From Desulfobacteraceae bacterium (GTDB taxonomy: Bacteria > Desulfobacterota > DSM-4660 > Desulfatiglandales > HGW-15), in assembly GCA_050123415.1 (NCBI GenBank), contig JASFHE010000001.1, positions 10,607-74,606 on the forward strand: a stretch of DNA of 64,000 bases. Reading direction: 5' to 3'. This document shows, piece after piece, positions 1 through 64,000 of the stretch. Numbering within the stretch: the first letter of the stretch is position 1; every line of letters begins with the position of its first letter. The position numbers and the translations under genes are program-made. The notes below the pieces were generated by a model. It was not told where the DNA came from. It searched no databases and was given only the letters and a program-made list of their open reading frames with translations.

Positions 1-2
1 GC

Positions 3-863
3 CGTATAAGAACCGTAGCCGAAAGGACCGATAAATGGTTATTGGCCCGGCAGCGGAAACATGTCAAGATGGTAGAGAAAAGCGTGGAGAACTTGCAAAA
101 CAAGATTATAAACTCCGTGCAAACACTCTCTACCAAGCGAGGACAGCTTGAAGGTGTGCGTGTAAATCTAAAGCAAGCTCAGAAAGTACACAAGGATGTT
201 ATACGTCTTTTCGGTGATCAGTTCAGCCGTGACATGCGGCGTATGATTGATGACTTTAGTTCGGTGGAGAGTTTAATTGAATCGAGTTATTCCTATTTAG
301 GTGAGTCAGTAAAATTCACCGGGCTTGACCGTACAACTATGGACATTTTGAAAGATGGTTATTGGAGAGATTACTTGGCGATTGGTGATCAACAAAAAAA
401 TAAAGTTATCCAAGAGATATATAACCAAGTGATTGCCGGAGGAGAATTCTCTCAACTTGTTGGTTCGGTCGAGCAAGCACTCCTCGGAAGTAATCTTACC
501 GGTGTGACCGGGCGCCCGCTTGTAGGCTATGCGCGCCTGTATGCCCGGGATATGATAATGAATTTCCATAATGAGGTGAATATAAAAAAGGCAGAAGAAA
601 TTAATATTAAACACTTTCTTTATGTGGGAGATATTATTGCCACCACCCGACAGTTTTGCAAGACCCGTGTGGGAAAGTACTACACAAAGAATCAAATTCA
701 ATCATGGACTTACCGCTGGGCTGGTAAGAGCGGTCCCGCGTTCACTCATAGAGGCGGATGGAATTGTCGTCATCATTGGCAACCAATAAGACCAGAATGG
801 CTTGAGGGAAAGAAGAAATTAGATGTTGCCGATTGGAATCTTGAGAAAAGAGGGAATGGTTAA
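3..863 (+). CDS. head morphogenesis protein, Mu F / SPP1 gp7-like (5' end probably outside window)
   Basis: The frame is open from the window edge, with no stop between nt 3 and the TTG at 42. The C-terminal TTRQFCKTRVGKYY...GGWNCRHHWQPI resembles the conserved Cys...NCRC end of the Mu F/SPP1 gp7 minor head protein family. It sits at the start of a capsid module. Confidence 0.6.
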   Translation, partial: RIRTVAERTDKWLLARQRKHVKMVEKSVENLQNKIINSVQTLSTKRGQLEGVRVNLKQAQKVHKDVIRLFGDQFSRDMRRMIDDFSSVESLIESSYSYLGESVKFTGLDRTTMDILKDGYWRDYLAIGDQQKNKVIQEIYNQVIAGGEFSQLVGSVEQALLGSNLTGVTGRPLVGYARLYARDMIMNFHNEVNIKKAEEINIKHFLYVGDIIATTRQFCKTRVGKYYTKNQIQSWTYRWAGKSGPAFTHRGGWNCRHHWQPIRPEWLEGKKKLDVADWNLEKRGNG

Positions 864-1357
864 TGAGACTTGATAATTTGACAGATGGAAGGGTTCATCC
901 TTCGGATGGTGGTGTAAATGATCATCATGCTGCTCCGATTTCTGTTGATTTCATAAATACAACCCAATCCTTGCCACCCGGGACTTCGTATAACCTTGAT
1001 GTCTCTTTGGGTCGTGATGATTTTCGGTTCGCCCGGGTTATGATAATTGGACCGAATGATTCAGCAGGATTAAATTCTCCTTGGAAAGAGTGTGCCGAAT
1101 TATTAGTGACCAGGGACTCTACCAAGGCTATGGGACATAGTATTTCGAACGCTGGTCAAAAGAAAGTTTATGCGTCCACTTATTCGAAGCAGAATTCGGA
1201 TTCATATTTAACTCACAAGATTTTCAATGCTGGGGTCGGTGATTATATTGCCGTGGAAAATGCAGTATTAACCGGCAGTGTTCTTCGGTTAACCTTCCGA
1301 AGTTTTTACGGTGGCTCAATGACCCTGAATGTTCGGGGTCAAGCTTTGTTATGGTAG
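863..1357 (+). CDS. virion-module protein, DxHH paralog 1 of 3
   Basis: The ATG overlaps the upstream stop (TAATG). N-terminus MRLDN...GVNDHHAAP; about 165 aa. Shares length, the N-terminal M(R/K)L...D-x-HH motif and the SYL(T/S) motif with the next two ORFs. Confidence 0.6.
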   Translation: MRLDNLTDGRVHPSDGGVNDHHAAPISVDFINTTQSLPPGTSYNLDVSLGRDDFRFARVMIIGPNDSAGLNSPWKECAELLVTRDSTKAMGHSISNAGQKKVYASTYSKQNSDSYLTHKIFNAGVGDYIAVENAVLTGSVLRLTFRSFYGGSMTLNVRGQALLW

Positions 1358-1363
1358 GTGATC

Positions 1364-1855
1364 ATGAAACTTGATGCAAATAGAAAAATTACTGACCATG
1401 ATTTAATGACTGGTATTGGAGAAGATGATCACCATAACCGGGGAACATCAGTTAAGGTTTTGATCAACTCCCAGTCAATATCTGCTCAATCTGCTTATGA
1501 AGTTCGGATCGATCTGGGAGCCAGTGGTTATCGGACATTCCGTGTTTTGTTACGGGGCAGTAGTAATGTTGATATCCAAGGTCACACCGGGGTTTTTGTA
1601 ATTGCCGGCGGGGCAAGCGAAGATTGCTCCGGAATTGGGATTGAACCCTATGGAGCAGCAGAGTATACAATTTCATATATGGGGGCTTATTCTCGGATTC
1701 ACGGAGACTCTTATTTATCTCCGATCGGTACCTTCGGTACAAATATAGCATTACGGGATGCCTATATCGATGATAACGAGGCGGTCCTTGAATTTTATAA
1801 TGCGTCAGTATCTACCCAGGATTTAAAAGTTTACGGGACATTAGTGGTGAAATAA
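1364..1855 (+). CDS. virion-module protein, DxHH paralog 2 of 3
   Basis: The track ORF starts at GTG 1358. ATG 1364 gives MKLDAN..., which aligns with the MRLDN/MRLKE N-termini of the paralogs. Motifs GEDDHHNRG and GDSYLSP. Confidence 0.6.
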   Translation: MKLDANRKITDHDLMTGIGEDDHHNRGTSVKVLINSQSISAQSAYEVRIDLGASGYRTFRVLLRGSSNVDIQGHTGVFVIAGGASEDCSGIGIEPYGAAEYTISYMGAYSRIHGDSYLSPIGTFGTNIALRDAYIDDNEAVLEFYNASVSTQDLKVYGTLVVK

Positions 1856-2379
1856 TGAGATTAAAAGAGTATAGGGAACATCCAGCAACACATGCAGCTT
1901 TGTCTAATGTTGGAATCGATCAACACCATGATCGTCCAGAGAATATTGAGGTTTCTAATACTTCTCTATTGGTTTATCCATTGCCGTCCGGGCCTTATAC
2001 ATGGGATATATCGGTCCCTTTGAATGCTAAGGTTGTTAAGTTTTCTTTTCGAAGCAATCATACGGTCGCCGAGGGAGGTGGTAAAGCCGGAGTTCATGGG
2101 ATAGCAACAAGAAATCAATTCGAAACAACTGTATTTTCTTTGGGTGGTCATGGCACAACTTCAATTACTTCTTACAATGCGGTTTATTCTAAAGTTGCCT
2201 CGGCTACGAATCTATCCCATAAGGTCTTTTCTCAAGCGGATACCGAAAGTGTCTGCCTAACAGATGCTTATCTAACATTAATATCTGGAACCGAAAGAGT
2301 TCTCAGAACAATCTGGACAAATTATGGGGGATCAATTGAGACCCTGAATTGCTGGGGAGAGGTTCAGGTTATCGGATGA
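1855..2379 (+). CDS. virion-module protein, DxHH paralog 3 of 3
   Basis: TAATG overlap with the upstream gene. MRLKEY...GIDQHHDRP and a C-terminal L..WGEVQV pattern, as in the paralogs. Confidence 0.6.
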   Translation: MRLKEYREHPATHAALSNVGIDQHHDRPENIEVSNTSLLVYPLPSGPYTWDISVPLNAKVVKFSFRSNHTVAEGGGKAGVHGIATRNQFETTVFSLGGHGTTSITSYNAVYSKVASATNLSHKVFSQADTESVCLTDAYLTLISGTERVLRTIWTNYGGSIETLNCWGEVQVIG

Positions 2380-3608
2380 AAGATAAATTAAAAGTATTGG
2401 CAATTTGTCAGGAAGATCCTGAATGGTTACTTGGAGGTATGGGTCGGCATCTACAAGAACTTTATAAAGCTATGGCCAAAAGGGAAGATGTTTCGGTGGA
2501 TTTATTAGTAGGAGGTCCATCTCATATCTCCTATGAATACAACGGTTTCCAAAAACACCATAGCCACAAATTATTGTGCTACAAACCGAAGGCAGCAAAT
2601 ATGGCAAGTCTCCTTATTACTGATATACAGCTTGCCACAACCCTAATGAAGTTAATTGCTGATGGGAATCGATGGGACCTTATTCATGTTCATGAATGGA
2701 ACTCAATCCAGGTTGCCCGTATGGCTCGGGAAGCATTGGATATTCCAATGGTGGGTACAATGCATCTTTGTATCACAAAGTTGATGGAAGAAGCTCACCA
2801 GGATCCGACGAAATTACGGGAACCGGATATCTATTTAATGCAACAGGAGGGTCATTTGATTGTGGATGTTGATGAATTAATTCTTTGTTCGCAGGCTTAT
2901 ATTGATATGGCCAGAAGAACATTCATGACCGACCGCCCAATCAACCTAATTTACAACGGCATTGATATGAAGAAGTGGAGTAAAGATAACGAGGCAGGGA
3001 TTGAAGTAAAAAAACATCTTTCAATTTGTACAGATAAACCAATCGCCTTGTATGTCGGTCGTATTGCTGAGATGAAGGGGATTCGTGATCTCCTTAAAGC
3101 AATAGAAATATGGGATGACTGTCCCTATATGTTTGTTTTGGCAGGCGAAGTTAACGCAAATAGTGAAGCGGATAGAGAAAATTGGGACGTAACAAGAAAA
3201 ATCAAAGAACTTGAAGAAATATGTCCTCAAAGAATACGGTGGGTAGGATTTCAAAACGACGATGATCTTAGAGGTCTTTATTCGCTTGCAGAAATAGGAA
3301 TTATGCCGTCTGTCCATGAACCATTTGGGATAGTTGCACTTGAATTTATGGCAACTGGTGTACCACTTATTTGTACCGAAGTTGGAGGTCTCGGTGAAAT
3401 AGTAATTGATGAAAATGGTAATGAATATGCGTTTATCATTGATCCTTGTTCTCCAGATCAGATAATAGAAGCTGCTAAACACCTACGTGATAATACTTGC
3501 GCGAAAGAGGAGCTGTGTAGAAATGGAATCAAGAGAACAACAAAGTTTACTTGGGAATGTGCAGCAGAACAAACAGTTGCGCTCTACAGAAAAACAATTT
3601 CAAAATAA
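2376..3608 (+). CDS. GT-B fold glycosyltransferase (GT4-like)
   Basis: ATG 2376 overlaps the upstream TGA (ATGA). The C-terminal HEPFGIVALEFMATGVPLICTEVGGLGEIV is the E-x-FG...E...G-x-P signature of group-1/GT4 glycosyltransferases. The N-terminal GGMGRH is glycine-rich. Confidence 0.75.
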   Translation: MKDKLKVLAICQEDPEWLLGGMGRHLQELYKAMAKREDVSVDLLVGGPSHISYEYNGFQKHHSHKLLCYKPKAANMASLLITDIQLATTLMKLIADGNRWDLIHVHEWNSIQVARMAREALDIPMVGTMHLCITKLMEEAHQDPTKLREPDIYLMQQEGHLIVDVDELILCSQAYIDMARRTFMTDRPINLIYNGIDMKKWSKDNEAGIEVKKHLSICTDKPIALYVGRIAEMKGIRDLLKAIEIWDDCPYMFVLAGEVNANSEADRENWDVTRKIKELEEICPQRIRWVGFQNDDDLRGLYSLAEIGIMPSVHEPFGIVALEFMATGVPLICTEVGGLGEIVIDENGNEYAFIIDPCSPDQIIEAAKHLRDNTCAKEELCRNGIKRTTKFTWECAAEQTVALYRKTISK

Positions 3609-3621
3609 GGAGAAATTGAAA

Positions 3622-4128
3622 ATGTCTTTAAAGCCTTTGGTTCTTGCGACTCCTTACAGCTCGGTATCGCTTGATCACGTAAAAATAGCAAGATATCTTT
3701 TGGAAGATAACGATACATCAGGGCAACATTGGGTTGAAATATGGGTTATCCTTGGATATTTGGCAACTCCTGGCGATGAAAGCACATTTATTCAACATGT
3801 TCATCCAATTTCTGGAGACGCCGCCTTTGGATATATGAAATTCGAAGATGGATTTCATCCATTAAATCCATCTACAGCTCTTGGAAAATGTGATGATTGC
3901 GGAACTTGGTATCAACAAACTTCTGGTGATTGCACGGAGCAAGGATGTAATGGTTCCATAGAACCTTATGATGGATATACAAGAATTATGGATGAAAATC
4001 CTCGCGGCCCCGGCGGCGCATTTGAAAAAACATATAATGCAATTCAATATTTTTTAATCAATGAGGCTGTTCCAAACCCCAATACATGGGTAGAAGAACC
4101 GATTATAGATGGTATGGAGTGGACATAA
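3622..4128 (+). CDS. hypothetical virion-module protein with Cys cluster
   Basis: AAGGAG lies 9 nt upstream of ATG 3622; the track ORF 3487 start overlaps the GT gene. Cys cluster CDDCGTWYQQTSGDCTEQGC. Confidence 0.5.
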   Translation: MSLKPLVLATPYSSVSLDHVKIARYLLEDNDTSGQHWVEIWVILGYLATPGDESTFIQHVHPISGDAAFGYMKFEDGFHPLNPSTALGKCDDCGTWYQQTSGDCTEQGCNGSIEPYDGYTRIMDENPRGPGGAFEKTYNAIQYFLINEAVPNPNTWVEEPIIDGMEWT

Positions 4129-4129
4129 A

Positions 4130-4801
4130 ATGGAAACAAGAATTCAAACAGATGAAACCGAAAGAATAGAAGTTTTATTATTGGATGGTTCACTTTCGCC
4201 ACTTACAAGTCTCTCCAATGCTTTTCTTTCTATTCGTCGTGTAAGTGATGGTTATTGGTATGATTTTAATGATGACACTTTTAAAAATTCCGGCTGGACA
4301 ACGCGCCAACAAGTTATGACAGAAACAGACTCAACAAATGATCAAGGAGTCTATCATTATGATTTTGATACTTCTGCCATCACTAACGTTTCTGCTAATG
4401 ATACTTATGAATTAAGGGTTGATTGCGCTTCGGCAACAAATGTCCCTCAAATAGGAGAGATTAAAGTTGGACAGTTTATAGATTATATAAACGGTTCAAT
4501 TTCTTCAAGAGCTTTAGAAGCAAATGTTGAAGGACATGTAACTACCGCATTAAATACTTATGATCCTCCAACAAGATCCGAAGCTACATCAGACAAGGAA
4601 GAAGTACTTGCAGCAATCAATATTGCACAAAGTGATATTACCTTCTTAAAAGATATTGAAGGCGGAAGGTGGAAAATCGAAGGGGTTCAAATGATTTTCT
4701 ACAAGTCTGATAATTCAACTGAGGTTGCACGGTTTAATTTATTTGATGCTGCCGGAAATCCAACTTCGGCAGTGGAAGTATTTGAAAGAAGAAGAATATA
4801 A
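4130..4801 (+). CDS. hypothetical virion-module protein
   Basis: ATG 4130 lies one nt after the upstream TAA. No recognisable motif. Confidence 0.5.
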   Translation: METRIQTDETERIEVLLLDGSLSPLTSLSNAFLSIRRVSDGYWYDFNDDTFKNSGWTTRQQVMTETDSTNDQGVYHYDFDTSAITNVSANDTYELRVDCASATNVPQIGEIKVGQFIDYINGSISSRALEANVEGHVTTALNTYDPPTRSEATSDKEEVLAAINIAQSDITFLKDIEGGRWKIEGVQMIFYKSDNSTEVARFNLFDAAGNPTSAVEVFERRRI

Positions 4802-4802
4802 C

Positions 4803-5096
4803 ATGCAGACAATTATTATACGTGGCTTTAGTTTAGAAGGTGGCCACCAGAAGATTATAACCAGGGGTTATGGTTATTTTCTTGATAATATTCAGAAAGA
4901 AATATTGCGTTTGGATTCATTGGTAACCCGTGTTACATCTATTGATGGAGGGGTTTGCTTAAATAAAAGTTTCAATTCGGAAATAATTAATAATTTTGTT
5001 TTGAAATGTGAAATAAAGAAAATCGAAGAACAAGAATCGATTTTGCAAAAATCAATAACTTCCGATAGTTCAATACAGTTGGAGGATATTTTATGA
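4803..5096 (+). CDS. hypothetical protein
   Basis: ATG 4803 lies directly after the upstream TAA. Its stop overlaps the next ATG (ATGA). Confidence 0.45.
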   Translation: MQTIIIRGFSLEGGHQKIITRGYGYFLDNIQKEILRLDSLVTRVTSIDGGVCLNKSFNSEIINNFVLKCEIKKIEEQESILQKSITSDSSIQLEDIL

Positions 5097-5383
5097 CAAC
5101 GACAACCGTTTTTGTTAATGATGTTGGAACAATTATCCGTCTCGATACCGGTGTTGATATATCAAACGCCACGGAGACGGTTATTGTAATGAGAAAACCA
5201 GATAAAACAACAGTGGAGTTAAGCGCCACTATTTATGATACAACCACTTTACAATATATTACCGTTGATGGGGATATTAGTGCTGCTGGTACCTATAAAG
5301 TTCAGGCAAAGGTTGTTACACCTGATTGGAGTGGGCGTGGATCAATAGCTACGTTTAATGTTTTGTCTGGGCTTTCAGACTAA
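5093..5383 (+). CDS. small beta-rich protein, possible Ig-like decoration domain
   Basis: 96 aa. The pattern IIRLDTGVDISNATETVIVMRKPDKTTVELSAT...GTYKVQAKV resembles Ig-like/BppU-N-type phage surface domains. Judged by eye only. Confidence 0.35.
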   Translation: MTTTTVFVNDVGTIIRLDTGVDISNATETVIVMRKPDKTTVELSATIYDTTTLQYITVDGDISAAGTYKVQAKVVTPDWSGRGSIATFNVLSGLSD

Positions 5384-5396
5384 GGAGGAAGTAATT

Positions 5397-5876
5397 ATGT
5401 ATTACAAACCTAAACATTTTGTTGTAGAAGAGATATTTCCTCCAGGAATTATTGCCGAACATAACTCTATTGGTAAACTTGATCAGATTTGGAGACTTAT
5501 GGATTGGAGAGTCCTTTGGACACAAGATCAACTCCGAGAGAGATATGGTTCAATGATTTGTAACGATTATTTGTGGGGCGGTAGTAATCAATACCGTGTC
5601 TACCGCCCGGCAATTGGTTTGATTGACTGGGATTATTTCAGAAGATTCCGGGAAGTCAAAGCTAAATGGTCTTCTTTTACTTCTCAGCACTGTTTTGGAC
5701 GTGCAAGTGATAGTAAGTTTAAGAAGGTAACAACGGAAGAAGTGCGCCAGGATATCAAAAGGAATCCGGACCACGAAGCATTTAGGTATATTACTGCTGT
5801 TGAGGATAAGGTCTCCTGGCTACATTTCGATACCCGCTCATGGAATCGAACCGAGAGCGGAATACTTTTTTTCTAA
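5397..5876 (+). CDS. peptidase M15-like cell wall hydrolase (D-Ala-D-Ala carboxypeptidase / L-Ala-D-Glu peptidase fold)
   Basis: AAGGAGG lies 8 nt upstream of ATG 5397. SQHCFGRASD (H-x-x-G-x-A-x-D) and WLHFD (H-x-D) match the zinc ligand motifs of the peptidase M15 family. Confidence 0.65.
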   Translation: MYYKPKHFVVEEIFPPGIIAEHNSIGKLDQIWRLMDWRVLWTQDQLRERYGSMICNDYLWGGSNQYRVYRPAIGLIDWDYFRRFREVKAKWSSFTSQHCFGRASDSKFKKVTTEEVRQDIKRNPDHEAFRYITAVEDKVSWLHFDTRSWNRTESGILFF

Positions 5877-5989
5877 GGAGGTGATGTTTGAATTGTCTAT
5901 TGGTAAGAACTTTAAACGGCTTGAGGAAACTCTGGATAGAGAAGTACTCCGGCCATAACGAGCCTGGATGGGCCAAGGAGTAAAAAACT

Positions 5990-6871
5990 ATGACATGGAA
6001 ACTAAAGACAGACCCCGAAAACAATGACGCCCCGGTGATTGACGACCAAGGTCGAATTGTTTACATCGATCCCGATGGCAAAGAACTGCCGCTTGATCCG
6101 CCGCAGATGTATAACAAGATATCCGAATTGGGTAAAGAAAATCAGACCCATCGAACAAAGCACGAAGAGGTGGTAAAGAAATTCGAAGCCTTCAAGGATA
6201 TCGAAGACATTGCCAAGTGGAAGGAAGAGGCAGACAAAGCCTTGGAAGCCGTCGCCAACTTCAACGACAAAGACTGGATGAAGGCCGAGAAGGTAGATAG
6301 CATGAAGAAGCAGATTACCGATGCCTATGAACAGAAATTGAAAGATAAGGATAAAGGTATTGGTGATTTGAAGACTGAGCACCAACTGGCCATCGAGAAG
6401 TTGAATCAGCAAATCAGGCGGCTGCTTGTCTCCAATAAATTCGCCGTATCGAAATACTTCTCCGGCGGCGGGGACAAATCAGTCACCATTCTGCCTTCAA
6501 ACATTGCCGAAGACCATTTTGGAAAATACTTCCAAGTGGAAGAAGGAAACGACGGCATGCCGACTATCAAGGCACTTTATGCTAATGGCGATCCGGTTTT
6601 ATCAAAGGTCAATCCTGGAGAGCCCGCGGACTTCGAAGAAGCCATCGGGTTGATCATCGATCAATATCCAGGGAAGGAGTCAATTCTCCGCGGTACTTCC
6701 GGTGGTTCCGGAGGCGGCGGAGGCGGTGGCGAAGATGAAACAGGGGATTCTGGCGACCTCGCTAAACTGAAAAAGCAGTACGCCGAAGCCCAAACAGCAG
6801 GTAATTCACGGCTTTGTGTTACCCTCAAAAATCGAATCTTCGAATTGGAGAGGAAACTAAAAGCTGCATAA
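5990..6871 (+). CDS. capsid scaffolding protein (putative)
   Basis: Lies immediately upstream of the major capsid gene. Charged and Lys/Glu-rich with a predicted coiled coil, plus a Gly run (GGSGGGGGGGEDE). Confidence 0.5.
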   Translation: MTWKLKTDPENNDAPVIDDQGRIVYIDPDGKELPLDPPQMYNKISELGKENQTHRTKHEEVVKKFEAFKDIEDIAKWKEEADKALEAVANFNDKDWMKAEKVDSMKKQITDAYEQKLKDKDKGIGDLKTEHQLAIEKLNQQIRRLLVSNKFAVSKYFSGGGDKSVTILPSNIAEDHFGKYFQVEEGNDGMPTIKALYANGDPVLSKVNPGEPADFEEAIGLIIDQYPGKESILRGTSGGSGGGGGGGEDETGDSGDLAKLKKQYAEAQTAGNSRLCVTLKNRIFELERKLKAA

Positions 6872-6922
6872 CCTCTAAATGGGCGGCTGGTAGTACTGCG
6901 GAAAACAAGGAGAATAAACACC

Positions 6923-7885
6923 ATGGCAAATACGAACAATCCAGCAACTATGTGGAACTGTCCGAACTATACCGGTGAACTTTACATGATTGGCGCGAAT
7001 CAAACGCCTTTCTTGAATATGATCGGTGGGCTCCAGGGCGGTCTCGTTCGGACCGTATCTTCGTTTGAATTCCCGTTGGCTCAACCGTGGGCCCTTGAAT
7101 CCGCTTCACAACCCGAGGTTACGGAAACTGCTTCTCTTACGGCGCCCGATCCGTGGACTTATGTTCGCGGTCAGGATACAAACACTGTACAGATCTTCCA
7201 TCGTGCGGTGACCGTATCTTATGCCAAGCAGTCCGTGACGGGAGCAATCGTGGCCGATGCAACCACTGGCCTGGTTGATAAAAACGAAAATCAGCCGGTT
7301 CAAAATGAGAAAGACTTCCAAATCACTGCGCATATGCGTCAAATTGCTGTGAATGCGGATTACACCTTTCTCAACGGTGCCTATCAGAAAGCCACAGATT
7401 CGGGAACGGCTGCCAAATCCCGTGGTATCATCACCGCCTGTGTGACCAACAGTGTGAACGCGAATTCCGCCGCACTGTCCCGGACCCTGATCAACCAGTT
7501 GATCCGGACAATGGCCAACAACGGTGCCGAGTTCATGAACCCGGTTATTTTCTGTAATGCTTTTAACAAACAGAATATTTCGGAAATCTACGGGTATGCC
7601 CCGGATTCCCGAAATGTCGGCGGAGTGAATATCAACCAAATTGAGACTGACTTTGCTATCCTTGGGGTTGTGTGGGCGCCGAACGTTCCGGCCTCTACCT
7701 TGCTGATTGCCGATTTGGCGGTCTGCAACCCGGTCTTCCTGCCCGTGCCCGATAAGGGAGTTCTGTTCTATGAAGAACTATCCAAGACGGGTGCTGCCGA
7801 GAAAGGTCAGATTTATGGCCAAATCGGTCTTGACTATGGTCCGGAAGAGTATCACGGCAAAATCACCAACCTGGCCACCAGCTAA
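6923..7885 (+). CDS. major capsid protein
   Basis: 320 aa, downstream of the scaffold. The N-terminal NYTGELYMIGANQTPFLNMIGG resembles the SU10-type (DUF5309-like) major capsid protein N-terminus. Strong operon position. Confidence 0.75.
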   Translation: MANTNNPATMWNCPNYTGELYMIGANQTPFLNMIGGLQGGLVRTVSSFEFPLAQPWALESASQPEVTETASLTAPDPWTYVRGQDTNTVQIFHRAVTVSYAKQSVTGAIVADATTGLVDKNENQPVQNEKDFQITAHMRQIAVNADYTFLNGAYQKATDSGTAAKSRGIITACVTNSVNANSAALSRTLINQLIRTMANNGAEFMNPVIFCNAFNKQNISEIYGYAPDSRNVGGVNINQIETDFAILGVVWAPNVPASTLLIADLAVCNPVFLPVPDKGVLFYEELSKTGAAEKGQIYGQIGLDYGPEEYHGKITNLATS

Positions 7886-7934
7886 GTCTTCTTGACTTTT
7901 TACTTCCTAAAATAGGAGAAAGGAGACAGAGCAC

Positions 7935-8165
7935 ATGTCCAGTAAAGACAGGTTAGAAATCAGGAACTGGGTTAAGAATAACCCCGGTGTCCATCCCAAA
8001 TTGCGCGAGTTCTTTGAGGTGCTTGACCGCGACTTGAAGGCGAACAATGTTTGGAGCACCACAACCACAACCACTTCAACTACGACCACCACAACGTCGT
8101 CGACCACAACGTCGTCGAGTACGACCACGACGACCAGTAGTAGCACCACGACGACTACGGAATAG
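7935..8165 (+). CDS. small virion protein: 40-aa head domain plus 35-residue Thr/Ser tail
   Basis: AGGAGAAAGGAG lies upstream of the ATG. The protein is 76 aa and the last 36 are STTTTTTSTTTTTTSSTTTSSSTTTTTSSSTTTTTE. Confidence 0.6.
   Translation: MSSKDRLEIRNWVKNNPGVHPKLREFFEVLDRDLKANNVWSTTTTTTSTTTTTTSSTTTSSSTTTTTSSSTTTTTE
8055..8159 (+). repeat. Thr/Ser-coding tract (35 codons)
   Basis: Mixed ACC/ACA/ACG/ACT/TCG/AGT/AGC codons that encode only T and S. Confidence 0.95.
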
Positions 8166-8195
8166 TTGAAGCAACGGTTCTGGGAGGATAACCCA

Positions 8196-8636
8196 ATGGC
8201 AAAAACAAAACAAAAAGCCAGCGAACCAAAAGCATGGCGATTTTATCGGTCGAATCTTTCGACTATCGTATGGAACCCGAAATCGGAGCAACCATTGGCC
8301 GATTTCACCGCTGGGCACTTTACTACCGATGACCCGAAGGTAGCCCGGACATTAAGAGAACTTGGATATCCTGAGATTCCGCTTGATGCTTCTGAGCCAC
8401 CTGCAAATGTCATTATTAGTCAACCGACTCAAGCAATTGATGGAGATGTACCAATCGTTAGGTCATTAATGAATCAGGCGATTACTCCAACGCCAAGTCA
8501 AGAGAAGGCAGTGGAGAAAAACCTGGCCATGAAGACCCATTCAGTTGGCGGGCCTCCTGCATTGAGATCGGAGGAGCAAACACATTCCAGCGGGATTACA
8601 AAGCTACCGCGTAGGCGGAAGAAAAAGACCGCGTAG
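8196..8636 (+). CDS. hypothetical protein with basic C-terminus
   Basis: GGGAGG lies 8 nt upstream of ATG 8196. The track start TTG 8166 directly follows the upstream TAG in the same frame. Ends in RRRKKKTA. Confidence 0.5.
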   Translation: MAKTKQKASEPKAWRFYRSNLSTIVWNPKSEQPLADFTAGHFTTDDPKVARTLRELGYPEIPLDASEPPANVIISQPTQAIDGDVPIVRSLMNQAITPTPSQEKAVEKNLAMKTHSVGGPPALRSEEQTHSSGITKLPRRRKKKTA

Positions 8637-8646
8637 GAGATAGGCA

Positions 8647-9084
8647 ATGACGTACTGTGTTGACAGTGACCTTGTCAAATATCGCCCGAACATCCTGTCC
8701 CTTGGTGTTGCCTCATGGGAAGACCAGCGGGAGGAAGCATATGCGTTGATCAACCGAGTTATTCAGGCTCGGTGGTATCGCAAAGTTGCGCCGGAGATGG
8801 GTTATGATCCGAATGTTACCTTGTTCGATCCGACCCAAATACGCACTGGTACGCTAACCAGGCTTGAGTGTTTCAAAACGCTTGAGCTTGCTTACATGCT
8901 CATGATGAAAGACTCTCCGGAAGCGGATGGCTTCGAAAGGAATATGAAGACTTTTCGTGACCGATACAATGAGGAATTGGAACTTATACTTGCGGTTGGT
9001 ATTGATTACGATTGGTCGGATTCGGATTCATTTGATGATGACGAATTATATCTTCGGGCACCGCGGAGACTTGTACGGGGGTAA
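8647..9084 (+). CDS. head-tail connector / head completion protein (putative)
   Basis: Position between the capsid and tail genes. The N-terminal YCVDSDLVKY is reminiscent of DUF1320/Mu gp36-like connector proteins. Weak call. Confidence 0.3.
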   Translation: MTYCVDSDLVKYRPNILSLGVASWEDQREEAYALINRVIQARWYRKVAPEMGYDPNVTLFDPTQIRTGTLTRLECFKTLELAYMLMMKDSPEADGFERNMKTFRDRYNEELELILAVGIDYDWSDSDSFDDDELYLRAPRRLVRG

Positions 9085-9087
9085 ATC

Positions 9088-9561
9088 ATGGCAAACGCCA
9101 TAAGCATAGACCTGGTTGGAATTACTCGTATTCAAAGGAAGTTAACACTTCTCCAAAATAGTATTTTCTCCAGGGCTTTGATGACGGAGATTGGCCTCTT
9201 TGCCATGACCCGTATTAAGTCAAGAACGGTTGAAGGCAAGGATGTGGATGGTACACCATTCAAGCCTTATTCTCCAAAATACGCAATGTTCCGACAAGAG
9301 CATGGTCATCCGACCAATAAAGTCAACCTGACTTTTTCTGGTTCCATGTTATCTTCAATGACGTTTAACCCGGATGCGGATAAAGTAACACTTTACTTCT
9401 TAAACACTTATGGATTTGGTGCTGGTAACAAAAGTCATACCAGTAATCCTAAAAAAGCATTCTTTTTGAATGAGGAACGGAGATTCTTTGCATTATCCGG
9501 AGAAGACGTTGAAGACATTGTGGATATCGTAGAACGTTATTACAGGAGGTTAATAGCATAA
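9088..9561 (+). CDS. virion morphogenesis / head-tail joining protein (HK97 gp10 or Mu G-like)
   Basis: GKDVDGTPFKPYSPKYAMFRQEHGHPTNKVNLTFSGSMLSSM matches the G-x-D-x-x-G-x-x-F-x-PYS...L-x-x-SG-x-ML pattern of that family. Confidence 0.45.
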   Translation: MANAISIDLVGITRIQRKLTLLQNSIFSRALMTEIGLFAMTRIKSRTVEGKDVDGTPFKPYSPKYAMFRQEHGHPTNKVNLTFSGSMLSSMTFNPDADKVTLYFLNTYGFGAGNKSHTSNPKKAFFLNEERRFFALSGEDVEDIVDIVERYYRRLIA

Positions 9562-10010
9562 TGGCCGCCAATTCAATACGCGAACGCTTAATTCTTGCTG
9601 ATAAGGCAATCCTTGATGAATTGTCTTTCATCAAGACGGTGGAGAGGAGACTTCCATCATATAAAGACTTGCAAAATTTCGCACTCACGCAACTGCCTGT
9701 AGCAGCAATTGTCGGACGTATACCGAAACCGACCAACAAGGTGAGTAGTCGAACAGGTCAGGTGGATCAGATCCTTTCGGAACTTCGTGTGGATATCTAT
9801 GTTTTTCTCCAAGAAAATGAATCTGCGGACTCGGCAATATCGAGCTACTTGGATGATTTGTGGCCGCAACTTTACGCCGACCCGACACGTGGTAGACTTT
9901 GCATGTTTACTACCCTTGAAGCAACGGAGAATACAGAGACGTGGCCGCCATTCGTAGCATTTCAATTAACTTGTGTTCATAACTACCAACATTCAACCGG
10001 AGGAATTTAA
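9561..10010 (+). CDS. tail completion / terminator-like protein (by position only)
   Basis: TAATG overlap with the upstream gene. Lies immediately upstream of the tail tube gene. Confidence 0.25.
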   Translation: MAANSIRERLILADKAILDELSFIKTVERRLPSYKDLQNFALTQLPVAAIVGRIPKPTNKVSSRTGQVDQILSELRVDIYVFLQENESADSAISSYLDDLWPQLYADPTRGRLCMFTTLEATENTETWPPFVAFQLTCVHNYQHSTGGI

Positions 10011-10013
10011 AAG

Positions 10014-10592
10014 ATGACCGAAGCCCACAGTACCTCATTGTATTCACCAGCAGGGCGAGGTATCCTCTATATTGCGGAGTGGAGTGGAACTACTCCTCCG
10101 ACGGATCCCGACGATTACACTGAAGTCGGTAACTGTCCGTCGCTTGAAGCGGAGCCTACTATTGAACGCCGCCCGCATTATTCTAGCCGTTCTGGTCTCC
10201 GTACCCGCGACCTTAACCCGGTCGTGCAAACGGAGTATAATATCACCTTTGAGTGTGACGAAATGTCCGCCAAGAACCTTGCACGGTTTTTCTTGGGCAC
10301 TCTAAATGCTTCAACCAAGGTGATCGCTGGTCTTCAGAGCGCGGATAAAGAGTATGCCTTGAAGTTCGTTTCCGACAACCCGATCGGGCCCAACCAGATT
10401 TTTTACTACTGGAGAGTAACACTGGGGCCCAACGGACCGCTGCAACTTATCGGCGATGAATACCTGATAATGTCGTTCACGGGAGAGGGCTTGAGCGATA
10501 GTGCCAATCATGCTTCCAGCCCGTATTTTGATATTAAATATGTGACGACAACTACCACAACTACCACAACTACCACAACTACCACAGAGTAA
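10014..10592 (+). CDS. major tail (tube) protein with C-terminal poly-Thr tail
   Basis: Located directly upstream of the chaperone and tape measure genes. 192 aa, ending in V-T14-E. Confidence 0.65.
   Translation: MTEAHSTSLYSPAGRGILYIAEWSGTTPPTDPDDYTEVGNCPSLEAEPTIERRPHYSSRSGLRTRDLNPVVQTEYNITFECDEMSAKNLARFFLGTLNASTKVIAGLQSADKEYALKFVSDNPIGPNQIFYYWRVTLGPNGPLQLIGDEYLIMSFTGEGLSDSANHASSPYFDIKYVTTTTTTTTTTTTTTE
10545..10586 (+). repeat. 14 consecutive Thr codons with 9-bp (ACA ACT ACC) periodicity
   Basis: acg aca act acc aca act acc aca act acc aca act acc aca. Confidence 0.95.
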
Positions 10593-10619
10593 TTGTGTGG
10601 TATAGCAAAGGAAACGCCA

Positions 10620-11066
10620 ATGCCGAGGAAAAGAGAAGTCGTGAAAATCGACGACAAGGAGTATACCATTAAAGAACTAACCGTCGGGGAGATTATCAAT
10701 ATCACCCAAGGGTCGGTGTTTTTTAGTGGTCCGCTGAAAGGTAACGGTGTTGGAGACAAAGATAAGTCCAAAAAAGGAGATGAAGCAAAAGGAAAGAAAT
10801 CCGAAAACCTGACTGATGAAATCACTGATATTATGTCTGATTTCAAAAGATTAATGAAGACCTGTTGTGATTTCGGTCCGGAAGACTTGGTTAAGTTGAC
10901 TCCTTCTCAAATTCGCGAAATTTACGATGGTTTCAAAAAAGTGAATTCGGATTTTTTATCTTCGTTAAAAGCACTGGGGGTGGCGGAAGCCCTGGTAAAT
11001 ATCAGGGACGTAGCTCTCAATCGCTTTTCAAAAATGCTTGTCACCTTGTTGAATCAGGACATGTAA
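10620..11066 (+). CDS. tail assembly chaperone, short form (gpG-like)
   Basis: Lies between the tube and tape measure genes. AAGGA is upstream of ATG 10620. Acidic and Lys-rich. Contains a slippery heptamer with an open -1 frame. Confidence 0.6.
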   Translation: MPRKREVVKIDDKEYTIKELTVGEIINITQGSVFFSGPLKGNGVGDKDKSKKGDEAKGKKSENLTDEITDIMSDFKRLMKTCCDFGPEDLVKLTPSQIREIYDGFKKVNSDFLSSLKALGVAEALVNIRDVALNRFSKMLVTLLNQDM

Positions 11067-11218
11067 ATGTCTTCCAATACGGCTTTTCATTTTTTCTCCA
11101 AGCGTTGAATGAGCATCAAATTATTTCCAACATTCAACGAAAAAACATGGCTATTGCCATGCGGGTTGCCCGATGGGCGTCTGATAGAGAATGGAAGAAA
11201 TTCATGAAAAGGAAGTAA
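10620..11218 (+). CDS. tail assembly chaperone, -1 frameshifted long form (gpGT-like)
   Basis: After a slip at 10952-10958 the -1 frame reads IFVKSTGGGGSPGKYQGRSSQ...REWKKFMKRK* and fills the otherwise non-coding 11067-11219 gap. Confidence 0.45.
10952..10958 (+). promoter_or_regulatory. candidate -1 programmed frameshift heptamer U UUU UUA
   Basis: In the zero frame the sequence reads gaT TTT TTA, the canonical X XXY YYZ form. I translated the -1 frame by hand and found it open from here to TAA 11216-11218, one nt before the tape measure ATG. Confidence 0.5.
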
Positions 11219-11219
11219 A

Positions 11220-14200
11220 ATGACCGAACGACTGGATATAATAGTCCGGATTAGAGATGCCGCCCAAGCTGGAGTGCGGTCGGTTAAAAAGGGTCTTGCA
11301 GGAATCGGAAGTACTGCTTCAGCAACAACTGGAGCAATCCGTGGAATGTATGGACAACTTGCAGCCGTCACCGCACTCTTTGCCGGTGGAGCATTTCTTG
11401 GCAGCGCCGTCAAAACTTTTACCCAGTTTGATGATGTAATGAGGCAAGCTGGTGCTGTAACAAATGCCACCAAGGGAGAAATGGAGGCGATGACGGAGCA
11501 GGCAAAAGAAATGGGTAAGACAACTCGTTTTACTGCTTCCGATGCTGCCAATGGTTTGCGTTTGCTCGGTATGGCGGGGTTTGAAGCCAGTGAATCTACC
11601 GCAGCACTTCCTGGAGTACTTAATCTCGCTGCCGCTGGTAGTATTGATCTTGGAACTGCGGCAGATATTGCAACGAATGTCTTGGCTGGCTTTGGTTTAG
11701 AAGTGGAGAATTTAGGTCAGGTTAATGATGTTCTGGTTCAAACTTTTACTTCTTCAAACACTACCATCACCGAACTTGGCGAAGCGTTTAAACTTGTTGG
11801 CCCAATTGCAAAAGGTGTTGGATCAAATTTTGAAGACTTATTCGCCGCGATTGGAAAGTTAGGTGATGCAGGTCTGAAAGGAACACTTGCCGGTACAGCA
11901 TTAAGAGGAGCAATCAACGCCCTATTGAATCCAACCAAAGAAGAAGAGAAATTAATGGAAGGATTGCAAAAACGTCTTGGCGGAGTTGCTCTAAAAGTCA
12001 AAGATGCCGAAGGAAATTTTATTGGCTTTACTTCGATTATCAAGCAATTGGAGGATGCTGGCTTAAAAGGAGATGAAGCCCTCAAGCTTTTTGGATTGAG
12101 GGCTGGGCCAGGTATGGCAGCATTATTAAACCAGGGCTCGGAAGCACTTGCAGAACTTGAACGTAAAATAAATAATGCTGGTGGAGTAAGTGAAGAAATT
12201 GCTGATAAGATGGAGTCAGGAATCGGTGGTGCGGCACGTGAGGCGGCCGCAGCATTTGAGGCGGTAAAGATTGCTATCGGAGAAGCATTTTCGGAAGATA
12301 TTATTAAGGCAATTAGAGGGTTCCGCGATCGGATGCTTGAGGTTATTGATATTATCAAGCAATTAAAAAAAGAAGGAACCCTTAAAGCATATGTTGACGC
12401 GGTGTCCGCAACATTAAATTTTCTTGGCAGGAGAATTGAAGAAATTACAACCGGATTTAAGGAACTTACCAAGGTTATAGTTGCGGGAATTGCTGCAATA
12501 AATGGAGATTTAGGAATAGCAAAGGAGGCATTAAAAGATATTGGGTCTGATTTCGATAGACTTCTTGTTAAGAGGGGTTTACTTGAATCACAAACCAAGA
12601 GAGAGTCAATGGCAATAAAGGAGCAAATTAATGCCATTCAAAATCAAATTGTTATCTCTGAAAAGAAAATAGAGCAGGATAAAGAGGATCTGAACGGTTG
12701 GAGGGCCAAAATTGCAGGTTCCAAAGTTTATCAGAAACAACTTGAAAAACACCAAAGGCAGTTACAATCATTATATGATGAGCTTGACAAACTTAATAAG
12801 AAGAAAACACAAATTGATGTTAAATTAAATATTGAACAAATAAAAGAGGAAGGGGAGTATATTGATTATTGGGCAAGAAGTGTTGGTAAAAAATTAGAAG
12901 AAGAGTCAAAGCCAAGCGGTCCGATTGGAACCGGCGGGAAGAAAGTTGCAGAGACAATTGCGGAGTCAATTGTTCCTGATTCTCCAACAATGGAAGCATT
13001 AATGAAAGCCGGTCTCACCAAACTCACTGCTACACTTCAGACAGAAGCAGCAAAGATTGAAGGCCAGTATGACCAGAATTTGATTTCTCTTGATGAATAT
13101 TTCAATCAAAGGCGAACATTGATTGAGAGGAGAATTCAACAGGAACTCGCTCTCCTTAGAGCCCAGGCGGAATCGGAGACTGATACCGACAAACGTGCCT
13201 TAATTAATGCTCAGATATTCGCCAAAGAGCAACAACTCCAAACAGCCTTACTCCAGTTGGAGAATGAACGCTATGAGGAACAAGATCGATTAAAACAAGA
13301 TCAACTCCGAAAAGAGGATCAACTCAATAACCTCCGGTTAAAAGCAGAGAAGGCATTTCAGGATCAAAAGGCTCGGGTTGCTGGTGGTCCTTCGTTTGGT
13401 CTTGAAGCTACATTCTTGGAAGAACAAGCAAAACTCCAGCAGCGTCAGAATGCGGAACTTGCAGCAATCCAAGAATTTTATTCCCAAAAACTCCAATTAC
13501 TCCGGGAGAATAAAGCTGCCGAAGCTGAAATCGAAGCAGCTTTTCAGGAACAGAAGGCTTCAATTGAAGAACAACACAGGTTACAACAGAAGGAGAAGAT
13601 TAGATTAACGCAAGACCAGGAACAACGCCTGGCCGAATATAGACTCAACAATATTGCTCAGACAGCGCAAGGAGTCTCCCAAATCTTCACCCAATTGTAT
13701 CAGTTAACTGGGAAGAAACAGAAAGAATTCTTTTACATTGCCAAAGCGGCAGCAATCGCAGAGGCAACCATAAATGTAGCACAAGGTGTTACTAAAGCTT
13801 TAGCGCAGGGTGGCTTCTTTGGAATTATTACGGGTACTCTTGTCGCAGCCGCAGGCGCAATTCAGATTGCTACAATTGCAAATCAGAGCCTTGCTGAGGG
13901 TGGCCTTGTTGCTGGTAAATCTCCAACGAAATCTTCGGATGATAAATTGATTAATGCAACATCTGGAGAATTTATGCAGCCGGTTGATGCAGTGAATTAT
14001 TATGGTCTCGGTGTTATGGAAGCAATGCGCCGAAAATCAATTCCTAAAGGAATCTTTGATGGATTTTCTATGCCTGGGGTTCGATACGGAACGAGCCACT
14101 TTGCAGAGGGTGGAGCAGTTAAAGCACAAAACAGTGGTATTGGAGATACCAAGAATGATACGAAAAAAGGACAACAAACAAATATTGTAAACGTACTTGA

Positions 14201-14315
14201 TCCGGCTGTGTTTGAGCAGTGGTCAAGCAGTACTCCCGGCCAGCGCAATATTTTGAATGTATTGTCTCAAAATATCTTCGAAGTCAGGCAGATGGTTTTT
14301 GATAACCAAAGTTAA
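11220..14315 (+). CDS. tail tape measure protein
   Basis: 1031 aa. N-terminal GKTTRFTASDAANGLRLLGMAGF is the TP901-type tape measure core. Long Gln/Glu/Lys coiled-coil centre and a hydrophobic Gly/Ala segment near the C-terminus. Confidence 0.9.
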   Translation: MTERLDIIVRIRDAAQAGVRSVKKGLAGIGSTASATTGAIRGMYGQLAAVTALFAGGAFLGSAVKTFTQFDDVMRQAGAVTNATKGEMEAMTEQAKEMGKTTRFTASDAANGLRLLGMAGFEASESTAALPGVLNLAAAGSIDLGTAADIATNVLAGFGLEVENLGQVNDVLVQTFTSSNTTITELGEAFKLVGPIAKGVGSNFEDLFAAIGKLGDAGLKGTLAGTALRGAINALLNPTKEEEKLMEGLQKRLGGVALKVKDAEGNFIGFTSIIKQLEDAGLKGDEALKLFGLRAGPGMAALLNQGSEALAELERKINNAGGVSEEIADKMESGIGGAAREAAAAFEAVKIAIGEAFSEDIIKAIRGFRDRMLEVIDIIKQLKKEGTLKAYVDAVSATLNFLGRRIEEITTGFKELTKVIVAGIAAINGDLGIAKEALKDIGSDFDRLLVKRGLLESQTKRESMAIKEQINAIQNQIVISEKKIEQDKEDLNGWRAKIAGSKVYQKQLEKHQRQLQSLYDELDKLNKKKTQIDVKLNIEQIKEEGEYIDYWARSVGKKLEEESKPSGPIGTGGKKVAETIAESIVPDSPTMEALMKAGLTKLTATLQTEAAKIEGQYDQNLISLDEYFNQRRTLIERRIQQELALLRAQAESETDTDKRALINAQIFAKEQQLQTALLQLENERYEEQDRLKQDQLRKEDQLNNLRLKAEKAFQDQKARVAGGPSFGLEATFLEEQAKLQQRQNAELAAIQEFYSQKLQLLRENKAAEAEIEAAFQEQKASIEEQHRLQQKEKIRLTQDQEQRLAEYRLNNIAQTAQGVSQIFTQLYQLTGKKQKEFFYIAKAAAIAEATINVAQGVTKALAQGGFFGIITGTLVAAAGAIQIATIANQSLAEGGLVAGKSPTKSSDDKLINATSGEFMQPVDAVNYYGLGVMEAMRRKSIPKGIFDGFSMPGVRYGTSHFAEGGAVKAQNSGIGDTKNDTKKGQQTNIVNVLDPAVFEQWSSSTPGQRNILNVLSQNIFEVRQMVFDNQS

Positions 14316-14325
14316 GGAGTAAATT

Positions 14326-15639
14326 ATGCCTTTAAATGGAGCAATTCAGACAGGAACAGTCACCAGTTTCTCCGGTGCAAACGGACTTTTGCAGGCTTTG
14401 TTGGATTTTGTGGCTGGAACAAAAGTAACAGGAGCAACAACGACTGGTTCTGGCTCAGGACCATACACGGCAACCTTGACCACTACTGTTGGTTTAGGAT
14501 CTGTTATCATCAATTATACAGTTGGCGGGATAGATTTCGAGGCACAAGATGATGGTGCGAACGGCTTAAATGATGCAACAGATGGATATATCTCTTCAGG
14601 ATCGATTGATTATGGAACCGGAGCGTTTACAGTAACTTTTACCACAACACCAGATGCAAATCCAACAATTGATTATGTACACGGAGATGATGGTCAGGAC
14701 TGGGAAATTAAATATCAACGTAATACGAGAGATAGCGATAAGTTAACACCAGAGGAGCCATTCGGAAGTGATTGTGAGGAGGTTATTCTACACAACCGTG
14801 GACTATCTGGTGCTGAGAATGTTCTGATTGGTATCCGTGAATGGAAGTATGTTGCTGGCGCTGCATATGGTTGGGATCTTACTGGCTATCAGGCATACAC
14901 GGATGGGATGTATTGGGGAAAGACAATCATTGATGATTTGTCTCTTGATTATGATTCATTATGGGATCATTTTGATGATACTCCAATCCTCCCGCTCATT
15001 GATGATACAATGTACTACTGGTTTTATAGTAACCGTCAGCGCATAGTTGTTATAGTAAAAGTACAGAGCAATTATGAATGTTGTTACATGGGTTTCGCAA
15101 ACCGCTTCGGGAATCCAGAAGATTATCCATATCCGCTTGTTATTAAGGGTTGTGGATATGGTAATATCAACAACACAAGTACTTCACAAAGTAACCATTC
15201 ATATATACCGTATGGACCATCTAATGGAACAGAAATGCTCCATAATGTTCTTCCTAACAATGCTTGGAGTATAAACTGGGGAACAGGATCGACCTACTTT
15301 GCAACATGGCTGTTCCCAACGGCGAATTGGGCAGATACAGGACAGATGTACGAGGCTCCGGCTAAGAAGGAAGTAATGATGACTCCTGTTATTGGTATGA
15401 ATGCGCTAATAAATGCTGGACTTTGGGAACTGGATGGAGTATATCATGTTTCCGGTATCGGTGTCCAATCCGAAGACTACATTCGGGCGCATGATGGAAT
15501 AAAGTACCGGGCTTTTCAGGATATTGCCAGAATAGAATACGACGATTGGATGGGTGTGGCAGAAATAGAATTTACTACCACAAGCACTTCTACAACCACA
15601 ACAACTACTACATCAAGTACCACAACAACTACAGTATAG
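14326..15639 (+). CDS. tail tip protein with C-terminal Thr/Ser tail
   Basis: First gene after the tape measure. 437 aa, ending in TTTSTSTTTTTTTSSTTTTTV. Its central and C-terminal parts look distantly related to the next ORF. Confidence 0.55.
   Translation: MPLNGAIQTGTVTSFSGANGLLQALLDFVAGTKVTGATTTGSGSGPYTATLTTTVGLGSVIINYTVGGIDFEAQDDGANGLNDATDGYISSGSIDYGTGAFTVTFTTTPDANPTIDYVHGDDGQDWEIKYQRNTRDSDKLTPEEPFGSDCEEVILHNRGLSGAENVLIGIREWKYVAGAAYGWDLTGYQAYTDGMYWGKTIIDDLSLDYDSLWDHFDDTPILPLIDDTMYYWFYSNRQRIVVIVKVQSNYECCYMGFANRFGNPEDYPYPLVIKGCGYGNINNTSTSQSNHSYIPYGPSNGTEMLHNVLPNNAWSINWGTGSTYFATWLFPTANWADTGQMYEAPAKKEVMMTPVIGMNALINAGLWELDGVYHVSGIGVQSEDYIRAHDGIKYRAFQDIARIEYDDWMGVAEIEFTTTSTSTTTTTTTSSTTTTTV
15574..15633 (+). 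repeat. Thr/Ser-coding tract (20 codons)
   Basis: act acc aca agc act tct aca acc aca aca act act aca tca agt acc aca aca act aca. Confidence 0.95.
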
Positions 15640-15643
15640 GAGA
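15610..15643 (+). repeat. 34-bp exact direct repeat, copy 1 (acatcaagtaccacaacaactacagtataggaga)
   Basis: An identical string occurs at 22198-22231. It covers the last 8 T/S codons, Val, TAG and the following GGAGA. Confidence 0.9.
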
Positions 15644-15651
15644 AGCGAGTC

Positions 15652-16593
15652 ATGCCGTATGTACTTTCAGAATCAATACACTATAATCCGACTGATACAA
15701 AAGAAGCTATTGACTACATACGCCAGTTTGCCTTATCCGTTGGGTGGACCGTAGATACATGGGTTACCGGAGAGCCGACGCAATTACAATTGTGGTCTCC
15801 TGGTTATGTTGCACAAGAACTTTGCTACCGAATCCAGGTAGTGGATGTTGATGCTCAGGAGCAAACATTATCATTGAAGGGGGTTGTGCCCGGGTATCGT
15901 TCAACAAGTTTTTCAGTTACAGACTCAGTATCTACCTGGGGTGGTAACAGTACATCATATTACAACACCTCTCTTACAGCCTCTTTTTTTGATGCGTTAT
16001 ATTTGTATGGTAATAAGCATTTTATTTGCGCTATTTTCCATGTAGATCCGATTGCTGTGATTACTCTTCAGATTGGTTCATGGGATCTTTATCCAAGTTG
16101 GTGGTATTATAGCCCTGGTATAAACTTTGTATACAACCCACAGGATAATTGGGGGTCTTCCTCTACATATAAATGGTATAATATGACAAGTAATCCGACT
16201 CGTTGGGCACCACCAATGTCCCAGAGATGGTCTATTTCGTTAGGGTCCAATGTGTGGTATGAAGGAGCAAAGAGAGGATCATCAGATTATGCTTGTAACT
16301 ACAGGCCAGCAGCCGATATTTCTCTTGGTTTAGAAGCAGGAGAATTTAATCGAGCGAAAGGAATCTTAACCTATAATAGTTATACAGCAAAGAGGATGGC
16401 TTTTCAATCATCCTTCTTTGTTAGAAACCCATCACTTGGTATTTGGTACCCAGTTGGTGTTAGTCCATTTGCATGGATAAATGGTAGGAACCTGACTATT
16501 GGAGAAGTAGTTAAGTTTGGAGCAGATGAATACAGATGCTTCCCAGGGGTATTCAGTACTTATGAACACTGGCAAGCGTATAGGATTGCATAA
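15652..16593 (+). CDS. tail tip protein (possible distant paralog of 14326..15639)
   Basis: 313 aa and Trp/Tyr-rich. The segments LYLYGNKHFICAIFHV and ...EYRCFPGV parallel YYWFYSNRQRIVVIVKV and ...KYRAFQDI in the upstream protein. Confidence 0.45.
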   Translation: MPYVLSESIHYNPTDTKEAIDYIRQFALSVGWTVDTWVTGEPTQLQLWSPGYVAQELCYRIQVVDVDAQEQTLSLKGVVPGYRSTSFSVTDSVSTWGGNSTSYYNTSLTASFFDALYLYGNKHFICAIFHVDPIAVITLQIGSWDLYPSWWYYSPGINFVYNPQDNWGSSSTYKWYNMTSNPTRWAPPMSQRWSISLGSNVWYEGAKRGSSDYACNYRPAADISLGLEAGEFNRAKGILTYNSYTAKRMAFQSSFFVRNPSLGIWYPVGVSPFAWINGRNLTIGEVVKFGADEYRCFPGVFSTYEHWQAYRIA

Positions 16594-17693
16594 TGGCAAA
16601 TGATGGAGCTATAAACTCAATAATCAATGGGATTGAACGCACTATTGTTCGGAAGAATTATGAGCAGCAGTATGCTGATAGAACACCTGTGCTTCAAAAT
16701 CCAATTGTTAATAAGATCTGTGCCGTGTATACAACAATAGGAGAATCTGAGAAGAGAAGACAAACTCCTGTCATAACACCAGCTCAGGACAATCATGCTG
16801 GGCTATTTTCTACAGACCCTGGCGGAGGCTTTTTCTTTGAGAGGGTTTGGGTAGAACCCTTGCTTTTTGCTTTACAATTTATTACAGAAGATAACGAATA
16901 TGAAATCAAGATCTGGAACGCATACCGTTCAAAGAATGTTCAAACCACTTCTGTTATCGTTCTAAATCAGGAAGGTACTAATTTAACATATCCTACACTT
17001 CCTGATACAATTAATATTTTTGGTGATACAATTTACACACTTGACGTCTATGGAGATGGACCACCGCTACAGGACACTTCTTATACCCTTACTATTGACG
17101 GTGAGGAATATGTAATTGAAATAACTGGCATTCGGATCATTCCATTTGATCTTGATCCGAATTGGGATGAAAATTTGCAATTTACATATGATTTTGCTAC
17201 AACCATCTGGTCAAATGATAGATTCACGGAACAACGGAGACCTTTGAGCCGAGAAAGTTGGTTTACAATGGTTGCATCTTTTGACGCTTCTGGTGCCCGT
17301 AATCGGAAGGTGATGAATCTTCTTGGATATGGAAAAGATAAAGTATTTGGTATTCCAGTCTTTACAGAGAAGATGACGCCAGTGTCAGCGGCGGCTGAAT
17401 CTTCAACTATAATAGTAAATGAAGATTTTACATACTTCTACAATTTAAAGAGTCGGGCTGGATATATTATCATTGTTGATCATAATGTAGGGCAAGCGGA
17501 GATTAAAGTGATATCGAGCCTAACAGGAACAAACCAGATTGACCTAACCCAGCCGATCTCCGCAACATTTGATTTGAAGTATACATATATATATCCATGC
17601 ATGTTTGTTATCATTAATTCATTTTCAGGCAATAATATTACGGATGATTTTGATAATGTGAAGATAAACTTTAAGGAGTTTAAAAGTGGTTGA
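16593..17693 (+). CDS. minor tail / distal tail protein (by position)
   Basis: TAATG overlap with the upstream gene. 366 aa. No motif recognised. Confidence 0.4.
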   Translation: MANDGAINSIINGIERTIVRKNYEQQYADRTPVLQNPIVNKICAVYTTIGESEKRRQTPVITPAQDNHAGLFSTDPGGGFFFERVWVEPLLFALQFITEDNEYEIKIWNAYRSKNVQTTSVIVLNQEGTNLTYPTLPDTINIFGDTIYTLDVYGDGPPLQDTSYTLTIDGEEYVIEITGIRIIPFDLDPNWDENLQFTYDFATTIWSNDRFTEQRRPLSRESWFTMVASFDASGARNRKVMNLLGYGKDKVFGIPVFTEKMTPVSAAAESSTIIVNEDFTYFYNLKSRAGYIIIVDHNVGQAEIKVISSLTGTNQIDLTQPISATFDLKYTYIYPCMFVIINSFSGNNITDDFDNVKINFKEFKSG

Positions 17694-18324
17694 TAGTCTT
17701 CTTGACATCGGTGGTGAACCTGAATTCCCACTATCCATTGATTGGAGTAGCCAGCCTAGTTATAATTTTCAAATCAGCAGGTACCTATTCGAAGGGCGCG
17801 GAACAGCATCTAAGATTGAGGAGAAAAACCCGGAGACACCAATTAGCTTTGAAGCAAAGTTTTATGTTGGGGACCGTGAGACTGAATATGCTTTTCTGGA
17901 CTTTATTCATACAACTGTTGGAAGAACAAACCGCTTTTGGCTTAGATATCCAAAACAGTCGTTTATCCCAACGGAAGGACTTTCAAACGGTTCTATGATT
18001 TTAAAGGTTGAACCAAATAATTTTGATCTATTTCACGTTGGACATGAACGGATATATATCCAAACAATTTATGGGGATACAATAACAAGGCATGTTAGTA
18101 ATGCGACTTATGATGCAACATTTGATGAAATAAGTCTCCAGTTGCTAACTGCAATTGATAGAGATATCTCCTTGGATGAATTCTTAATAATTGGGAGATA
18201 CTTGCTTGTAAGGTTTGATCACGATGACTTTAACATAAATGTTTTAACTGAGGATAAATTTGACTTCTCATTAAAGTTTATTGAATTAATAAGAGATTAT
18301 TCGGATCTTGCGGCTAATCCATAG
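17686..18324 (+). CDS. minor tail protein, lambda gpL / GTA g12 (DUF2460)-like
   Basis: GTG start with AAGGAG 7 nt upstream. EFPLSIDWSSQPSYNFQ...GRTNRFWLRYP follows the FP-x-x-I...P-x-F...G-R-x-x-x-F pattern of DUF2460 proteins. Synteny with the next three genes supports the call. Confidence 0.4.
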   Translation: MVDSLLDIGGEPEFPLSIDWSSQPSYNFQISRYLFEGRGTASKIEEKNPETPISFEAKFYVGDRETEYAFLDFIHTTVGRTNRFWLRYPKQSFIPTEGLSNGSMILKVEPNNFDLFHVGHERIYIQTIYGDTITRHVSNATYDATFDEISLQLLTAIDRDISLDEFLIIGRYLLVRFDHDDFNINVLTEDKFDFSLKFIELIRDYSDLAANP

Positions 18325-18333
18325 GAGTAGAAA

Positions 18334-19143
18334 ATGGCAGAGTATGAAGAAAATTTAGAAGCTGTACAACAATCTCCAGTACCTGAGTTTTTTCTATTCA
18401 ATGCGTCAGGAACCGTTGAAAGATATACATCATACTCCTCTTCTCTTACGTTCCTTGGACAGTATTGGGCGGCTGCATCTATAACCCGTGGTGGTATTAA
18501 GCAAGATTTAAACTTTGGTGTGACAACACTTAACATTACTACTCCGATCACGCCAAATATTGCAAAGTACATCCCGAATCAGCCGGTTGAACCGGTAGAT
18601 GTGACAATCTACCGTAGCCATATTGATTACCTTGACCAGTATGATATTTTTTTCAGAGGTAAGGTTAAATATGTTCAGTTGAAAGGGAAACTGGCATCGG
18701 CTCAATGTGAGGCAAAGAATAAGTATATGGCAACGAAGATTCCAAATATTATCTACCAGTCAAATTGTAACCATGATATATATGATGATGGATGCGGAGT
18801 TGACGAATTTGCATACCGTCGAACTGCGAACGTATCAAATATTGTTGGTAGTAAATTGTATTTCTCCTTCACAGATGGTGGTAGCCCTGTCTCCACCGGA
18901 TACTTCACAGGTGGAAAAGTTAAATATGGCAATGATCTCCGGTTCATAACCTATGCAACTAATACATATCTTGATCTCCATATTCCGTTTGATAGTAAAG
19001 TTGCAATTGGTACAGAAGTTTATATATATCCTGGTTGTGATGGCAATCCTGCCACATGCGTTGGAAGATATAACAATTTGAATAACTTCTTGGGAATGCC
19101 ATATATTCCTGAGACAAACCCGGTAATCTGGGGGTTTAAATAA
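18334..19143 (+). CDS. minor tail protein, GTA g13 / BR0599-like
   Basis: The C-terminal YPGCDGNPATCVGRYNNLNNFLGMPYIPETNP resembles the C...C...N-x-x-NF-x-G-x-P-x-IP motif of the phage BR0599 family. Confidence 0.5.
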   Translation: MAEYEENLEAVQQSPVPEFFLFNASGTVERYTSYSSSLTFLGQYWAAASITRGGIKQDLNFGVTTLNITTPITPNIAKYIPNQPVEPVDVTIYRSHIDYLDQYDIFFRGKVKYVQLKGKLASAQCEAKNKYMATKIPNIIYQSNCNHDIYDDGCGVDEFAYRRTANVSNIVGSKLYFSFTDGGSPVSTGYFTGGKVKYGNDLRFITYATNTYLDLHIPFDSKVAIGTEVYIYPGCDGNPATCVGRYNNLNNFLGMPYIPETNPVIWGFK

Positions 19144-19658
19144 TGTGGACGCCTTATTTTAATGATGATGCCATCTGGAAGAAGTATAGGGATGAAGTAT
19201 TGTCCTGGGAAGGTACGCCGTATAAGCATTTGAAAATGGTAAAGGGAAGGGGAGCCGATTGTACAATGTTTATTGGGGCTCAATGGTTGTATATGGGTAT
19301 CCTTAAGCAGGTGGAGTATGACTACTATCCGAAGGACTGGTACATCCATAAACCAACAGAGTTCGTCATTCAACAATTACACTACCATTGGCAGAATTAC
19401 TCAGCACCGGGTTTTGACATTTTGAAGATAGACACCCGTTATGAGAAAGACTTCATAAGAGGAGATGTGCTTTGTTTTGCTCTATCTACAACCGGAGTGA
19501 CGAACCATGCAACAATTTGGTTTGGGTATTTTGATGAGACGAGGCAGCGCCGGCAAATGTATAATTCAATAAATGGTCATGGAGTCTGCAGAATGACATA
19601 TGGTAGTTTTTGGAGAGATAAACTGACAACTATTTTCAGGGTGATGAGGGACGTATAA
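19143..19658 (+). CDS. NlpC/P60-family tail-associated peptidase (lambda gpK / GTA g14-like)
   Basis: GADCTMFIG (catalytic Cys context) and a downstream NHATIW (His). Position matches the lambda/GTA tail tip order. Confidence 0.6.
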   Translation: MWTPYFNDDAIWKKYRDEVLSWEGTPYKHLKMVKGRGADCTMFIGAQWLYMGILKQVEYDYYPKDWYIHKPTEFVIQQLHYHWQNYSAPGFDILKIDTRYEKDFIRGDVLCFALSTTGVTNHATIWFGYFDETRQRRQMYNSINGHGVCRMTYGSFWRDKLTTIFRVMRDV

Positions 19659-19659
19659 G

Positions 19660-22227
19660 ATGGTAACTGGACTAATTATAGCAATTGTCGTTCTTGTTGC
19701 TGGTTTGTATATGGCATCTATGAATAGGCCTGATACGGAGCAACAAGATATGTCTCCAAACACCCTGGAGTCATTTAAAGCAACAACAAATCAGGAAGGT
19801 GCTGTTGTTCCTCTTGTCTTTGGACAGGCAAGAATATCCGCTAATCTTTTGTGGTATGGAAATCTTGAGACCGAAGAAGTAACAGAAGAGGTTGAAACAG
19901 GTGGTAAGGGTGGTGGCGGCGGAAATAAAGAAGATGTTACTGTTGGATATAGATATTACATGGACATATGGGAAGCGCTCTGCATTGGTCCTGGTGTATC
20001 AGTACTTGGGACTTTTGTTAATGACAAGTTTGCCGGTGGAGCACTTGGAACCCTTAATCCAGGTGATACAACTTATTATCCGACGGAACCTGGTAGTTAT
20101 GCGGCGCCTTTAAACCCGGTCGCACATGTTTTCATGAAACGCCAATATCTTGGTGAAAATGTAGCATCAGTGCCAACCTATCATTGGATAGTAAAAAGGC
20201 TTAGTGATGCGCCTTTAACACATGCTAACCTATCAAACGGAGTTAATCCAGCCGCAGCTATCTATGATATGTTACGGATGTCTGGTGCCGAACCTTCTGC
20301 ATTTGTTCTATCTACCTTTCAAGATGCGGCTACTTATTGGTATACCAAAGGATATGGAATTAACATTACTCTCTCCAGGCAGGAGGAGACAAGAAATGGA
20401 ATTAAAAGGATCTTTACTTATGTTGATGGCAATCTTCGGGTGGATAATCAAGACCGCTTTGAACTAATTGCATGGAAAGATACAGATACATATCAGTATA
20501 CAATTGATCAAAACGATATCAAGGAATTTAACTTCAGGCGACGGAGTTGGTATGATGTATATACAGACTTCAGGGCAAACTTTATAGATAGTACACGTTC
20601 ATATACTCAGCGAACAATCAGAGTGCGCAACACAGCCGTTCGGGATATAACTGGACAAGATCGCCAACTAACGGTAGATTTGACAGCATTCATTGACGTA
20701 AATACAGCAAGTAAACGCCTTTGGGAGATTATGAAGCAAATGTCTTATCCAGAAGCGGAAGTGTCAATGAAGGTAAGTTGGAAATATATTGGTGTTCGGG
20801 TTGGTGATGTTGTTCGTGTAAGCTATAATGATTATGGGATATCAGATCTTGATTTCCGCATTATTGGTATAGATATATCCAAAGCTGATTCCAATGAAAT
20901 AACATGGACTTGTAAGCAACTTTTAAGCACTCTCTTTGATGCAAATTTTGAATTAGGAGGAGATCCACAATGGGTTGCTCCAAGTTATTCTCCACAGGTT
21001 CCATATGCGGCGCAAGTATTTGAATTACCCTACAATGAATTCACCGGACGTTCTCCTGCTTATTTACTACTCTGTGCCAGAAAAGGAGCGGAGACTGGCT
21101 TCAAGTGTATGTTATCTATAACCGGAACGGATTATGTAAGTAAAGGAACCTTCGGAACATTCACCCAACATGGTACACTGGATGAGACTTATCCAGCAAC
21201 AACGTATACAATTGATGATGAAATAGGCGTTCTATATACTCCAGATAGGGAAGATCCGCTATTTGATGATCTTGATAGAGCAGACCTTTTTTCAACAATG
21301 CGCTTTGTGATTATAGATGATGAAATTATGGCTTTCCAGAATGTTGATTATGAGGGTGGTGCTGGAGCTATAAGACTGACTGGAATTATTCGTGGAATCC
21401 TGAATACTACTATTGCCCAGCATAACTCCGGCGCTCATATCTGGATCACTGCTCTTCGGAATAATATCTTGAAAAACGTTACATCAACAAATTTTTATAT
21501 TAAGATGTTGCCATATTTTGGAACAGAAGTGGTTGACGCCTCTTCGGTTAGTCCAATATCTGTAACCTATGAAGAGAAGGCTGTGACACCTTGGACTCCA
21601 TGGAATGGTGTTGCAACTCGCTCTGGCTCAGATATCTCCGTTGTCTTGAATAATACTACACAAGAGATCCTTGGAGCTGGAATGAGGGCCGCTGAGAATC
21701 AAACGCTTGAGGAGGTTCATCAGATAGAAGGCTTCATTCAATATGGTATTAACTCCCAGGCAGCACAATACGAATCGGTAACAGCGGAGTTTTCTTATGT
21801 CCAGGCTGGTTCACATTATCTTTATATGCGGCAATACCTTGAAGGAAGATATACCAACTGGGTAAGTATCTATGTTGGTGCGGCAGATGGTGATTACTAT
21901 GTAGCTGCGAATCAGCTTACAAATACAGGTTTGGAGAAGGTTCAATGGGGGTCCCAGGGATTTATCGAAGTAATAAACAGAAATCTTTCAAGACTTAATG
22001 ATGAATTACTTCTCGTATCGGGACTCCTTGATGTAGACCTTTCTGGCCTTGCAGATACAAATGCGTTGACGTGGAATGAATCAGCGCAAAAGTTTGAACC
22101 ACTTGATTTTGAGGTTGCATTTTCAACTACCACGACAACAACCACCACCACAACCACTACAACCACAACCAGCTCAAGTTCCACAACCACAACAACCACA
22201 TCAAGTACCACAACAACTACAGTATAG
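19660..22227 (+). CDS. host specificity / central tail fibre protein (gpJ / GTA g15-like) with C-terminal Thr/Ser tail
   Basis: 855 aa. The N-terminal EGAVVPLVFGQARISANLLWYGNL resembles the gpJ/GTA g15 N-terminus. The C-terminus carries a 65-aa fibre-like module followed by a 33-residue T/S tract, then V. Confidence 0.6.
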   Translation: MVTGLIIAIVVLVAGLYMASMNRPDTEQQDMSPNTLESFKATTNQEGAVVPLVFGQARISANLLWYGNLETEEVTEEVETGGKGGGGGNKEDVTVGYRYYMDIWEALCIGPGVSVLGTFVNDKFAGGALGTLNPGDTTYYPTEPGSYAAPLNPVAHVFMKRQYLGENVASVPTYHWIVKRLSDAPLTHANLSNGVNPAAAIYDMLRMSGAEPSAFVLSTFQDAATYWYTKGYGINITLSRQEETRNGIKRIFTYVDGNLRVDNQDRFELIAWKDTDTYQYTIDQNDIKEFNFRRRSWYDVYTDFRANFIDSTRSYTQRTIRVRNTAVRDITGQDRQLTVDLTAFIDVNTASKRLWEIMKQMSYPEAEVSMKVSWKYIGVRVGDVVRVSYNDYGISDLDFRIIGIDISKADSNEITWTCKQLLSTLFDANFELGGDPQWVAPSYSPQVPYAAQVFELPYNEFTGRSPAYLLLCARKGAETGFKCMLSITGTDYVSKGTFGTFTQHGTLDETYPATTYTIDDEIGVLYTPDREDPLFDDLDRADLFSTMRFVIIDDEIMAFQNVDYEGGAGAIRLTGIIRGILNTTIAQHNSGAHIWITALRNNILKNVTSTNFYIKMLPYFGTEVVDASSVSPISVTYEEKAVTPWTPWNGVATRSGSDISVVLNNTTQEILGAGMRAAENQTLEEVHQIEGFIQYGINSQAAQYESVTAEFSYVQAGSHYLYMRQYLEGRYTNWVSIYVGAADGDYYVAANQLTNTGLEKVQWGSQGFIEVINRNLSRLNDELLLVSGLLDVDLSGLADTNALTWNESAQKFEPLDFEVAFSTTTTTTTTTTTTTTTSSSSTTTTTTSSTTTTTV
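22123..22221 (+). repeat. Thr/Ser-coding tract (33 codons)
   Basis: Codons encode only S and T and use a mixture of ACN/TCN/AGY codons. Confidence 0.95.
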
Positions 22228-22231
22228 GAGA
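22198..22231 (+). repeat. 34-bp exact direct repeat, copy 2
   Basis: Identical to 15610-15643. Confidence 0.9.
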
Positions 22232-22268
22232 TAACCTAATATTATATGCGAAAGTGTAGGTAAACAAA

Positions 22269-22478
22269 ATGACAGTACTATCTCCAAGCGGACTTGAAAC
22301 ATTTGACTACGGGACACCCGGATGGAACCACATTTACAATCGTAATATGGATCTTCTTGAGAATCAGCTATTGAAACTGGCTGCTTTGCAGGATGTAGAT
22401 GTAACAGGCTTAACCGATGAAGATGTTTTAATCTGGAGTACTTCTGCAAATAAATGGATTAGGACGGAGAGGTATTAA
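22269..22478 (+). CDS. stand-alone fibre-like module protein 1 (69 aa)
   Basis: PSGLETFDYGTPGWNHIYNRNMDLLENQLLKLAALQDVDVTGLTDEDVLIWSTSANKW aligns with the C-terminal module of the 855-aa protein and with the next ORF. Confidence 0.6.
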   Translation: MTVLSPSGLETFDYGTPGWNHIYNRNMDLLENQLLKLAALQDVDVTGLTDEDVLIWSTSANKWIRTERY

Positions 22479-22479
22479 T

Positions 22480-22692
22480 ATGTCTATAAACTTGAACCCA
22501 TCAGGACTTGACCAGAGTGAGGTTGGTGATAGTAATTGGGTAAATACGCAGAATTCGAATATTACTTATCTCAACAGCACCTTGCTTAAATTAAATTCAC
22601 TCGGAGATGTTAATGTTTCGTCTCAACAGGATTTTGATGGATTGCAATGGGGTGAAGGTGCTGGTGAATGGGTGAATGTACCAACTATATAA
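22480..22692 (+). CDS. stand-alone fibre-like module protein 2 (70 aa)
   Basis: PSGLDQSEVGDSNWVNTQNSNITYLNSTLLKLNSLGDVNVSS...LQWGEGAGEW. Same module as 22269..22478. Confidence 0.6.
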   Translation: MSINLNPSGLDQSEVGDSNWVNTQNSNITYLNSTLLKLNSLGDVNVSSQQDFDGLQWGEGAGEWVNVPTI

Positions 22693-22706
22693 GGATAAAT
22701 GAACCT

Positions 22707-22976
22707 ATGTCTGGATCAATTGACAAGGGTGTAGCGGATGTCGCCACTGGGATAGCTAAATTGATTGGAGATCCTGTGTTGATTGTACTTACAATCGTTA
22801 TTATTTCTCTTATCATCTTGCTATTCCTTATGACGAAATCTATGGAAAGGAAGGATAAAGCTCATAAACAATCAATAAAAGAACTTACACATGAATTGCA
22901 TGAGAATAGTCAAACTCTCATGCGGCTTGCTACTTTAATCGAGGTACTTGTCCATGGAAGAAAACAAACTAGTTAA
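22707..22976 (+). CDS. single-pass membrane protein, holin candidate
   Basis: ATG 22707. One hydrophobic helix (VLIVLTIVIISLIILLFLM) followed by a charged C-terminus. Located after the tail genes. Confidence 0.35.
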   Translation: MSGSIDKGVADVATGIAKLIGDPVLIVLTIVIISLIILLFLMTKSMERKDKAHKQSIKELTHELHENSQTLMRLATLIEVLVHGRKQTS

Positions 22977-22992
22977 TCAGGAAGGCAGCACT

Positions 22993-23217
22993 ATGAATAT
23001 TTTTAAAATGTTAGCAAATACAATACTCTATAAAGGATCTAAAGTTGCTGATTCAATGGTGATAGAGGCCAAGAGTAGAGCCAAAGAAGCCAGAGATGTT
23101 ACACAACAGAAGATTGAAAATGTTTACGCACAACTGAATAGTTGTGTTGAGCGCGGAGATAGATGGTTTCTTGTACCGAATACTCCAATTGATGAATGTG
23201 GTAGAGAAGATAAATAA
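22993..23217 (+). CDS. hypothetical protein
   Basis: AGGAAGG lies upstream of ATG 22993. Alternative in-frame starts exist at 22948 and 22954. Confidence 0.4.
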   Translation: MNIFKMLANTILYKGSKVADSMVIEAKSRAKEARDVTQQKIENVYAQLNSCVERGDRWFLVPNTPIDECGREDK

Positions 23218-23313
23218 TTTTACCCCCGCATAAATAATATTTCAAAAGAATAGGAGGTGAAAAAAAAGTAAAATTGGTGGCAGAAAACAATTACTTTGAA
23301 AAGGAGAAAAATA

Positions 23314-23706
23314 ATGCTTCAACAATTTACCATGTTTGTGGTTAACGCCTTGCTGTCCGTTTTGACACCTGAAAAGGTACGTGGATTCCTTCAATCCGGT
23401 ATTGCCAAAATCAAGGAGTATGTCAGATCGACGCCAACCGATATTGATAATTCCCTTGTTATTCCGGCTTGCAATCTGGTGCTTGCTGCCCTTGAAATTC
23501 CCGGCCCAGACGGACAGATTGACATTAATGGAGAACTCAGAAAATTGTTTGACGCTCTGGGTGATCTGAAAACAATTTTTCTTGATGCTGGCCTGGATTA
23601 TATTGAAGATAGGGTGATTGCCTCGGAGAACAAAGTTGACAATGCACTTATCCTGCCGGCGTGCAGTTTGGTACGTACCGTTCTCCGCGTACCCGATAAT
23701 GATTAA
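23314..23706 (+). CDS. hypothetical protein with internal duplication
   Basis: AAGGAG lies 7 nt upstream of ATG 23314. The segment TPTDIDNSLVIPACNLVLAALEIPGPD is repeated as SENKVDNALILPACSLVRTVLRVPDND. Confidence 0.5.
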   Translation: MLQQFTMFVVNALLSVLTPEKVRGFLQSGIAKIKEYVRSTPTDIDNSLVIPACNLVLAALEIPGPDGQIDINGELRKLFDALGDLKTIFLDAGLDYIEDRVIASENKVDNALILPACSLVRTVLRVPDND

Positions 23707-23732
23707 CTAAAATGGCAAAAGGAGGGACTCTA

Positions 23733-24122
23733 ATGTTTCAAAGAAAACAATTCATAATGCTCCTGGTAATGTTTATTACCATGGTATTTCTCTTTGGCTG
23801 TCCAATGATGCCAACTGGAGCGAAATCGGTTTCCCAGATGACACCGAAAGAAAAAGTCACCTGGATGTATGGAGTCTACAATTCGCAGTATGCGGATTAT
23901 CAATCGATGACTGGACATATCTGGGACGATACATCAGAGACATGGAAGAAGACTTCTTCTCCAACTTTGTCGGAAGATCAAAAGGAAATTCTGCGGAAAC
24001 GCAAAGAAATCCTTACCAGGGTATATCCAATTATTAAATTATATGATTCTATGTTGAACAGCGGTGCTGTGCCGGACAGGGAGACCGAGCAAAAGATCAT
24101 TGATCTTTTGAACGGATTGTAA
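23733..24122 (+). CDS. lipoprotein (possible spanin or exclusion component)
   Basis: AAAGGAGGG lies 6 nt upstream of ATG 23733. MFQRKQFIMLLVMFITMVFLFGC has a positive n-region, a hydrophobic core and an L-F-G-C lipobox. Confidence 0.55.
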   Translation: MFQRKQFIMLLVMFITMVFLFGCPMMPTGAKSVSQMTPKEKVTWMYGVYNSQYADYQSMTGHIWDDTSETWKKTSSPTLSEDQKEILRKRKEILTRVYPIIKLYDSMLNSGAVPDRETEQKIIDLLNGL

Positions 24123-24123
24123 C

Positions 24124-24132
24124 TGATATAAT
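24124..24132 (+). promoter_or_regulatory. candidate extended -10 promoter element TGATATAAT
   Basis: Perfect TGnTATAAT in the intergenic region. A second TATAAT at 24159-24164 lies 17 nt from TTCCAA at 24136-24141. Confidence 0.3.
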
Positions 24133-24199
24133 CCGTTCCAAAACCTTGTAAAATATAGTATAATGGAAGTATAACTTTAGAAGCAAAGGAGATCGAACC

Positions 24200-24367
24200 A
24201 TGGCCGATCCGGCACTTGTTGTAATTGAAGGAGGCAAATTAATCCTGCAAGCGTATCTTAATTATATGCGGCAGGCGGGCAAGACGGAGGAAGAGGCTGA
24301 GGCACTCTACCGATCGGAAAAATCCCAGTTTGATTTCAATAAGCCGTCCAGCCTGGAAGACGTCTAA
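24200..24367 (+). CDS. small hypothetical protein (55 aa, below the ORF-track cutoff)
   Basis: AAAGGAG lies 8 nt upstream of ATG 24200. Translates by hand to MADPALVVIEGGKLILQAYLNYMRQAGKTEEEAEALYRSEKSQFDFNKPSSLEDV. Confidence 0.4.
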   Translation: MADPALVVIEGGKLILQAYLNYMRQAGKTEEEAEALYRSEKSQFDFNKPSSLEDV

Positions 24368-24388
24368 ACCCCCACACACCCATCGAAT

Positions 24389-24408
24389 GCCCCGGGTTCG
24401 CCCGGGGC
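24389..24408 (+). terminator. GC-rich hairpin GCCCCGGG-TTCG-CCCGGGGC (no U tract)
   Basis: Perfect 8-bp stem with a TTCG tetraloop 21 nt after the small ORF stop. No T run follows on either strand, so terminator function is uncertain. Confidence 0.35.
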
Positions 24409-24525
24409 AACTAAGGAATAAATTATAAAAAATCAAGATAACCAATTAATATATCCACCTAATCTTTTAAATATCCATAATTGCTCCGCTTGGCGGAAAG
24501 TAAATGGAGAAAAGAGGAGTAGAAA

Positions 24526-26016
24526 ATGAAAAAGAAAGATAAAAGAACCATTGGCATTTTCACGAATTTTCAAGAGTTTAATCCTGGTTATAGCCTAACC
24601 GGCATTGTTGTTGATCAATCATTAATGCTCCTGGAAAACGGACATGATGTTCATGTGTTCGTCAATGAAACCTTCAATTCGAAATACAATCAGGACGCAA
24701 GAATCTCCTACCTAATGAATAAATTCAGAGGGAAATTTCATTTACATAAAGCGACCAAGTTTATGCATTTGATTGATTATGAAACAAAATCCACCCTTAC
24801 GGAAGACCACAAAAAAGCCCTAATCGATGCTGCAAAGATCTTTACAGATAGCATTTTAAAATTTGACATTGATCGGATTTATACCCACGATTTTATTTTT
24901 ACTGGATGGAATCTTCCGTATGCTCTTGCAATAAAAGAAGCAAGCAGACTTCTATCCATAGCTGGCAAACAAGTTTATTGGCTCCATTGGATCCATAGTG
25001 TGCCAGGATCCCATCGGAGAGATTGGTGGGATATTAATCAGTATGGGGATAATCATCTGATTGTATTTCCAAATAATATTGAAATTAATCGGATATGTGA
25101 AACATTTATGACAAATCCGTCAAGGGTCCGTATGATTCCACACATTAAAGATATCCGTACATGGTACGATTTTTCTGATGAATCGTGGGAATTCACAAAA
25201 CGGTATCCTCAGATAATGGAAGCAAATGTGGTCCAAGTTTATCCTATCTCAACCGACCGCATGTCAGCAAAGCAATTACAATTGGTGATCAAAATATTTG
25301 GTTATATGAAACAAGCCAAAGTTCCTGTTTTCCTGTGTGCTGCAAATCAATGGGCTACCGGTCGCCGGCGCAAGGAAGATGTTAATAAATACATCCTTCT
25401 TGCGGAACATTGTGGTCTTGAATATGGTAAGGAATTTGTCTTTACTTCTGAATATTCATATGATCCAGTACTTAATGATATTATCGAAAGCTCGGAGAAT
25501 TTCGAGGAATTAGATCAAAGATTACCGAAATGCGAATCTTCCGGAGATGAAAAAGATGATACATATGGGCAATTCCTAAAAGGTATTAAATGGGATGGTG
25601 ATTTTGCGGAAGAAAAAGTCCGACTTCTGCAACTCTCCCAACCATATGCTACAGGTATCAGCCGCCGGATGCTTCGCGAACTTCAACTCCTATCTAATTT
25701 ATTTATTTTTCCAACCCGTGAGGAGAGTTTTGGATTGGTTGGGCCAGAGGCAGCATTTTCAGGTGCCTTATGTATTATTAATCGAAGCTTAATTATGCAG
25801 TTTGAGGTTATGGGTTCAAATGCTCCGGCGTTTGACTTTGGTTCACACTATAATAATACTCCAAGTATTAATGATGAAAAATATATCCGTGGAGTCTCCT
25901 TTGCGATTCTAAATCGGATTTATTCTAATGAGGCGATCACGACCAAAATCCATTGTCGCCGGCGATACAACATGAACTCGATTTATAACCGGTATTATGT
26001 TCCCAATGCAATATAA
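24526..26016 (+). CDS. GT-B fold glycosyltransferase (GT4/GT1-like)
   Basis: GGAG lies upstream of the ATG. N-terminal IGIFTNF...GYSLTGIV...NGHDVHVF and C-terminal FIFPTREESFGLVGPEAAFSGAL (the E-x-FG...EA...G signature). Confidence 0.55.
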   Translation: MKKKDKRTIGIFTNFQEFNPGYSLTGIVVDQSLMLLENGHDVHVFVNETFNSKYNQDARISYLMNKFRGKFHLHKATKFMHLIDYETKSTLTEDHKKALIDAAKIFTDSILKFDIDRIYTHDFIFTGWNLPYALAIKEASRLLSIAGKQVYWLHWIHSVPGSHRRDWWDINQYGDNHLIVFPNNIEINRICETFMTNPSRVRMIPHIKDIRTWYDFSDESWEFTKRYPQIMEANVVQVYPISTDRMSAKQLQLVIKIFGYMKQAKVPVFLCAANQWATGRRRKEDVNKYILLAEHCGLEYGKEFVFTSEYSYDPVLNDIIESSENFEELDQRLPKCESSGDEKDDTYGQFLKGIKWDGDFAEEKVRLLQLSQPYATGISRRMLRELQLLSNLFIFPTREESFGLVGPEAAFSGALCIINRSLIMQFEVMGSNAPAFDFGSHYNNTPSINDEKYIRGVSFAILNRIYSNEAITTKIHCRRRYNMNSIYNRYYVPNAI

Positions 26017-26025
26017 GTGGGCGCC

Positions 26026-26700
26026 ATGCATATTGCTATTATACCAACAATGGAGATGGATCGTTGTCTCGATCTTGTTTACTCTATAAATAAAGGGAAA
26101 ATTAAACCAAGCAGAATTATTATTATCAATAATTCTGGTTCTGTTTACACTAAGGATTTATCTTTATATAATACTATTGTATGTAATTATTCTAAAAATA
26201 TTGGTGTAAATGCAGCATGGAACATTGGTTTAAAACTTGCCAAAGAGCAGTCCTCGCATTTATCTATATTAAATGATGATATTCTAATCAAAGAAGACTT
26301 TTTCAAAAGGATCAATCTCCTTCTTTCCATTAGATTATTACTCGATGTTCCTGTCTTTTGCCCATCTACAACTCATGATAAAACTTTATTTGATCGGTCG
26401 GAAGTAAATAATCATACAAGCCGGACTCATTATATGAGGAAGAAAGAAGGTTGGGCTTTTACAATCCGAGACCGGTTTGTTAAAATGATCAAACCGATTC
26501 CAGAGGAATTATTTGTTTTCTGTGGAGATGATTGGATTTGGAATGAAACGGTTAAGTATGGTACGATGTGGGTAAAAGATGAAAGAAATATTATCTACCA
26601 TACGGTTGGAGCAACTTTAAAAAATAACCCCAAACTCCGTGCTTTATTGAAGCATGAGAAAAGGATATTTCATGGGAAGGGTAAGTCTTGGAAGGCATAG
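26026..26700 (+). CDS. GT-A fold glycosyltransferase (GT2-like)
   Basis: HIAIIPTMEMDRCLDLVYSI...IIIINNSGS...NIGVNAAWNIGLKLA...LSILNDDILI is the typical GT2 N-terminal Rossmann region with a DD motif. The alternative GTG 26017 start directly follows the upstream stop. Confidence 0.6.
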   Translation: MHIAIIPTMEMDRCLDLVYSINKGKIKPSRIIIINNSGSVYTKDLSLYNTIVCNYSKNIGVNAAWNIGLKLAKEQSSHLSILNDDILIKEDFFKRINLLLSIRLLLDVPVFCPSTTHDKTLFDRSEVNNHTSRTHYMRKKEGWAFTIRDRFVKMIKPIPEELFVFCGDDWIWNETVKYGTMWVKDERNIIYHTVGATLKNNPKLRALLKHEKRIFHGKGKSWKA

Positions 26701-27184
26701 TTATGGAGATATTAAAGTAATTGGACAACGTTGCCATGTCTATGTTGGTAACTTTTGCTCTATTGCTGACCATGTTAAGGTGATTGTCCTCGGGCATGAT
26801 CCAAACAATGTTTCCACATATCCTTTTAATAAGAAAAACTGGCAAAGGGCCGCCGATTCAAAAACGCATCCGGTTGTTTACGGAGATGTCCATATCGGGA
26901 ATGATGTTTGGATCGGTTACAATGTAACGATAATGGGTGGAGTAAAGATTTGTGATGGAGCAGTGATTGCTGCCGAATCAGTTGTAACGAAAAATATTGA
27001 ACCTTATACAATTAATTATGGTGTTCCAACCAGAGTAAAACGTTTAAGATTTACTCCATCAATTGTTTATAAATTATTAAATATAAAATGGTGGGAGTGG
27101 CCGGATGAAAAGATCGCCGAAAACGCTCATTTGCTTTGCAGTAAAAACATTGATGAATTCATAAGACTTCACGGGAGGAAGTAA
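26672..27184 (+). CDS. hexapeptide-repeat (LbH) acetyltransferase, Vat/CatB/sugar O-acetyltransferase-like
   Basis: GRHSYGD...VGNFCSIADHVKVI...YPF...GDVHIGNDVWIGYNVTIMGGVKICDGAVIAAESVVTKNIEPYTINYGVPTRVKRLRF. An alternative ATG lies at 26654. Confidence 0.75.
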   Translation: MGRVSLGRHSYGDIKVIGQRCHVYVGNFCSIADHVKVIVLGHDPNNVSTYPFNKKNWQRAADSKTHPVVYGDVHIGNDVWIGYNVTIMGGVKICDGAVIAAESVVTKNIEPYTINYGVPTRVKRLRFTPSIVYKLLNIKWWEWPDEKIAENAHLLCSKNIDEFIRLHGRK

Positions 27185-27185
27185 A

Positions 27186-27758
27186 ATGGCAATCAAGACA
27201 CCGAGGGAATATCGGCAGATGGAATTCAGGCAATTACTTTTCGAATTGGTATGCCTGCTCAAACCACATACTTATGTGGAGATTGGAGTAAAAGACGGGT
27301 GGACATTCAATAAGATTGCTCCACTTGTTGAACGCGCCGTTGGTGTGGATATTGTAGCGTCTCCAGTAGAAAGACTTCCACATGTTGAATTTATCCATGA
27401 TAATTCTGCCAGGTTTGCAAAAACATGGAAGGATCCAATCGATTTCCTTTTTATTGATGCATACCACGAATGTGAAGGAGTCTTACTTGATTTCTACCGT
27501 TTGCATCCTTTCGTTCGGCCAGAAACCGGAATGATTTTTCTCCATGATACATATCCTGTGAAACCGGAATTACTTCTTCCAGGTTATTGTCACAATGCAT
27601 GGAGAGCGGCAAAGACGATCCGGGAGAAGTTTGTTGAAGAATTTGAAATTGTTACACTCCCCGGTCCGTGGGCAGGCCTCTCAATACTTCGGAAATTGAA
27701 AGATGGCAGGCACGGGTGGATGGACAAAGATGCCTTCGCTGGAGGGAGAGGAAGATGA
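27186..27758 (+). CDS. class I SAM-dependent methyltransferase (Methyltransf_24-like)
   Basis: YVEIGVKDGWT (motif I), GVDI, and FLFIDAYHECEGVLLDF...GMIFLHD. Confidence 0.65.
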   Translation: MAIKTPREYRQMEFRQLLFELVCLLKPHTYVEIGVKDGWTFNKIAPLVERAVGVDIVASPVERLPHVEFIHDNSARFAKTWKDPIDFLFIDAYHECEGVLLDFYRLHPFVRPETGMIFLHDTYPVKPELLLPGYCHNAWRAAKTIREKFVEEFEIVTLPGPWAGLSILRKLKDGRHGWMDKDAFAGGRGR

Positions 27759-28897
27759 CTAAATTACTTTTTCTTTTTATGAGCCAAGGGGCAGCATCTC
27801 CTGGAACGACTAAACGGGTGTATCCAACAAATGATTGTGGAACAAAATATATGGATGCATTTGCAGGAGAAGGCTATTTCAAGATGCTGGATGTACTCCT
27901 CAAAAATAAAGTGATTGATGACTTGAAGATTTTCTTTGAGTCGAATGTCCAGCCCGGCATAGCGTCCTGGGTGAAGGGCCCTTCAACATATTGCGAAGTA
28001 ATTCCGGAGATTCGTTTTGTTGAGGAGTATATTGAGGAGGACACAATCATCTTTGTCCGCGGCGGGTTTAAACACTGGCATGATTTACTTTTGAAATACA
28101 AAAATAAAAATTGGCTTTTACTTTATGGTGCAAATACCGGAAGAGAAAGATGGACATGGTGGGATATTATTTTTGATGATATCTTGTGTAAAAATGAAAT
28201 TGATCGGCATGGAAGATATTGGTTTCCTTTTATCAAACCAATAAATGAGGAGATGTTTTTTCCGGAAGATACGATACGGCAGCAACCAATTCCTCAATGG
28301 GACTTTTGCATCGGAGCATCTCATATTCATGACAGGAAAGGACAATGGAGAATTTTTAACGCTATACTGGAATATAATAAAAAATATGGAGAACTTCATA
28401 CGATTATGCCTGGCGGACCGCGACGTGGATTGAAAACGCTTGAGATGATTAAAAATCTTCCGAATGCAAAGTATGTAGAAACGCCCGGTCATGTTCATCG
28501 AACCGAACTTCAGAGAATTTTTAATGATTCAAAATATTTTATCCACTTTGGTGCTCATGGACAAAATGACCGCGGTCCGATTGAGGCACTTGCATGTGGG
28601 ACACCTGTAGTAATTGGTTCTCCGAGTTATCATGCACCATTCTTATCTGATATATGTTACACGGGTTGCAATATTAATGATCCGGTTTCGATAGCAGAGA
28701 GTTTGAAGATATTACTTGAACGCTGGACAATTGAGGAGAAAAGTAAAACATATTGGAAATATAAGAAGAAAAGTGGATTCAATGAAATAATTATTCCAAG
28801 GATGATAATGCTATTTTCTCTCATAAAACACATGAAACCAACAATAAAGGCAAAACAACTTATAATGGAGGAGGTAATGAATCATGCGATCAGTTAG
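27755..28897 (+). CDS. probable GT-B-like glycosyltransferase
   Basis: ATG 27755 overlaps the upstream TGA (ATGA). The C-terminal YFIHFGAHGQNDRGPIEALACGTPVVIG resembles the GT-B C-terminal domain. Weaker than the other GT calls. Confidence 0.4.
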   Translation: MTKLLFLFMSQGAASPGTTKRVYPTNDCGTKYMDAFAGEGYFKMLDVLLKNKVIDDLKIFFESNVQPGIASWVKGPSTYCEVIPEIRFVEEYIEEDTIIFVRGGFKHWHDLLLKYKNKNWLLLYGANTGRERWTWWDIIFDDILCKNEIDRHGRYWFPFIKPINEEMFFPEDTIRQQPIPQWDFCIGASHIHDRKGQWRIFNAILEYNKKYGELHTIMPGGPRRGLKTLEMIKNLPNAKYVETPGHVHRTELQRIFNDSKYFIHFGAHGQNDRGPIEALACGTPVVIGSPSYHAPFLSDICYTGCNINDPVSIAESLKILLERWTIEEKSKTYWKYKKKSGFNEIIIPRMIMLFSLIKHMKPTIKAKQLIMEEVMNHAIS

Positions 28898-29510
28898 TAA
28901 AATGTATGGTGATAGTTTCTTCCATCGTAGGAAGAAGTTGATTTGGCGCGCTCCAATACTTTGTGAAATTATTAAAGAAATATTTCCTGGTGCAAAAAGT
29001 ATCATTGATGTTGGTTGCGCCATTGGAGAGTTTGTACATCAATTCCAAAAAATGGGGATATCTTCAGAAGGTATTGAGGGTAGTGAAAGTGCATTAAAGT
29101 ACGCATCTCCAGAGACCGGTATATCATTATGGGATATTAGAACACCATTACCTACCTCAAAAACCTGTATTGGTAAAACATGGAATTTGTGCATGTGTCT
29201 TGAAGTTGCAGAACATATCGAAGAGGAATATACAAATATATTTATTGATAATCTTTGCTTCTTATCAAATACTATTTTGATATCTGCTGCACCCCCAGGA
29301 CAACAAGGATACGGTCATTTTAATTGTCAAAAAATGGAATATTGGGAAATCAAATTCGGAATTAGAGACTACAGGAGAAGAGTTGAAAAAGAAAAGCGTT
29401 TTAAAAGTCTCCTTGAACCTTACAAGAGGAAGAAGGGTTTGAGTGGATATTATAACAATATCATGATTTATGAACATAATGATATTATATTGCATAAATA
29501 TTGGGGGTAA
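28884..29510 (+). CDS. class I SAM-dependent methyltransferase (Methyltransf_11/23-like)
   Basis: IIDVGCAIGEFV (motif I), GIEGSESA, and WNLCMCLEVAEHIEEEY. Confidence 0.7.
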   Translation: MRSVSKMYGDSFFHRRKKLIWRAPILCEIIKEIFPGAKSIIDVGCAIGEFVHQFQKMGISSEGIEGSESALKYASPETGISLWDIRTPLPTSKTCIGKTWNLCMCLEVAEHIEEEYTNIFIDNLCFLSNTILISAAPPGQQGYGHFNCQKMEYWEIKFGIRDYRRRVEKEKRFKSLLEPYKRKKGLSGYYNNIMIYEHNDIILHKYWG

Positions 29511-29511
29511 A

Positions 29512-30282
29512 ATGAATAAGGAAATATTTGATATTACTTGTACAGCAACACTTCGACCAGGACTCCTCGATAGAACACTTTCTTCATTTACAAAGAATTT
29601 ATTCAAGGAAAGGATATCTTGTGCAAGGCTTATTATTAATATTGATATGGCTGGTGCAGAAAAAAGCAGAGAAAAACAGAAATTGATTGATGTAATCAAT
29701 GTAATAGATAAATATCCTTTTTGCAGAAGAGAAATTAGGATTGGAAGAGAGCCGCATTTCCCAACAGCTTTTACTTGGTGTATGGATGAAGTCTACAGCA
29801 AGTATTTTTTTCATCTTGAGGAAGATTGGGAATTGCTTTTTCCTATCGATTTTGAAGCAATGTGGGGTTTACTTGACAAGTATGGAGACCTTGCCCACCT
29901 TCGATTATCGCAATTTACTTCCGAAGAGTTTCGGTGTAAAAATTGGAACAAGTTTCTTGTCTGGAACGGAGAATTCTTTGAAGTGCCGCTCGATGAAAAA
30001 TTGGTGATCGGATGGGCTGGCCATCCGTCGCTCAATCGATCATCTTTTATAAAAGACTGTCTACCATACATTGATCGAATGGCAAATCCCGAAAAGCAGA
30101 TCAAAGGCAAGATACATCCATGTATAACTCAATCAATTAATGCACACAGGTTTGGTTCATTTCATCCACAAAACTCGCCGAATTCAATTGTGGATATCGG
30201 GCGAGAGTGGATGGTCAATAATGGGTGGAGTAAAGCAGGCAATAAAGCCTGGTTCACCAATTGGGAAAGGAGTAATCAGTAA
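29512..30282 (+). CDS. hypothetical protein, possible GT-A-like enzyme
   Basis: ATG lies 1 nt after the upstream TAA. ITCTATLRPGLLDRTLSSF...ARLIINIDM...FFHLEEDWELLFP is loosely GT-A-like, with an acidic EED in place of DxD. Uncertain. Confidence 0.3.
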   Translation: MNKEIFDITCTATLRPGLLDRTLSSFTKNLFKERISCARLIINIDMAGAEKSREKQKLIDVINVIDKYPFCRREIRIGREPHFPTAFTWCMDEVYSKYFFHLEEDWELLFPIDFEAMWGLLDKYGDLAHLRLSQFTSEEFRCKNWNKFLVWNGEFFEVPLDEKLVIGWAGHPSLNRSSFIKDCLPYIDRMANPEKQIKGKIHPCITQSINAHRFGSFHPQNSPNSIVDIGREWMVNNGWSKAGNKAWFTNWERSNQ

Positions 30283-31322
30283 TGGATTTATCTATCATCA
30301 TTCCGTTTGTTGGAGAATACCCGCAAGTATTATGGACAATTCAATCGATTGCACAAGGCTTGATTGAAACGGAGATTGAGTTTGAAATTATTGCAGTGGA
30401 TAACTACTGCGAACAGGCTGTCCGTCAATGTAATGTGGCAACTCAGAAAGCAATTGACAAATTGAAACAGATTTACTTCAACGAAGGAAGAGAAATTGAG
30501 GCTTCCGATATGTTTGAAATCCATGACATGATCCCGCCAATTTATAAAAATAGAAGCGGAGAGGCAATCAAGGCTTGTGCGCGTGGGAATCCGTGGCTCC
30601 GTTATGTTGAATATCCTGACAGTTTATCACATTGGCAGGCAAAGCGTGTTGGTGTTCAAGAATCAGATGGAAAAGTTCTCCTGTTTGTTGATGCACATAC
30701 CATTCCGTCGGTTGATGCAATTGAAGAAATGTTTTTAGAATATACACGTGGATCATACAATGAAAATGGAACAATGCATTTACCTTTAACATACAAGATC
30801 CTTGAATGGCACCGATTGATCTACAAGTTTTTTGTTGAGAATGAATTTTTCTACAGTTATAAGTTTACTCCTTTCAGACAAGCCAAAGAGCCGTACGAGG
30901 TACAATGCATGTCAACTTGTGGCATGATGATCTCCAGAAGTATTTATGATCAACTCGGCGGCTGGCCAGCAACTCTTGGAGTTTATGGTGGCGGAGAAAA
31001 TTTCATGAATTATACGCTGGCAGTATGCGGTTTTAAGAAGTGGATATATCCGCATGGGACGCTTTTTCATCATGCGGATAGACGTGATTACCATTGGTAT
31101 GGTGATAATTTGATTTATAACAGGATGCTTGCTCATTATCTTTTCGGGGGTAAAGACTTGTTGGCGAAGTTTACTTCTATTTGTAAAGGTAGACCATCTA
31201 CTCTGCAAATGTTTGCAGAGATGGCCCTTAAGGAAGGTTTCGATCAACGGCAGCAAATCAAATCAATTCAAAAAATGACTATTGAGGAATGGGCGGAGAA
31301 ATGGAGAGAAAATGAACTTTAA
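30282..31322 (+). CDS. GT-A glycosyltransferase resembling polypeptide GalNAc-transferases (GT27/GT2, DxH type)
   Basis: - LSIIIPFVGEYPQVLWTIQSI and EIIAVDNYC form the GT-A N-terminal region.
- KVLLFVDAHTIP carries the D-x-H metal motif, as in LTFLDSHCE.
- GVYGGGENFMNYTLAVCGFKKWIYPHGTLFHHADR parallels the Gal/GalNAc-T motif [32 protein letters not shown]. Confidence 0.6.
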   Translation: MDLSIIIPFVGEYPQVLWTIQSIAQGLIETEIEFEIIAVDNYCEQAVRQCNVATQKAIDKLKQIYFNEGREIEASDMFEIHDMIPPIYKNRSGEAIKACARGNPWLRYVEYPDSLSHWQAKRVGVQESDGKVLLFVDAHTIPSVDAIEEMFLEYTRGSYNENGTMHLPLTYKILEWHRLIYKFFVENEFFYSYKFTPFRQAKEPYEVQCMSTCGMMISRSIYDQLGGWPATLGVYGGGENFMNYTLAVCGFKKWIYPHGTLFHHADRRDYHWYGDNLIYNRMLAHYLFGGKDLLAKFTSICKGRPSTLQMFAEMALKEGFDQRQQIKSIQKMTIEEWAEKWRENEL

Positions 31323-31731
31323 AGATTACCTTTGTAAATTCGAAAGACAAGTAATTTATACAGGGTTTATGATGGGTCGTTTCGGAGAACGCAAGGAAGA
31401 GATTGTGCCTCTCCGATATGGAAAATTATCAAAGTCGGAATTTGGAGAATTCATTGAAAAGACATTTGATGCTGGTGTTTTACTTGCGATCAATTATTAT
31501 GGACTTTTCAAACTATCGACTGAAATAATTAAAGCGGCTGAATCTGTGAGACATATTTTTGGAGAAATTCGATCCATAAAATCTCCAGTTGTTCATTTTA
31601 ATTCCATAAAAATTGAGGATGTTAAGGAACTTGCACCAGAGTTGTTTCCGGATTATCTAGAATTCAAGAAGTATATTGTGGAATTGAGATGGGGCCAGCG
31701 TGATGCCAGCCCAGATTTAAAGATTATTTAA
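31312..31731 (+). CDS. hypothetical protein (last gene of plus-strand arm)
   Basis: ATG 31312 overlaps the end of the upstream gene. No motif recognised. Confidence 0.45.
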   Translation: MNFKDYLCKFERQVIYTGFMMGRFGERKEEIVPLRYGKLSKSEFGEFIEKTFDAGVLLAINYYGLFKLSTEIIKAAESVRHIFGEIRSIKSPVVHFNSIKIEDVKELAPELFPDYLEFKKYIVELRWGQRDASPDLKII

Positions 31732-32107
31732 GAGAGTTCAGGAAGTTAATGAATTTCTGAAACATTGCAAACCATTTTTCACGAATAAGCCCGCCAAATC
31801 CATTTGTCCAGAATTCATTGTTAGCTTGTTGAATTCTTTCCTTATCTGTTTCATATTGCTTCACATAAGGCGGCCAGTTTGGTGTATTTCCATAGATGGA
31901 GATGAGTTCATTTATTTCTGCTTTTGTTTTACAATCAATCAACGGCCGTTTGAAATTTCTGATAAAATTTTCTTGTGCAAGTCTGATTTGAAGACCAAAA
32001 CCATCATTGTAAAAATGGGCTTGGTAATGTTCATCAGTCGGTGATACAGGTTGGAGAATTTGAGCTGCTTCTGCCAATGTTTCCTTATTGAAATATTTTG
32101 GTTTCAT
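31724..32107 (-). CDS. hypothetical protein (last gene of minus-strand arm)
   Basis: Its 3' end overlaps the plus-strand gene by 8 nt (convergent). Confidence 0.5.
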   Translation of the reverse strand: MKPKYFNKETLAEAAQILQPVSPTDEHYQAHFYNDGFGLQIRLAQENFIRNFKRPLIDCKTKAEINELISIYGNTPNWPPYVKQYETDKERIQQANNEFWTNGFGGLIREKWFAMFQKFINFLNSLK

Positions 32108-32128
32108 TTGTTTCTAAATCTCCTTTGT

Positions 32129-32389
32129 TTAAAACTTTTTAAGAAATGTACCAGGATTGATTGCGGTTATAACTCTTTTCAGGCATTCAAGCATACCTTG
32201 AAAAGAAGGATGTACGAGGATCATAATAGCTACATTAAGTTCGTGACCACAACCTATGCAGTTATCTCTCCATATTTTGGTTACGTCCTTGTCGAAGATA
32301 CGAAGGTCAATCTTCTGAACCTTGCCGCATTTCGGGCATTGCACCATTGGGGTTCTTTCTTCTTGTTGGATTTTAATTAGTTCGCCCAT
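32129..32389 (-). CDS. Zn-ribbon protein
   Basis: CPKCG...CIGCG. Confidence 0.5.
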   Translation of the reverse strand: MGELIKIQQEERTPMVQCPKCGKVQKIDLRIFDKDVTKIWRDNCIGCGHELNVAIMILVHPSFQGMLECLKRVITAINPGTFLKKF

Positions 32390-32397
32390 GTTTTCTC

Positions 32398-33018
32398 CTA
32401 TTCTTTGAATGCTGTAGGTTTGATTTCGGATTCGATTGGCAATTGCTCCAAACGATGGATTAAGTTCAGGAATTCCGAGGAGATTTTGTTTACATCAATC
32501 TCCTCCTTGATTAACCTGGCAAGTGTACGTCGGCCTTTCTCGATATGCTTCCTGGCACCAGCACCGCCAAATTTGGTGCGTTTTTTCATTACTTCGGTTA
32601 TAAGGTGATAAGTGTTCCACCAGTAGGCGTAGACATAGACAAAACGACGACGAAGGTTGACAAGTTGTTCATCCTTTTCTAAATCCAGGTCTTTTATTTT
32701 CGCTCGGAGTATTTTATTAAAATGATGACTCCAGATCCCAAATTCGGTTTCAATGTCTTCCCACATCAACATCCATTTGGCCCTGGATGCGCGTTCTTTT
32801 TTCTTTGCACCCGTCGGTTTTCGAAATGGCAGGATGTATTTTTGCAAAGTTGCAGTTACCAAATCAACCTGTGCCATCATATCAATAGGATGCATTTCTT
32901 TTAACTTATCTTCATCCCACTCCATGATATTTTCAAGACCAAGTGTGTAAACAAATCCAATTGACTCGATCATCTCCAGTGGAGTTTTTCTTTTTTCCTC
33001 GGTCGTCGTTTCTTCCAT
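32398..33018 (-). CDS. hypothetical protein
   Basis: 206-aa ORF in operon register. Confidence 0.5.
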   Translation of the reverse strand: MEETTTEEKRKTPLEMIESIGFVYTLGLENIMEWDEDKLKEMHPIDMMAQVDLVTATLQKYILPFRKPTGAKKKERASRAKWMLMWEDIETEFGIWSHHFNKILRAKIKDLDLEKDEQLVNLRRRFVYVYAYWWNTYHLITEVMKKRTKFGGAGARKHIEKGRRTLARLIKEEIDVNKISSEFLNLIHRLEQLPIESEIKPTAFKE

Positions 33019-33242
33019 TATCGCACCCTTTCACGTTGTTTGATTATCTTCACATTCCGCCTTACCTGCATAATAACCTGGAAAACAAGATATGGCCAAA
33101 TAAGGCAGAAGAAAACTATTAACACGGCGACCCAGAAAGGTTTCTTCCCACGAAGTATTGGGTTACCGATAATTCTGATAATCGTGGCAACAAGCCCGAT
33201 CACCGCTATCGCCAAATAGATTTTTAGAATAAGAAATAACAT
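33018..33242 (-). CDS. small membrane protein (two hydrophobic helices)
   Basis: LAIAVIGLVATIIRII and WVAVLIVFFCLIWPYLVF. Confidence 0.5.
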   Translation of the reverse strand: MLFLILKIYLAIAVIGLVATIIRIIGNPILRGKKPFWVAVLIVFFCLIWPYLVFQVIMQVRRNVKIIKQRERVR

Positions 33243-33259
33243 GGTTTTACCTCATAAGT

Positions 33260-33601
33260 TTATTTGATTTGGATATCTTGGTAGATTTGTATAATAATCT
33301 TTGTTTTCAGGTTGACAGTTATCTCCGTCCAATAACGGTGTTTGACACTACCACTTGATACTTCAAATTCCAGAGAATACTTTAGATATTTATCATTCTG
33401 ATTCCATTTCTCACTTCCATCGATGACTCTTACATCTCCACCAGATGCAAGTTGGAATTGATATAAACCACGCATCATGATTCGCTTGGTTTTGGTATAA
33501 ATATCTTCGGCGTCCGCTCGTCCGTGAAAAATCACAATCAAAAGAAGTATTACTCCGATTGTGATGATTGATAATGCTTTAGTAAGTTTTTCCGGTGTCA
33601 T
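33260..33601 (-). CDS. signal-anchored membrane protein
   Basis: ATG 33601 lies 1 nt after the upstream stop and gives MTPEKLTKALSIITIGVILLLIVIF... The track start is 33658. Confidence 0.45.
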   Translation of the reverse strand: MTPEKLTKALSIITIGVILLLIVIFHGRADAEDIYTKTKRIMMRGLYQFQLASGGDVRVIDGSEKWNQNDKYLKYSLEFEVSSGSVKHRYWTEITVNLKTKIIIQIYQDIQIK

Positions 33602-33602
33602 C

Positions 33603-33932
33603 TTAATGTTCCTTCCTGAAGAAGTCATAATCATAAGTGTTGTCAGTTTCATCTTCATCTAAGATTCCATATTTTTTTCTGAACTGATATTCTCGATCAG
33701 CAGCCCAACAGATCGCTTTGTTTTGCTCTGAATCTTCCCGCCAGTTTTCTGCTACCCATTTAAGATACCAAGATGGACATTTGGAGACTGGAGTCCATAC
33801 TTTTTTAAATGGAATCTTTATCTCCTTCGGTTCAACCTTCCTGAGTTTCTTCCGTTTTTCCATTAATTGGCTCCTGTAGCTTATCAATTGTTGTTTCAAT
33901 ATGGATTTCTCTAATGCCAATCCCATCGACAA
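33603..33932 (-). CDS. hypothetical protein, DUF3820-like motif
   Basis: KCPSWYLKWVAENW resembles the P-x-x-YL-x-W motif. The start is uncertain (M24 is an alternative). Confidence 0.3.
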   Translation of the reverse strand: MSMGLALEKSILKQQLISYRSQLMEKRKKLRKVEPKEIKIPFKKVWTPVSKCPSWYLKWVAENWREDSEQNKAICWAADREYQFRKKYGILDEDETDNTYDYDFFRKEH

Positions 33933-34362
33933 ATTTTCCTAAAGCCTTGATCGATTGGTGAATATAGGCATCAGTGGATATTGACGTAACATAACATCCA
34001 GACCGTTCTTGGAAGCGTTGGATAGCTTGAAGGATATCACCTTCAAATATTTGCTTTGCTTCATCATATGCTTGTTTGGGGTTGATATTCCTGAACTTCT
34101 CCTTGATCCGCTCAGCATATACTTTTGAACCATAAGGGGTAACTGGAATAATATCTTCGGAAGCCTGATCCCAGAAGAAATGATTATCCAATTTAAATTC
34201 ATTCATTATTTGACCGCTTGTGCCGAAGTTTATCCTTTCTCCTGTATCAATATTTTCCATTGTTAGTGATGGACTGGAACAGTATGCACAAACACGCCAG
34301 AACCCTTCTCCCTGGTAACTGTAAACTCCTCTTTGCAATGTGAAGTCCTTTGATGGTATCAT
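33832..34362 (-). CDS. hypothetical protein
   Basis: 176-aa ORF. Confidence 0.5.
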   Translation of the reverse strand: MIPSKDFTLQRGVYSYQGEGFWRVCAYCSSPSLTMENIDTGERINFGTSGQIMNEFKLDNHFFWDQASEDIIPVTPYGSKVYAERIKEKFRNINPKQAYDEAKQIFEGDILQAIQRFQERSGCYVTSISTDAYIHQSIKALGKFVDGIGIREIHIETTIDKLQEPINGKTEETQEG

Positions 34363-34369
34363 TATTTCC

Positions 34370-34738
34370 TCACTTTTTTGGAATTTCTAATACTTTCATA
34401 CCGAAAACTTTTTCAATGCATTGTTTGCCACTTCTGTATGCATTTATTTTCGATTGATATTCCTTTTTATCATTCGGTTTAATAACATAATCATGTGTGG
34501 TTATTTCGTTTCCTCTTCCTCTTATTCGACAAACATATGCAATCCATGAAAAATAGAAATCTCCAGGCTCCTTTGACCTCCTAATTTTTACTCCTTCGAC
34601 ATGGCAGCCGCGTTTTATTTTTATGCGATGGTTCTTTTTCTCCTGGTCGCGGATAGCCGTATTTACACATTGAGTAATCCGGTTTGCTTGGGTGTTTGAC
34701 ATACTCATAACCCTCCTCGTTTTCCTGATATAATCCAC
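34370..34738 (-). CDS. hypothetical protein
   Basis: Overlaps the upstream nuclease ORF by up to 158 nt. The start is uncertain (M11 and M13 are alternatives). Confidence 0.35.
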   Translation of the reverse strand: MDYIRKTRRVMSMSNTQANRITQCVNTAIRDQEKKNHRIKIKRGCHVEGVKIRRSKEPGDFYFSWIAYVCRIRGRGNEITTHDYVIKPNDKKEYQSKINAYRSGKQCIEKVFGMKVLEIPKK

Positions 34739-35426
34739 GGAAGTTTATAATTCGATTGCCACCATATCTCCCGCGGTTCCATATTTTCCTTCTCGACGAT
34801 AAAATGTTGACCTTCCGAAAGAAAGCATTTGGTGGACACCAATGGAGAAAATCTTCAAGTCTGAAAATATGGAAGTTAAGGTGGAAAAGTAATATTTGAC
34901 AAGACTGTCCATCTGTCATTGTAAAATTCCGGTAATTATTTCGGAGCATTTTGTAAGTATGATCCATAATTATAATGCAGGAGACTTTGCGATCACGTCG
35001 GAATATAATGATCGGATGATCCTTTTTGTGCTGTTTTGCTTCTTTGATTGCTTTATCGATCCAGCGTAGTAATACAGGACCCCTTTTTAGTTTTTTGGAA
35101 AGAGGTGCGTCAAGCATATTTAAAATGGATATTCCATTATTTGTATGATCCGAATACCCACGTTTTAACTCAATCATACAAATCCTGGTAAGTTTTCTTC
35201 CGATCCGATGCAAGGCCATTACATCTCCACAGGAATTGGCAGTTCTAATATCCTTTTTCATGCGAACGGTTGCCCTCGCACCGGATGCGGAAGTTCTCCA
35301 AAATATATCGTCACGTGGTTCACCAAATGATTTTGAAAACCACAGAGAGAGTTCCTTGCATGTGGAACGTTCGTATGCTCCACCTTTTTTTGGATTACCC
35401 TTCTTCTTTTTTTTCTTTTTTGGCAT
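34581..35426 (-). CDS. PD-(D/E)XK nuclease, Holliday junction resolvase-like
   Basis: Poly-Lys N-terminus, then GGAYERSTCKELSLWF...FWRTSASG...CGDVMAL...ICMIELKRGY (D...E-x-K). Confidence 0.45.
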   Translation of the reverse strand: MPKKKKKKKGNPKKGGAYERSTCKELSLWFSKSFGEPRDDIFWRTSASGARATVRMKKDIRTANSCGDVMALHRIGRKLTRICMIELKRGYSDHTNNGISILNMLDAPLSKKLKRGPVLLRWIDKAIKEAKQHKKDHPIIIFRRDRKVSCIIIMDHTYKMLRNNYRNFTMTDGQSCQILLFHLNFHIFRLEDFLHWCPPNAFFRKVNILSSRRKIWNRGRYGGNRIINFRGLYQENEEGYEYVKHPSKPDYSMCKYGYPRPGEKEPSHKNKTRLPCRRSKN

Positions 35427-35462
35427 CTTTCAACCCTTCTTATGCTGCGAACTTCTCTTCCA

Positions 35463-36083
35463 TTATAACATGTTTTTGCGGATCACCTTGACCCGGGATT
35501 TGCCTTTTACATGTTCAATTTTAAATACTTTGTCGGCAATTTCAATTAGATCGTCATCATGTGTAATTAGGATAACCTGGAATCGAAGTTTTTTGGAAAG
35601 TTCTTTCATTATCATTCCGGTTAAGGAGATAAGTTTGCCAGTCCACTTGAATGGTTCGTCAAGAATAAATACGTTCCGTGTTTTAGGAGAAGACATATGC
35701 CACAAGATAATTCGAAACGTGAAAGATATTATATCTATAATGCTGCCACCAAGATCATCTTTAGGATCGAGTTCCTCTCCATTCTCTTTTACTATAATCC
35801 TGGATTCAATTTCATTTCTTTTCACTTTGTAAACGAGTTCAAAGGATAAATCCCTATTAAATATCTGCCGAATCGATCTTGTTACTGTTGCTTCGATCCT
35901 ATTTTTAAATTTCTTGTGGATAATTTCAATTGCTTTATTGAGTAAATTCCTGGCATCAATATGATCTTTTATCTTCCGCCTTGTCTTGCGGATTTTCCTG
36001 GTAAGTTTTCTTTCCTCTATTAGGAGGCTTGCCTTCTTTGCAAATAACCTATCGTACCGATTTTTAATATCTTCGAATTCCAA
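35463..36083 (-). CDS. Rad50/SbcC-like ATPase, C-terminal half (coiled coil, signature, Walker B, H-loop)
   Basis: DDLGGSIIDIISF (signature-like), NVFILDEPF (Walker B), and VILITHDDDL (D- and H-loops). The N-terminal 60 aa are coiled-coil-like. Confidence 0.6.
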   Translation of the reverse strand: MEFEDIKNRYDRLFAKKASLLIEERKLTRKIRKTRRKIKDHIDARNLLNKAIEIIHKKFKNRIEATVTRSIRQIFNRDLSFELVYKVKRNEIESRIIVKENGEELDPKDDLGGSIIDIISFTFRIILWHMSSPKTRNVFILDEPFKWTGKLISLTGMIMKELSKKLRFQVILITHDDDLIEIADKVFKIEHVKGKSRVKVIRKNML

Positions 36084-36084
36084 T

Positions 36085-36336
36085 TTATATCTCCAATGTA
36101 AATTTTCTGTATCTTATATAATTATATAAACATGTTGGAAGACCTATAGGTATCCAAAAAACAAGAATCATTCCCGGTAATATAAGATTCATAAATGGAA
36201 TTATTCCAAAAAATACAGATATAAAATAATGAAACCAGTATTGTTTTCTACCATCCATATCATTTATAGTATAAATAAAAGCAATCCAAATTGGAATACA
36301 TATAACACATGATAAAATATAATAAAGTAATTCCAT
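36085..36336 (-). CDS. small multi-pass membrane protein
   Basis: 83 aa with three hydrophobic segments. Confidence 0.45.
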   Translation of the reverse strand: MELLYYILSCVICIPIWIAFIYTINDMDGRKQYWFHYFISVFFGIIPFMNLILPGMILVFWIPIGLPTCLYNYIRYRKFTLEI

Positions 36337-36569
36337 TACCTAACCTTATCCAGAATACGTCTTGCTTTCTCTTTGAGGGTTTTCGCCCTACTGGAGAGTT
36401 CTTTTAGTTTGTCGTCAATCCTCTCCAATTCTTTTTCAGCCTTCTGTGGAGTACTAAGATCAAAATCACCAAGTTCTGATTTCTTCTTCTTGATGATTTC
36501 ATCCTTTACACCGATTTGAATTTTTATATCCTGCAACTCCTTGGATAGTTCTCTAATATCAGTTTTCAT
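36336..36569 (-). CDS. coiled-coil protein
   Basis: ATG 36569 gives MKTDIRELSKELQD... and overlaps the upstream stop. Heptad-rich Lys/Glu sequence. Confidence 0.45.
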   Translation of the reverse strand: MKTDIRELSKELQDIKIQIGVKDEIIKKKKSELGDFDLSTPQKAEKELERIDDKLKELSSRAKTLKEKARRILDKVR

Positions 36570-36871
36570 TTTCTTCCTTCTTATTTGGTGATGGGTCTGC
36601 AATTAATTTCATTCTACCAGATTTTCCGCATTGACCACAAAAAGAATCTTCATCATTTAAAAAAGTAAGACAATCCCACGGGATATCATATTGATTTCCA
36701 CATTCGCATCCAACTAATACAGTATCAAGGTCAGCTTCATTTGGTTTCCAATCAATTTTCTCCCTTTTTTCTTCAACTACCTTTCCATTTTTAAATCTTG
36801 TTGTAATTAATTCACCTGGTTTTATATTTTTTTGGAACGATATTCAATAGATAATCTATTATTTTTTTCAT
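36559..36871 (-). CDS. Zn-ribbon protein whose frame is broken at an A7 run
   Basis: ATG 36871 lies 1 nt after the upstream TAA and reads MKKIIDYLLNIVPKKYKTR*. The +1 frame continues as ...KPGELITTRFKNGKVVEEKREKIDWKPNEADLDTVLVGCECGNQYDIPWDCLTFLNDEDSFCGQCGKSGRMKL...*. The two frames join if the homopolymer at 36827-36833 is one nt shorter. Confidence 0.35.
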
Positions 36872-36872
36872 T

Positions 36873-37082
36873 TTAAAATCCTTCCACATCAATTCCAAGG
36901 TCTAATGCTTTTTGAATTATGTTTAGGTAGCATTGGGTAAGTAGCCTAGATTTATATGACCTGTCTTCTATCTTGTGGGCCCTTATTTGACCAAATCTTG
37001 ACATGTTAAGCCTTATCGCCATGCATAAATCCGTATACTCCAGTAAGTTAAGTTTATCAAATACTATCGGTTTCAATATCAA
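36873..37082 (-). CDS. hypothetical protein
   Basis: 69-aa ORF in operon register. Confidence 0.4.
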   Translation of the reverse strand: MILKPIVFDKLNLLEYTDLCMAIRLNMSRFGQIRAHKIEDRSYKSRLLTQCYLNIIQKALDLGIDVEGF

Positions 37083-37995
37083 TCTCCTTTGCTACCTCAG
37101 CGAGGACACTTTTGATCCCGCGTTTATTTTTTGCTTTCATTAGGAGCATTTCGATAACCCTTAAAATGTTAACTTCTTCAATTTGTTTAGTACTTATATA
37201 CAAATCACCGAGGGTTTCTTCGGTGACAATTTCTTCATGGACACCAAAGTTTAAAACATCTCTGGCTGGAGCAACCGGGATATCAACAACATCAAAATTC
37301 CTATCCGTCGAATCATAAACTACCACACGTGGTTTATGCTCTTTCATGTAGTCTGTGACCTCAAGACGCATCATTGGACCAGTGTTTGCAAAAACTCCCG
37401 GTTTTTGGCTTTTCGTATAGTAGTAATGCATTGATGATCGATGGATATCTCCCATTACAATAAAGTCAAATAAATTGCCGTATGTATCTATCCACCTGGT
37501 TGTCTTCTTAAATTTGTGTCCAGGAAATAGGGAATTCCTTGTTATTGGAGCATGAGCAGCAAGAACATTCCTATATGGGTCCCTTCGGAAATGCTTCGGG
37601 ACAGGAAATTTATCTCCCCAATTACATCCATACAAAAAACAATTTCCACATTTTATTGGTTCACTTCCGAGTAATTCGATTACTCCAGAACGCGCCAGAA
37701 TCGCAAGGTTATTGATTACTTTTTTATTCCTCATATACATATCATGTTGACCATAAACAGTATAAAAGGGAACGTCTGGGAACCGCATGGTGATGGATAA
37801 AAACTTAAACAAGGCGAGAATATCCCGTGGAGAGTTAAAAAGATCACCCGCACAAATTATTGGAGCGTTCCCCAAATCCGATGCAAGTTTGAAGACAAAC
37901 TGCATTTTATTCCTGAAGTCAGAAAGTGGATTACCAAGTCTACCTCTTGGAATCCTGCTCGTACAATGTGGATCACTAATGCCGATTAATTTCAT
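37057..37995 (-). CDS. Mre11/SbcD-like metallophosphoesterase nuclease
   Basis: GISDPH (motif I), AGDLFN (motif II), GQHD (GNHD-like), AAHAP, and GDIH. Confidence 0.75.
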   Translation of the reverse strand: MKLIGISDPHCTSRIPRGRLGNPLSDFRNKMQFVFKLASDLGNAPIICAGDLFNSPRDILALFKFLSITMRFPDVPFYTVYGQHDMYMRNKKVINNLAILARSGVIELLGSEPIKCGNCFLYGCNWGDKFPVPKHFRRDPYRNVLAAHAPITRNSLFPGHKFKKTTRWIDTYGNLFDFIVMGDIHRSSMHYYYTKSQKPGVFANTGPMMRLEVTDYMKEHKPRVVVYDSTDRNFDVVDIPVAPARDVLNFGVHEEIVTEETLGDLYISTKQIEEVNILRVIEMLLMKAKNKRGIKSVLAEVAKEIDIETDSI

Positions 37996-38105
37996 TTTTA
38001 CTCCTAATTTATTTTACAAGCGATTGTAAAAAACGACCAATAAAACTCCCAAGTGATAATGAAAAAAATGTTAAAATAATTATTCCCATAATGAGTAATT
38101 CAAAT

Positions 38106-39071
38106 TTATTTTTCAATTTCATTTCGTATTTCCTTAATCCTCTCTGCGGTGATTCTCGAAAGACAAGTTGGACATCTCCTCGATTTTTTTAATTCTTTTA
38201 TGTAACTATTAAGCTTTTTAGAAAATTTCTCCCGAAGTTTTTCAAGTTCCGATTGATTGTCAAGTAAGGATATAATTCCATCCTGTTTATCTTCCAAATC
38301 CTCAAGTTGTTCTCCAATTTTAATCGCTTCTTTAATTATATCTTCAGCTTTTAAAGCTCGCTCAAGTCTTCTCTTTGCCTGCTCTGCTGCTTTAATTTCA
38401 GCCACTATTGATTCTATAGTATAATATTTTCTTTCCAATTTTATTTGTTGTTGTTCGATTTTCTGGAGTTCTTCCATTATTGGTTCAAGTTTCTCCAGGT
38501 CTTTCAATGCGGCAATATCTTCTCGGACGCTTTTGCGTTCCTGAACGGCATCATCTAATATAATAGATAGACTTTTAACGTCCTGGTTTATTCGTTTGAT
38601 CCAATTATCTACCGAACTAACTTTTGTTATGTCGTTAATGATCTTTGTTACCTGACCGGCAGAATTGGAGACAATGTAAGGAAGATCAAGTTGACTTTGA
38701 AAGTTTATCTCCTTTAGATTTAATGCATCTTTAACCTCAGATGGAACTGTTTTATTTATCTTCCTGAAAGTTTGCGTTTTACCTGATTTATTCTGCAAGG
38801 TATAAACCGGTTTTGATTCTCTTCCTTGTTTTAAATTAACAATAAATCCATCCGATGTTTTAAGTTCAATTTCAGATAGTGTATTTTTTGGAGCAAAGTG
38901 GCTCATAAACTTGAGATTAATCGGACGAAAATCTTTTATCCTTCTGATTGCTCGTAGGATGTTAGACTTACCTGCCAAGCCTTCTCCAATGATAGCATTG
39001 ACTCCACGGTGGAAGACAAATTTTTGATCCTTATAACTTCGGAAATTTTTAACTGTTAATATTTTTAACAT
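38106..39071 (-). CDS. Rad50/SbcC-like ATPase, N-terminal half (Walker A, coiled coil, CxxC zinc hook)
   Basis: MLKILTVKNFRSYKDQKFVFHRGVNAIIGEGLAGKSNILRAI (Walker A), a long coiled coil, and a C-terminal RRCPTCLSRI about 20 aa before the stop. Confidence 0.65.
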   Translation of the reverse strand: MLKILTVKNFRSYKDQKFVFHRGVNAIIGEGLAGKSNILRAIRRIKDFRPINLKFMSHFAPKNTLSEIELKTSDGFIVNLKQGRESKPVYTLQNKSGKTQTFRKINKTVPSEVKDALNLKEINFQSQLDLPYIVSNSAGQVTKIINDITKVSSVDNWIKRINQDVKSLSIILDDAVQERKSVREDIAALKDLEKLEPIMEELQKIEQQQIKLERKYYTIESIVAEIKAAEQAKRRLERALKAEDIIKEAIKIGEQLEDLEDKQDGIISLLDNQSELEKLREKFSKKLNSYIKELKKSRRCPTCLSRITAERIKEIRNEIEK

Positions 39072-39315
39072 TTTTTCGATGCTTTCTTATTCGCCTGATT
39101 ATTGCTGCAAATTCCCTGGAAAAAGAACTTATTTTGTGAAGTTTTACTCCTAATTTCCTCGCTGGTAAATCTCTGCCTTGGTTGAAACTGGCTACATTTT
39201 TGGATAAGTCATCTACCATCAAGATTAATCGTTTGAACAGGTGGTCAATATTATCCTTTTTTATTGTCTTTTCAATTTCTTCTTCCATGTTTTGTATGAC
39301 TCGCCTACGTGGCAT
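39049..39315 (-). CDS. hypothetical protein
   Basis: 88-aa ORF. Confidence 0.45.
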   Translation of the reverse strand: MPRRRVIQNMEEEIEKTIKKDNIDHLFKRLILMVDDLSKNVASFNQGRDLPARKLGVKLHKISSFSREFAAIIRRIRKHRKNVKNINS

Positions 39316-39316
39316 A

Positions 39317-39457
39317 TTAAAATCTCCTTAGCCAGTTATTAAATTTATCCAATGATGATTTGTGAATAAATTTCCAAATAAGTATAATTAAATTACTGGT
39401 GTATTTGCGAAAGCAAATCAAAAATAATCCAATAAAAAGATAATTAATTGAATTCAC
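39317..39457 (-). CDS. tiny membrane protein (46 aa, below the track cutoff)
   Basis: GTG 39457 overlaps the FEN stop (GTGA). Hand translation gives NSINYLFIGLFLICFRKYTSNLIILIWKF... Its stop lies 1 nt before the next ATG. Confidence 0.25.
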   Translation of the reverse strand: MNSINYLFIGLFLICFRKYTSNLIILIWKFIHKSSLDKFNNWLRRF

Positions 39458-40353
39458 CTCAAGAAAACTCTTTCCCACTGATCGAAAGTCTCCTTTTCAA
39501 GAAAACTCTTAAAATGATATTTATCGAAAACCTGGATAAATTTCTTGCGCGTACATTTATCCCGGCGGATAAAAGGATCTTTCATTTTTTCTGGCATATA
39601 TGGAAGAGTAACGATTGGAAGATTTTTCTTTATTATCTTTTGACCTTCGTCAGAAGTAATTCGATCATATATAACGCCTGTTGATATCTCTCCGCGGACA
39701 TATTGCATGGTACGACTTCTTGGACCCTTTTTCATGTCTTTCGGGTCTCCACAACCTTTAATGCCAATAACATTATCTCCAGAACAACCGCCGATTGATT
39801 TGCAAATTGGCCATTGTGACGGAAGCACTTTATAAATTGAAATAAACTTCTCCGCCGTCATCCGTTTAAATGTTGTTGGGTTTATAATATCACAATGATC
39901 TAAACATTGCCACATGTCGTTGTCCGCTGTTACCATCAAGACTTTCTTTGTTTTGAGTCGTTCAGCAATTACCGCCATAAAGTCGTCAGATTCGTAGCCT
40001 CTTTGTTGGAAATGGTTCATAAATCCCATGTGATGGAGTGTGGAATCTTTTAATTCGTTTTCTTGTTTGAATTTAAGTTTATATTCTTCCTCTTCTGTTG
40101 GGGTAAGATCTGTTCGGCGATTAAATTTATAAATTGGATAAACTTCTTTCCGGAAATTAGTTGGGTGGTCCCAGCAAAATAGGATATGGCGGGTCCTAAA
40201 TTTCTTTCCTAATTGTAGAACTTTTTTTAGAAATCCATAGATTACTCCAGTTGGTTTATTGTTATATGTTAACACCGGTCCGAATGCAAAGAAAGCAGCA
40301 TAAACCAAACTGGAGCAATCAATTACCAAATGATTTTTATTAAAAATCTTCAT
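39454..40353 (-). CDS. 5'-3' exonuclease / flap endonuclease (T4 RNase H / Pol I 5' nuclease family)
   Basis: LVIDCSSLVYAAFF, HILFCWD, YKFNRR, GYESDDFMAVIA, VTADNDMWQC, and IGIKGCGDP (H3TH). Confidence 0.85.
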   Translation of the reverse strand: MKIFNKNHLVIDCSSLVYAAFFAFGPVLTYNNKPTGVIYGFLKKVLQLGKKFRTRHILFCWDHPTNFRKEVYPIYKFNRRTDLTPTEEEEYKLKFKQENELKDSTLHHMGFMNHFQQRGYESDDFMAVIAERLKTKKVLMVTADNDMWQCLDHCDIINPTTFKRMTAEKFISIYKVLPSQWPICKSIGGCSGDNVIGIKGCGDPKDMKKGPRSRTMQYVRGEISTGVIYDRITSDEGQKIIKKNLPIVTLPYMPEKMKDPFIRRDKCTRKKFIQVFDKYHFKSFLEKETFDQWERVFLR

Positions 40354-40526
40354 TTTTTATGATATCTTTCATCGGTTAATATTTCATCAAGAAGAAGTTT
40401 TGCATATTCCGGTTCTTCTGGAAGTTTTCTCATTGCTTCATCAATCTTATTGCACATCCAATTGATTGTTCGCTGCAATTCAAGAATATGGTTTTTTCTT
40501 TTTTCTGCCTGCTTATAAATATCCAT
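40350..40526 (-). CDS. small hypothetical protein (58 aa, below the track cutoff)
   Basis: ATG 40526 directly follows the recombinase stop. Its TGA overlaps the FEN ATG (ATGA). Sequence begins MDIYKQAEKRKNHILELQRTINWMCNKIDEAMRKL... Confidence 0.45.
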   Translation of the reverse strand: MDIYKQAEKRKNHILELQRTINWMCNKIDEAMRKLPEEPEYAKLLLDEILTDERYHKK

Positions 40527-41636
40527 CTATAATTCCTTGCCACCAAGTTGATCAATTTCTCCATCAAAAGCTTCCTCAACTCGGTTCCAAATTCTTTCGA
40601 CTTTTCTGGAGAGTTTATCCTCAAGACCGCGTTTCTTAACTTCCGATGCAAACTTCAGCCAGTTTGCTTCTGAAGTATCGAGACCTTTCCATTTTTCGAT
40701 CTTGTGCTTTTTCAGGTAATTTGCCATGGCGATAACATCACTCATACCATGGTTTCGAATAATGACAAATTCTTGAGTGTTGAATGCCGGCCCAACTTTG
40801 CTTCTTTCAACATTAACTCCGCAAAGTGTTCCATAAACCCTGTATTCTCCGAGGCGTTGTTTGGAGAGTTTCTTGATTACTCTTATCCATGGCACCAGGT
40901 GAGTGTAGAAGTTAAGAGCATCTCCACCACTCCTGTATTGTTTCTTTCCAAATGTAATGCCGATCCTTGATTTTGTTTGACTGATGATAATCAAAGTGGC
41001 GTCCACCTTGTTGCTTTCGATAAGTTCACAAACATCGGCGAAAAACTGCCAGGCAAATTGTTGCTTTTTCAGTTTCATGCTTTTGGCAATATCTTCATCC
41101 TTTGTTTCCCTGATCTTGTTATCATGGATCGATCGGAAGGAATCCCATGAATCGATGATATAAAGAAGAGCCTCTCCTTTTTTGAGTTTGTCCGCCTCTT
41201 CAAGAAAGTCCCGGCCGGCGGATTCAATTGTTTTACTCCTCCGCCATGTTATCATCTTTTCGAATTTCTCTCCATACATGCGTTTCAATGGAAAGTCCAT
41301 AACTCCCTCTCCATTATTATACACGACTTTAGCTTTTTTTACCTTGCCAAATATGTTGCTTTTGATGGAGTAAATGAATTTCAGGAACCAGAAGACAAGT
41401 TCAAGAGCAAGCAATGTCTTTCCGCTTGATCCATCTCCTACAATATTTGAAACTCTGGCACGTGGCCACCCAAACTTTGCTAAACCAGTTAGAGCAAGAT
41501 TGAGCATTGTGGCACCAGAAGTAAAGAACTCAACCTTTTTGCTCCTCTCCCTGGAACCTTTCTTCGATTTCCCTGACAATTTCACGGACTTTGCGAGAGT
41601 CTGCGTTTTCTTCCTCCGTTTCGGTAATACCTTCAT
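40527..41636 (-). CDS. RecA-family recombinase (UvsX-like)
   Basis: SGATMLNLALTG...RVSNIVGDGSSGKTLLALEL (Walker A), LLYIIDSWDSF (Walker B), and IIISQTKSRIGITFGKKQYRSGGDALNFYTHL, which parallels RecA [32 protein letters not shown]. GGAGG lies 4 nt upstream of ATG 41636. Confidence 0.85.
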   Translation of the reverse strand: MKVLPKRRKKTQTLAKSVKLSGKSKKGSRERSKKVEFFTSGATMLNLALTGLAKFGWPRARVSNIVGDGSSGKTLLALELVFWFLKFIYSIKSNIFGKVKKAKVVYNNGEGVMDFPLKRMYGEKFEKMITWRRSKTIESAGRDFLEEADKLKKGEALLYIIDSWDSFRSIHDNKIRETKDEDIAKSMKLKKQQFAWQFFADVCELIESNKVDATLIIISQTKSRIGITFGKKQYRSGGDALNFYTHLVPWIRVIKKLSKQRLGEYRVYGTLCGVNVERSKVGPAFNTQEFVIIRNHGMSDVIAMANYLKKHKIEKWKGLDTSEANWLKFASEVKKRGLEDKLSRKVERIWNRVEEAFDGEIDQLGGKEL

Positions 41637-41832
41637 AGTTCCTCCCATTTCTTACGCCGCGCTTTCCTTTGTTAAATTCAATCATACTTCTTTTAAGGAA
41701 TTCAATACTGTTAATTAAATCCCTCGTGGTGAACTTTTTGGAGTTATCTCCAATAATAGATTCATTCCTATAGATTTCCTCGGAAAATCCTTTGCTTGAG
41801 TAAATTCCAATTTTAATATCAATCTTCGGCAT
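41530..41832 (-). CDS. hypothetical protein
   Basis: GGAG lies 7 nt upstream of ATG 41832 (MPKIDIKIG...). Its 3' end overlaps the recombinase start by about 107 nt. Confidence 0.35.
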   Translation of the reverse strand: MPKIDIKIGIYSSKGFSEEIYRNESIIGDNSKKFTTRDLINSIEFLKRSMIEFNKGKRGVRNGRNYEGITETEEENADSRKVREIVREIEERFQGEEQKG

Positions 41833-42037
41833 CTTTTTCTCCAATTTCTTCAAAGCTAACCGTAAATACTTGGAGGACGACATACTTTTGACCAGGAACG
41901 GTTAAATCTATTATTGCGGCATTAATTTCGTCTTTACTGCCAGATTTTATAAATTGGAGCCTTCCTTTTGTATGGATGCGGAAGAGTCCAAGTTCTGTGT
42001 GATATTGGAAATTCAAAGGTTCTGTAGGCATATCCAT
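41819..42037 (-). CDS. hypothetical protein
   Basis: 72-aa ORF. Confidence 0.4.
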   Translation of the reverse strand: MDMPTEPLNFQYHTELGLFRIHTKGRLQFIKSGSKDEINAAIIDLTVPGQKYVVLQVFTVSFEEIGEKDAED

Positions 42038-42042
42038 TTTCC

Positions 42043-42327
42043 TTATATCTTTAATGCTTCAGTAAGTTGCTCCGGCCATGGATGACCAGACTCTGCCAGA
42101 TAGTTATTTATTAATGCTTTGATATCAAATATGCGTTTATTGGTGGAAGCAAAGTCTCCGTGGAAAAGTGAGAGCGCCCGATACATTCCAGCTTCAAGTT
42201 CTCTCCTGAAATTTGAATTTGGATTTATGTCATAGAAAGAAATTTCGTAAAATTTTTCACCATATTTAATAATAATTTTAGTAGGAATATTGCCCATTAT
42301 TTTCTCCTCCTTAGAATGGAATATCAT
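42043..42327 (-). CDS. hypothetical protein
   Basis: 94-aa ORF. Confidence 0.45.
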   Translation of the reverse strand: MIFHSKEEKIMGNIPTKIIIKYGEKFYEISFYDINPNSNFRRELEAGMYRALSLFHGDFASTNKRIFDIKALINNYLAESGHPWPEQLTEALKI

Positions 42328-42742
42328 CCTCCCTATCTTCTACTTTCTTATCATATTGGTAAAATTTTCTATCATAATCCTCATTTATCTGTGGTTTCGG
42401 TGTTCTTTTTACTTTTGAATTTTTAATGTATTTTAGAATCCCGGTTGCAGCAGCTTTCCAATGGTCTCTCCTTGGGATCTTATTTGCTGGTTTGGATGCT
42501 CTATCAATAATCCGTATAAGTCTTTTATATAGGTAGTTTGGGATAACATAGCATTTTATCCTCGGAGTATAATTCATCGCTCGATTAATAGAATTAAATT
42601 CTACATCTGTATAGAAAATTTGAGCAAGAAAAGCGCCAGGCTTCTTCTTCTCGGACATGCGAGTTAAAACTTTAGTTGCGCCTTCCATTTTCTTCACTTG
42701 CTCTGGAGTTAATTCGATTTCAATTTGCAGGATTGGTTTCAT
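42311..42742 (-). CDS. hypothetical protein
   Basis: 143-aa ORF. Confidence 0.45.
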   Translation of the reverse strand: MKPILQIEIELTPEQVKKMEGATKVLTRMSEKKKPGAFLAQIFYTDVEFNSINRAMNYTPRIKCYVIPNYLYKRLIRIIDRASKPANKIPRRDHWKAAATGILKYIKNSKVKRTPKPQINEDYDRKFYQYDKKVEDREDDIPF

Positions 42743-42743
42743 T

Positions 42744-43076
42744 TTATTCTTTCTTGTAACGAAGATATTTCCTATTGTAGTGAAGATATTTCCACACTTT
42801 GTGGCTTTTTAAAATCATTGACCGTTCAACATTATTTGTAGAAATATCTCCTCTTTGTGCCATCAAATGGATTGCAAACATCAAATGTCCGAGTTCCGTT
42901 TCAAGATCTCCACGGTTGTTATACTCAATACCTTCGAAACTCGCGTGGTAACCGTGTCTCTGGATTTTACCGATTATTTGTAATACTTCACCGATTTCTT
43001 CCACGAGAAGTGAAAATCGTTCGTATTCTTCCGGAGTCATCGTGTCATAGCCAGATGGAGGTGGATGATTTTTCAT
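42744..43076 (-). CDS. MazG-like nucleoside triphosphate pyrophosphohydrolase
   Basis: LLVEEIGEVLQ and DLETELGHLMFAIHL form the E-x-x-E...E-x-x-D helices. ATG 43076 overlaps the stop of the upstream miniprotein. The track start is TTG 43112. Confidence 0.55.
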   Translation of the reverse strand: MKNHPPPSGYDTMTPEEYERFSLLVEEIGEVLQIIGKIQRHGYHASFEGIEYNNRGDLETELGHLMFAIHLMAQRGDISTNNVERSMILKSHKVWKYLHYNRKYLRYKKE

Positions 43077-43246
43077 TGAATTGTTTTTCCTTCTTTCACA
43101 ATAAGGTTGCAAAGTATCGCCTCATTTTCATCGATATTCCGGTCAAGATGACATTGACACCTCCAGTCTGGTTTTTCTTCTCCGACCGGGTTATTGCGGA
43201 ATAATGGTTCATCAAAACAACTGACATAGCAAACAGAGCAATGCAT
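43073..43246 (-). CDS. Cys-rich miniprotein (57 aa, below the track cutoff)
   Basis: ATG 43246 overlaps the dCMP deaminase stop (TGATG). Hand translation gives MHCSVCYVSCFDEPLFRNNPVGEEKPDWRCQCHLDRNIDENEAILCNLIVKEGKTIQ. Confidence 0.4.
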   Translation of the reverse strand: MHCSVCYVSCFDEPLFRNNPVGEEKPDWRCQCHLDRNIDENEAILCNLIVKEGKTIQ

Positions 43247-43791
43247 CACAACCTCCTATCGGAAGTAAAGGACATTATGATTCTTTTGATTTGGTTTATT
43301 TCGGAATGTGTGAAATGGATTTCTTCCGTTTCAAGTTTATATTCCTCTGCCTTCTTGAGCCAATATCTATCGCGTTCCTCGTCATCACTCTGGTAAATAA
43401 GTTCATAATATATTTTAGTGATTCCGACTCGTTTGATATTCTTTAGACAGTGAATGCATGGGAATAAAGTGCAGTAAAGAACAGAACCACGGAGACCGAT
43501 TCCGCCGAATTCTGCTATTTGGTTGATGGCGTTTTGTTCTGCATGAATCGATGGGCAGTCCTGGTACTTTTTAATTCCGGAATCATCTCTTCCAAGTTCT
43601 CTCCGCAAACAGAATTTGGGCCCTTTATCCGTGCATTGCGGCTCGCCAGGCATACTGCCATTATAGCCGGTTGCAACGACTCGCCTACCGGAAACAATTA
43701 CTGCTCCGGTAGGACGAGAGTTGCAACCGGACCTCACGGCGGCCAGTTTTGCCAACGCCATGAAGTACTTATTCCAAGGAAGCCGGTTCAT
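43246..43791 (-). CDS. dCMP deaminase
   Basis: WNKYFMALAKLAAVRSGC, HAEQNAI (H-A-E zinc/catalytic motif), and LFPCIHCLKNI (P-C-x-x-C). ATG 43791 overlaps the upstream TAA. Confidence 0.85.
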   Translation of the reverse strand: MNRLPWNKYFMALAKLAAVRSGCNSRPTGAVIVSGRRVVATGYNGSMPGEPQCTDKGPKFCLRRELGRDDSGIKKYQDCPSIHAEQNAINQIAEFGGIGLRGSVLYCTLFPCIHCLKNIKRVGITKIYYELIYQSDDEERDRYWLKKAEEYKLETEEIHFTHSEINQIKRIIMSFTSDRRL

Positions 43792-43997
43792 TAATCTGCC
43801 GCTCTGGAATACGGAAATTTCCGCATCCGCAGGGCACATTCAAAAGCATCGCGGAGTTTTTCGTCCGAAGCATGGAAGTTTTCTTTGATCCATTCAAGGA
43901 CGATTCTGGGCGACGAAGCATCTTGGGCCCGCAAGGTAAACATTTCCTCATCGTCTCCAATTTTAACCAATGTTGGACATGTTGATTTAAGTGCCAT
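43791..43997 (-). CDS. hypothetical protein
   Basis: 68-aa ORF with AAGGAG upstream. Confidence 0.45.
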   Translation of the reverse strand: MALKSTCPTLVKIGDDEEMFTLRAQDASSPRIVLEWIKENFHASDEKLRDAFECALRMRKFPYSRAAD

Positions 43998-44016
43998 ATT
44001 TCTTCTCCTTTCTTTA

Positions 44017-44118
44017 GTTAAAGTATATCATATAAAGAACCCCTAATGATATACCAATCCATATTCCGGATGAAAAGCCTTGCCACCAAATTTTCCAAAA
44101 ATCTTTTTTGTTATTCAT
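44017..44118 (-). CDS. tiny membrane peptide (33 aa)
   Basis: The ATG overlaps the TS-like gene stop (ATGA). Sequence MNNKKDFWKIWWQGFSSGIWIGISLGVLYMIYFN. Confidence 0.25.
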
Positions 44119-44870
44119 TTAATTTCATCAATCCTTTTCTCCCTGGGATTCTTCCGAAGATAAGCTGCTACCGCTTCAATCTGATAATGATAACAGTGGA
44201 GTCCTTGGGAGTAAAACGAAAGTGGGCCGGGTTCAATACCGAGTTGGTCGGCGATGTATTGGTTAAGGAGTGTAAATCCTCCCATATTCTCCGGGAACCC
44301 AGCATATAAGTCCCATGAACGGTAAACAATGCCAAGAAGTACTTTCTTGGCTTTGACTTTGATATCAAGACCTCGAAGACATGGCGATGTCCTCCGCTCG
44401 GTTTCAGTCGTGTAAGGGATATCATAATTGAAGTTGATTCGTGGGTCGCCAACAGTAATAAAACAATGGTTGTTTCCGAATCCTTTGGTGGCAAGATGTC
44501 TAATGCACCAATCAAGCTGAGTGATCATTGCTCCGCTGAATGGATGTGCAAAGTGACCATTGATCCATGTAGAATACCTGTACTCCTCATTTGGATTGAG
44601 TTCAGGGTCCATAAGATAGTTGGTGAAGTACTTCTCGATTTCTTCATCCGTAGTGGTTGCAGGAATGCCGGTTGGCATGATTGGTGCAAGCGGACGGGTA
44701 TGCGGGTAGTGAATGAATCCAGCGGCGACCGGGAATTCTAATCTTCCGCCGCCCTTGCCTGAACCTTCATCAATAGCGATATTGTATCCGGTTTCGTAGC
44801 ATTTTGAAATCAATTGGAAGTATGCTTCATCCAACGTCATTGCTTCGACAAATGCTGGGACGAATTTCAT
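44115..44870 (-). CDS. divergent thymidylate synthase (ThyA)-fold pyrimidine C5 transferase
   Basis: TSPCLRGLD carries the catalytic Cys, as in the ThyA P-C-H motif. [26 protein letters not shown] parallels [30 protein letters not shown] parallels GD-x-H-x-Y. The Asn of PFN is retained as PEN. Confidence 0.6.
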   Translation of the reverse strand: [251 protein letters not shown]

Positions 44871-44980
44871 TTTACCTCCTCCTTTTTTTCAAGAACACCT
44901 CCGCAACAACATAAATCTCCGTCATCAAACGGCGCTGATTCCTCATAGCCACAGTTTTCACAACAGAGTAAATCTTTCAT
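44867..44980 (-). CDS. Cys-rich miniprotein (37 aa)
   Basis: MKDLLCCENCGYEESAPFDDGDLCCCGGVLEKKEEVK. Its TGA overlaps the TS-like ATG. Its start overlaps the end of the 86-aa ORF. Confidence 0.25.
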   Translation of the reverse strand: MKDLLCCENCGYEESAPFDDGDLCCCGGVLEKKEEVK

Positions 44981-45218
44981 TGAAATCCGATTTGAAATTG
45001 TTGCGGATATTTTTTGCTAATGCTTCTTGCATATCATGAAGACAAGCGGAACAGATTCTTAAACTCCTACTCCGGTTATTTAATTTTGTATCCATGAAGG
45101 TTGTTTTTGGAATACATAGAACTTGTGAAGCAAACCGCTGGCAGAAGTCGCATGGATATTCCATGCTAAAGCTGTTTGCTTCTGTTCGCTTATTTCGAAG
45201 GATATTGAATTGGGTCAT
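44958..45218 (-). CDS. Zn-binding small protein
   Basis: CDFC...CSAC. Confidence 0.4.
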   Translation of the reverse strand: MTQFNILRNKRTEANSFSMEYPCDFCQRFASQVLCIPKTTFMDTKLNNRSRSLRICSACLHDMQEALAKNIRNNFKSDFNERFTLL

Positions 45219-45236
45219 TTCCCCTACCTTTTATGG

Positions 45237-46412
45237 TTAATCATTGATTCCGAGTTCGTCGCAAATTTCATCCCGGAGGTCATCAATGCTGTCCTTGTCA
45301 TAATCATCGATATCAACGTCCAGGCCTTCTTCTTTGATTAACTTCTTCAGTTTAACCCAGGACATGTCGTCAATATCGTCCCGGTCGTAATCTGGCTCAT
45401 TGTCATCTCCGCCGCTATTTTCTTCCGCTTCTTCCAATCTCTCCTTCAGATAGGCAATAACCTTCTTCTTCTCCTTCTTAAACCTGCCTTTCTCATCGAA
45501 GTCAGCATCATCCAGGTCATTATCATCAACAAATTCCTCCAATTCGTCCATTTTATCGATGTCTTCCAATTCATCGATCAATTCCTGGATTTCTTCGACG
45601 GCATTGGCGACGCCATCTTCAGTGCCACCTTTCGGTTCGCCTACGTCGCCATCTTCGAGACAGGATGCATCTTTGATTTCGTCATAGGTTGCAATTACAA
45701 CAATTTCATCCAAGACGAAAGCGGCATCCAGGATATCGTCATCAATTTCATATTCCCGGTCATCAAAAGAGTGGCCAACAAAGGATGGAAAGTCATTTTT
45801 ACTTTTTGCAGGCTCGATGGTAAACGTAATGGACTTGCCATCTTCAGGATGGACAAAGTTAACTGTCTTTTCCTCTTTGCCATCCCGACTCGGTTTGCGA
45901 CTAATAGCCATCAATTGTTTTTCGAAGTAATACCATGAAACATCCCAAATTTGGACACCCTTCTTTGCTTCCTTCTTGTCGTCGTATGAAATAACGTTGT
46001 AAAGATTACGAGTCTTTGGAAAGTAATCTTTATACCGGTCATCATCCTTATCCCGAAGTTTTTGGCGATATTCGCAAATCGGACATTTTTTATCAAACAT
46101 TGCCGGGCAAATATATTGCTTATTGGCAGGGCCGACGTTCGTATGGACTTGGTATTCAAAAGTATAAGTCGGACTTCCTTCCTCAGTTGCAGGATCACGT
46201 TTGCCGGCCAGGTAGGGAATAATATCAATAATATGAGTCCCATCCTTCGGTTTCCAGATCGGAAGACTTTTGTCCTCCGGGAAGATATTCGAGCGGCGAC
46301 CTTTTGACTTTTGTTGACCGGTCTTTATCCGTTTCTGAAGACCATTACCTTTAAATAATCTTGCCTTCCGACTTTCTTTTGTTGATTTCTTTTCTTTGCG
46401 ATTTCTTTTCAT
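45237..46412 (-). CDS. ssDNA-binding protein, T4 gp32-like, with long acidic C-terminal tail
   Basis: VHTNVGPANKQYICPAMFDKKCPICEY has the H...C...C-x-x-C zinc site arrangement of gp32. KTRNLYNVISYDD...GVQIWDVSWYYFEKQL parallels gp32 KRKTSYWANILVVKD...KVFKYRFGKKIWDKI. The C-terminal 130 aa are Asp/Glu-rich. Confidence 0.55.
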   Translation of the reverse strand: MKRNRKEKKSTKESRKARLFKGNGLQKRIKTGQQKSKGRRSNIFPEDKSLPIWKPKDGTHIIDIIPYLAGKRDPATEEGSPTYTFEYQVHTNVGPANKQYICPAMFDKKCPICEYRQKLRDKDDDRYKDYFPKTRNLYNVISYDDKKEAKKGVQIWDVSWYYFEKQLMAISRKPSRDGKEEKTVNFVHPEDGKSITFTIEPAKSKNDFPSFVGHSFDDREYEIDDDILDAAFVLDEIVVIATYDEIKDASCLEDGDVGEPKGGTEDGVANAVEEIQELIDELEDIDKMDELEEFVDDNDLDDADFDEKGRFKKEKKKVIAYLKERLEEAEENSGGDDNEPDYDRDDIDDMSWVKLKKLIKEEGLDVDIDDYDKDSIDDLRDEICDELGIND

Positions 46413-46578
46413 GGAAAATTCCTCCTTTTCTACCCCGTTTTAGGTCTTTAGCTTGGTAAATACTTTTTGCAATTGCTAAGGTTAGAAGTCTTACAAATAT
46501 GTAAACGATTGCTACACATACAAGCAATGCGCTAAATGCCATAAATCCGTTTCCGATTATTTCAATTATATTTCTCAT
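46351..46578 (-). CDS. small membrane protein
   Basis: Hydrophobic FMAFSALLVCVAIVYIFVRLLTLAIA. Its 3' end overlaps the SSB start by 62 nt. Confidence 0.35.
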   Translation of the reverse strand: MRNIIEIIGNGFMAFSALLVCVAIVYIFVRLLTLAIAKSIYQAKDLKRGRKGGIFHEKKSQRKEINKRKSEGKII

Positions 46579-47105
46579 TTATATCCTCGCCGCCGTTTTA
46601 ATTTTCTGTTTCCACTTGGTCGGTAAGTCCCACGTAATTGATTTTCAATATCCTTGCGTGTGTCTTCACTCATACGCTTTTGCTCTTCACGCGGTACACG
46701 GACATCTCCTTCCATTTTTTTATTCCGATAGTAAAGATAGGCTTCAAGCATACGCTTCCGCTGTTCAAATGCTTTCTCTGCCTTTTTCAATAGATTAAAG
46801 TTTGTCCTTGCGTGTGTCCACTTGCGCCGGGCGCGTTTTACTTTGCTGTTAGAATTAAGGGCGGATTTGATTGCGCCTTCGGTAATATTCGAATCGGAAT
46901 CGAAGTACTTATCAGGATTTGTTCTGATATCATATTCCACATCGATCAAAACCAGGTCATAATTATCTTTTGCATCATCCCGTTCAACTTCTGCTTCCGC
47001 TGTGGCCTGGGCCCAGTCGTAGTACTTTTGTGGTTGCTCCAGCAATTCATCGTCCAAACGGTGCTTGTTGATTCTCAAATCCGCCCTATATCTATTTTTT
47101 GCCAT
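46575..47105 (-). CDS. hypothetical protein, possible UvsY-like recombination mediator
   Basis: The helical pattern RLDDELLEQPQKYYDWAQATAEAE...NITEGAIKSAL...FEQRKRMLEAY is loosely UvsY-like. It lies next to the gp32-like SSB and in the same arm as the UvsX-like gene. Confidence 0.25.
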   Translation of the reverse strand: MAKNRYRADLRINKHRLDDELLEQPQKYYDWAQATAEAEVERDDAKDNYDLVLIDVEYDIRTNPDKYFDSDSNITEGAIKSALNSNSKVKRARRKWTHARTNFNLLKKAEKAFEQRKRMLEAYLYYRNKKMEGDVRVPREEQKRMSEDTRKDIENQLRGTYRPSGNRKLKRRRGYK

Positions 47106-47263
47106 TATTCGGTTTCTCCAGCCTCTTGCGCGTCGGCGTCAATGTAGCCTTCATTCCAGATTTTAATATCTCTTTCCTTTGTATAAGGACAGGAATCGGA
47201 ACTTTCCCCTTTTCTGAATGCTTCCGCGCCTTTGTAGTAAATATTCAATTGCTTTTTATTCAT
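47105..47263 (-). CDS. Rmf-like miniprotein (52 aa, below the track cutoff)
   Basis: MNKKQLNIYYKGAEAFRKGESSDSCPYTKERDIKIWNEGYIDA follows the Y-x-x-G...G...CPY...W-x-x-GY pattern of ribosome modulation factor-like domains. ATGA and TAATG overlaps with its neighbours. Confidence 0.4.
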   Translation of the reverse strand: MNKKQLNIYYKGAEAFRKGESSDSCPYTKERDIKIWNEGYIDADAQEAGETE

Positions 47264-47724
47264 TTTCCCTCCTTAATCTTGTTTTCGGTTTTCCTTGCTA
47301 ATCTTGTAGCACCAAGTGGTTTGAATACATTCTTTTGGTGTGCAACCTTGATCATATGGATAATTAGTGCAGGGTACCATGTGGCAGGCAAATTAGAAAG
47401 AATATTTATTAAGTTATCCCATCCGAGAGCATCAATACCAGCGCATTTTGGAAGTATTTGATCTTTACTTCCAAAATGCGCCTCACCAGATTTCTGATCA
47501 CCTCCTAAGATTATATCTCCACAATGAAAACATCTGTAATGTTGGGCTTGATAATCGATTGAAAGTGGATTGAAATGGCATTCCCATGCTTGATGGTCAT
47601 TATCTCCGCAGACGGCGCAGCAATTACCATCTGGTTTTAATTGTTCCATGGCAAGTTTGCATTTATGTATTATTTCTACATAGTCGCGTTCTGTCGGCAA
47701 TCTTTTCGGTTTAGGTATCTGCAT
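47260..47724 (-). CDS. Cys/His-rich hypothetical protein
   Basis: CCAVCGDNDHQAWECH...CFHCGD. Confidence 0.45.
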   Translation of the reverse strand: MQIPKPKRLPTERDYVEIIHKCKLAMEQLKPDGNCCAVCGDNDHQAWECHFNPLSIDYQAQHYRCFHCGDIILGGDQKSGEAHFGSKDQILPKCAGIDALGWDNLINILSNLPATWYPALIIHMIKVAHQKNVFKPLGATRLARKTENKIKEGK

Positions 47725-47726
47725 AG

Positions 47727-48113
47727 CTAAATCCTAAATGTTTCTTGCTTAATATTGTTTTTCTCCGCTTTTTTCTTCTGGGCAGCATTGATTTTGCGAA
47801 GTTTGTGTCCGCATTTCCGGATGAAACGCATTCGCCTTTGAAAAGTCTTCAAGGTATACATTTCACCAACGCGCAGGACAAATAATTCATCATTTTCTTT
47901 CTTATCGATAGTGAATAGGGCGTCGACCTTTCCTTTAGTGGTGATGTATGTATCACGGAAGACATTATAGGATTGATTGAGGTACTGGTTTGGTAGTTCT
48001 TCGCGGCGTAATGCTTCAATTTTAACCACCTCAATTTTCACCGACGGAGTTGTCAACATTTGATCGCTGTGGAGTTTTCTTTGATATTGTTTAGCTTTTA
48101 TTATTATTGCCAT
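47727..48113 (-). CDS. hypothetical protein
   Basis: 128-aa ORF. Confidence 0.45.
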   Translation of the reverse strand: MAIIIKAKQYQRKLHSDQMLTTPSVKIEVVKIEALRREELPNQYLNQSYNVFRDTYITTKGKVDALFTIDKKENDELFVLRVGEMYTLKTFQRRMRFIRKCGHKLRKINAAQKKKAEKNNIKQETFRI

Positions 48114-48126
48114 TTTCTCCCTCCTT

Positions 48127-48345
48127 TTAGTTTTTTATTTCATGTATTTTAAATTTTATTCTTAAAAATGGTTTAATATTTTCGGCAAATATTTTTGGAT
48201 TAATATTTTCAGTCCCGGATGTATGACTAAGTTCCTGAATCGGATGAACCTGTCTGTGTTCAAGTATTATTTCCTCGATTATAACGTCATTTCTCGGTCT
48301 GGCATAATCGATTACTTCATTGATTAATTTGTCTATTATTTTCAT
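48127..48345 (-). CDS. hypothetical protein
   Basis: 72-aa ORF. Confidence 0.4.
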   Translation of the reverse strand: MKIIDKLINEVIDYARPRNDVIIEEIILEHRQVHPIQELSHTSGTENINPKIFAENIKPFLRIKFKIHEIKN

Positions 48346-48348
48346 TTT

Positions 48349-51300
48349 TTATCTCCTTCTCTTCCTATTATATACTGTTTTATCAGAAAGTCCGGGCGCT
48401 AATATCCGCATTAATCGGAAGAAATTTTTCATCCCTGCGATATAAAATGATTTATTATCAGGATTATGGAATGTTGCTGCTGGATGTAAACACCAAGCAA
48501 TCCAACAACCATACTTTTCATTCCATGTAGTTCTGCCGCTCATTCCGGTAATACCAGATTTTATTCCTTCAAAGAATTGAAGAGAAGTGTTACCAAATGC
48601 AAGAATTAAAACGGGTTTAATTTGCTTTAATTCATCATTAAGATATCTGGAAGTACATTCTTGAATTTGCTTTGAGTTTGGTTTTCTACTTTTGCTTGGA
48701 TAGCATTTATTGATATTGGTTACATGAAATAATGATCGTTCATATCCTTTTCGATTTATATCTCCCCAGAGTAACCCTCCTGCCGGTGCTTCTTCGTAAA
48801 AACCCCAACCAAATTGGTCTTCCTTTGGACCAGGTGCTTCTCCAGCTAATACTATATTATATTTTCCTGGGCTGGGCATAACAGGTCGATGGCATTCATT
48901 TCTCAATTTGCAAGCAGTACAGGATTGTAGTTCATAATATCCATATTTCTTGAATCTTCTCCTTTTAACTGCATTGCCGCCAAGTTTTTTAAGTTCTTTT
49001 GTCTCCCCATTCAAAGTATTATCAAGTCGATCCAAACGGATACTACCTCCAAAGAGATTATAAAGATTTTTGTAATTCTCTTTTGGATTAGAAACCACTC
49101 TAAAATCAAAGTATTCACGCATTTCTTCGGTAATTGTTGTGTCAGTTGGATCATATGCCTTGATGGCATCGAGTTTCTTTCCCAGATCACCAGGATGTCT
49201 TTTTATCTTTTTAACTTTCATTTTATTTTCCTTATTAAAGAATTTAGTAATTCCAGGATCATCGTCTTTTATTCCACCACCTCTTGCTGCCTCAACTGCT
49301 TTGACAGGTCCAAGTCCTCCAACTTCTTTAAATGGAATAAAAAGCATATTATCACGCGCAACCCACTTGGTAGCATGGCTGATACCAATCTTCGGCAGTC
49401 GCATTACAAGTCCGAGCCGATATGCTTCTTCCACAATCTCTCTTTTTTTCTCTTTTGCTCCAAATGTTAATGATGCACAAATAAACTCTGTCGGATAGTA
49501 ATGCTTTATCCACATACACCACATTCCAAGGATTGCATATTCCACAGCATGGGCCCGGTTGAAACCATATCGTGACCACTTTTGCAAACCAGCCCAGAAT
49601 TGCGTTGCTTCACGTTCTGAGAATATCTTCGTTTTCCGGCAACCGCGCATGAACTTCCGTTCGAACTTCTTAAATTCTTTGGCATCACGTTTCTTACCAA
49701 TAATTTTTCGGATTTTATCTGCCGTTTCATATGGTAGACCAGCAACCTTATTAATTACTGCCATAATCTGCTCTTGAAAGACAAGAAGTCCGTAGGTATC
49801 AGAAGTTAATTCTTCATAAACATGGTGCATTTTGTCCCAGTGTTCTCCACGTTTTCTCTTTATATAATTATCGGTCATTCCCGATTCAGTTGGGCCGGGT
49901 CGTACGAGAGAGATTGCATGGGCTATATGATTAAACTCTTCCACACCCATGTCTTTGATCAAATTTGTCATTGCCCAAGTATTTATTTGAAATGCTCCTA
50001 CCGTATTGCCCTCACTTATCTCCTTTAGCACTTGTGGGTTTTCAAGTTCAAGGAGATCAAGTTCGATGTTTTTGTTGTGGTTCTGTTTAATGAGTTCGAT
50101 GGCATGGGATAGAATAGAGAGGAGTTTTAATCCAAGGGAGTCAAGTTTCATCAAACCGACAAATTCTGTATCATCCTTCTCCCAATTAATGTTTCTTCCT
50201 TTTTTGGTATCGATAAGAACACAACGACCAGACTTGCCGATTTCTTGCATGGAAACAATGATCGCCGCGGCGTGCTTTCCATAGTTCTTTACCTGCCCTG
50301 CAAGTTGTTTTGCATACTTAATTATCCTCGGATAATTCTCTGCAAACTCTTGACAGACCTGGTATTCATCAATAGCGTTTTGAATCTTTTCCGCTTCGGT
50401 ACCAGGGAACTTATCATCAATCATTTTTGTAAAAGAGTTCGCTTCACCTTCGCTAACCTCAAAAACTCTGGCGACGTCTTTGACTGCCGCTTTTGCTTTC
50501 ATTCTATTGAAAGAAGAAACACCGGAAATATTTCCTTCCCCATATAATTCTTCCAAATGTTCCTTAATAAGGTGGCGCTTTGTGTCTTCAAAATCAATAT
50601 CAATATCCGGATAGTCAATACGATCTTTGTTAATAAATCGATCAAAAATCAAATTGTGTTTTATTGGATCAACAGAAGTAATTCCGAGGAGATAAGCCAT
50701 TAAACTTCCGCCAACAGAACCGCGGCCGGGTCCAATTAAGATTCCTTGTTTCTTGCACCAACTGCATAGTTCCCATACAATTAGAAAGTATCGTGTAAAC
50801 TTTTTCTCCACGATAAGGTCGTATTCCATCTTTAATCGCTCTTTGTATTCAGTATTATGGGAAACACTTCGATGGAATCGATCCCTATAACCGTCCACGC
50901 AAAGTTGCCAAAGTGTTTTGTTTTCTTTGTCTGGATCAATACCTGGGACATGTGGAAGTTTAATGTCTCGTTTTGGGATTCTGTAGTCCGAACATTTTTC
51001 TGCAATCTCTAAAGTATTAATAAGGAATTTTTCATTATATATTCCAACCGCTTTCATTGCTCGGATCATTTCGTTAGTTTTACGAAGATGAAGTCCGTGG
51101 AATCCAAAACTCCATCTTTTAGGATCATTCCATGTTACCTTACGCTGAATTGCGAGAAGTACATCATGGACTTTCCAATCAGACCGATCAATATAATGGC
51201 AGTCATTAGTGACGATTACTTTTACTCTTGTTTCTTTGGCAAGTTTCAGGATTCTTTTGTTATGCTCCGCCTGGATTTTAATATCATGAGGCATTAATTC

Positions 51301-51783
51301 CAGATATAGATCATCTTTCATTCTTTTATGGAGTTTATGAAAGAAATCAATACCGCCTTCAACATTAATGAAACTCATAACACAAGCAGTTCCAATAACC
51401 AGTCCGCGTCTGTATTTCATCAAAGTTTTGAAATCAATTCTTGGTTTGTAGTGATAGCCCTCCAGATTTGCTATGGTTAGCATTTTGCAGAGATTTCGAA
51501 ATCCGGTGTTATTTTTTATCCATAAAGAGACGTGACCTCGGACCGCTTTCTTCTTCCATTCATTGACCAGGTAACCTTCGCAACCGAGAATTGGTTTGAT
51601 TCCTGCCTGGTCACATGCTTTCTGGAATTTAATAAGTCCATCGATATTACCGTGATCAGTACAGGCCAAGAATTTCTGACCATTAGCCACGGCCTTCTCC
51701 GCATATTTGGACGCAGAGCCGAATCCATCAAGTTGAGAATATTCGGAGTGGAGATGTAAATGGCAAAAGTCTTCTTTATTCAT
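48349..51783 (-). CDS. dnaE: DNA polymerase III alpha subunit (C-family) fused to a C-terminal uracil-DNA glycosylase family 4-like domain
   Basis: - Polymerase part: PHP domain HLHLHSEYSQLDG, GPGRGSVGGSLMAYLLGITSVDPI...DIDIDF, RPGP, and FNRAHAVEYAILGMW.
- C-terminal about 200 aa (nt 48352-48960): CTACKLRNEC, LAGEAPGPKED, NKC-x16-C, and CLHPAAT.
- Start: GGAG lies 9 nt upstream of ATG 51783; the track start is 51831. Confidence 0.85.
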   Translation of the reverse strand: MNKEDFCHLHLHSEYSQLDGFGSASKYAEKAVANGQKFLACTDHGNIDGLIKFQKACDQAGIKPILGCEGYLVNEWKKKAVRGHVSLWIKNNTGFRNLCKMLTIANLEGYHYKPRIDFKTLMKYRRGLVIGTACVMSFINVEGGIDFFHKLHKRMKDDLYLELMPHDIKIQAEHNKRILKLAKETRVKVIVTNDCHYIDRSDWKVHDVLLAIQRKVTWNDPKRWSFGFHGLHLRKTNEMIRAMKAVGIYNEKFLINTLEIAEKCSDYRIPKRDIKLPHVPGIDPDKENKTLWQLCVDGYRDRFHRSVSHNTEYKERLKMEYDLIVEKKFTRYFLIVWELCSWCKKQGILIGPGRGSVGGSLMAYLLGITSVDPIKHNLIFDRFINKDRIDYPDIDIDFEDTKRHLIKEHLEELYGEGNISGVSSFNRMKAKAAVKDVARVFEVSEGEANSFTKMIDDKFPGTEAEKIQNAIDEYQVCQEFAENYPRIIKYAKQLAGQVKNYGKHAAAIIVSMQEIGKSGRCVLIDTKKGRNINWEKDDTEFVGLMKLDSLGLKLLSILSHAIELIKQNHNKNIELDLLELENPQVLKEISEGNTVGAFQINTWAMTNLIKDMGVEEFNHIAHAISLVRPGPTESGMTDNYIKRKRGEHWDKMHHVYEELTSDTYGLLVFQEQIMAVINKVAGLPYETADKIRKIIGKKRDAKEFKKFERKFMRGCRKTKIFSEREATQFWAGLQKWSRYGFNRAHAVEYAILGMWCMWIKHYYPTEFICASLTFGAKEKKREIVEEAYRLGLVMRLPKIGISHATKWVARDNMLFIPFKEVGGLGPVKAVEAARGGGIKDDDPGITKFFNKENKMKVKKIKRHPGDLGKKLDAIKAYDPTDTTITEEMREYFDFRVVSNPKENYKNLYNLFGGSIRLDRLDNTLNGETKELKKLGGNAVKRRRFKKYGYYELQSCTACKLRNECHRPVMPSPGKYNIVLAGEAPGPKEDQFGWGFYEEAPAGGLLWGDINRKGYERSLFHVTNINKCYPSKSRKPNSKQIQECTSRYLNDELKQIKPVLILAFGNTSLQFFEGIKSGITGMSGRTTWNEKYGCWIAWCLHPAATFHNPDNKSFYIAGMKNFFRLMRILAPGLSDKTVYNRKRRR

Positions 51784-52003
51784 ATTTTTTTTCACTCCAT
51801 AATAAACAGGGGCCTTGTCCTGAACCAACAATATACCATCCTATTTTTTTATGCCTTCCGATGCCAATAAGTGGCTCGGAGTTATCAACTACTTCCTTGC
51901 ATTCTTTTGGCATTATGTCATAAAAATGTTTCCATAATTCAGAAGGAAGCATTATTTTTTCAAGTTCTAAATATCCAGTTTCTTTTGTTCTCATAAGAAG
52001 CAT
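51776..52003 (-). CDS. hypothetical protein
   Basis: 75-aa ORF. Confidence 0.4.
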   Translation of the reverse strand: MLLMRTKETGYLELEKIMLPSELWKHFYDIMPKECKEVVDNSEPLIGIGRHKKIGWYIVGSGQGPCLLWSEKKYE

Positions 52004-52209
52004 TCCTTTTCTTCCGTATTGAATTCCGGATTGTCGAACGTAAAGTAAATATTGTTAAGTCCAAGAATCTCAATCAACTCCATGGCCGACATCTCTTTCA
52101 ATCGATCAATTGTGAAACCTGATATCGCTCCTCCGGCTTTATGTATTGATTGGAGAAGACTATGGAGACAAGCCGTCCTTGAAACCAGGACGTATTTATT
52201 CTTGATCAT
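51991..52209 (-). CDS. hypothetical protein
   Basis: ATG 52209 has GGAAAGG 9 nt upstream. The track start is 52287. Confidence 0.4.
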   Translation of the reverse strand: MIKNKYVLVSRTACLHSLLQSIHKAGGAISGFTIDRLKEMSAMELIEILGLNNIYFTFDNPEFNTEEKECFL

Positions 52210-52918
52210 TTCCATCATCCTTTCCGAGCAATTCTTTCGCCGCGATGTTTTTCCATTGTTCTTTCCATTGTTCTTTGTTTTTCTCAATCTCTTCTATTAT
52301 ATCATCCATTATATCATGCTTTAAAAAATATGCCGTGAACGATTTAAAAGCAATTCCAATCCATGACGCCAGTAATGCGTTTCCTTTGGTGATCTCCTCA
52401 AGTCTCTTGGATATCTTCGCATATCGAGACATGAACCGTTCTTGATTGTTTTCGGTGATTATAGCTATATGTGGATGTTCAAACCTTAAATCTTCTACTA
52501 TGTTTCCTTGGGCAATCTTCCATATCAATTCATACCTATCCGTGTAGTATTTCCCCCAGTTCTTTTTGATTCTCTCCCATACTTCTTCCGTGTAGTTGTC
52601 GAATACCTCTTGGATAACTTCGTGAATATTGGTACAGGAGAAGAAAACGCGGGAGCCAATTGGTGGGATATAATTTGGAGTGAATCGATCATGACTCCAA
52701 TTAATGTGTTGCATCGTGCCACGACAGAAAGGACAACCAACCATGAATGGTGTTACTCCGTCACGGCTATTCCAGATGATTTCTACCTTGCCGCATTCCT
52801 CGCATCCATACTCCATCAAGGCAAATGCTTCATGTGGATATTGAAAGGAGTTTTTCATTTGGATATCCATGAATGGCGGTTCTTTGATTGTTAATTCTAC
52901 AGACGGTTTGTTTTCCAT
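52196..52918 (-). CDS. Zn-binding hypothetical protein
   Basis: CEECG...CPFCRG. Confidence 0.45.
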   Translation of the reverse strand: MENKPSVELTIKEPPFMDIQMKNSFQYPHEAFALMEYGCEECGKVEIIWNSRDGVTPFMVGCPFCRGTMQHINWSHDRFTPNYIPPIGSRVFFSCTNIHEVIQEVFDNYTEEVWERIKKNWGKYYTDRYELIWKIAQGNIVEDLRFEHPHIAIITENNQERFMSRYAKISKRLEEITKGNALLASWIGIAFKSFTAYFLKHDIMDDIIEEIEKNKEQWKEQWKNIAAKELLGKDDGNDQE

Positions 52919-52927
52919 TTCCTCACC

Positions 52928-53170
52928 TCACGGTTTTAAAATATAAAGTTTTTCGGCAATATCGAGTAGGCGATCAAATTGCTTCTCGGTCACCTTCATT
53001 TTCTCTCCATGCAGGCGAAACTTTTGGATCAAGTTGTTAACCAGGTCTACCTCAAATTGTGTCATCATTACCGTGTGAGGGTGGAGGTCCCTCAGAGTGA
53101 TGATAAGGTCAGCAACTTCCTCCTGATCAATATTTTTGTCTTTGTCTTCTTTTGGGTAATATGCTGCCAT
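52928..53170 (-). CDS. hypothetical protein
   Basis: 80-aa ORF. Confidence 0.4.
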   Translation of the reverse strand: MAAYYPKEDKDKNIDQEEVADLIITLRDLHPHTVMMTQFEVDLVNNLIQKFRLHGEKMKVTEKQFDRLLDIAEKLYILKP

Positions 53171-53612
53171 GTTTTTTACTCCTTATTAAATTGTTAATTG
53201 TTACGCGCCGGCACATTACCAGCCCCTTTATTATATTGTTCTTCCATGCAATATCTCCTACTTTCCGAAACCGATTGCGTTTGTAGAATTTAATTGCCTG
53301 GTAATTATCTGCTTTGACGTTTAGGAAGACAGTTCTACCGTGGCAAAACTTCTCTATAATTTGGTGAGCGTAACCGCTCTTTGGGGATGTATTGATTAAT
53401 TGGTGGAGCATGTAAGAACCTTTCGGAGCAAGTACTGTTCCGAGTCTTACCGCCTTGACGTATTTCTGGAAGACTATGACCACGCCTTTTTCAAATATAA
53501 CCAAGTCATTGTCGATCATACGCTGGAGATAATCTTTACGAATATGAGAAAAGATATCCCTTAATTCGGTCATCCTTTTAAAAATAAAATCCAGATCTTT
53601 CTCCGTTGCCAT
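53127..53612 (-). CDS. GNAT-family N-acetyltransferase
   Basis: GYAHQIIEKFCH...VKADNYQAIKFYKRNRFRKVG has the N-x-x-A-I-x-F-Y-x-x-x-G-F-like motif A/B. ATG 53612 lies 1 nt after the MTase stop. Confidence 0.5.
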   Translation of the reverse strand: MATEKDLDFIFKRMTELRDIFSHIRKDYLQRMIDNDLVIFEKGVVIVFQKYVKAVRLGTVLAPKGSYMLHQLINTSPKSGYAHQIIEKFCHGRTVFLNVKADNYQAIKFYKRNRFRKVGDIAWKNNIIKGLVMCRRVTINNLIRSKKHGSILPKRRQRQKY

Positions 53613-53613
53613 T

Positions 53614-54636
53614 TTAAACTTTTTGGAAGACATATATTTTCTCCATCTTTTTCGGTGTGTCTTCACAACCAAAAAGACTATTCATCGGAAGCGCCAATAT
53701 CTCTTTTAGGTTTCCGAATATTTTTGTGCCAAATCGTTCCGCATCTCTACCACAAGGATAATTTTTACCTTTAATATTTATATCTGCAATATTTATTATA
53801 AAATAACCACCAGATTTTAACAGTTTGTAGCAGTTCTTTATGGTCTTGCGAAGGAAGAAGATTCTCCACATGTCGTAGGTTGGGTATTTTTTAAAAGATT
53901 GCTCATTGTCTTCCGAGTAAAGTTCTTTGCAGAAGTAGGGAGGAGAAGAAAAAGCAAGATCGATAGTGCTATGGAGTTCGTTTGGACAAAATGCTTCAGC
54001 AATAGTTTTGTGTATAACCGCTTTATTCTTTGCATGGAGAAATCCTATCATATTATTGAGGCCATCAACGGCCGGGGTTGAAGGGTCAACTCCAATATAT
54101 TTCGAAGTCCTGGCATACTTGCTTGCAAGAAATCCAGAAAGTCTCCCGCCGAACCCAGCGCAAAAATCATAGGCGACCGAACCGTTTCGGAGATACCGTT
54201 CATATATTGCTTTTGCTGCGGCTGGCCTAAAGTTTGTTGCAAATTGATGCCATTCTATTCGTGACAAGTACGAGCGGACCGATGTGTTGGTTATCTTTCC
54301 ACTGTACTGGTATGCCATTCTTATTGATTTTCGGAGAAGTCTTCTTTTACTGAATGCATCAACTGGACTTCCCATCGAGCCGAATACCTTCACGGTGTAT
54401 TGGTGTGGCATAAAGTGTTTGCAGAATTCAATGCCAGCAAGGCCGGTTCCAACTGAGTAGAAAAGTCTGCCTTTATAGTCATAGCGTTTTGTGATGACTG
54501 GCTTTGATTCCAGGAGTTTTTTAAAGTCTACCAACAATTCGTGAGGAGTCAAAGAAACAAAAGGGAAGCCGACGCACTTATAATAATTGTATGCTTCCTT
54601 TAATATCCAGTGGTCAACGTTTTTTACTTCAATCAT
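53614..54636 (-). CDS. DNA methyltransferase (N6-adenine or N4-cytosine, SPPY type)
   Basis: YDFCAGFGGR (motif I, F-x-G-x-G) and AFSSPPYF (motif IV, S-P-P-Y). Confidence 0.6.
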   Translation of the reverse strand: MIEVKNVDHWILKEAYNYYKCVGFPFVSLTPHELLVDFKKLLESKPVITKRYDYKGRLFYSVGTGLAGIEFCKHFMPHQYTVKVFGSMGSPVDAFSKRRLLRKSIRMAYQYSGKITNTSVRSYLSRIEWHQFATNFRPAAAKAIYERYLRNGSVAYDFCAGFGGRLSGFLASKYARTSKYIGVDPSTPAVDGLNNMIGFLHAKNKAVIHKTIAEAFCPNELHSTIDLAFSSPPYFCKELYSEDNEQSFKKYPTYDMWRIFFLRKTIKNCYKLLKSGGYFIINIADINIKGKNYPCGRDAERFGTKIFGNLKEILALPMNSLFGCEDTPKKMEKIYVFQKV

Positions 54637-54830
54637 GATAGAATATCCTTATATTTTTGCAATAGTACTTTCCGCCTATGTCCATTTTTAAATTTTATTT
54701 TAATTCCACAATTCGGACAATATTTATAACTGGATAAAATTTTGTCACATGTACATTTAGGACAATTAAACCACTCGGTATATAATTCGTCATATCCAGT
54801 ACTATCATCAATATCTATTTTTATTATCAT
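54633..54830 (-). CDS. Zn-ribbon protein
   Basis: CPKCTC...CPNCG. ATGA overlaps on both sides. Confidence 0.45.
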   Translation of the reverse strand: MIIKIDIDDSTGYDELYTEWFNCPKCTCDKILSSYKYCPNCGIKIKFKNGHRRKVLLQKYKDILS

Positions 54831-55210
54831 TTCGGCTTCTCCATTCCAAATAATGATTCTGGTTTTATGTTCATCCTGCGATACAATTCAATGGTTTGGC
54901 GTCCATGTTTGCTATTACAATTGAATGCACGGCAAATCTTCTGGAGTAAAATTGGTTCTTGTTTCGGTTTTTTCTTTGGGTACCGAACCCATGGAGCATT
55001 TTTAGTGCCGACAAATTTCCGATAAATCAGAAGCAAAAGTTTGTTTGGGATTCGACCAACGAATTGATTGCATATAATGGAGATAACAAAATCATCCGTT
55101 AATGACATTAGACGGTTGGCCATAAAAGGAGAGGTTAAATCCATATCGTCGTCGGATTCAAATATCTCCTTAAATTCAGCGAATATCGGATTACCCTTTT
55201 TGTTTATCAT
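54827..55210 (-). CDS. possible clamp loader small subunit (gp62-like, by synteny)
   Basis: No strong motif. The gene order clamp, clamp loader large subunit, (HNH), this gene mirrors T4 genes 45-44-62. Confidence 0.25.
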   Translation of the reverse strand: MINKKGNPIFAEFKEIFESDDDMDLTSPFMANRLMSLTDDFVISIICNQFVGRIPNKLLLLIYRKFVGTKNAPWVRYPKKKPKQEPILLQKICRAFNCNSKHGRQTIELYRRMNIKPESLFGMEKPK

Positions 55211-55211
55211 A

Positions 55212-55700
55212 TTAGTTATTCCATCTTTTATTATTAATTATTAACCCAACATGACCGGTTGAAACCATAAATACTTTCCCTAACTCCTTTTGTGTATACT
55301 TACCAGTCTTATATAAATTCCTTATCCATTTTACTTTCTTTTTGGTTAGTTTGGATTGGGAATTATTCTCACCATAACTATTCCTTAAACCAATTTTAAA
55401 AGCGTGAATTTTATTATTTGAAGATGTTACCCACTCCAAGTTTCCTATCCAATTAAACGACTTATCTCCATCTTTATGATTACATTCATGAATTGGAGAT
55501 GGTTTTGTCGGACCGAAGTATTCCAGGACGAGTCTATGAATATAAAATGTTTTCTTTTTACCAAATTTTGATAATGTTATTATTTTATAATTCCATTTAT
55601 TTTTGCTTTGTTTTAGAATTATTTTGTTTCTGATAGACCTAATCCTACCAAAATTCGATACTTTGTAATGCCAACCCGATATTTTCTTCCATTGTTCCAT
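55212..55700 (-). mobile_element. free-standing HNH homing endonuclease (NUMOD4 + HNH_3-like)
   Basis: MEQWKKISGWHYKVSNFGRIRS (NUMOD4-like N-terminus) and IHRLVLEYFG...CNHKDGDKSFNWIGNLEWVTSSNNKIHA (HNH). Inserted between two clamp loader genes. Confidence 0.8.
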
Positions 55701-55703
55701 ATT

Positions 55704-56630
55704 TTAAAAAGTAATATTTTTAATGTCCATATTTTGCATAATTTCAATTATACATGCTGTTGCATTGATTTCTCTATCAATAACCGAATTATCTTTTAGC
55801 ATATACTCCGCAACGGTGATTGCTGATGCCGCTGCCGCTTGATTATCTTTCAATGCTGGAATAAATTCATCAATCAAATACTTCCATAGCCACCTGAATG
55901 AAACCGTACCAGCCCATTTTTCTCTTATTGCTCCAATCTTGCCAAGTTCAAGTAAAGACTTCAGCAAACCCAGATCAATATCACCTTCAAGCAAGTGGTC
56001 GAGGTTCATTTTACCACCGATAGAGCATGACTGGAGATTGTTCAATACGGTTCTGATATCAGGAAAGAACTTATCAACGATGGTTTGGACATCCTCCTTT
56101 GAATGCTTTACTCCTTCAGATTTCAAAATCTTGGCGCAGTACCGGACGATTTTCTTTTTCGGAATTTGTTCAAACTGGAAATGTTGACACCTGGAATATA
56201 TTGCTTCATCGATTGCGCCGAAGTCGTTTGCTGTAAAGATAAAGCGGCAGTTTTTGACGTACCGTTCGATGGTATTCTTTAGACCACGCTGGGCGTCACG
56301 GGTTAAACCGTCCGCTTCATCGAAGAAAACAATATTTGTCTTGTCTTTCTTCCGGCGCATTGAACCAGCGAAATGTCTTACTTTCCCTTTAATGACACCG
56401 ACACCACGATCCTCGCTTGAACCATTCAATTCCAATTTAGAACTTGCACAATGATCAATCAAAATCATAGCAAGAGTTGTCTTCCCGCTACCTGGTGGCC
56501 CAGTAAAGAGTAAATGTGGAATCTGTTCTTCCTCAATATATTCTTCCATTTTTGCTCGGCATCGATCATCGAGAGAAAGAGCCGACAAATCCTTCTGCCG
56601 ATACTTTTCGTACCAAATCAGTTCTTTCAT
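55704..56630 (-). CDS. clamp loader large subunit, RFC / T4 gp44-like AAA+ ATPase
   Basis: LWYEKYRQKDL, LLFTGPPGSGKTTLA (Walker A), VFFDEADGLT (Walker B), SRC motif IYSRCQHFQF. Confidence 0.9.
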   Translation of the reverse strand: MKELIWYEKYRQKDLSALSLDDRCRAKMEEYIEEEQIPHLLFTGPPGSGKTTLAMILIDHCASSKLELNGSSEDRGVGVIKGKVRHFAGSMRRKKDKTNIVFFDEADGLTRDAQRGLKNTIERYVKNCRFIFTANDFGAIDEAIYSRCQHFQFEQIPKKKIVRYCAKILKSEGVKHSKEDVQTIVDKFFPDIRTVLNNLQSCSIGGKMNLDHLLEGDIDLGLLKSLLELGKIGAIREKWAGTVSFRWLWKYLIDEFIPALKDNQAAAASAITVAEYMLKDNSVIDREINATACIIEIMQNMDIKNITF

Positions 56631-56890
56631 TTCTTATTCCTTTCTAACGGAAATGCATTTGGATAATTGATCATTCTTGGAGGACCATCAACGAAAGGAA
56701 CCGTTTTATCTCCAGATTCATATCTATTGTATAAAACAGCATGAACACCAAACATTAATGCTTCCTGCTTTTCTTTTGATATGTCGTGGCAGTTATCTGT
56801 AATTTCAACAACTATATCTAAAAGTTGCTTACCGTTCAGTTTATGAATTTGCAAAACTGCTTCGGCAATTATTTTGATGTTTTTGATCAT
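56627..56890 (-). CDS. hypothetical protein
   Basis: 87-aa ORF with overlapping start and stop codons on both sides. Confidence 0.45.
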   Translation of the reverse strand: MIKNIKIIAEAVLQIHKLNGKQLLDIVVEITDNCHDISKEKQEALMFGVHAVLYNRYESGDKTVPFVDGPPRMINYPNAFPLERNKK

Positions 56891-57687
56891 TACTCTTCCT
56901 CCTCGGTCTCTCCTTCAGCGGACGGGAGTAATGCCCAAATGGTTTCCGAGTCAGTAATAAGTACCGGCTTAGAATCACCAATCCATAGTTGCGGTGGGTT
57001 TTCTTCATCGATTTCGATAGTGGAAAGAACCTTGTCAAGAAAATCTCCATTGACCTTAAGGATGATATTCTCTCCATTGCCGTCAACGTCTTCGACCTCA
57101 CCATCAATAGTAATGGAAAATTGATGCTCAATATCAGAGCCGATGGTTATAGTGATTTCCGACCCGTCGTATGCAACCTCGGTTGTTTTTGACTTCGAAA
57201 GCCCAACATAGGAATGGAAGTCCTGTATGACTTCACGGGTCAAAACAACTTTGTATTCCTGCATACCGCGGAACAATTCCGCTGTGTCTTCTTCTGGGTC
57301 ATCTTTATCCAGGACGGTAGCAATCATTGACGGATCGGATAGAAGATACTTCATCTGGCGCCGCTTGTCTTTGCGTATAAAGATCAATTTGTTTTCGCTC
57401 AATGAAGTATTGATCACCGGCTCCTTGATTGTTCCAAAGAACTTAATCAACGAATCGATGCCACCGAGACCGAGTTCAAGCTCGTTGCTTTTCTGCTTTG
57501 AGATGGTAGCAGAAGTCACAACTACCAGATTGTTTGACAAGTCAACCGCTTCAATATAACATTTCTTACCATTGACCACTGCCACAGCGTCTTCAATGAT
57601 GCCGCCCAAGTGAACACGCTTCAATAGTGCAATGAAGTTTTTTGTGCGAATGGTTAGCTTGCCGGCACTCTTATTCCGACGTTTCAT
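56890..57687 (-). CDS. sliding clamp (T4 gp45-like, putative)
   Basis: Lies upstream of the clamp loader. LTIRTKNFIALLKRV...GIDSLIKFFG...KYLLSDPSMIATV loosely parallels gp45 LSKDTTALLKNFATI...LNGFLGIL...FWPAADPSTVVAP. Acidic C-terminus. ATG 57687 is preferred over the track start 57735. Confidence 0.5.
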   Translation of the reverse strand: MKRRNKSAGKLTIRTKNFIALLKRVHLGGIIEDAVAVVNGKKCYIEAVDLSNNLVVVTSATISKQKSNELELGLGGIDSLIKFFGTIKEPVINTSLSENKLIFIRKDKRRQMKYLLSDPSMIATVLDKDDPEEDTAELFRGMQEYKVVLTREVIQDFHSYVGLSKSKTTEVAYDGSEITITIGSDIEHQFSITIDGEVEDVDGNGENIILKVNGDFLDKVLSTIEIDEENPPQLWIGDSKPVLITDSETIWALLPSAEGETEEEE

Positions 57688-57884
57688 GATACTTTTCCTT
57701 TCAATTATAAAGATTGAATTTGTAATAATATGCAATCATGACTTCCTTTGCCATATCATATGCTCCGATCAACATGCAATTGTACCAGATACGGAAATGG
57801 ATAGACATGTCATAAGCAAGGATATTTCGCCGGACAATTATTTGAAGTACTTTTGGCGATATGTTTTTTCATATATTCCACGAT

Positions 57885-57915
57885 AAAAAAGGGCGTGGGA
57901 TAAACACCCACGCCC
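57885..57915 (-). terminator. rho-independent terminator (bidirectional-looking)
   Basis: The stem GGGCGTGGG (57891-57899) pairs with CCCACGCCC (57907-57915) around a 7-nt loop. On the minus strand it is followed by TTTTTT (57885-57890), 48 nt after the stop of 57963..59102. On the plus strand TTCGGTTTT follows. Confidence 0.75.
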
Positions 57916-57962
57916 TTCGGTTTTGAGGATTTAATTTGTTCTTACTTCAGGGCGCTGCCGAT

Positions 57963-59102
57963 CTAATCGTCGTCGGACGCGATGGAGACTTTTCCATCAG
58001 ACAGATCACCGGAGTTTTTATACAGGATATTGATGGCACAAGATTTGGCAATAGATTTGGCGATGGTGCGAACGGCCATGTTGATGCATTTGTCGGCGTC
58101 TTTTTTCTTCTCTTTGCCGATCAGTTTGGCAATATCCATGATGGACATTTCACTTTTCTGGAGTTTTTCATAGATCTTGGCCGGTAGTGAGTCTTTCCGC
58201 ATTCCTTTCGGAAGTTTCCCACTTTTGTCTTTATCGGCCGCCTTGCCCTTGCCTTTACCACCTTTATTGGCTTTATTGGATTTGGTGGATTCGGCCTTCT
58301 CTTCCATGGCGTCCAGGATTTCCTCGATGGCATCTTCGGACTCATCCTCCCAATCTTTTTTCTTGGGGAGGTCTACTTCAAGACCATTTTCTTTCACGAA
58401 GGCCTTGACCTCTTTATACTCCATGTCGCCGAGTTCTTCTTCCAGGGTGTCGCGGTCGAATTTGCCACCGGCATCGCCGGCATCACCCGATTTGGCCTTC
58501 TCTTCCATGGCGTCCAGGATTTCTTCGATGATGTCTTCGGATTCATCTTCCCAGGCCTTTTTCTTGGGCATATCGATGTCAAGGCCGTTGTCTTTGATAT
58601 AGGCCTTAACCTCTTTATACTCCATGTCGGTCAGCGTTTCTTCCAGTTCATCCCGGTCGAAATCGCCGGCGGCGCTCTTGGCATCTTTCGTACCACCCTT
58701 GGCATTGCCGCTCTTGGATGACAGTTTCATGATTTCATCGATAACTTTGGAGAGATTTTTCTTGGTCACTTTGGTCTTGATTTCAAGATCATTTTCTTTG
58801 ATGTAGGCTCTGACCTCCTTGATTTCCATGTCTTCCAGCTCATCACGGAGGTCATCGCCGCCGGCTTCGCCTTTAGATTCGCCGTCGAATTGATCCATGA
58901 CGCGGACATAAAATTTGATAATCTTTTTGTCCACTTCATCAGTCTTGCCATCGTCATCAATTTCTTCCATGGCGTTCATGAAATCCTCGGCGAGTTCTTC
59001 CGAATCATCGGTATCGGTATCGACCGACTCGTCGGTCAGTTCCAACTTGTTCAACGCCTTTGCATTTTTCTTTAATTCTTCCAATGTGACTTTTTTTGCC
59101 AT
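57963..59102 (-). CDS. highly acidic protein with three HeH/SAP-like repeats and a basic C-terminal domain
   Basis: The repeated unit D(M/L)E(Y/I)KEV(K/R)A(Y/F)(I/V)K(E/D)NGL(D/E)(I/V)D(M/L)PKKK-WEDESED-IEEILDAMEEKA occurs twice nearly identically and once degenerate. The C-terminus is Lys-rich, followed by MSIMDIAKLIGKEKKKDADKCINMAVRTIAKSIAK. Confidence 0.6.
   Translation of the reverse strand: MAKKVTLEELKKNAKALNKLELTDESVDTDTDDSEELAEDFMNAMEEIDDDGKTDEVDKKIIKFYVRVMDQFDGESKGEAGGDDLRDELEDMEIKEVRAYIKENDLEIKTKVTKKNLSKVIDEIMKLSSKSGNAKGGTKDAKSAAGDFDRDELEETLTDMEYKEVKAYIKDNGLDIDMPKKKAWEDESEDIIEEILDAMEEKAKSGDAGDAGGKFDRDTLEEELGDMEYKEVKAFVKENGLEVDLPKKKDWEDESEDAIEEILDAMEEKAESTKSNKANKGGKGKGKAADKDKSGKLPKGMRKDSLPAKIYEKLQKSEMSIMDIAKLIGKEKKKDADKCINMAVRTIAKSIAKSCAINILYKNSGDLSDGKVSIASDDD
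58293..58694 (-). repeat. two tandem, roughly 201-nt near-identical units inside the acidic protein gene
   Basis: ggccttctcttccatggcgtccaggatttc recurs at 58293 and 58494. A third degenerate unit follows up to about 58900. Confidence 0.8.
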
Positions 59103-59212
59103 TGTTTTTTCTCCTTTAGTATTTAGTTACGTGTAAATGAATTCAACTTCAAATATTAATGAAAAGTATCTCACCTCCTCTCCCACTTCTCACTTCCAAA
59201 AATTCATGAATT

Positions 59213-59377
59213 TGGTAGGGTAGATGGGATTCGAACCCACAAAAACATAATTTCCGCACCCTTTACTCCAGCAGAGGTGGAAAAATAACCACATAACTGG
59301 CCGCGCTGGTAGCAGTAATTATGTCGCGTTTTACCGCTGACACAAAAGCCGCCTTTACCATTTTTGGCAACTACCCC
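59213..59377 (-). ncRNA. tRNA-like structured RNA, about 165 nt (not a standard tRNA)
   Basis: Minus-strand 3' end: GTGGG-TTCGAAT-CCCAT (T arm, 59240-59224), then CTACCCT-A-CCA (59223-59213). The complementary GGGGTAG lies at 59377-59371, followed by TT GCC-AAAAATGGTAAA-GGC, a type II-like D arm with U8, A14, GG and A21. About 110 nt separate the D arm from the T arm, where 22-39 nt are expected. Confidence 0.45.
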
Positions 59378-59424
59378 ACAATTTCCGTGATTTCAAAGAA
59401 CAATGAACTTTCACTTACAAATAT

Positions 59425-59433
59425 ATTATAACA
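59425..59433 (-). promoter_or_regulatory. candidate extended -10 promoter TGTTATAAT upstream of the tRNA-like element
   Basis: The minus strand reads ccaTGtTATAATat about 45 nt upstream of the tRNA-like 5' end, in the gap after the helicase gene. Confidence 0.3.
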
Positions 59434-59455
59434 TGGTTTATAATTTCATGGAATC

Positions 59456-61108
59456 CTAATCATCGGTCCTTTTGGTTTTACAAACTTGGTAATCCTTGGA
59501 TTTATCCCACCACCATTCTGAGTCAAGAATGACATTACCGGTTTCCAGGCGTTGTGTCATCATAATTTCCGCTGAATGTAACCGTCCTTTGCGCCTAAAG
59601 AGCATCCCAAGACGTTCCAACCCGAGTTCGTATTCAAGTAATGTTTTATTTAAAGTTAAGCGCATATCAATATGAGCATCTTTAGTTTTACTTTCACTCG
59701 TATCCATAACATCCAAGGAACGTTTATTTCTTGCTGCTTTTACCCCTTGATCAGCCACGAAAATGGCACAATCCAATTCCTGAGATAAACCAGCGATTTT
59801 CTTCCAATTATAATCAATATTAAAACGATCCATTAAAACACCTTGAATTGGTGCCATAATATCTGGATAATCGATTGTTATACCATGAGGTTTAAAATTC
59901 TTTTTTCTTATATACCGATAAATGTATTCAATAACATCATCCAATGTAGCAGAAAATCTTGGAAAACATTTTATCCGATAATTTCCGATTCCGTACGGTT
60001 GTTTTGCCTTTATCCCGGAATATAATCGTCTTTCTGTCATTACTTTAATGCGTTTTGTTTTGAACCAGATTGCTGGAATAAACCTCTTCGTCCGTTTGGC
60101 ATTTGATCTTGTTCTTTCTTCCCTGCATTTTGTACATACCTGCCAATGTTTGTTTTCATCATATGCCGCAATATCTTCCGGATAGAGAAGTAAAGCACTT
60201 TTATTTAATGGCTTTCTAAGTACTTCGCAAGTTCCATGTTGATTATTTTGACAATCAAAAATTGGAAAGACAATTTTTCCAGCATGGTCTTCATCTATTG
60301 CAAATCCTGTTTCACGCTGCCAAAAACGTTCCTCTTTATCTTCTGTTGGCATTTCAAGATTGATATCAAGCCATTTTAATTTATTATAAATCACTCCAGT
60401 CCGTCCAATTTCCTGAGCAGTCCAAGTTTTACCTGATTTCTCGATTCCTGTTATCGCATATAATTTTGATTTACATATCGGCCCCATAAACTCACCGACG
60501 GCGCCTGGCATTCTAAATAAAACATTTTGATCTTTTTCTTCGGAGTAATATTTCCGAACCGCTTGGATTGAGCCCGGTTTTGCTGTACCAAGATCTGGAT
60601 CCTCTTCATCGTCAGATATCTGCGTAAATGAATCAACTACTTTTCCAATATCATCAACTTCATTTCTCTCCAATTTCTTTGTCAATTGGTCAATAACTAA
60701 CTCTGCCTCCATTCTTTTCTGGAAGCGTGGTATAACTTCCTTTTTTATAAATTCAGGATCAATTCCGTCTTCTTTGAATTTTGAAAATTCAGTAGCGAGT
60801 CTATCTAAATACTCTGCAATTATATCCGCTGTCTCCTTATTCATTGCCTGTTTATTATAATTATAAACTTCTTGTATAGTTTGTTTTGGTGCGCGTTCAT
60901 ATTCTTTGAAATATCGTACCAACCATCGGAATACATGTTGAAAGTAAAGCCCAAAATGCTTCGTTTTTATCTGACCAGATTTATACTTCCGATAGATATA
61001 TTGCATGATTTCACTATTCATAATCATGTGGCTGAGGATTAGCCATTCATCCTCTGGTTTTATTTCGATATGTTCAATCAGGTTAGAAAGTTTCTCTTTA
61101 GTAATCAT
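59456..61108 (-). CDS. DnaB-family replicative helicase with Cys-rich insertion
   Basis: LYAITGIEKSGKTWTAQEI (Walker A), GITIDYPDIM (Walker B-like), LDCAIFVADQGVKAARN (Q-x-x-R-like), and a DnaB-N-like N-terminus. The insertion is FDCQNNQHGTC...WQVCTKC. Confidence 0.65.
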   Translation of the reverse strand: MITKEKLSNLIEHIEIKPEDEWLILSHMIMNSEIMQYIYRKYKSGQIKTKHFGLYFQHVFRWLVRYFKEYERAPKQTIQEVYNYNKQAMNKETADIIAEYLDRLATEFSKFKEDGIDPEFIKKEVIPRFQKRMEAELVIDQLTKKLERNEVDDIGKVVDSFTQISDDEEDPDLGTAKPGSIQAVRKYYSEEKDQNVLFRMPGAVGEFMGPICKSKLYAITGIEKSGKTWTAQEIGRTGVIYNKLKWLDINLEMPTEDKEERFWQRETGFAIDEDHAGKIVFPIFDCQNNQHGTCEVLRKPLNKSALLLYPEDIAAYDENKHWQVCTKCREERTRSNAKRTKRFIPAIWFKTKRIKVMTERRLYSGIKAKQPYGIGNYRIKCFPRFSATLDDVIEYIYRYIRKKNFKPHGITIDYPDIMAPIQGVLMDRFNIDYNWKKIAGLSQELDCAIFVADQGVKAARNKRSLDVMDTSESKTKDAHIDMRLTLNKTLLEYELGLERLGMLFRRKGRLHSAEIMMTQRLETGNVILDSEWWWDKSKDYQVCKTKRTDD

Positions 61109-61145
61109 AGTCGCCGTTACCTTTCAACTTCTTCAATACGTGGTT

Positions 61146-62441
61146 TTATATCAAATTTATTCGTTCGTGATGTTCAAACATACCCCATTTTTTAAGTGCA
61201 TCTGGAATTGTATTCCGCCAGAAATAATCGGTAAGGAGATAATTTGTATTCTTTACATGAGTATTTTGATCGGAAAGAATAATGTCTTTCAAAATACTTA
61301 TTAAATCTCTGGCAGATTTTATTCTTGATTGGTTTGCGTCACGGAAGATGAAACATTTTTCAACAAACCTAACCAAGTTGTCGTGTTCATGTGACTTGAT
61401 ATCTGGAGACTTTTTGAAATCAAGCCAAATCTTCTCCATTTCTTTAGTGAGTTCTGGATGTGAATCCTTTTGACGTTTTACAAAATATTCCTCAATGTGG
61501 TCCTGCCCTTTCGCAAATTCCTTGAACCATGACTTTACCCCTATCCGCTGAAGTGCTTTTGATCTATTTATAGTTTCAGTATGATATTTGAAAAACTCAT
61601 AAACTGTTATTTTCTTCATTGGATTATAGATGAAACGAGGATTGGAGAAATAACTATTTCCAAGCCTAAAAATATCAACCAGTGAAGATCTATACCGGCG
61701 GTAATGTTTTTGTACGAATTCAAAACTTTTTTTATAGGATTGCGAAGATTTTCGGTGGGAAACAAACCAGTGGAGTTTCATAATTTCGGCAAGAATCTTT
61801 TCTGTGACTTGATCTAAGGAATTATGATTTTCCCTGACAAGTTTTCTTTTTTTCTTTTTTGTTAAATTGCCAACTGTTTTCTTTTCCGGTAATAGTTCAT
61901 ACAATGCTTTCCGTAATGGAGATTTTTTACGTCTACGGTAAACGAGTTTTCCATTTGCTACTAAGGCATCCATCGAATTGTTTTCCAACATATTATGTGG
62001 TAACGACGACGGCCCCAAGGCCGGAGGAGTGTTATCTACTTTTTCCGAAAAAGCCTCTTGACTTGCTTTTTCGTCAAGTAGCATATGGACTATATCTGGA
62101 AGATATAGGACACCACGTACACACATACCCCTACGCGTGGAGGAATCCAAGTAAAATTTTACTTGCAAATATAGGTTTTCCGGAGATTCATCCATCAATC
62201 TTGATCCGGTTATCCTTGTTTTAAAAACCTTTTTCTTTTTTGGATCGAAAAGCCTTACTGATAATTTTATTTTTATATCTTTGAAACCCCGGAGAGTTTT
62301 AATTGTATTTATTAATTCTCCGTTCGTTTTAAATGTTCTTCCAATTTCGATAGTTGTTTTATAAATCATACTATCACCATGTTTAAATTGTTTAATCCTG
62401 CTTTGTGCCTTCATGTTGGTTGATCGATATATTAGAAACAC
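61146..62441 (-). CDS. hypothetical protein (between primase and helicase)
   Basis: 431-aa ORF with no motif recognised. A helicase loader role is possible from position only. Confidence 0.45.
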   Translation of the reverse strand: MFLIYRSTNMKAQSRIKQFKHGDSMIYKTTIEIGRTFKTNGELINTIKTLRGFKDIKIKLSVRLFDPKKKKVFKTRITGSRLMDESPENLYLQVKFYLDSSTRRGMCVRGVLYLPDIVHMLLDEKASQEAFSEKVDNTPPALGPSSLPHNMLENNSMDALVANGKLVYRRRKKSPLRKALYELLPEKKTVGNLTKKKKRKLVRENHNSLDQVTEKILAEIMKLHWFVSHRKSSQSYKKSFEFVQKHYRRYRSSLVDIFRLGNSYFSNPRFIYNPMKKITVYEFFKYHTETINRSKALQRIGVKSWFKEFAKGQDHIEEYFVKRQKDSHPELTKEMEKIWLDFKKSPDIKSHEHDNLVRFVEKCFIFRDANQSRIKSARDLISILKDIILSDQNTHVKNTNYLLTDYFWRNTIPDALKKWGMFEHHERINLI

Positions 62442-62504
62442 AATACAATATAAGACTTGATAATAAAATTGATCACCACTGCGTTCTCCTCATTGGATTA
62501 CTAA

Positions 62505-62575
62505 TTTGGAAGAAGACTCCAACCGGGTCAATGGTCAGTTGATTTGGTGGGAATTGGCTGAAGTCTTCCTCCAAA
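62505..62575. repeat. 14-bp imperfect inverted repeat abutting the primase stop codon
   Basis: tttggaagaagact (62505-62518) and agtcttcctccaaa (62562-62575), with one mismatch and a 43-nt spacer. Confidence 0.6.
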
Positions 62576-63496
62576 TTAGTAATCAAAACCAACGGCGCGT
62601 TTTATTTCCTCAACGTGGGTATTTTTTAATTTTCCAGGATCCTTGTATTTATTCAATTTTAGAATATGAGTTCTCCTGGCAATTGGCGCCAAGATGTTTG
62701 CGACTCGTTTTGATTCTCTTCGTCCTGTTTTATCATTATCATAAAATAAATATAGGTTATTGATTTTCTTTGCTGCCAATTCCAATATACGTTGTGCAGT
62801 GATCTTTACTCCCATAAAACAAAATGTTCCATCACCCATCTTCCAAACATCAGTTGGACCTTCCACACAAAATGCATCTTTATATGGTTTGATGGAATCA
62901 AGGTTGTAAATTGCTTCACGTGGATCGATGACGCAATCCAGGCGTGCCGCTGCCTTGTATCTTAATTGTTGAGAATCTGTAACATCACGGGAAGTATAGG
63001 CGACAAGTTTATTATTTTGATAGATTGGAATGATGATTCGAAATTTGAATGGACCGTGGGTATAACAGGCAAAAAGATTATATTTCCGTATAATCTGACG
63101 CGGGTTAAACCCACGGCTTTTAAGGTAGCGGAGATGGATGGAAGGGAATTCTTTTGTTGCCTCTGGAGGTAATTGGGCCCGTTGGAGTACATTAAAAGGA
63201 GATTTGGTGTTTTTATTTTCTGACGATTCATCTCCAACGGGTCCAGTTACATCCAGAGACTTAATAATTTTTTTTGCTTCTTTGAGAGTACAACCAACAA
63301 TACTCTTAACAACATTGCCGAAATAATGGCTTCCACACTTCCAACAGGAAGTTTTCAGATCTGATTTCCGAATACCAAGGTGGTTGCTTTGATCATCACA
63401 AAACATACAATTGATATTAATCCAACCCTTGGCGACGTTCTTACCGCTCGTCCAGTACTGTACTCCATATTCCTCAAAGAAGTCTTTTAGATCCAT
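62576..63496 (-). CDS. DNA primase (Zn-ribbon + TOPRIM, DnaG/T7 gp4 type)
   Basis: NCMFCDDQSNHLG...CWKCGSH (zinc-binding domain), FCVEGPTDVWKM (E-G-x-x-D) and LFYDNDKTGRRE (D-x-D). Confidence 0.8.
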   Translation of the reverse strand: MDLKDFFEEYGVQYWTSGKNVAKGWININCMFCDDQSNHLGIRKSDLKTSCWKCGSHYFGNVVKSIVGCTLKEAKKIIKSLDVTGPVGDESSENKNTKSPFNVLQRAQLPPEATKEFPSIHLRYLKSRGFNPRQIIRKYNLFACYTHGPFKFRIIIPIYQNNKLVAYTSRDVTDSQQLRYKAAARLDCVIDPREAIYNLDSIKPYKDAFCVEGPTDVWKMGDGTFCFMGVKITAQRILELAAKKINNLYLFYDNDKTGRRESKRVANILAPIARRTHILKLNKYKDPGKLKNTHVEEIKRAVGFDY

Positions 63497-63502
63497 TTAA
63501 AA

Positions 63503-63781
63503 TCAATCCTTGCATTTGTGTTCTTGTCCGGCGAAAACAATTTGATTGCATTTTTTACAGGTGTAAGAGGTTGAATTCATCATAGAATCATATTTATTAT
63601 GAAATGGCTTAAAACGAATTAATGCTTGACCGTTCATGCAGATCCAAATTCTACCGTCTTCGGCGATTTGTATCCCGAAATCTCCATGAACTGCGCTGAT
63701 TTTCATATCTTGTTCTATGGAGATAATTCCATCCTGGTGTGTTTCATCATATGGTTTAATTTTCTTCTTTTCTATTGCCAT
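63503..63781 (-). CDS. hypothetical protein with C-terminal CxxC...HKC
   Basis: 92-aa ORF; YTCKKCNQIVFAGQEHKC. Confidence 0.4.
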   Translation of the reverse strand: MAIEKKKIKPYDETHQDGIISIEQDMKISAVHGDFGIQIAEDGRIWICMNGQALIRFKPFHNKYDSMMNSTSYTCKKCNQIVFAGQEHKCKD

Positions 63782-63785
63782 TATT

Positions 63786-63983
63786 TTATCCTTCTATATT
63801 AATTTTATATTGTATTGGTTCTGTTGAAATACTTTTTCCACACGGACATTTAAATTCCTCATCTTCATCAAGATAAAAGTATTTTATTTTCCTACCACAT
63901 GGACATCTTATTATAGAAGATTCAATATTTTCATTAGTTAATAACTGTCCATCAAATAATGTTATTTTATTTGTGTCTTTCAT
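63786..63983 (-). CDS. Zn-ribbon protein
   Basis: CPCG...CPCG. Confidence 0.4.
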   Translation of the reverse strand: MKDTNKITLFDGQLLTNENIESSIIRCPCGRKIKYFYLDEDEEFKCPCGKSISTEPIQYKINIEG

Positions 63984-64000
63984 TTTTCCTCCTGTAAAGT

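Follow-up and report, generated by a model that had tools for sequence, protein, structure and literature searches.

A run of nine packed genes at the end of the virion arm of an uncultured tailed phage raises the question of what a phage modifies with so many sugar-transferring and tailoring enzymes of its own. The genes lie in a 64,000-nucleotide stretch of DNA (the window) from a phage genome of ~83 kb.

The nine-gene block and its enzymes

The block (P1-P9) is located on the + strand directly 3′ of the virion and lysis-like genes and runs in the same direction. The gene junctions measure, in order, +9, -29, +1, -4 (ATGA), -14, +1, -1 (TAATG), and -11 nt, with GGAG-type ribosome-binding sites at most starts. 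An independent gene caller made the same nine calls on a Logan contig spanning this sequence. Because all nine have homologues (28-68% identity) in many other phage contigs, P1-P9 are real genes. An 8-nt overlap joins the end of P9 to the first minus-strand gene (31724-32107), and near 32 kb of the window the sign of the GC skew flips; the block thus closes the rightward arm. The packed, co-directional arrangement described in the initial annotation was therefore confirmed, overlapping junctions included. In the compositional sense its term "island" does not apply, since the GC content of the block (0.36-0.39) is that of its flanks.

The block codes for five soluble glycosyltransferases (two GT-B and three GT-A), two SAM-dependent methyltransferases, one acetyltransferase, and one conserved protein of no assigned function. 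Homology searches upheld most of the functions first read from the letters: P3, P4, and P8 have Pfam matches. The single sequences of P1, P2, P5, and P6 stay below threshold, and these four were assigned from conserved motifs, profiles of their families, and a structure model. No membrane or hydrophobic segment was found in the ten proteins checked (maximum KD19 <1.6). As had been claimed, nucleotide-sugar synthesis genes are absent among the scanned ORFs, a set that falls short of every small ORF in a window covering all but ~19 kb of the 83 kb genome.

P1 (24526-26016, 496 aa), a GT4-like GT-B glycosyltransferase, is the most widely conserved cassette member. Several of its 744 homologues bear PF00534/PF13439, and Glycos_transf_1 and Glyco_transf_4 match 17/35 and 8/35 family members, respectively. 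The family retains an EX7E motif (invariant E400-x7-E408 inside PTREESFGLVGPE), and P1 carries a lineage-specific insertion of ~60 aa at roughly residues 320-380. Its AF2 model (pLDDT 91.9) retrieved BshA, MshA, PimB', and WaaG as top Foldseek matches (E about 1e-10); Pfam detected no DUF1975/GtfB-type domain. P5 (27755-28897, 380 aa) is the second GT-B enzyme, with a group 1 C-terminal domain (Glyco_trans_1_4, 2.2e-5 in Pfam) and homologues bearing PF00534; its family profile matches the mannosyltransferase WbaZ-1 (1.8e-6) as well as CapJ and BshA.

Among the GT-A enzymes, the GT2-like P2 (26026-26700, 224 aa; alternative GTG start 26017) possesses an invariant DXD-type motif (N83-D84-D85) and an N-terminal IIP...IIIDN pattern. 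It matches the NCBIfam rhamnosyltransferase model TIGR01556 (8e-6), and its family profile retrieves the chondroitin synthase GT2 domain (4.7e-5) and GalT1 (5hea, 9e-4). P7 (29512-30282, 256 aa), initially only a possible GT-A-like protein, belongs to a family without a Pfam model (a Pfam domain in none of 155 homologues) in which E103-(E104)-D105 is invariant. Its AF2 model (pLDDT 94.6) resembles GnT-I (1fo8, 4.8e-9), SpsA, and TarP, and on this model we predict with confidence that it is a GT-A fold glycosyltransferase. Neither P1 nor P7 has a homologue in 50,697 deposited phage genomes. P8 (30282-31322, 346 aa) exceeds the Pfam GT2 cut-off (3.3e-9), and its earlier labeling as ppGalNAc-T-like is borne out by its family profile, whose best PDB matches are polypeptide GalNAc-transferases 9, 10, 7, 4, 12, 2, and 1 (from 5.4e-6) in an alignment spanning the entire catalytic domain; the match is a remote one even so, and the single sequence reaches only E 0.06. 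D137-x-H139 (DxH) and G237-G238-E239...N243 (GGEN) are invariant, and P8 is devoid of both a lectin domain and a membrane anchor.

The tailoring enzymes comprise P3, P4, and P6. P3 (26672-27184, 170 aa; alternative start 26654) is a hexapeptide acetyltransferase of the XAT class with a left-handed β-helix (Pfam Hexapep, 6.6e-11; phrog_16087, 1.5e-46). It matches NCBIfam Vat/CatB-type models at 3.5e-43 but, at 147 bits against a cut-off of 300, is not a Vat/CatB-type equivalog. P4 (27186-27758, 190 aa) is a class I SAM-dependent methyltransferase (Methyltransf_24, 6.7e-10, above the Pfam cut-off), and P6 (28884-29510, 208 aa) is a Methyltransf_23-like counterpart (Pfam, 8e-4; methyltransferase phrog_27380, 4.3e-5) whose homologue in L002 bears PF13489. 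P9 (31312-31731, 139 aa), conserved in at least 19 loci, has no match in Pfam, PHROGs, NCBIfam, or PDB and keeps its initial status of a protein without assigned function; it is likely a partner of P8.

A further glycosyltransferase is encoded in the head-gene region (2376-3608, +). It is a canonical GT4 enzyme (NCBIfam glgA_Coryne, 1.7e-41; MshA, 2.4e-34) lying in a 2-6 kb stretch of lower GC. The initial annotation had counted it toward five recognisable glycosyltransferases in the window, with a sixth possible; the five stand, and the sixth is now equally supported. It was also counted as part of the system, but a homologue was found in none of the 30 relatives whose sequence reaches 5 kb or more beyond the capsid gene on its upstream side, which makes it a lineage-specific add-on and not a core component.

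Thr/Ser-tailed virion proteins and their link to the cassette

Four virion-arm proteins of the window end in Thr/Ser tails of 14-36 residues and are proposed as acceptors. The initial annotation had recognized such tails and missed one, that of a 76-aa ORF (7935-8165, +) directly after the major capsid gene. This ORF, which has a ribosome-binding site, consists of a head of ~39 aa, a 36-residue Ser/Thr run (8055-8159), and a single Glu; it would act as a capsid-associated acceptor, and the major capsid protein has no Thr/Ser tail of its own. The 192-aa major tail (tube) protein (10014-10592, +) terminates in T14-E (10545-10589). Only its N-terminal part matches phrog_807, a major tail protein with an Ig-like domain (2e-29), and in this clade the tail takes the position that the Ig-like domain holds in related tube proteins. 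A 21-residue tail (15574-15636) closes the 437-aa structural protein encoded after the tape measure gene (14326-15639, +; phrog_687, 3.2e-22), and one of 34 residues (22123-22224) closes the 855-aa gpJ/GTA-gp15-like tail protein (19660-22227, +; Pfam Phage-tail_3, 1.6e-13, and Rcc01698_C, 4e-5).

Six-frame translation of the window gives 346 ORFs of 60 aa or more; these four, all on the + strand, are the only ones among them with Ser/Thr-rich C-termini, and internal Ser/Thr tracts occur in none. All four Thr codons are used in the tails, which argues for selection at the protein level. A small Ser/Thr-tailed ORF follows the capsid gene in 57/75 capsid-anchored relatives, tube homologues are tailed in 41/55 relatives, and homologues of the 437-aa and 855-aa proteins are likewise tailed. 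Close relatives bear tails on the tube, 437-aa, gpJ-like, and small proteins; relatives below ~37% identity lack both the tails and a cassette at the syntenic position.

Co-occurrence was examined in IMG/VR and metagenome contigs by BLAST of stop-to-stop ORFs within ±10 kb loci, a span over which absence is often uninformative. IMG/VR yielded 77 cassette loci. P1 loci include P8 in 39/45 cases, P8 loci include P1 in 32/34, and P9 adjoins P8, on either side, in 19/24 loci. This P1+P8 pair spans unrelated phage types with GC contents of 0.31-0.65, including jumbo-phage contigs in which it lies beside tailed proteins of 1200-1375 aa. P1 and P8 co-vary as one unit and P5, P6, and P7 as another, while P2, P3, P4, and P9 are variably present; P4 homologues occur in 17/45 cassette loci, P3 always lies inside the glycosyltransferase block, and 8/45 loci hold a minimal P1+P8+P9 cassette.

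Around the cassette, 90 distinct Ser/Thr-tailed ORFs (Thr fraction 0.70) were collected, 89 of them on the cassette strand. Tails are present even in 19/46 cassette loci without a detectable homologue of the structural genes of this phage. Tailed ORFs account for 62/2858 ORFs in cassette loci vs 2/1395 in distant, cassette-less tail-gene relatives, a 15-fold enrichment (Fisher p = 7e-9) that is weakened by shared ancestry among non-independent lineages and by the ±10 kb loci. No more than about half of the cassette loci have a tail within reach (23/47 of those extending 9 kb or more upstream), and several long tailed contigs, such as those of L205 and L223, are not among the P1 or P8 scan matches, possibly through a pattern-scan miss or true absence of the cassette. 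P1 and P8, often with P9, hence form a linked core that accompanies Thr/Ser-tailed structural proteins in many uncultured phage lineages.

Candidate targets of the pathway

From sequence and gene context, we consider it probable that the nine genes specify a pathway, expressed late and confined to the cytoplasm, for O-glycosylation of the phage's own virion proteins, with C-terminal poly-Thr/Ser tags as the modified sites. The virion O-glycosylation first suggested for this locus is supported by the co-occurrence of core and tails, their strand agreement and enrichment, the likeness of P8 to ppGalNAc-Ts, and the soluble nature of the enzymes. The idea would have fallen had most of the nine ORFs proved to be something other than glycosyltransferases; five are glycosyltransferases, and three more are tailoring enzymes. 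The tails are probably the attachment sites. P8 is the candidate initiating enzyme: possibly assisted by P9, it would set the first sugar on Thr/Ser hydroxyls from a host UDP-sugar, as GT27 enzymes do on mucin repeats, an assignment to which we give an even chance. Initiation by P1, GtfA-like as on serine-rich repeat proteins, is a more tentative option. Elongation and branching of the glycan would fall to P1 together with the accessory enzymes P5, P7, and P2, its O-methylation to P4 and P6, and its acetylation to P3, and the GT4 enzyme of the head-gene region might add a strain-specific sugar; which donor sugars are used, in what order the enzymes act, and what P9 contributes are guesses in this scheme. 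The capsid surface (via the 76-aa protein), tail tube, and tail tip would in the end be covered by a dense glycan brush. If so, the phage likely wears a mucin-like sugar layer, which could plausibly shield it against proteases, non-specific adsorption, or recognition, or else provide weak adhesion.

Unlikely, in our judgment, is that the cassette instead alters the O-antigen, capsule, or another surface polysaccharide of the host in the course of infection, for instance to prevent superinfection or to keep progeny from sticking to lysed cells, with the tails being flexible or hydrophilic extensions that have no connection to it. Polysaccharide loci typically combine several glycosyltransferases with acetyl- and methyltransferases in one block, the WbaZ-1 fragment that best matches the P5 profile is an O-antigen enzyme, P2 matches heparosan as well as chondroitin synthases, and P3 resembles WbbJ/WcaF-type acetyltransferases at lower scores. 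Soluble glycosyltransferases can also work on lipid-linked intermediates at the inner membrane face, and the presence of a lipoprotein gene and holin-like genes upstream points to a Gram-negative host. However, no priming polyprenyl-phosphate glycosyltransferase, flippase, polymerase, GtrA/B/C, or membrane O-acetyltransferase was found, and the lack of membrane segments in the cassette proteins argues against Gtr/Oac-type serotype conversion. The block is also situated in the late virion operon, not in a lysogeny or moron context, and a role in the envelope leaves unexplained both the strand-specific, cross-lineage tie to tailed structural proteins and the ppGalNAc-T-like signature of P8.

Hypermodification of phage DNA, in which the enzymes would glycosylate a hydroxymethylated base against host nucleases, is highly improbable. 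A divergent thymidylate-synthase-like gene (44115-44870) lies beside a dCMP deaminase gene (43246-43839), the window also encodes a DNA methylase and a Pol III alpha fused to a UDG-family domain, and GT-B enzymes of DNA-modifying phages such as SP-15 are among the remote fold matches of P1. Precedent exists as well, in that phage glycosyltransferases building DNA-linked oligosaccharides are on record (Pyle et al. 2024, via PMC12619734). Yet both the catalytic Cys and the dUMP-specifying Asn remain in place in the ThyA-like protein, which is thus not a dCMP hydroxymethylase and may be a plain thymidylate synthase. The scanned ORFs show no match to the hmU kinase, aGPT-Pplase, or T4-type alpha/beta-glucosyltransferase families, and the cassette lies among late structural genes, with replication and nucleotide genes on the opposite strand. 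Known DNA glycan systems are smaller than this set of five to six glycosyltransferases and three tailoring enzymes, and the Ser/Thr tail association is again unaccounted for. Least probable of all is that there is no single pathway and the cassette targets host proteins (takeover) or a small molecule, or that P3 is an XAT-type antibiotic acetyltransferase: the strongest named matches of P3 are xenobiotic acetyltransferases and the cassette is modular, but P3 falls far under the equivalog cut-offs and stays within the glycosyltransferase block, the junctions are translationally coupled, and the two co-varying units fit one pathway with optional extensions.

Comparison with known systems

Gtr/Oac serotype conversion and T-even DNA glucosylation, which stand for the two alternatives named in the initial annotation, share with the proposed virion O-glycosylation the use of phage-encoded sugar transferases. 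Gtr/Oac systems are membrane-embedded, in contrast to the cassette proteins. DNA glucosylation requires a hydroxymethyl-pyrimidine pathway, with genes grouped with early or replication genes, whereas the present cassette is late and the ThyA-like protein retains its dUMP specificity residue. Giant viruses such as chloroviruses and mimiviruses glycosylate their own capsids and fibrils, using cytoplasmic glycosyltransferases and methyltransferases from the viral genome that act on surface proteins of the virion without host machinery; giant-virus GT1-family proteins are among the remote viral fold matches of P1. These eukaryotic viruses differ in linkages and acceptor motifs, and many have the nucleotide-sugar synthesis genes that were not found here.

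Animal ppGalNAc-Ts (GT27) start mucin-type O-glycosylation on Thr/Ser and prefer Thr to Ser. The P8 family keeps their DxH metal motif and GGEN "Gal/GalNAc-T" motif across a full-length catalytic alignment, and the presumed acceptors are, like those of GT27, dense Thr-rich tracts. Unlike its animal counterparts, P8 (346 aa) is cytoplasmic and lacks a ricin-type lectin domain, a signal anchor, and a secretory pathway, and P9 has no equivalent in the animal system. In the serine-rich repeat adhesins of Gram-positives, several soluble GT-B and GT-A enzymes (GtfA/GtfB, then Gtf3, GalT1, and others) act sequentially on long Ser/Thr tracts ahead of export or assembly (PMC6973325). P1 is GT4-like as is GtfA, and the P2 profile matches GalT1, but the phage has neither a GtfB-type co-activator nor accessory Sec genes, and its acceptors are short C-terminal virion tags rather than secreted tracts of hundreds of residues.

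The closest analogue is provided by the mycobacteriophages Che8, Corndog, and Myrna, which, according to papers citing the original work, glycosylate their capsid and tail-tube C-termini with their own soluble glycosyltransferases and, in Corndog-type phages, an O-methyltransferase (Freeman et al. 2023, via PMC11600133, PMC12363180, and PMC12619734). Methyltransferases also belong to the present cassette, and C-termini of structural proteins, that of the tube subunit among them, are likewise the proposed targets here. The capsid protein of this phage is 35-38% identical to those of actinobacteriophages, a distantly shared family. The host is probably not an actinobacterium. Che8 gp108-110 have no sequence similarity to the glycosyltransferases of the window, and the Che8 capsid and tube C-termini are short and ordinary (...NKTGS and ...YSDGS), without a homopolymeric tag. 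The acceptor design differs accordingly, in that three tail proteins and a small ORF after the capsid gene carry the tags here and the capsid protein itself is untagged, and the cassette is larger than the mycobacteriophage set and centered on a GT27-like enzyme.

The gene block and its encoded enzymes

The initial annotation had described nine co-directional ORFs at 24526–31731 with ATGA and TAATG start–stop overlaps, and this plus-strand block (P1–P9, in order) is confirmed. All nine ORFs are present, both overlap types occur among the junctions (+9, −29, +1, −4, −14, +1, −1, and −11 nt), and an independent gene caller returned the same nine products from a Logan contig of run SRR11697952. 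Most starts are preceded by Shine-Dalgarno-like sequences. The block closes a plus-strand arm (1 to ~31.7 kb of the window) on which it follows head, tail, and lysis-like genes; the minus-strand arm beyond it carries replication and recombination genes, P9 and the first convergent gene share 8 nt, and the GC skew changes sign near 32 kb. The GC content of the block equals that of its flanks, so the term "island" holds for the gene block but not in a compositional sense, and P1–P9 are better regarded as a late-operon module. A promoter and terminator scan of 22–33 kb gave no useful signal above shuffled controls, and transcription units were therefore predicted from packing alone. The contig to which the protein database assigns P1 of the window measures up to 83,343 bp.

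P1 is a GT4-like GT-B enzyme, as judged from family profiles, motif conservation, and fold. Its single sequence falls below the Pfam cut-offs for Glycos_transf_1 and Glyco_transf_4 (14.9 and 16.9 bits), but these models match 17 of 35 and 8 of 35 family members, respectively (E < 1e-3), and several of the 744 proteins in the family carry PF00534/PF13439. The C-terminal domain carries an EX7E motif whose two glutamates, E400 and E408, do not vary across 35 sequences. The AF2 model (pLDDT 91.9) displays the two Rossmann domains of the GT-B fold, and its best Foldseek matches are BshA, MshA, PimB′, WaaG, and GlgM (E 1e-10 to 1e-8) at low TM scores of about 0.3–0.4, probably due to domain orientation and an insertion. 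P7 adopts a GT-A fold (model pLDDT 94.6; matches to GnT-I, SpsA, and TarP) with an invariant E-(E)-D at the position expected for the DXD motif; none of its 155 homologues has a Pfam domain. Against the PDB, the P1 family profile found no sequence at E < 0.1 and the P7 profile no sequence relatives, so that fold comparison was the only informative PDB comparison for these two. Single-sequence PDB searches with P1 and with P8 were likewise uninformative.

P2 is a GT-A enzyme with an invariant N83-D84-D85, and its profile matches GalT1 and, at 4.7e-5, the GT2 domain of chondroitin synthase. P5 is a GT-B enzyme (Glyco_trans_1_4, 2.2e-5; PF00534 on homologues; profile match to WbaZ-1, 1.8e-6), and profile–profile comparison revealed no significant similarity between it and P1. 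P4 belongs to Methyltransf_24 (6.7e-10), P6 is a Methyltransf_23-like methyltransferase, and P3 is a soluble XAT-class hexapeptide acetyltransferase (Pfam 6.6e-11). P3 also matches Vat/CatB-type NCBIfam models at 3.5e-43 but reaches only half the equivalog cut-off, and thus is probably not one of these resistance enzymes; given this score and the glycosyltransferase context, a role as a resistance gene was judged unlikely. P9 had no match in Pfam, PHROGs, NCBIfam, or the PDB and is left without an assigned function, although it is conserved and adjoins P8, on either side, in 19 of 24 loci.

P8 passes the Pfam GT2 threshold, and the best alignments of its family profile are to the catalytic domains of polypeptide GalNAc-transferases 9, 10, 7, 4, 12, 2, and 1. 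The DxH metal-binding motif of the GT-A catalytic domain, with D137 and H139 invariant in 23 sequences, aligns to the DSH of GalNAc-T9. In the Gal/GalNAc-T motif (WGGENxE), G237, G238, E239, and N243 are invariant; the consensus YGGGENF aligns with WGGEN of GalNAc-T9, with Tyr in place of Trp and the trailing Glu not kept. The match covers the catalytic domain only, and the 346-aa protein has neither a C-terminal ricin-type lectin domain nor an N-terminal membrane anchor or other hydrophobic segment. P8 is best described as a putative ppGalNAc-T-like GT-A glycosyltransferase, which as a GT27 enzyme would transfer GalNAc from UDP-GalNAc to Ser/Thr of peptides.

A separate glycosyltransferase gene in the head-gene region (2376–3608, +) encodes a canonical GT4 enzyme (1.7e-41). 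It was rejected as a conserved component of the system, with a homologue in 0 of 30 relatives in which 5 kb or more of sequence precedes the capsid gene; this and the lower GC of the surrounding 2–6 kb (0.37–0.40 versus 0.43–0.50) suggest a recent lineage-specific insertion. Together with P1–P9, ten proteins are encoded: six glycosyltransferases, two methyltransferases, one acetyltransferase, and one of no known family. Five of the glycosyltransferases had been recognized from the outset, and the sixth, then listed as possible, gains support from the GT-A fold of P7. No membrane-like segment was found in any of the ten (maximum KD19, a hydrophobicity measure, 1.56).

Several other genes merit description. 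A lysis-like cluster (22668–24122, +) separates the tail genes from the cassette; it encodes a 102-aa strongly hydrophobic holin-like protein and a 136-aa spanin- or exclusion-like lipoprotein bearing the lipobox LFGC, a hint that the host is Gram-negative. Genome matches were limited to nine phage-like MAG contigs, and the binning of four to five of these with Desulfobacterota hints at a host in that phylum; a tRNA search found none. Upstream, three tandem paralogous ORFs of ~165–174 aa (863–1357, 1358–1855, and 1855–2379, +) share D-x-HH and SYL(T/S)HK(I/V)F motifs and have no family match; a homologue follows the tail fibre genes in a related phage (L096). Among the minus-strand genes, 48349–51831 encodes a DNA polymerase III alpha (PHP, NTPase, finger) with a C-terminal uracil-DNA-glycosylase-superfamily domain (1e-16), and an HNH/NUMOD4 homing-endonuclease-like gene (55212–55700, −), placed within the replication genes, adjoins a clamp-loader-like AAA+ gene (55704–56630), the counterpart of which contains an intein in the relative L007.

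Thr/Ser-tailed proteins and their linkage to the cassette

Four plus-strand products end in runs of Thr and Ser: a 76-aa protein encoded directly 3′ of the major capsid gene (7935–8165; a 36-residue Ser/Thr run, then Glu), the tail tube protein (ending T14-E), a 437-aa tail protein (21 residues), and an 855-aa gpJ/GTA-gp15-like protein (34 residues). The major capsid protein is without a tag. Of the 346 six-frame ORFs in the window that are 60 aa or longer, only these 4 have Ser/Thr-rich C-termini, and none has an internal Ser/Thr tract. All four Thr codons are mixed within the tails, which shows that these are not slippage repeats. Only the N-terminal part of the tube protein matches the family "major tail protein with Ig-like domain", and the tail of this protein thus occupies the place of the surface-exposed decoration domain of relatives. 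The 76-aa ORF has a strong ribosome-binding site and a short N-terminal head; its product possibly decorates the capsid or acts as a "glycan carrier".

Two features of the gpJ-like region were also noted. The N-terminus of the 855-aa protein (19660–19720, +) is strongly hydrophobic (MVTGLIIAIVVLVAGLYMA, KD19 2.53), which is unusual for the family. Two ORFs of ~70 aa (22269–22478 and 22480–22692, +) are paralogous to the last ~60 residues before its Thr tail; their products are untailed in the window, and homologues in relatives (e.g., L018, L021, L091, and L104) end in poly-Thr.

With megablast, the block had no match among 50,697 deposited phage records. By tblastn against deposited phage genomes, P1 found none and P7 a single weak partial match in an uncultured 484 kb phage. 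A single-protein IMG/VR scan with P5 gave no matches, and one anchored on P1 retrieved 77 loci. Among the 45 distinct P1 loci that extend 9 kb or more past P1 on its downstream side, P8 was present in 39, P7 in 32, P6 in 31, P5 in 29, P2 in 21, P4 and P9 in 17 each, and P3 in 11, many absences, here and in the comparisons below, being uninformative because the survey reached ±10 kb. Eight of the 45 show a minimal P1+P8+P9 pattern, and just 2 contain every gene of the window cassette. Conversely, anchoring on P8 located P1 within 10 kb in 32 of 34 loci of at least 18 kb. In L005/L006, a radical SAM/SPASM enzyme is encoded between P1 and P2 (6049–6978).

The tails travel with these genes. Around the cassette, 90 distinct Ser/Thr-tailed ORFs were identified, 89 of them on the cassette strand, with a Thr fraction of 0.70, a median tail of 15 residues, and frequent ends in A, V, or AP. 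Poly-Ser replaces poly-Thr in L218, L220, L226, and L232. Relatives were further collected with two structural anchors, the capsid gene and a tail gene of the BR0599/phiJL001-gp84 family (18334–19143); the tail-protein pattern was built on 6 sequences, a 15-sequence alignment being too divergent. Some long tailed contigs did not surface in the P1 or P8 pattern scans. In relatives with at least ~38% tail-protein identity or 60–97% capsid identity, the tube (41 of 55 loci), 437-aa, gpJ-like, and small proteins are tailed, the last at the equivalent post-capsid position in 57 of 75 capsid-anchored loci. More distant relatives possess neither tails nor cassette genes at the syntenic position. Overall, tailed ORFs numbered 62 of 2858 in cassette loci versus 2 of 1395 in distant loci (p = 7e-9, with lineages that are not independent), and one of those two adjoins a P5 homologue. 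Furthermore, tails are present in 19 of 46 cassette loci that have no BLAST-detectable homologue of the structural genes of the window phage. Where cassettes are reduced, as in L114, four proteins bear short tags (for example, ...TTTTTV), and P1+P8 stand beside tailed proteins of 1200–1375 aa in contigs of 113–224 kb. In these jumbo-phage contigs (L303, L305, and L306, from IMG/VR), four or five uncharacterized genes separate the P1 and P8 homologues, and one of the 1200–1375-aa proteins that follow has a Ser/Thr tail in each locus.

A proposed pathway and competing targets

This linkage of cassette and tails supports the virion O-glycosylation interpretation of the initial annotation, and on the strength of comparative genomics we consider it probable that the cassette O-glycosylates virion proteins. 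The identities of the enzymes, the tags, and the genetic linkage are established by the data above. The most parsimonious pathway, which we infer together with its target, enzyme order, donor sugars, and biological role, would be cytoplasmic and late-expressed: with nucleotide sugars drawn from the host, it would attach O-glycans to virion proteins at their poly-Thr/Ser tags. A core unit of P1 and P8, perhaps with P9, would be optionally elaborated by P5–P6–P7, P2, P3, and P4 through extension, O-methylation, and acetylation. P8 is our preferred candidate initiator, since it is similar to mucin-type initiating enzymes and the tags are biased toward Thr; P1 is the alternative candidate, on the model of GtfA in serine-rich-repeat glycosylation.

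Modification of the host envelope by the same enzymes is a weakened explanation. Neither a membrane component nor a priming enzyme, a flippase, or a polymerase was found among P1–P9 and the GT4 at 2376, and an envelope target would leave the Thr/Ser tags unexplained. Nor do these proteins include the hallmarks of Gtr/Oac systems, namely a GtrA flippase, a GtrB bactoprenol glycosyltransferase, and a GtrC or integral-membrane O-acetyltransferase: membrane-like segments are absent and P3 is soluble. Glycosylation of phage DNA is kept alive by one feature, a divergent ThyA-like gene (44115–44870, −) beside a dCMP deaminase gene (43246–43839, −), against which stand the dUMP-specifying Asn retained by its product, the separation of the cassette from the replication genes, and a cassette size and set of tailoring enzymes atypical of DNA glycans. 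A T-even-like Asp-for-Asn dCMP hydroxymethylase was not found (Asn is kept in RSxDxxxGxPxN), nor was a match to T4 glucosyltransferase families. In the ThyA-like protein, of which the C-terminal third alone matches Pfam, the catalytic Cys is also kept and Leu replaces the following His; the pair could serve an ordinary dTMP pathway or include a dUMP hydroxymethylase.

Virion O-glycosylation could also form part of something broader, to which we give even odds: a portable "tag-and-glycosylate" system of prokaryotic viruses. A short poly-Thr tag at the C-terminus would mark any virion protein for mucin-type O-glycosylation by phage-encoded GT27-like P8, its small dedicated partner P9, and the GT4 enzyme P1, with P5–P6–P7, P2, P3, and P4 as optional modules. 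Such a system would have spread horizontally across uncultured lineages, from ~75 kb siphovirus-like to jumbo phages, with host GC of 0.31–0.65.

To our knowledge, virion glycosylation has been shown by experiment in only a few mycobacteriophages. The present locus suggests that it is common in a large group of uncultured environmental phages, with unrelated enzymes and a far more explicit acceptor signal. The tag-and-glycosylate system, if real, would represent the first description of a mucin-like glycoprotein coat in bacteriophages and would provide a bacterial-world relative of the ppGalNAc-transferases with defined peptide substrates. It would also assign function to the P7 and P9 families, which lack Pfam models, and help to annotate Ser/Thr-tailed "hypothetical" structural proteins in viromes. 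A tag of ~14–35 C-terminal Thr/Ser residues with P1, P8, and P9 would constitute a compact cytoplasmic O-glycosylation tool, if functional in E. coli. Finally, the purpose of a glycan coat on phage particles outside animal hosts becomes testable.

Relation to known glycosylation systems

The GtfA/GtfB system of serine-rich-repeat proteins is distinguished by a DUF1975 insertion, a GtfB co-activator, and accessory Sec. None of these was observed here: P1–P9 contain no DUF1975/GtfB-type Pfam domain, and no SecA2/SecY2-like genes were detected among the scanned ORFs.

In function, mycobacteriophage virion glycosylation comes closest to the proposed system (PMC11600133, PMC12363180, PMC12619734). 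The arrangement typical of those phages, tandem glycosyltransferases with an adjacent O-methyltransferase, recurs here as five glycosyltransferases and two SAM methyltransferases in one block. The phage itself has a capsid protein 35–38% identical to those of actinobacteriophages and a GTA/lambda-like tail module. In contrast, BLASTP of the essential mycobacteriophage Che8 glycosyltransferases gp108, gp109, and gp110 (the structural cluster that includes Corndog gp38) against all window proteins, a comparison at the sequence level, gave a best E of 0.77. In the Che8/Corndog system, O-linked glycans sit on the C-termini of capsid and tail tube subunits. The capsid and tube C-termini of Che8 lack a homopolymeric tag; the tube protein of the window ends in T14 and its capsid protein is untagged. 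A literature search for poly-threonine or Thr-rich phage tags, or for phage O-glycosylation outside mycobacteriophages, yielded no relevant report. Self-glycosylating phage particles are known; to these the present, probable case would add nonhomologous enzymes, a GT27-like core enzyme, and an explicit poly-Thr tag on many different virion proteins.

Follow-up and report, generated by a model that had tools for sequence, protein, structure and literature searches.

To our knowledge, a few mycobacteriophages are the only phages in which experiments have shown phage-encoded enzymes to glycosylate the virion, and there the modification affects antibody recognition. The GT60 enzymes of Dictyostelium and Trypanosoma (PF11397) are GT-A enzymes related to family GT27; they start O-glycosylation of Skp1 or of acceptors rich in Thr/Ser, and some act in the cytoplasm. 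As far as papers citing the original study report it, mycobacteriophages use their own glycosyltransferases to glycosylate the C-termini of capsid and tail-tube proteins (Freeman et al. 2023, Cell Host Microbe 31:1216, cited in PMC12363180 and PMC12619734). For GT27 itself, mouse GALNT1 was crystallised with Mn2+, and the Asp and His of its DxH motif as well as a distal His are important (PMC4202792).

Here we report a GT27-like enzyme encoded by a siphovirus in the window, a term by which we denote the whole 64,000-nucleotide stretch of DNA that was analysed. We consider it probable that this enzyme is a soluble, cytoplasmic, metal-dependent initiator of O-glycosylation on the poly-Thr/Ser tails of virion proteins, and that the cassette around it extends and decorates the glycan. 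The gene ends a 7-kb glycan cassette, which itself closes the late structural operon and shares the strand of the virion genes. Besides a GT4-type partner, this cassette contains further candidate glycosyltransferases, two methyltransferases and one acyltransferase. The frequencies given below were counted over 71 related loci.

24526..26016, plus strand: GT4-type retaining GT-B glycosyltransferase, 496 aa, with an E400-x7-E408 motif; 57/71 loci
26026..26700, plus strand: possible small GT-A enzyme; weak GT2 and rhamnosyltransferase matches; 22/71 loci
26672..27184, plus strand: hexapeptide-repeat acyltransferase, 170 aa (E 6e-12)
27186..27758, plus strand: Methyltransf_24-type methyltransferase, 190 aa (E 6.7e-10)
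27755..28897, plus strand: GT-B glycosyltransferase, GT1/GT4-like, 380 aa from the called start; 38/71 loci
28884..29510, plus strand: SAM-dependent methyltransferase, 208 aa; 40/71 loci
29512..30282, plus strand: conserved 256-aa protein with an HLEDDW (DxD-like) motif, possibly a GT-A enzyme (weak); its stop overlaps the GT start; 41/71 loci
30282..31322, plus strand: GT27-like GT-A glycosyltransferase, 346 aa, predicted to be soluble; motifs, conservation, PDB profile and AlphaFold model
31312..31731, plus strand: small ORF, 139 aa, overlapping the GT stop codon; 23/71 loci

For the 256-aa protein there was no PDB profile match, and 2 of 29 members matched GT2 faintly. A 601-aa homologue, P0364, was considered as a fusion of the GT with this protein and rejected, being a tandem of two GT27-like domains. 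The 139-aa ORF is fused in frame to the GT in another homologue, P0069. A scan for sigma-70 promoters and terminators around the cassette yielded nothing informative, and no clue to the host came from any tRNA gene in the window.

The reading frame of the GT27-like gene agrees exactly with the initial annotation (30282..31322, plus strand, ATG start, 346 aa), and the segments quoted there (MDLSIIIPF, EIIAVDNYC, LLFVDAHTIP and GVYGGGENFMNYTLAVCGFKKWIYPHGTLFHHADR) are all found in its translation. In a set of 44 homologues with 45–83% identity, D137 and H139 are invariant, which bears out the claimed D-x-H motif, and so are G237, G238, E239, N243, H263 and R268; N240 is kept in 41 of the 44. Judged from the aligned sequences, this motif conservation is well above chance. 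The YGGGEN motif occupies residues 235–240, and the Gal/GalNAc-T motif region reads Y235-G-G-G-E239-N240-F-M-N243. The pairing with GalNAc-transferases that had been drawn by hand is reproduced by HMMER, which sets FvDah against FLDSHC and YgGGen against WGGEN or WGGEQ. The same type of alignment pairs H263 with the His of ...GHVF in GalNAc-T7, GalNAc-T4 and Toxoplasma GalNAc-T3, and D137-x-H139 together with H263 forms the candidate metal site.

Pfam assigns the protein to PF00535 (Glycos_transf_2; 37.3 bits against a cut-off of 23.3, E 3.3e-9), as it does all 44 members, but this is a broad model which does not discriminate the type of acceptor. Glyco_transf_7C matches 4 of the 44 weakly (best E 0.01), and the enzyme has no family in PHROGs or NCBIfam. 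The ricin-type lectin domain is absent as claimed: residues 274–345 form three helices, and Pfam finds no lectin domain. No membrane segment was found either (highest 19-residue Kyte-Doolittle mean 1.04), and in the AlphaFold model the first strand begins already at residue 3. Because it lacks a hydrophobic segment, the enzyme should be cytoplasmic, where virions assemble.

The AlphaFold model has a pLDDT of 95.9 and a pTM of 0.93. When it was compared with the PDB using Foldseek, the best 50 matches, to which this statement applies, were GT27 chains without exception (E 7e-14 to 1e-10, TM on query 0.51–0.68); the next GT-A family lies outside these 50, and no GT60 structure is among them. Phage proteins annotated 'Glycosyltransferase, GlcNAc' appear among weaker structural matches (E ~1e-8). 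The family profile, searched against 177,635 distinct PDB sequences, gave 18 matches at E<=1, 13 of them polypeptide GalNAc-transferases. GalNAc-T10 ranks first at E 5e-5, a modest signal at the sequence level, and the next family is heparosan synthase at E 0.13. The GT27-type reading, which had been set against that of a GT2 enzyme not directed at proteins, is thus supported by both searches, whose matches are mainly or entirely GT27. Since the identity to GT27 enzymes is only 12–15%, we file the enzyme as a GT27-like phage family with a GT-A fold, as judged from profile and model, and claim no demonstrated membership of CAZy GT27. The low identity, the missing lectin domain and the missing membrane anchor set it apart from canonical GT27.

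The Thr-rich tails to which the initial annotation had alluded are present at the C-termini of four virion proteins, all encoded on the plus strand.

7935..8165, plus strand: 76-aa protein encoded immediately behind the major capsid gene; Ser/Thr tail of 36 residues; candidate head-decoration acceptor; tail in 36/37 homologues
10014..10592, plus strand: major tail (tube) protein, ending ...KYV-T14-E; candidate acceptor; tail in 109/120 homologues
14326..15639, plus strand: 437-aa tail protein directly after the tape measure gene, with a Thr/Ser tail; candidate acceptor; tail in 13/17 homologues
19660..22227, plus strand: 855-aa tail protein (Phage-tail_3, gpJ-like), with a 33-residue Thr/Ser tail; candidate acceptor from its sequence

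In a second set of tube homologues the tail is found in 56 of 67. Tails are absent from the scaffold (0/37), the major capsid protein (0/45), the tape measure protein (0/47) and the connector ORFs (0 of 41–53 each), and the tails are hence both conserved and selective for certain virion proteins. A simple-repeat or slippage artefact was dismissed, since the tails draw on a mixture of Thr codons and on both Ser codon families, and particular proteins keep them across homologues. The possibility that the major capsid gene continues by frameshift into the 76-aa ORF was set aside as well, this ORF having its own ATG and ribosome-binding site. The chemistry of the tails (poly-Thr, poly-Ser or SESS-type) co-varies within genomes, which suggests that enzyme specificity and acceptor sequence co-evolve.

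A tailed ORF lies within 10 kb of the GT gene in at least 24 of the 71 GT-bearing viral loci, nearly always upstream and on the same strand, a lower bound obtained from 10-kb flanks and from loci that are not phylogenetically independent; the flanks of the other 47 hold no tailed ORF. Four long contigs carry the GT together with a Thr-tailed tube gene, and in seven long contigs with tail-less distant tube homologues no GT was detected. The 52.8-kb contig 3300002053_000024 has a Thr-tailed tube gene, and a pattern-based scan detected no GT in it. Among roughly 2.9 million contigs there are at least 119 loci with poly-Thr runs, and among the 80 contigs listed for them, 2 coincide with the 70 GT contigs. 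The GT family itself comprises 839 cluster representatives among 1.84 billion.

Because the enzyme is closest to the mucin-type initiators and the poly-Thr tails look like its targets, the phage probably coats its tail and its head with sugars. Transfer to the Thr tails we infer from the homology and from the co-distribution of gene and tails. What we propose for acceptor, donor sugar, stereochemistry, order of enzyme action and role of the coat would run as follows. Late in infection, the enzyme would be made alongside the virion proteins, from a gene on their strand at the distal end of the structural operon. It would bind a divalent metal via D137, H139 and H263 together with a host UDP-sugar, and would transfer the first sugar to Thr (and Ser) hydroxyls in the disordered tails of the tube, the small head-associated protein and the two tail proteins. 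By analogy with GT27, whose enzymes use UDP-GalNAc as donor and transfer with retention to Ser/Thr of polypeptides, the reaction would be a retaining one here too and give an alpha-O-linked hexose or HexNAc. The GT4-type GT-B enzyme and other glycosyltransferases of the cassette may then lengthen the glycan, while the two methyltransferases and the hexapeptide acyltransferase may decorate it. A mucin-like glycan brush would result along the tail and on the head; on the tail it might serve protease resistance, colloidal stability or adhesion to host polysaccharide or particles.

The tails could also be glycosylated with the first sugar coming from another enzyme of the cassette, most plausibly the 496-aa GT4-type GT-B glycosyltransferase, so that the GT27-like enzyme would extend the glycan on a sugar acceptor. 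GtfA, likewise of the GT4 type, puts the first O-GlcNAc on serine-rich-repeat adhesins in the cytoplasm of bacteria, and given this precedent and the near-constant co-encoding (no gene accompanies the GT27-like gene more constantly than the GT4-type one, in 57 of 71 loci) the 496-aa enzyme could be the initiator; fold similarity at 12–15% identity, moreover, leaves the acceptor specificity of the GT27-like enzyme unfixed. We nevertheless regard this arrangement as unlikely, for the best 50 fold matches of the partner are enzymes with sugar or small-molecule acceptors (MshA, BshA, PimB', WaaG), none of them protein-directed and neither GtfA nor OGT among them, whereas the best 50 of the GT27-like enzyme are all protein-directed. 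The wider family points the same way. A distant homologue from an independent lineage (L199; E 1.9e-10, with CMDSHV, GFGGEEG and WVHRF) immediately follows the genes for a Thr-rich protein and a collagen-like tail fibre, in a 13.7-kb locus that has no GT4-type match; searched as a single sequence, this homologue itself found no PDB match. In another member, P0491, the N-terminus is a PqqD domain (PF05402, E 1e-10), which we take to be a peptide-binding RiPP recognition element, and this fusion fits peptide acceptors in the wider family.

We give almost no credence to the reading that the cassette glycosylates phage DNA, as a hypermodification of hydroxymethylated pyrimidines, and not virion proteins. 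The window does encode, beside a dCMP deaminase, a divergent member of the thymidylate-synthase family (44115-44870), a family which also includes pyrimidine hydroxymethylases, and DNA is a well-known substrate of phage glycosyltransferases (Pyle et al. 2024, as cited in PMC12619734). The best matches of this homologue are, however, ordinary ThyA enzymes, the cassette forms the end of the late structural operon, whose strand is opposite to that of the replication and nucleotide genes, and the nearest structural relatives of the GT27-like enzyme are peptide-directed. DNA glycosylation would also leave the conserved, selective poly-Thr tails and their co-distribution with the GT unexplained. That same tie to the virion genes, by gene position and by co-distribution, makes it very improbable in our view that the cassette modifies a host envelope glycan, in serotype conversion or superinfection exclusion, or makes a free oligosaccharide, with the poly-Thr tails as unglycosylated spacers or adhesive linkers. 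Phage GT2-type enzymes often modify O-antigen, generic GT2 is the only Pfam assignment of the GT27-like enzyme, and some homologues bear the JGI pipeline label 'glycosyltransferase involved in cell wall biosynthesis', but the enzyme has no membrane segment, neither a flippase nor GtrA-like or polyprenol-linked machinery was found in the cassette, and the annotated parts of the window showed neither an integrase nor a lysogeny gene.

If O-glycosylation of the virion tails, begun by the GT27-like enzyme, is indeed what the cassette achieves, glycosylation of phage virions would be much more widespread, and here it would draw on another family of enzymes and another kind of acceptor, long homopolymeric Thr tails that recall mucins. 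Glycobiology would gain a GalNAc-transferase relative that is small, soluble and built of one domain, which E. coli could produce and which might be put to use in glycosylating Thr-rich tags; studies of how mucin-type O-glycosylation evolved would furthermore have a point of reference outside the eukaryotes. We go one step further only tentatively, with somewhat less than even confidence: this uncultured siphovirus lineage may possess a genuine mucin-type coat, in which the long poly-Thr tails of tube, baseplate-proximal and head-decoration proteins are O-glycosylated in the host cytoplasm by a GT27 relative free of lectin domain and anchor. It would be the first GT27-type initiator of a prokaryotic virus and might serve as an outgroup when the origin of mucin-type O-glycosylation is traced. 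Full-text literature searches for GT27 with bacteriophage and for O-glycosylation of threonine-rich phage tails found no prior description.

A relative in a cultured phage came from a search of 50,697 phage records, in which blastn with positions 27000-33000 gave no match and tblastn with the GT gave a single, distant one. This protein, gp2 of Tunturiibacter phage Tunturi_4 (PP885687.1, annotated 'glycosyltransferase'), is a distant family member with 22% identity whose alignment spans the whole protein, C-terminal helices included (hhalign 98.7%, E 3e-16). It retains the D-x-H motif (FLDNHC) and has YAGEE where our enzyme has YGGGEN. Its gene lies between terminase and portal, inside the structural module, and the structural proteins of Tunturi_4 have no poly-Thr tails. 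For the GT60 polypeptide alpha-GlcNAc-transferases, a match to the profile PF11397 was found neither with our enzyme (E<=1) nor with any of the 44 homologues (E<=0.1).

The mycobacteriophage systems (Che8 gp108-110, Corndog, Myrna), as far as citing papers and, for Che8, the GenBank record describe them, resemble our proposal in that a multi-enzyme cassette with phage-encoded glycosyltransferases acts on the C-termini of virion subunits, the tail tube included. Che8 gp108, gp109 and gp110 are not detectably related to our enzyme (hhalign probability 1.5%, 1.4% and 0.3%), and the Che8 capsid and tube proteins end in ...KTGS and ...SDGS, without poly-Thr tails. Our phage, by contrast, combines its GT genes with Ser/Thr tails on the tube and on the head-associated protein, the latter encoded after a major capsid gene whose own product bears none. 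The GT genes of Che8 are found at the right genome end, far from the structural genes, whereas the cassette described here ends the structural operon.

The closest likeness is to the GT27 enzymes (GalNAc-T1, T2, T4, T7, T10 and T12, Drosophila PGANT9 and Toxoplasma GalNAc-T3), which among solved structures are the best profile and fold matches and have the GT-A catalytic fold in common with the phage enzyme. Both have D-x-H in place of the usual D-x-D, with D137 and H139 aligning to the DSH of GalNAc-T10, GalNAc-T4 and Toxoplasma GalNAc-T3, and both have the GGEN core of the Gal/GalNAc-T motif. The third metal ligand of GT27 is a His downstream of this motif (His344 in mouse GALNT1), to which H263 would be equivalent by alignment. 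In the phage family, however, the invariant Asn243 replaces the second Glu of WGGENxE, and the SFR part of WGGENxExSFR is absent. Three C-terminal helices take the place of the lectin domain of the animal enzymes, and a helical insertion between residues 44 and 100, not present in all homologues, is a further difference. Finally, GT27 enzymes are held in the Golgi lumen by a type II membrane anchor, whereas their phage-encoded relative has no signal anchor and is predicted to be cytoplasmic; the acceptors of the one and the presumed acceptors of the other are alike, clustered Thr and Ser residues in disordered, mucin-like sequence.

The open reading frame at 30282-31322 (+ strand, ATG start, 346 aa) encodes a glycosyltransferase (GT), for which the initial annotation had proposed the D-x-H and GGEN motifs of the polypeptide GalNAc-transferases (CAZy family GT27), the initiators of mucin-type O-glycosylation. 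Reading frame and coordinates were confirmed, and all quoted peptides are present in the translation. A database search gave 639 homologues. In an alignment of 44 homologues with 45-83% identity to the window protein, D137 and H139 are invariant, as are G237, G238 and E239, and N240 is found in 41; N243, H263 and R268 are also invariant. The hand-made alignment to the GalNAc-transferases was reproduced by HMMER. Indeed, the window sequence alone already gave GalNAc-T7 and GalNAc-T10 among three weak PDB matches, with YGGGEN...H paired to WGGEN...GH.

Family databases place the protein only broadly: Pfam returned the general Glycos_transf_2 model alone (E 3.3e-9), Glyco_transf_7C matched weakly in 4 of the 44 family members, and neither PHROGs nor NCBIfam holds a family matching the window GT. 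The question of GT27 versus generic GT2 was addressed with a family profile searched against all solved structures. Eighteen distinct sequences were found at E<=1, and 13 of them are polypeptide GalNAc-transferases, with T10 as the best match (E 5e-5), followed by TgGalNAc-T3, T4, T7 and PGANT9 (E 0.006-0.008) and, more weakly, by T12, T1 and T2. The closest non-GT27 family is heparosan synthase (E 0.13). Additionally, an alignment-based AlphaFold model (pLDDT 95.9, pTM 0.93) gave only GT27 enzymes among its best 50 Foldseek matches in the PDB (E 7e-14 to 1e-10, TM on query 0.51-0.68, identity 12-15%); the margin to the next GT-A family is read from the sequence-profile search and not from these 50 rows. 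Mouse GALNT1 was crystallised with Mn2+, with the DxH Asp and His and a distal His named (PMC4202792), and D137, H139 and H263 align to these three residues. The ricin-type lectin domain is missing, as had been noted; the model shows three helices instead (residues 274-345). The protein also lacks a membrane anchor (maximum 19-residue hydropathy 1.04), carries Asn243 where WGGENxE has its second Glu, and contains a helical insertion, located between residues 44 and 100, that is missing from some homologues. Because of these differences we class it as GT27-like and not as a member of GT27.

The family is real yet rare, and in essence metagenomic. An exhaustive profile search of 1.84 billion cluster representatives gave 839 relatives with E<=1e-3, of which 117 reach E<=1e-30. 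Against 50,697 phage records, a DNA comparison of 27000-33000 gave no match to any annotated phage genome, and the GT had one distant protein homologue, gp2 of Tunturiibacter phage Tunturi_4 (22% identity; full-length hhalign match at 98.7%; D-x-H retained). In one relative from outside the phage lineage of the window, P0491 (423 aa), an N-terminal PqqD domain (PF05402, E 1e-10) is fused to a GT that retains FSDAHV, YGGEE and HH...RRGY. PqqD domains are peptide-binding recognition elements in RiPP pathways, and the fusion is consistent with a wider family whose acceptors are peptides. Another relative, P0493 (548 aa), is a DUF6065-GT fusion.

The GT gene lies near the end of a siphovirus late operon, which occupies the + strand from the window start to 31.7 kb and closes with a tightly packed cassette whose gene ends abut or overlap.

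Late operon and glycan cassette, with C-terminal tails
5990-6871, + strand, scaffold protein
6923-7885, + strand, SU10-type major capsid protein
7935-8165, + strand, 76-aa protein, gene directly downstream of the capsid gene, start codon (ATG) and ribosome-binding site of its own; 36-residue tail
10014-10592, + strand, major tail protein (tube); tail ...KYV-T14-E
11220-14315, + strand, tape measure protein
14326-15639, + strand, 437-aa protein encoded downstream of the tape measure; Thr/Ser tail
19660-22227, + strand, 855-aa gpJ-like tail protein; 33-residue tail (tail proteins reach as far as 22227)
24526-26016, + strand, GT4-type GT-B
26026-26700, + strand, possible small GT-A
26672-27184, + strand, hexapeptide acyltransferase
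27186-27758, + strand, Methyltransf_24 methyltransferase
27755-28897, + strand, GT-B
28884-29510, + strand, methyltransferase
29512-30282, + strand, 256-aa protein with HLEDDW motif
30282-31322, + strand, GT27-like gene
31312-31731, + strand, 139-aa ORF

Four of these virion genes end in poly-Thr/Ser tails, which makes their products the candidate acceptors. In the tails every one of the four Thr codons is used, as are the two Ser codon families. This mixture rules out slipped DNA repeats and shows that the tails are maintained at the protein level. Under a strict criterion, 109 of 120 tube homologues (54-89% identity) carry poly-Thr tails; poly-Ser or acidic SESS-type tails account for most of the remainder. 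The proteins that bear tails are a strikingly selective set. In 66 viral loci centred on the tube gene, a Ser/Thr tail was found on the small head-associated protein (36/37), the tube (56/67) and the post-tape-measure tail protein (13/17), and never on the scaffold (0/37), the major capsid (0/45), the tape measure (0/47) or any of the four connector ORFs (0 of 41-53 each). The 76-aa protein has a 40-residue N-terminal part and is without a family in PHROGs or Pfam; probably it decorates the head, with the tail as its main feature. In the SESS-type loci, where this was compared, tail chemistry co-varies within genomes, SESS-type tubes being paired with SESS-type small head proteins. SESS-type tails occur in loci L105, L106, L108, L109, L116 and L117, poly-Ser tails in L114, L119, L129, L135 and L144.

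Enzyme and tails are found together, in counts that are lower bounds from phylogenetically non-independent loci: in 24 of 71 GT-fetched viral loci one or more tailed ORFs lie within the available 10 kb, nearly always upstream of the GT and on the same strand. Two GT contigs with no tail in this range (those of L040 and L060) were met independently in a scan for runs of at least 12 Thr codons. On four contigs, each of at least 40 kb, the GT occurs together with a Thr-tailed tube gene, and a pattern-based scan detected no GT on seven contigs (59-110 kb) with distant, tail-less tube homologues. Three Thr-tailed contigs gave no detected GT; in two the tube lies near the contig end, and the third (3300002053_000024) is possibly an exception or a miss of the scan. 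Outside the lineage, locus L199 (from a 130-kb contig) encodes a distant GT homologue (E 1.9e-10; CMDSHV, GFGGEEG, WVHRF) whose gene directly follows that of a 223-aa protein with a poly-Thr region at its C-terminus; the gene of this protein is in turn preceded by a collagen-like tail-fibre gene. Tandem GT27-like domains, L199-type and then window-type, occur in P0364 (601 aa) and P0367 (740 aa). The poly-Thr scan gave at least 119 viral loci with such a run; among the 119 listed, only 9 have C-terminal tails, and most of the nine clearly belong to this lineage. The IMG/VR locus L238 (4331-8773, - strand) encodes large structural-looking proteins (1030 and 450 aa) in which several poly-Thr linkers separate the domains, besides C-terminal Thr tails, showing that Thr-rich segments serve as inter-domain spacers too.

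The most constant neighbour of the GT gene is the GT4-type partner (57 of 71 loci), and the other cassette genes are present or absent in blocks, a pattern suggestive of a conserved core to which variable decoration is added. This 496-aa protein has an E-x7-E signature with invariant E400 and E408. Its model (pLDDT 92) gave, as the best 50 fold matches, GT-B enzymes with small-molecule or sugar acceptors, including MshA, BshA, PimB', WaaG and glycogen and trehalose synthases, with no protein-directed enzyme among them; this favours a predicted order in which the GT27-like enzyme would act first and the GT4-type enzyme second. The 139-aa ORF overlaps the GT stop codon, is present in 23 of 71 loci and has no PDB sequence match; possibly it serves the enzyme as an accessory domain. 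In the homologue P0069 (463 aa), ORF and GT are combined in a single reading frame (46% identity over 109 aa, E 9e-31), a single case that could be an assembly error.

From 31.7 kb onwards the genes lie on the opposite strand and form a replication module, with a Pol III alpha-UDG fusion, DnaB-like helicase, clamp loader, RecA, DNA methylase, dCMP deaminase and a divergent thymidylate-synthase-family protein. The unusual replicase-UDG fusion (48349-51831, - strand, 1160 aa) joins PHP, NTPase and finger domains to a C-terminal uracil-DNA-glycosylase-superfamily domain (residues 990-1127, E 1e-16). The thymidylate-synthase-family gene (44115-44870, - strand) adjoins the dCMP deaminase gene (43246-43839, - strand). 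Its product matches part of the Pfam model (E 8e-9), with ThyA as the best PDB matches (2e-4), and may be either a regular ThyA or a pyrimidine hydroxymethylase, a distinction relevant to possible modification of the phage DNA. A few GT copies lie on contigs of Desulfobacteraceae, Deltaproteobacteria, Thorarchaeota and Thermoplasmatota bins (L073-L078). At minimum L073 and L074 resemble this type of phage in having Thr-tailed ORFs and the GT4-type partner, so that the binned contigs are probably of phage origin and are at most a weak hint to host or habitat.

That the cassette glycosylates phage DNA would fit the thymidylate-synthase-family gene, but we give this a low probability given the cassette position, the peptide-directed relatives of the GT and the tails, which it leaves unexplained. 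Modification of the host envelope is unlikely for a soluble GT without lipid-carrier machinery. As the likeliest mechanism, and a moderately probable one, we propose that the GT would act in the cytoplasm as a metal-dependent enzyme initiating O-glycosylation on the poly-Thr tails of virion proteins, and that the rest of the cassette would then extend the glycan and add methyl and acyl decoration. The initial annotation, which held that an enzyme of this type would be needed to attach the first sugar to Thr-rich tails, is supported as far as computation reaches.

Our literature search found no prior description of such a system. In the mycobacteriophages Che8, Corndog and Myrna, phage-encoded enzymes are reported to glycosylate the C-termini of capsid and tube (Freeman et al. 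2023, cited in PMC12363180 and PMC12619734). Che8 gp108, gp109 and gp110 show no detectable relationship to the GT family (hhalign <=1.5%), and neither the Che8 capsid (...KTGS) nor its tube (...SDGS) ends in poly-Thr. The function would thus be analogous, with another enzyme family and another acceptor design. Phage-encoded virion glycosylation is already known; new here are the GT27-like enzyme family and, as putative acceptors, the mucin-like tails.

Follow-up and report, generated by a model that had tools for sequence, protein, structure and literature searches.

A C-family replicative DNA polymerase of an uncultured tailed phage fused to a family-4-like uracil-DNA glycosylase domain

The gene and its polymerase core

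The window, i.e. the whole stretch of 64 kb of DNA that was analysed, carries on its reverse strand a gene for a DnaE-type C-family DNA polymerase with a C-terminal uracil-DNA glycosylase (UDG) domain, together with genes for a candidate sliding clamp, its loader and nucleotide metabolism (Table 1). The longest open reading frame (ORF) extends over 48349..51831 on the same strand and ends with a TAA stop codon at 48349-48351. GTG 51795 (1148 aa) and TTG 51831 are alternative starts; the gene call in the public collection begins at the GTG, four codons 5' of the ATG. The gene specifies the replicative polymerase of a tailed phage that is uncultured and occurs in wetland and salt-marsh sediments. 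An identical contig was found in one wetland run (14.5x), and a salt-marsh run from a separate study contains a variant that is ~95-97% identical across nearly the whole gene and differs by substitutions only, with 0 indels.

Table 1. Features of the fusion gene and of the associated genes in the window
Feature	Position	Strand	Remarks
DnaE-UDG fusion gene	48349..51783	-	1144 aa from ATG 51783
PHP domain	51361..51762	-	Pfam residues 8-141
Pol III alpha palm/NTPase domain	50131..50916	-	residues 290-551
Pol III alpha fingers	49630..50121	-	residues 555-718
Post-fingers region	49270..49629	-	residues 719-838; superposes on Pol III alpha duplex-binding (beta-binding) domain
Disordered linker	49216..49269	-	residues 839-856; pLDDT <50
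Helical connector	48934..49215	-	residues 857-950; ~95 aa
YFDFRV motif	49096..49113	-	residues 891-896
Family-4-like UDG domain	48379..48933	-	residues 951-1135
First Fe-S Cys pair, C955-T-A-C958	48910..48921	-	both 118/118
UDG motif A, GEAPGPKED	48817..48843	-	residues 981-989
F995	48799..48801	-	aligns with Phe of 1UI0 'GRPFVG'; 107/118
NINKC	48703..48717	-	residues 1023-1027
C1043, fourth Fe-S Cys	48655..48657	-	118/118; 113/113 wider representatives
UDG motif B, HPAA	48475..48486	-	residues 1100-1103; H1100 112/118
Basic disordered C-terminal tail, TVYNRKRRR	48352..48378	-	residues 1136-1144; unconserved in family
Candidate gp45-like sliding clamp	56890..57687	-	265 aa from 57687
gp44-like AAA+ clamp-loader large subunit	55704..56630	-	
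Candidate gp62-like clamp-loader small subunit	54827..55210	-	weak match
dUMP-centred nucleotide metabolism genes	42744..44870	-	
MazG-type NTP pyrophosphatase	42744-43112	-	
dCMP deaminase	43246-43839	-	
Diverged thymidylate-synthase homologue	44115-44870	-	

Judged by profiles and by the AF2 model, the N-terminal part is a C-family polymerase core with a predicted intact PHP metal site. The PHP domain matches PF02811 with 117.7 bits (cut-off 26.4) and its fold reaches to about residue 280; the Pol-beta-like palm matches DNA_pol3_alpha (PF07733) with 255 bits (E=1e-75) and the fingers match PF17657 with 145 bits. The model has a pLDDT of 89 over its full length and of 94 over the C-terminal 288 aa, and Foldseek aligns it with Pol III alpha (2HPI/3E0D/2HNH) at E values of ~1e-55 to 1e-60 over ~860-900 columns with 26-30% identity. 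PHP, palm, thumb, fingers and duplex-binding domain, as well as the intact PHP metal site, are common to this enzyme and bacterial Pol III alpha (Taq 2HPI/3E0D/4IQJ, E. coli 2HNH/5FKV, M. tuberculosis 5LEW/7PU7). The Pfam matches bear out the PHP, palm and fingers domains named in the preliminary description, but the DnaE part is shorter than the approximately 940 residues given there: residues 719-838 are the last stretch homologous to bacterial DnaE. When the model was aligned structurally with Taq and E. coli alpha over their full length, an OB-fold and a tau-binding C-terminal domain were not found. Residues 857-1144, beyond the end of that alignment, comprise the helical connector and the UDG domain, which occupy the place of these two domains of bacterial DnaE. 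Divergence past the fingers has been described for C-family polymerases of phages (PMC3201878).

Conservation within the clade was counted over 118 sequences for UDG residues and over 83 for residues of the polymerase and the connector. All nine candidate PHP metal ligands (H10, H12, D19, H44, E69, H84, C134, D194 and H196) are invariant or near-invariant (n=83), and the catalytic palm aspartates D393, D395 and D548 are invariant, so the replicase appears to be self-contained. Among DnaE enzymes with an intact PHP domain, those of Taq and M. tuberculosis proofread with it; by analogy, the PHP domain of the phage enzyme may provide a built-in proofreading exonuclease.

The glycosylase domain and the spread of the fusion

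Residues 975-1112 score 61.8 bits with Pfam UDG (PF03167), whose cut-off is 24.3. In the PDB the sequence matches the Thermus thermophilus family-4 UDG 1UI0 (E=1.1e-19, all motifs aligned), and Foldseek places the modelled domain on 1UI0/1UI1 with TM(target) values of 0.78-0.83 and an rmsd of 2.1-2.5 Å. The similarity of the C-terminal region to the UDG superfamily is thus significant in sequence and in fold, and the motifs from which the domain had originally been recognized (CTAC 955-958, GEAPGPKED 981-989, C1027 of NINKC and C1043 of QEC, 16 residues apart, and HPAA 1100-1103) are all present and align with 1UI0, including its cysteines. C1027, the third predicted Fe-S ligand, is conserved like the other three cysteines in 118/118 sequences. 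Motifs A and B are both conserved within the clade, with E982 in 95/118 (Q in 20), P984 in 115/118, E988 in 116/118 and D989 in 107/118; 80-98% of the sequences retain the residues that serve catalysis and uracil recognition in family-4 UDGs. The candidate Asn for recognizing uracil is N1023 (112/118), and F995 occupies the position of the Phe that stacks on uracil.

The domain scores below the NCBIfam cut-offs for family 4 (TIGR00758, 80.2 against 125.3 bits; NF040953, 83.8 against 250), although these are its top-scoring models; it is therefore termed family-4-like and not an equivalog. Features in common with family-4 UDGa (1UI0/1UI1, T. maritima 1L9G/1VK2, S. tokodaii 4ZBX) are the four-Cys [4Fe-4S] site, which is predicted here, motif A GE(A/G)PGxxED, motif B HP(A/S), the uracil-pocket Phe and Asn, and the fold (TM ~0.8, rmsd ~2.2 Å). 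The domain differs in not being a stand-alone repair enzyme of ~190-200 aa, in its identity of ~28%, and in the 95-aa helical connector in front of it. Sequence and model together describe the C-terminal domain as a [4Fe-4S]-type family-4-like UDG with cysteines and catalytic motifs kept, and the motif state suggests that it is probably catalytically active.

Archaeal family-B polymerases have a read-ahead uracil pocket. The domain could be a fused analogue of it, a sensor that recognizes uracil in the template and stalls the polymerase but excises nothing; in favour are its location, which in bacterial DnaE is taken by the OB fold that binds single strands, and the SP15-like PolA, whose UDG touches the template in front of the active site. 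We regard such a sensor as highly improbable: the water-activating/leaving-group residues E982/D989 and H1100 are conserved along with the pocket and would be needless for it. The only known precedent in the UDG superfamily is UdgX, which binds uracil-DNA covalently and is marked by a specific loop with a crosslinking histidine (H109 in M. smegmatis). The domain is far closer to UDGa than to UdgX (E=1e-19 against ~2e-5, 80-84 against 66 bits), and UdgX ranks lower in Foldseek.

The fused arrangement was seen in over 115 protein clusters with 44-86% identity. In one relative (L003) DnaE and UDG lie in two overlapping genes, which could suggest that a frameshift or a chimeric assembly had joined DnaE to a neighbouring UDG gene. 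The L003 split was rejected, being itself a 1-nt frameshift at an A-run within a stretch that every other member has uninterrupted. The independent clusters, the fused ORF of cultured phages and the ORF free of indels in two independent metagenomes leave an artificial joining, named in the preliminary description as a possible undoing of the fusion, with next to no probability, and it was rejected. No genuine split form was found among the relatives, where separately encoded parts had been proposed as a check; relatives without any UDG exist. Sequence, profile and fold evidence agree on the covalent fusion, which is real and conserved across a large clade of uncultured phages.

Across 150 clusters sampled more widely, the UDG domain is intact, degenerate or absent in interspersed lineages. 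Among 113 wider UDG-bearing representatives the third cysteine is present in 112, whereas only some half to two-thirds retain the catalytic set. The motifs look intact for catalysis in the window's clade; in sister lineages and in the cultured phages of Nickievirus they are degenerate. Both alternatives of the earlier proposal, uracil recognition and a derived DNA-binding function, thus have domains of the corresponding kind in the family. Loss or decay of the UDG has occurred repeatedly among close relatives, which argues that the domain is dispensable and that its conserved role need not be catalytic.

The Nickievirus DnaE (Pseudomonas phages nickie, ZY21, phiK7B1 and Nican01; ATW57997.1), annotated as 'DNA polymerase III subunit alpha' only, shows the same order of PHP, Pol III alpha, fingers, HhH and C-terminal UDG (47 bits) in cultured phages, but shares only 27% identity with the enzyme described here. 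Its UDG is still above the Pfam cut-off; with motif A broken, the third Cys gone and motif B changed to NPA it looks catalytically dead. An F-D-F motif was not found at the equivalent place.

Candidate clamp-binding peptide and clamp genes, and nucleotide metabolism

The helical connector was modelled confidently together with the UDG domain (pLDDT 85-97) and has no structural match in the PDB. Within its YFDFRV motif F892 and F894 are invariant (83/83), and in the UDG-less relatives the C-terminus reads ...[Y/F]FxF followed by 0-12 residues. T4 gp43 binds gp45 by its C-terminal EKASLDFLFG (PMC6212786). The similarity of the F-x-F peptide to LDFLF of this tail points to a candidate clamp-binding peptide, which lies, as in bacterial Pol III alpha, directly after the duplex-binding domain. 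The clamp-binding motif of E. coli alpha is internal, just past that domain.

The candidate gp45-like clamp gene and the gp44/62-like loader genes stand in T4 gene order. For the clamp candidate, 9/10 family members match PHROG processivity-factor families by weak profile matches (best E=5e-7); a PDB match and tblastn support were not obtained. It is the likely partner of the F-x-F motif, so that the partners of the phage fusion would be a T4-type clamp and loader (gp45/44/62-like), whereas those of bacterial DnaE are beta and the tau complex.

The genes at 42744..44870 are a possible source of dU pressure. The thymidylate-synthase (TS) homologue is strongly diverged (best PDB E=2e-4; archaeal-type TS model 66 bits, far under its cut-off) and retains the catalytic Cys and the dUMP-specifying Asn; from this combination it could be a dUMP hydroxymethylase. 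The fused domain could then be a glycosylase specialized for a phage with modified thymidine (e.g. 5-hmU-derived), distinguishing dU from the modified base or acting on shifted substrates, as has similarly been proposed for SPO1/SP15-like phages. The adjacent dCMP deaminase and MazG would fit, the SP15-like PolA-UDG phages having the same gene trio and hypermodified T, as would several glycosyl-, methyl- and acyl-transferases at 24.5-31.7 kb and 2.3-3.6 kb. However, the TS homologue may simply be a normal thymidylate synthase and the transferases could target proteins or polysaccharides, the window yielded neither a 5-hmU DNA kinase nor a gene of aGPT-Pplase type, and the residues of the uracil pocket appear to be those usual in family 4; this specialization is accordingly considered very unlikely. 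AP endonuclease, Pol X and ligase genes were not found within the 64-kb window.

Relation to other polymerase-associated glycosylases and proposed role

A literature search found no paper on a C-family polymerase-UDG fusion. Among phage A-family fusions, SPO1-like and SP15-like enzymes have conserved UDG motifs (e.g. YerA41 and phiLo, PDB 9QHS) and the N4-like UDG is inactivated. The PolA-fused UDG of SP15-like phages is active and excises template dU ahead of the polymerase; these phages have hypermodified T, and their genes include those for a deaminase, an enzyme that processes dUTP and a TS homologue (bioRxiv 10.1101/2025.03.26.645540). The fusion described here resembles them in carrying a UDG-superfamily domain covalently on a phage replicative polymerase, in intact and degenerate UDG versions by lineage, and in a genome with deaminase, NTP pyrophosphatase and TS homologue; its C-terminal part agrees with the UDG domain of phiLo, in the model (Foldseek E=7e-5) and in sequence (phmmer E=7e-5). 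In the A-family fusions, however, the UDG is N-terminal, whereas in the phage C-family fusion it is C-terminal and follows a clamp-binding-like tail; the other polymerase family and the opposite end indicate an independent origin. In the SP15-like enzymes, moreover, insertions confer processivity in place of a clamp; Pol X and a ligase are recruited by them, and neither was seen in the window. The fusion is an analogue of the A-family polymerase-UDG fusions and not a member of that group.

The poxvirus UDG D4/E4 is also physically part of a viral replicase (with A20/A22 and E9/F8) and moves along with it, its role being partly architectural, in processivity (PMC3201878, PMC4889955). It differs in being bound in trans, in being of family-1 type without Fe-S, in its B-family polymerase and in belonging to a eukaryotic virus. 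A UDG fold that likewise serves mainly as a non-catalytic DNA-binding or processivity module, any glycosylase activity being vestigial, would resemble D4/E4 or the inactivated N4-like PolA UDG, and a processivity-factor hypothesis has been published for PolA UDG domains and vaccinia D4 (PMC3201878). Such a module would agree with the replacement of the OB-fold, a DNA-binding domain, and with lineages whose catalytic residues have decayed while fold and Fe-S cysteines (112-113/113) are retained, the degenerate Nickievirus UDG included. It is nevertheless unlikely as the main function in this clade: catalytic and uracil-pocket residues persist at the frequencies given above down to 44% overall identity, which a purely DNA clamp or scaffold role would not need; the candidate clamp and clamp loader would already supply processivity, and UDG-less relatives show that the structure can do without the domain.

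Within the clade none of the four cysteines varies, and the third and fourth are retained in 112/113 and 113/113 wider representatives despite decay of motifs A and B. The strongest selection might therefore act on the [4Fe-4S] cluster and not on the glycosylase chemistry, and the Fe-S domain would then control the replisome as a structural or redox-sensitive element. Eukaryotic B-family replicative polymerases offer a parallel with Fe-S clusters in their C-terminal domains. We consider this quite unlikely; if true, an Fe-S domain would have been added independently to a C-family replicase beside a clamp-binding peptide, with uracil excision as an ancestral or optional extra. C-family polymerases and Fe-S clusters are not mentioned in the preprint on the SP15-like PolA-UDG (bioRxiv 10.1101/2025.03.26.645540).

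On balance it is rather probable that a clamp-tethered, active UDG removes uracil during replication and that the fold has a second, non-catalytic role as well. The domain would be an active, uracil-specific glycosylase, and the F-x-F peptide would be the ancestral C-terminal tail of the polymerase, binding the phage's gp45-like clamp, so that the UDG would hang off the polymerase beside the clamp and travel with the fork. Uracil would come from dUTP of the phage's dCMP-deaminase/TS-like pathway or from host defences of dCTP-deaminase type. It may be removed from the template ahead of synthesis, as in the SP15-like A-family fusions, or from the new duplex behind the clamp; to our knowledge abasic-site bypass has not been described for C-family polymerases, and template-side excision could therefore be harmful. 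The second role may lie in DNA binding, processivity or architecture and would account for sister lineages in which the domain and its Fe-S cysteines have outlasted the catalytic residues. The outcome would be phage DNA that stays uracil-free. Fusion of a polymerase with a UDG was previously known in the A-family, and the C-family version is apparently undescribed.

Architecture and integrity of the DnaE-UDG fusion

The window protein joins a C-family, DnaE-type polymerase to a C-terminal uracil-DNA glycosylase (UDG) domain, as the preliminary description had claimed; Pfam domains, a match to the Thermus thermophilus family-4 UDG structure 1UI0 and structural superposition confirm the fusion. 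The public gene call uses an alternative start, a GTG four codons upstream of the ATG, which gives 1148 aa. The last 243 aa match 1UI0 with E=1.1e-19, and all of the UDG hallmarks listed in that description align to this structure. The polymerase part is shorter than the approximately 940 residues first assigned to it: homology stops near residue 838, and a linker and a connector precede the UDG domain.

The full-length AlphaFold2 model (pLDDT 89.1, pTM 0.77, with 83 homologues as input) is disordered only at residues 839-856 and in the last nine residues. Residues 1 to about 860-900 superpose on the Pol III alpha subunits of Taq, E. coli and M. tuberculosis (E about 1e-55 to 1e-60), and the modelled last domain superposes on the family-4 structures 1UI0 and 1UI1 (TM 0.81-0.83, rmsd 2.1-2.2 A). 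When residues 857-1144 were modelled separately (pLDDT 94.3, pTM 0.88) the UDG matches were unchanged; lower-ranked matches were UdgX, the UDG domain of the phiLo A-family polymerase (9QHS), family 5 and TDG/SMUG. The helical connector, residues 857-950, had no Foldseek match. The window protein is a C-family DnaE in every respect but the absent C-terminal OB/tau module.

Features of the fusion gene, its product and the surrounding replication genes (residues are numbered on the window protein)
Feature	Position	Strand	Remark
DnaE-UDG ORF, longest form	48349-51831	-	single long ORF
DnaE-UDG start	ATG at 51783 (1144 aa)	-	GGAG 11 nt upstream of ATG
PHP	residues 8-141	-	Pfam
DNA_pol3_alpha	residues 290-551	-	Pfam, 255 bits
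DNA_pol3_finger	residues 555-718	-	Pfam, 145 bits
UDG PF03167	residues 975-1112	-	Pfam, 61.8 bits vs gathering cut-off 24.3
CTAC	residues 955-958	-	aligned to 1UI0
GEAPGPKED	residues 981-989	-	aligned to 1UI0
F995	residue 995	-	aligned to 1UI0
NINKC	with N1023 and C1027	-	aligned to 1UI0
C1043	residue 1043	-	aligned to 1UI0
HPAA	residues 1100-1103	-	aligned to 1UI0
MazG, dCMP deaminase, thymidylate-synthase homologue	42744-44870	-	trio
gp32-like SSB	45237-46412	-	Cys-rich zinc-finger-like stretch CPAMFDKKCPIC, long acidic C-terminal tail
N6/N4 DNA methyltransferase	53614-54636	-	just upstream of polymerase block
Candidate gp45-like clamp	ORF just upstream of clamp loader		PHROG profiles
gp44-like AAA+ clamp loader	around polymerase		
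gp62-like clamp-loader subunit	around polymerase		weak match
Toprim primase	around polymerase		
DnaB-like helicase	around polymerase		
RecA/UvsX	around polymerase		
FEN	around polymerase		
Mre11/Rad50	around polymerase		
PDDEXK nuclease	around polymerase		

Among the best 120 matches in a search of 5.8 billion proteins, more than 115 clusters carry the same four Pfam domains at 44-86% identity; their contigs, up to 97 kb long, stem from several data sources. A large phage clade thus shares the fusion. The fusion sequence originates from wetland and salt-marsh metagenomes. An identical 50-kb contig is present in one metagenome run at 14.5x, and a variant with about 95-97% identity, in a run from another study, spans almost the entire gene and differs by substitutions alone, free of insertions and deletions. 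The fused clusters and the indel-free variant from the second study rule out that a sequencing frameshift joined two genes artificially, the refutation named at the outset.

Three loci that appeared to encode the two parts separately were rejected. In the relative P0089 (locus L003) the overlap of the two genes stems from a 1-nt frameshift at the A-run CCAAAACAA (L003:3860-3920), reflecting either misassembly or a very recent disruption. MT836940.1 has a stand-alone UDG beside a DnaB-like helicase and no DnaE, and in MW202554.1 the UDG is N-terminal, in a gene whose sole annotation is 'DNA polymerase'.

Intact, decayed and absent UDG domains among relatives

Conservation of UDG residues was counted over 118 close family members. 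The cysteines C955, C958, C1027 and C1043 are each present in 118/118; E988 is found in 116, P984 in 115, N1023 and H1100 in 112 each, G985 in 110, and D989 and F995 in 107 each. E982 occurs in 95 members and is replaced by Q in 20, each time together with A983D, giving GQDPG. This is the pattern expected under selection for chemistry, unlike that of a decayed scaffold. The GQDPG variant (residues 982-983) resembles GQDPYH, the motif of family-1 UDG, and may represent an alternative catalytic arrangement.

The best NCBIfam matches of the window domain are family-4 models, TIGR00758 (80.2 bits, curated cut-off 125.3) and NF040953 (83.8 bits, curated cut-off 250). Since both score under their cut-offs, the domain is termed family-4-like: it belongs there by motifs and fold and lies under the curated equivalog thresholds.

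For a wider view, 1.84 billion representative proteins, one per cluster at 50% identity, were searched with a profile, and the best 150 clusters (all above 847 bits) were taken. The UDG domain is present in 113 of them and absent in 37. Within the 113, the third and fourth cysteines are retained in 112 and 113, and H1100 and N1023 in 91 each. By a strict test 54/113 are fully intact, rising to about 72 with Leu allowed at position 995 (73 if the window protein is counted), and 20 or more are clearly degenerate, e.g. with motif A 'NENANWDEK' and Ser in place of both Asn and His. Because the intact, decayed and UDG-less states are interspersed by polymerase-core identity, the UDG domain and its predicted chemistry have been lost repeatedly: among these clusters the UDG-less P0101 is nearest to the intact P0040 (64% identity in the polymerase core), and the UDG-less P0208 to the intact P0149 (60%). 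Contig checks found both tested absences genuine: the polymerase of locus L004 ends in '...YFDFRVTKGVPPKRYKRK*', with syntenic genes behind it, and P0208 has no UDG downstream within its 43-kb contig. One or more inteins (PF14890) occur in many relatives, among them P0041, P0085, P0088, P0094, P0143 (1898 aa) and P0168, which at 2788 aa is the largest; the window copy has no intein.

Cultured relatives are found in the genus Nickievirus. Full-length tblastn against deposited phages returned 1452 DnaE-bearing records, with query coverage of 73% at most, and the Nickievirus fusions were recovered with the C-terminal part alone. The DnaE of Pseudomonas phage nickie (1130 aa, C-terminal UDG at 47 bits) has the same architecture as the window protein but is only 27% identical to it. 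Unlike the window UDG, its UDG domain has a broken motif A, has lost the third Cys and reads NPA at motif B, and is predicted to be dead. Deposited Nickievirus genomes label the fusion gene simply DnaE. In nickie (MG018927.1, 1-2513) cobT- and cobS-like genes lie directly upstream of dnaE-UDG, an unusual replicase neighbourhood.

Polymerase core, replisome partners and genomic setting

In the PHP domain all nine metal-ligand positions are invariant or nearly so, as are the catalytic aspartates of the polymerase. By comparison with known DnaE enzymes whose PHP site is intact, this suggests built-in proofreading for the window polymerase; the 64-kb window showed no DnaQ-like gene.

F892 and F894 of the peptide YFDFRV are invariant in 83/83 aligned sequences, with the family consensus [L/Y]-F-D-F-R-[I/V]. 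In UDG-less relatives this F-x-F peptide is C-terminal or at most about a dozen residues short of the end ('FFDFDLY*', 'YFNFKIY*', 'YFSFNI*', 'YFQFSFK*'). The T4 DNA polymerase contacts its clamp via the extreme C-terminal peptide EKASLDFLFG, motif LDFLF (PMC6212786). From the terminal position in UDG-less relatives and the T4 precedent we infer that F-x-F is a putative ancestral C-terminal clamp-binding tail. Connector and UDG would have been added behind it, so that a terminal clamp motif became internal. E. coli alpha likewise has an internal clamp motif, followed by OB and tau-binding domains; in the window protein the motif is putative.

The window resembles the genome of a siphovirus-type phage. 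A structural module with scaffold, major head protein, 1031-aa tape measure and tail proteins lies on the plus strand, the replication module on the minus strand. GC skew and AT skew switch sign at about 32 kb, where plus-strand structural and modification genes give way to minus-strand replication genes. In L004, a syntenic homologue of the gp32-like SSB follows the UDG-less polymerase. The candidate clamp matches the PHROG 'DNA polymerase processivity factor' weakly in the window protein (E=1.4e-4), but 9/10 members of its family match this PHROG, with a best E of 5e-7; the candidate gave no PDB sequence match, no PDB profile match and no tblastn match in phages. The T4 gene order 45-44-62 is mirrored by the candidate clamp and loader genes. 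Because a C-family polymerase is accompanied by T4-like clamp-loader and candidate clamp genes, the replisome is, as predicted from these genes, a mosaic of a bacterial-type polymerase and T4-type accessory proteins. A NUMOD4/HNH homing-endonuclease-like gene (55212-55700, minus strand) lies between the gp44-like and gp62-like genes, and a 181-aa ORF overlapping the DNA methyltransferase (region 53127-54636, minus strand) has no family match and looks GNAT acetyltransferase-like by eye.

The thymidylate-synthase (TS) homologue is very diverged (best PDB E=2e-4; best NCBIfam model archaeal-type TS, 66 bits, far below cut-off) and retains the catalytic Cys and the dUMP-specifying Asn. It is probably either a true thymidylate synthase or a dUMP hydroxymethylase, and the choice between them matters for a possible thymidine modification in this phage. 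Genes for sugar and modification enzymes stand in a row at 24526-31731 (plus strand) and encode a weak GT4-like enzyme, a hexapeptide acyltransferase, a group-1 glycosyltransferase, GT2 and SAM methyltransferases, one clear and one weak; a strong GT4 glycosyltransferase lies near the head genes (2349-3608, plus strand). These enzymes could act on virion proteins, in DNA hypermodification or on the host surface.

Proposed role and relation to known systems

Residue conservation suggests that the UDG domain of the fusion is an active glycosylase. It would be held at the fork via the polymerase-clamp contact and would remove uracil during replication, either from the template or from the new duplex. 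We know of no abasic-site bypass by C-family polymerases, and template-side excision would leave abasic sites before such an enzyme. No AP endonuclease, Pol X or ligase was found in the 64-kb window; about 19 kb of the approximately 83-kb genome lie outside it. The persistence of the fold and the Fe-S cysteines in lineages without the catalytic residues argues for a second, non-catalytic role of the UDG fold; the UDG domains of PolA and vaccinia D4 have been suggested to serve in DNA binding or processivity (PMC3201878).

The closest experimental precedent are the SP15-like A-family polymerases, in which an N-terminal UDG reads and excises template dU ahead of synthesis; SP15-like genomes all have a dCTP deaminase, a dUTP-processing enzyme and a TS homologue, and N4-like fusions have dead UDG domains (bioRxiv 10.1101/2025.03.26.645540). 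Intact SP15-like and dead N4-like domains match the intact/decayed split among the C-family relatives. With another polymerase family and the UDG at the other end of the chain, the window protein is an analogue, not a member, of these fusions, and is convergent with this freshly characterised system. In poxviruses UDG joins a B-family polymerase in trans (PMC3201878, PMC4889955).

The architecture is already visible in precomputed Pfam annotations and in the deposited Nickievirus genomes. In the literature outside the Nickievirus papers no description of a DnaE/Pol III-UDG fusion was found; a survey from 2011 noted that phage C-family polymerases diverge past the fingers and 'may include different structural domains' (PMC3201878).

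The fusion illustrates how a putative C-terminal clamp-binding tail can be turned internal by a later-added domain. To our knowledge no other bacterial-type replicative polymerase polypeptide has an Fe-S domain, and the window fusion would be the first. A single chain uniting polymerase with predicted PHP proofreading and predicted base-excision activity is also a possible reagent. Peculiar to the C-family case are its natural controls, closely related polymerases with intact, decayed or no UDG, and a cultured relative, Nickievirus, that is open to experiments; the mechanism is directly testable. With the C-family fusion, UDG is known on viral replicases from three unrelated families of polymerase, A, B and C, which points to a general viral pressure to couple uracil surveillance to the replication fork.
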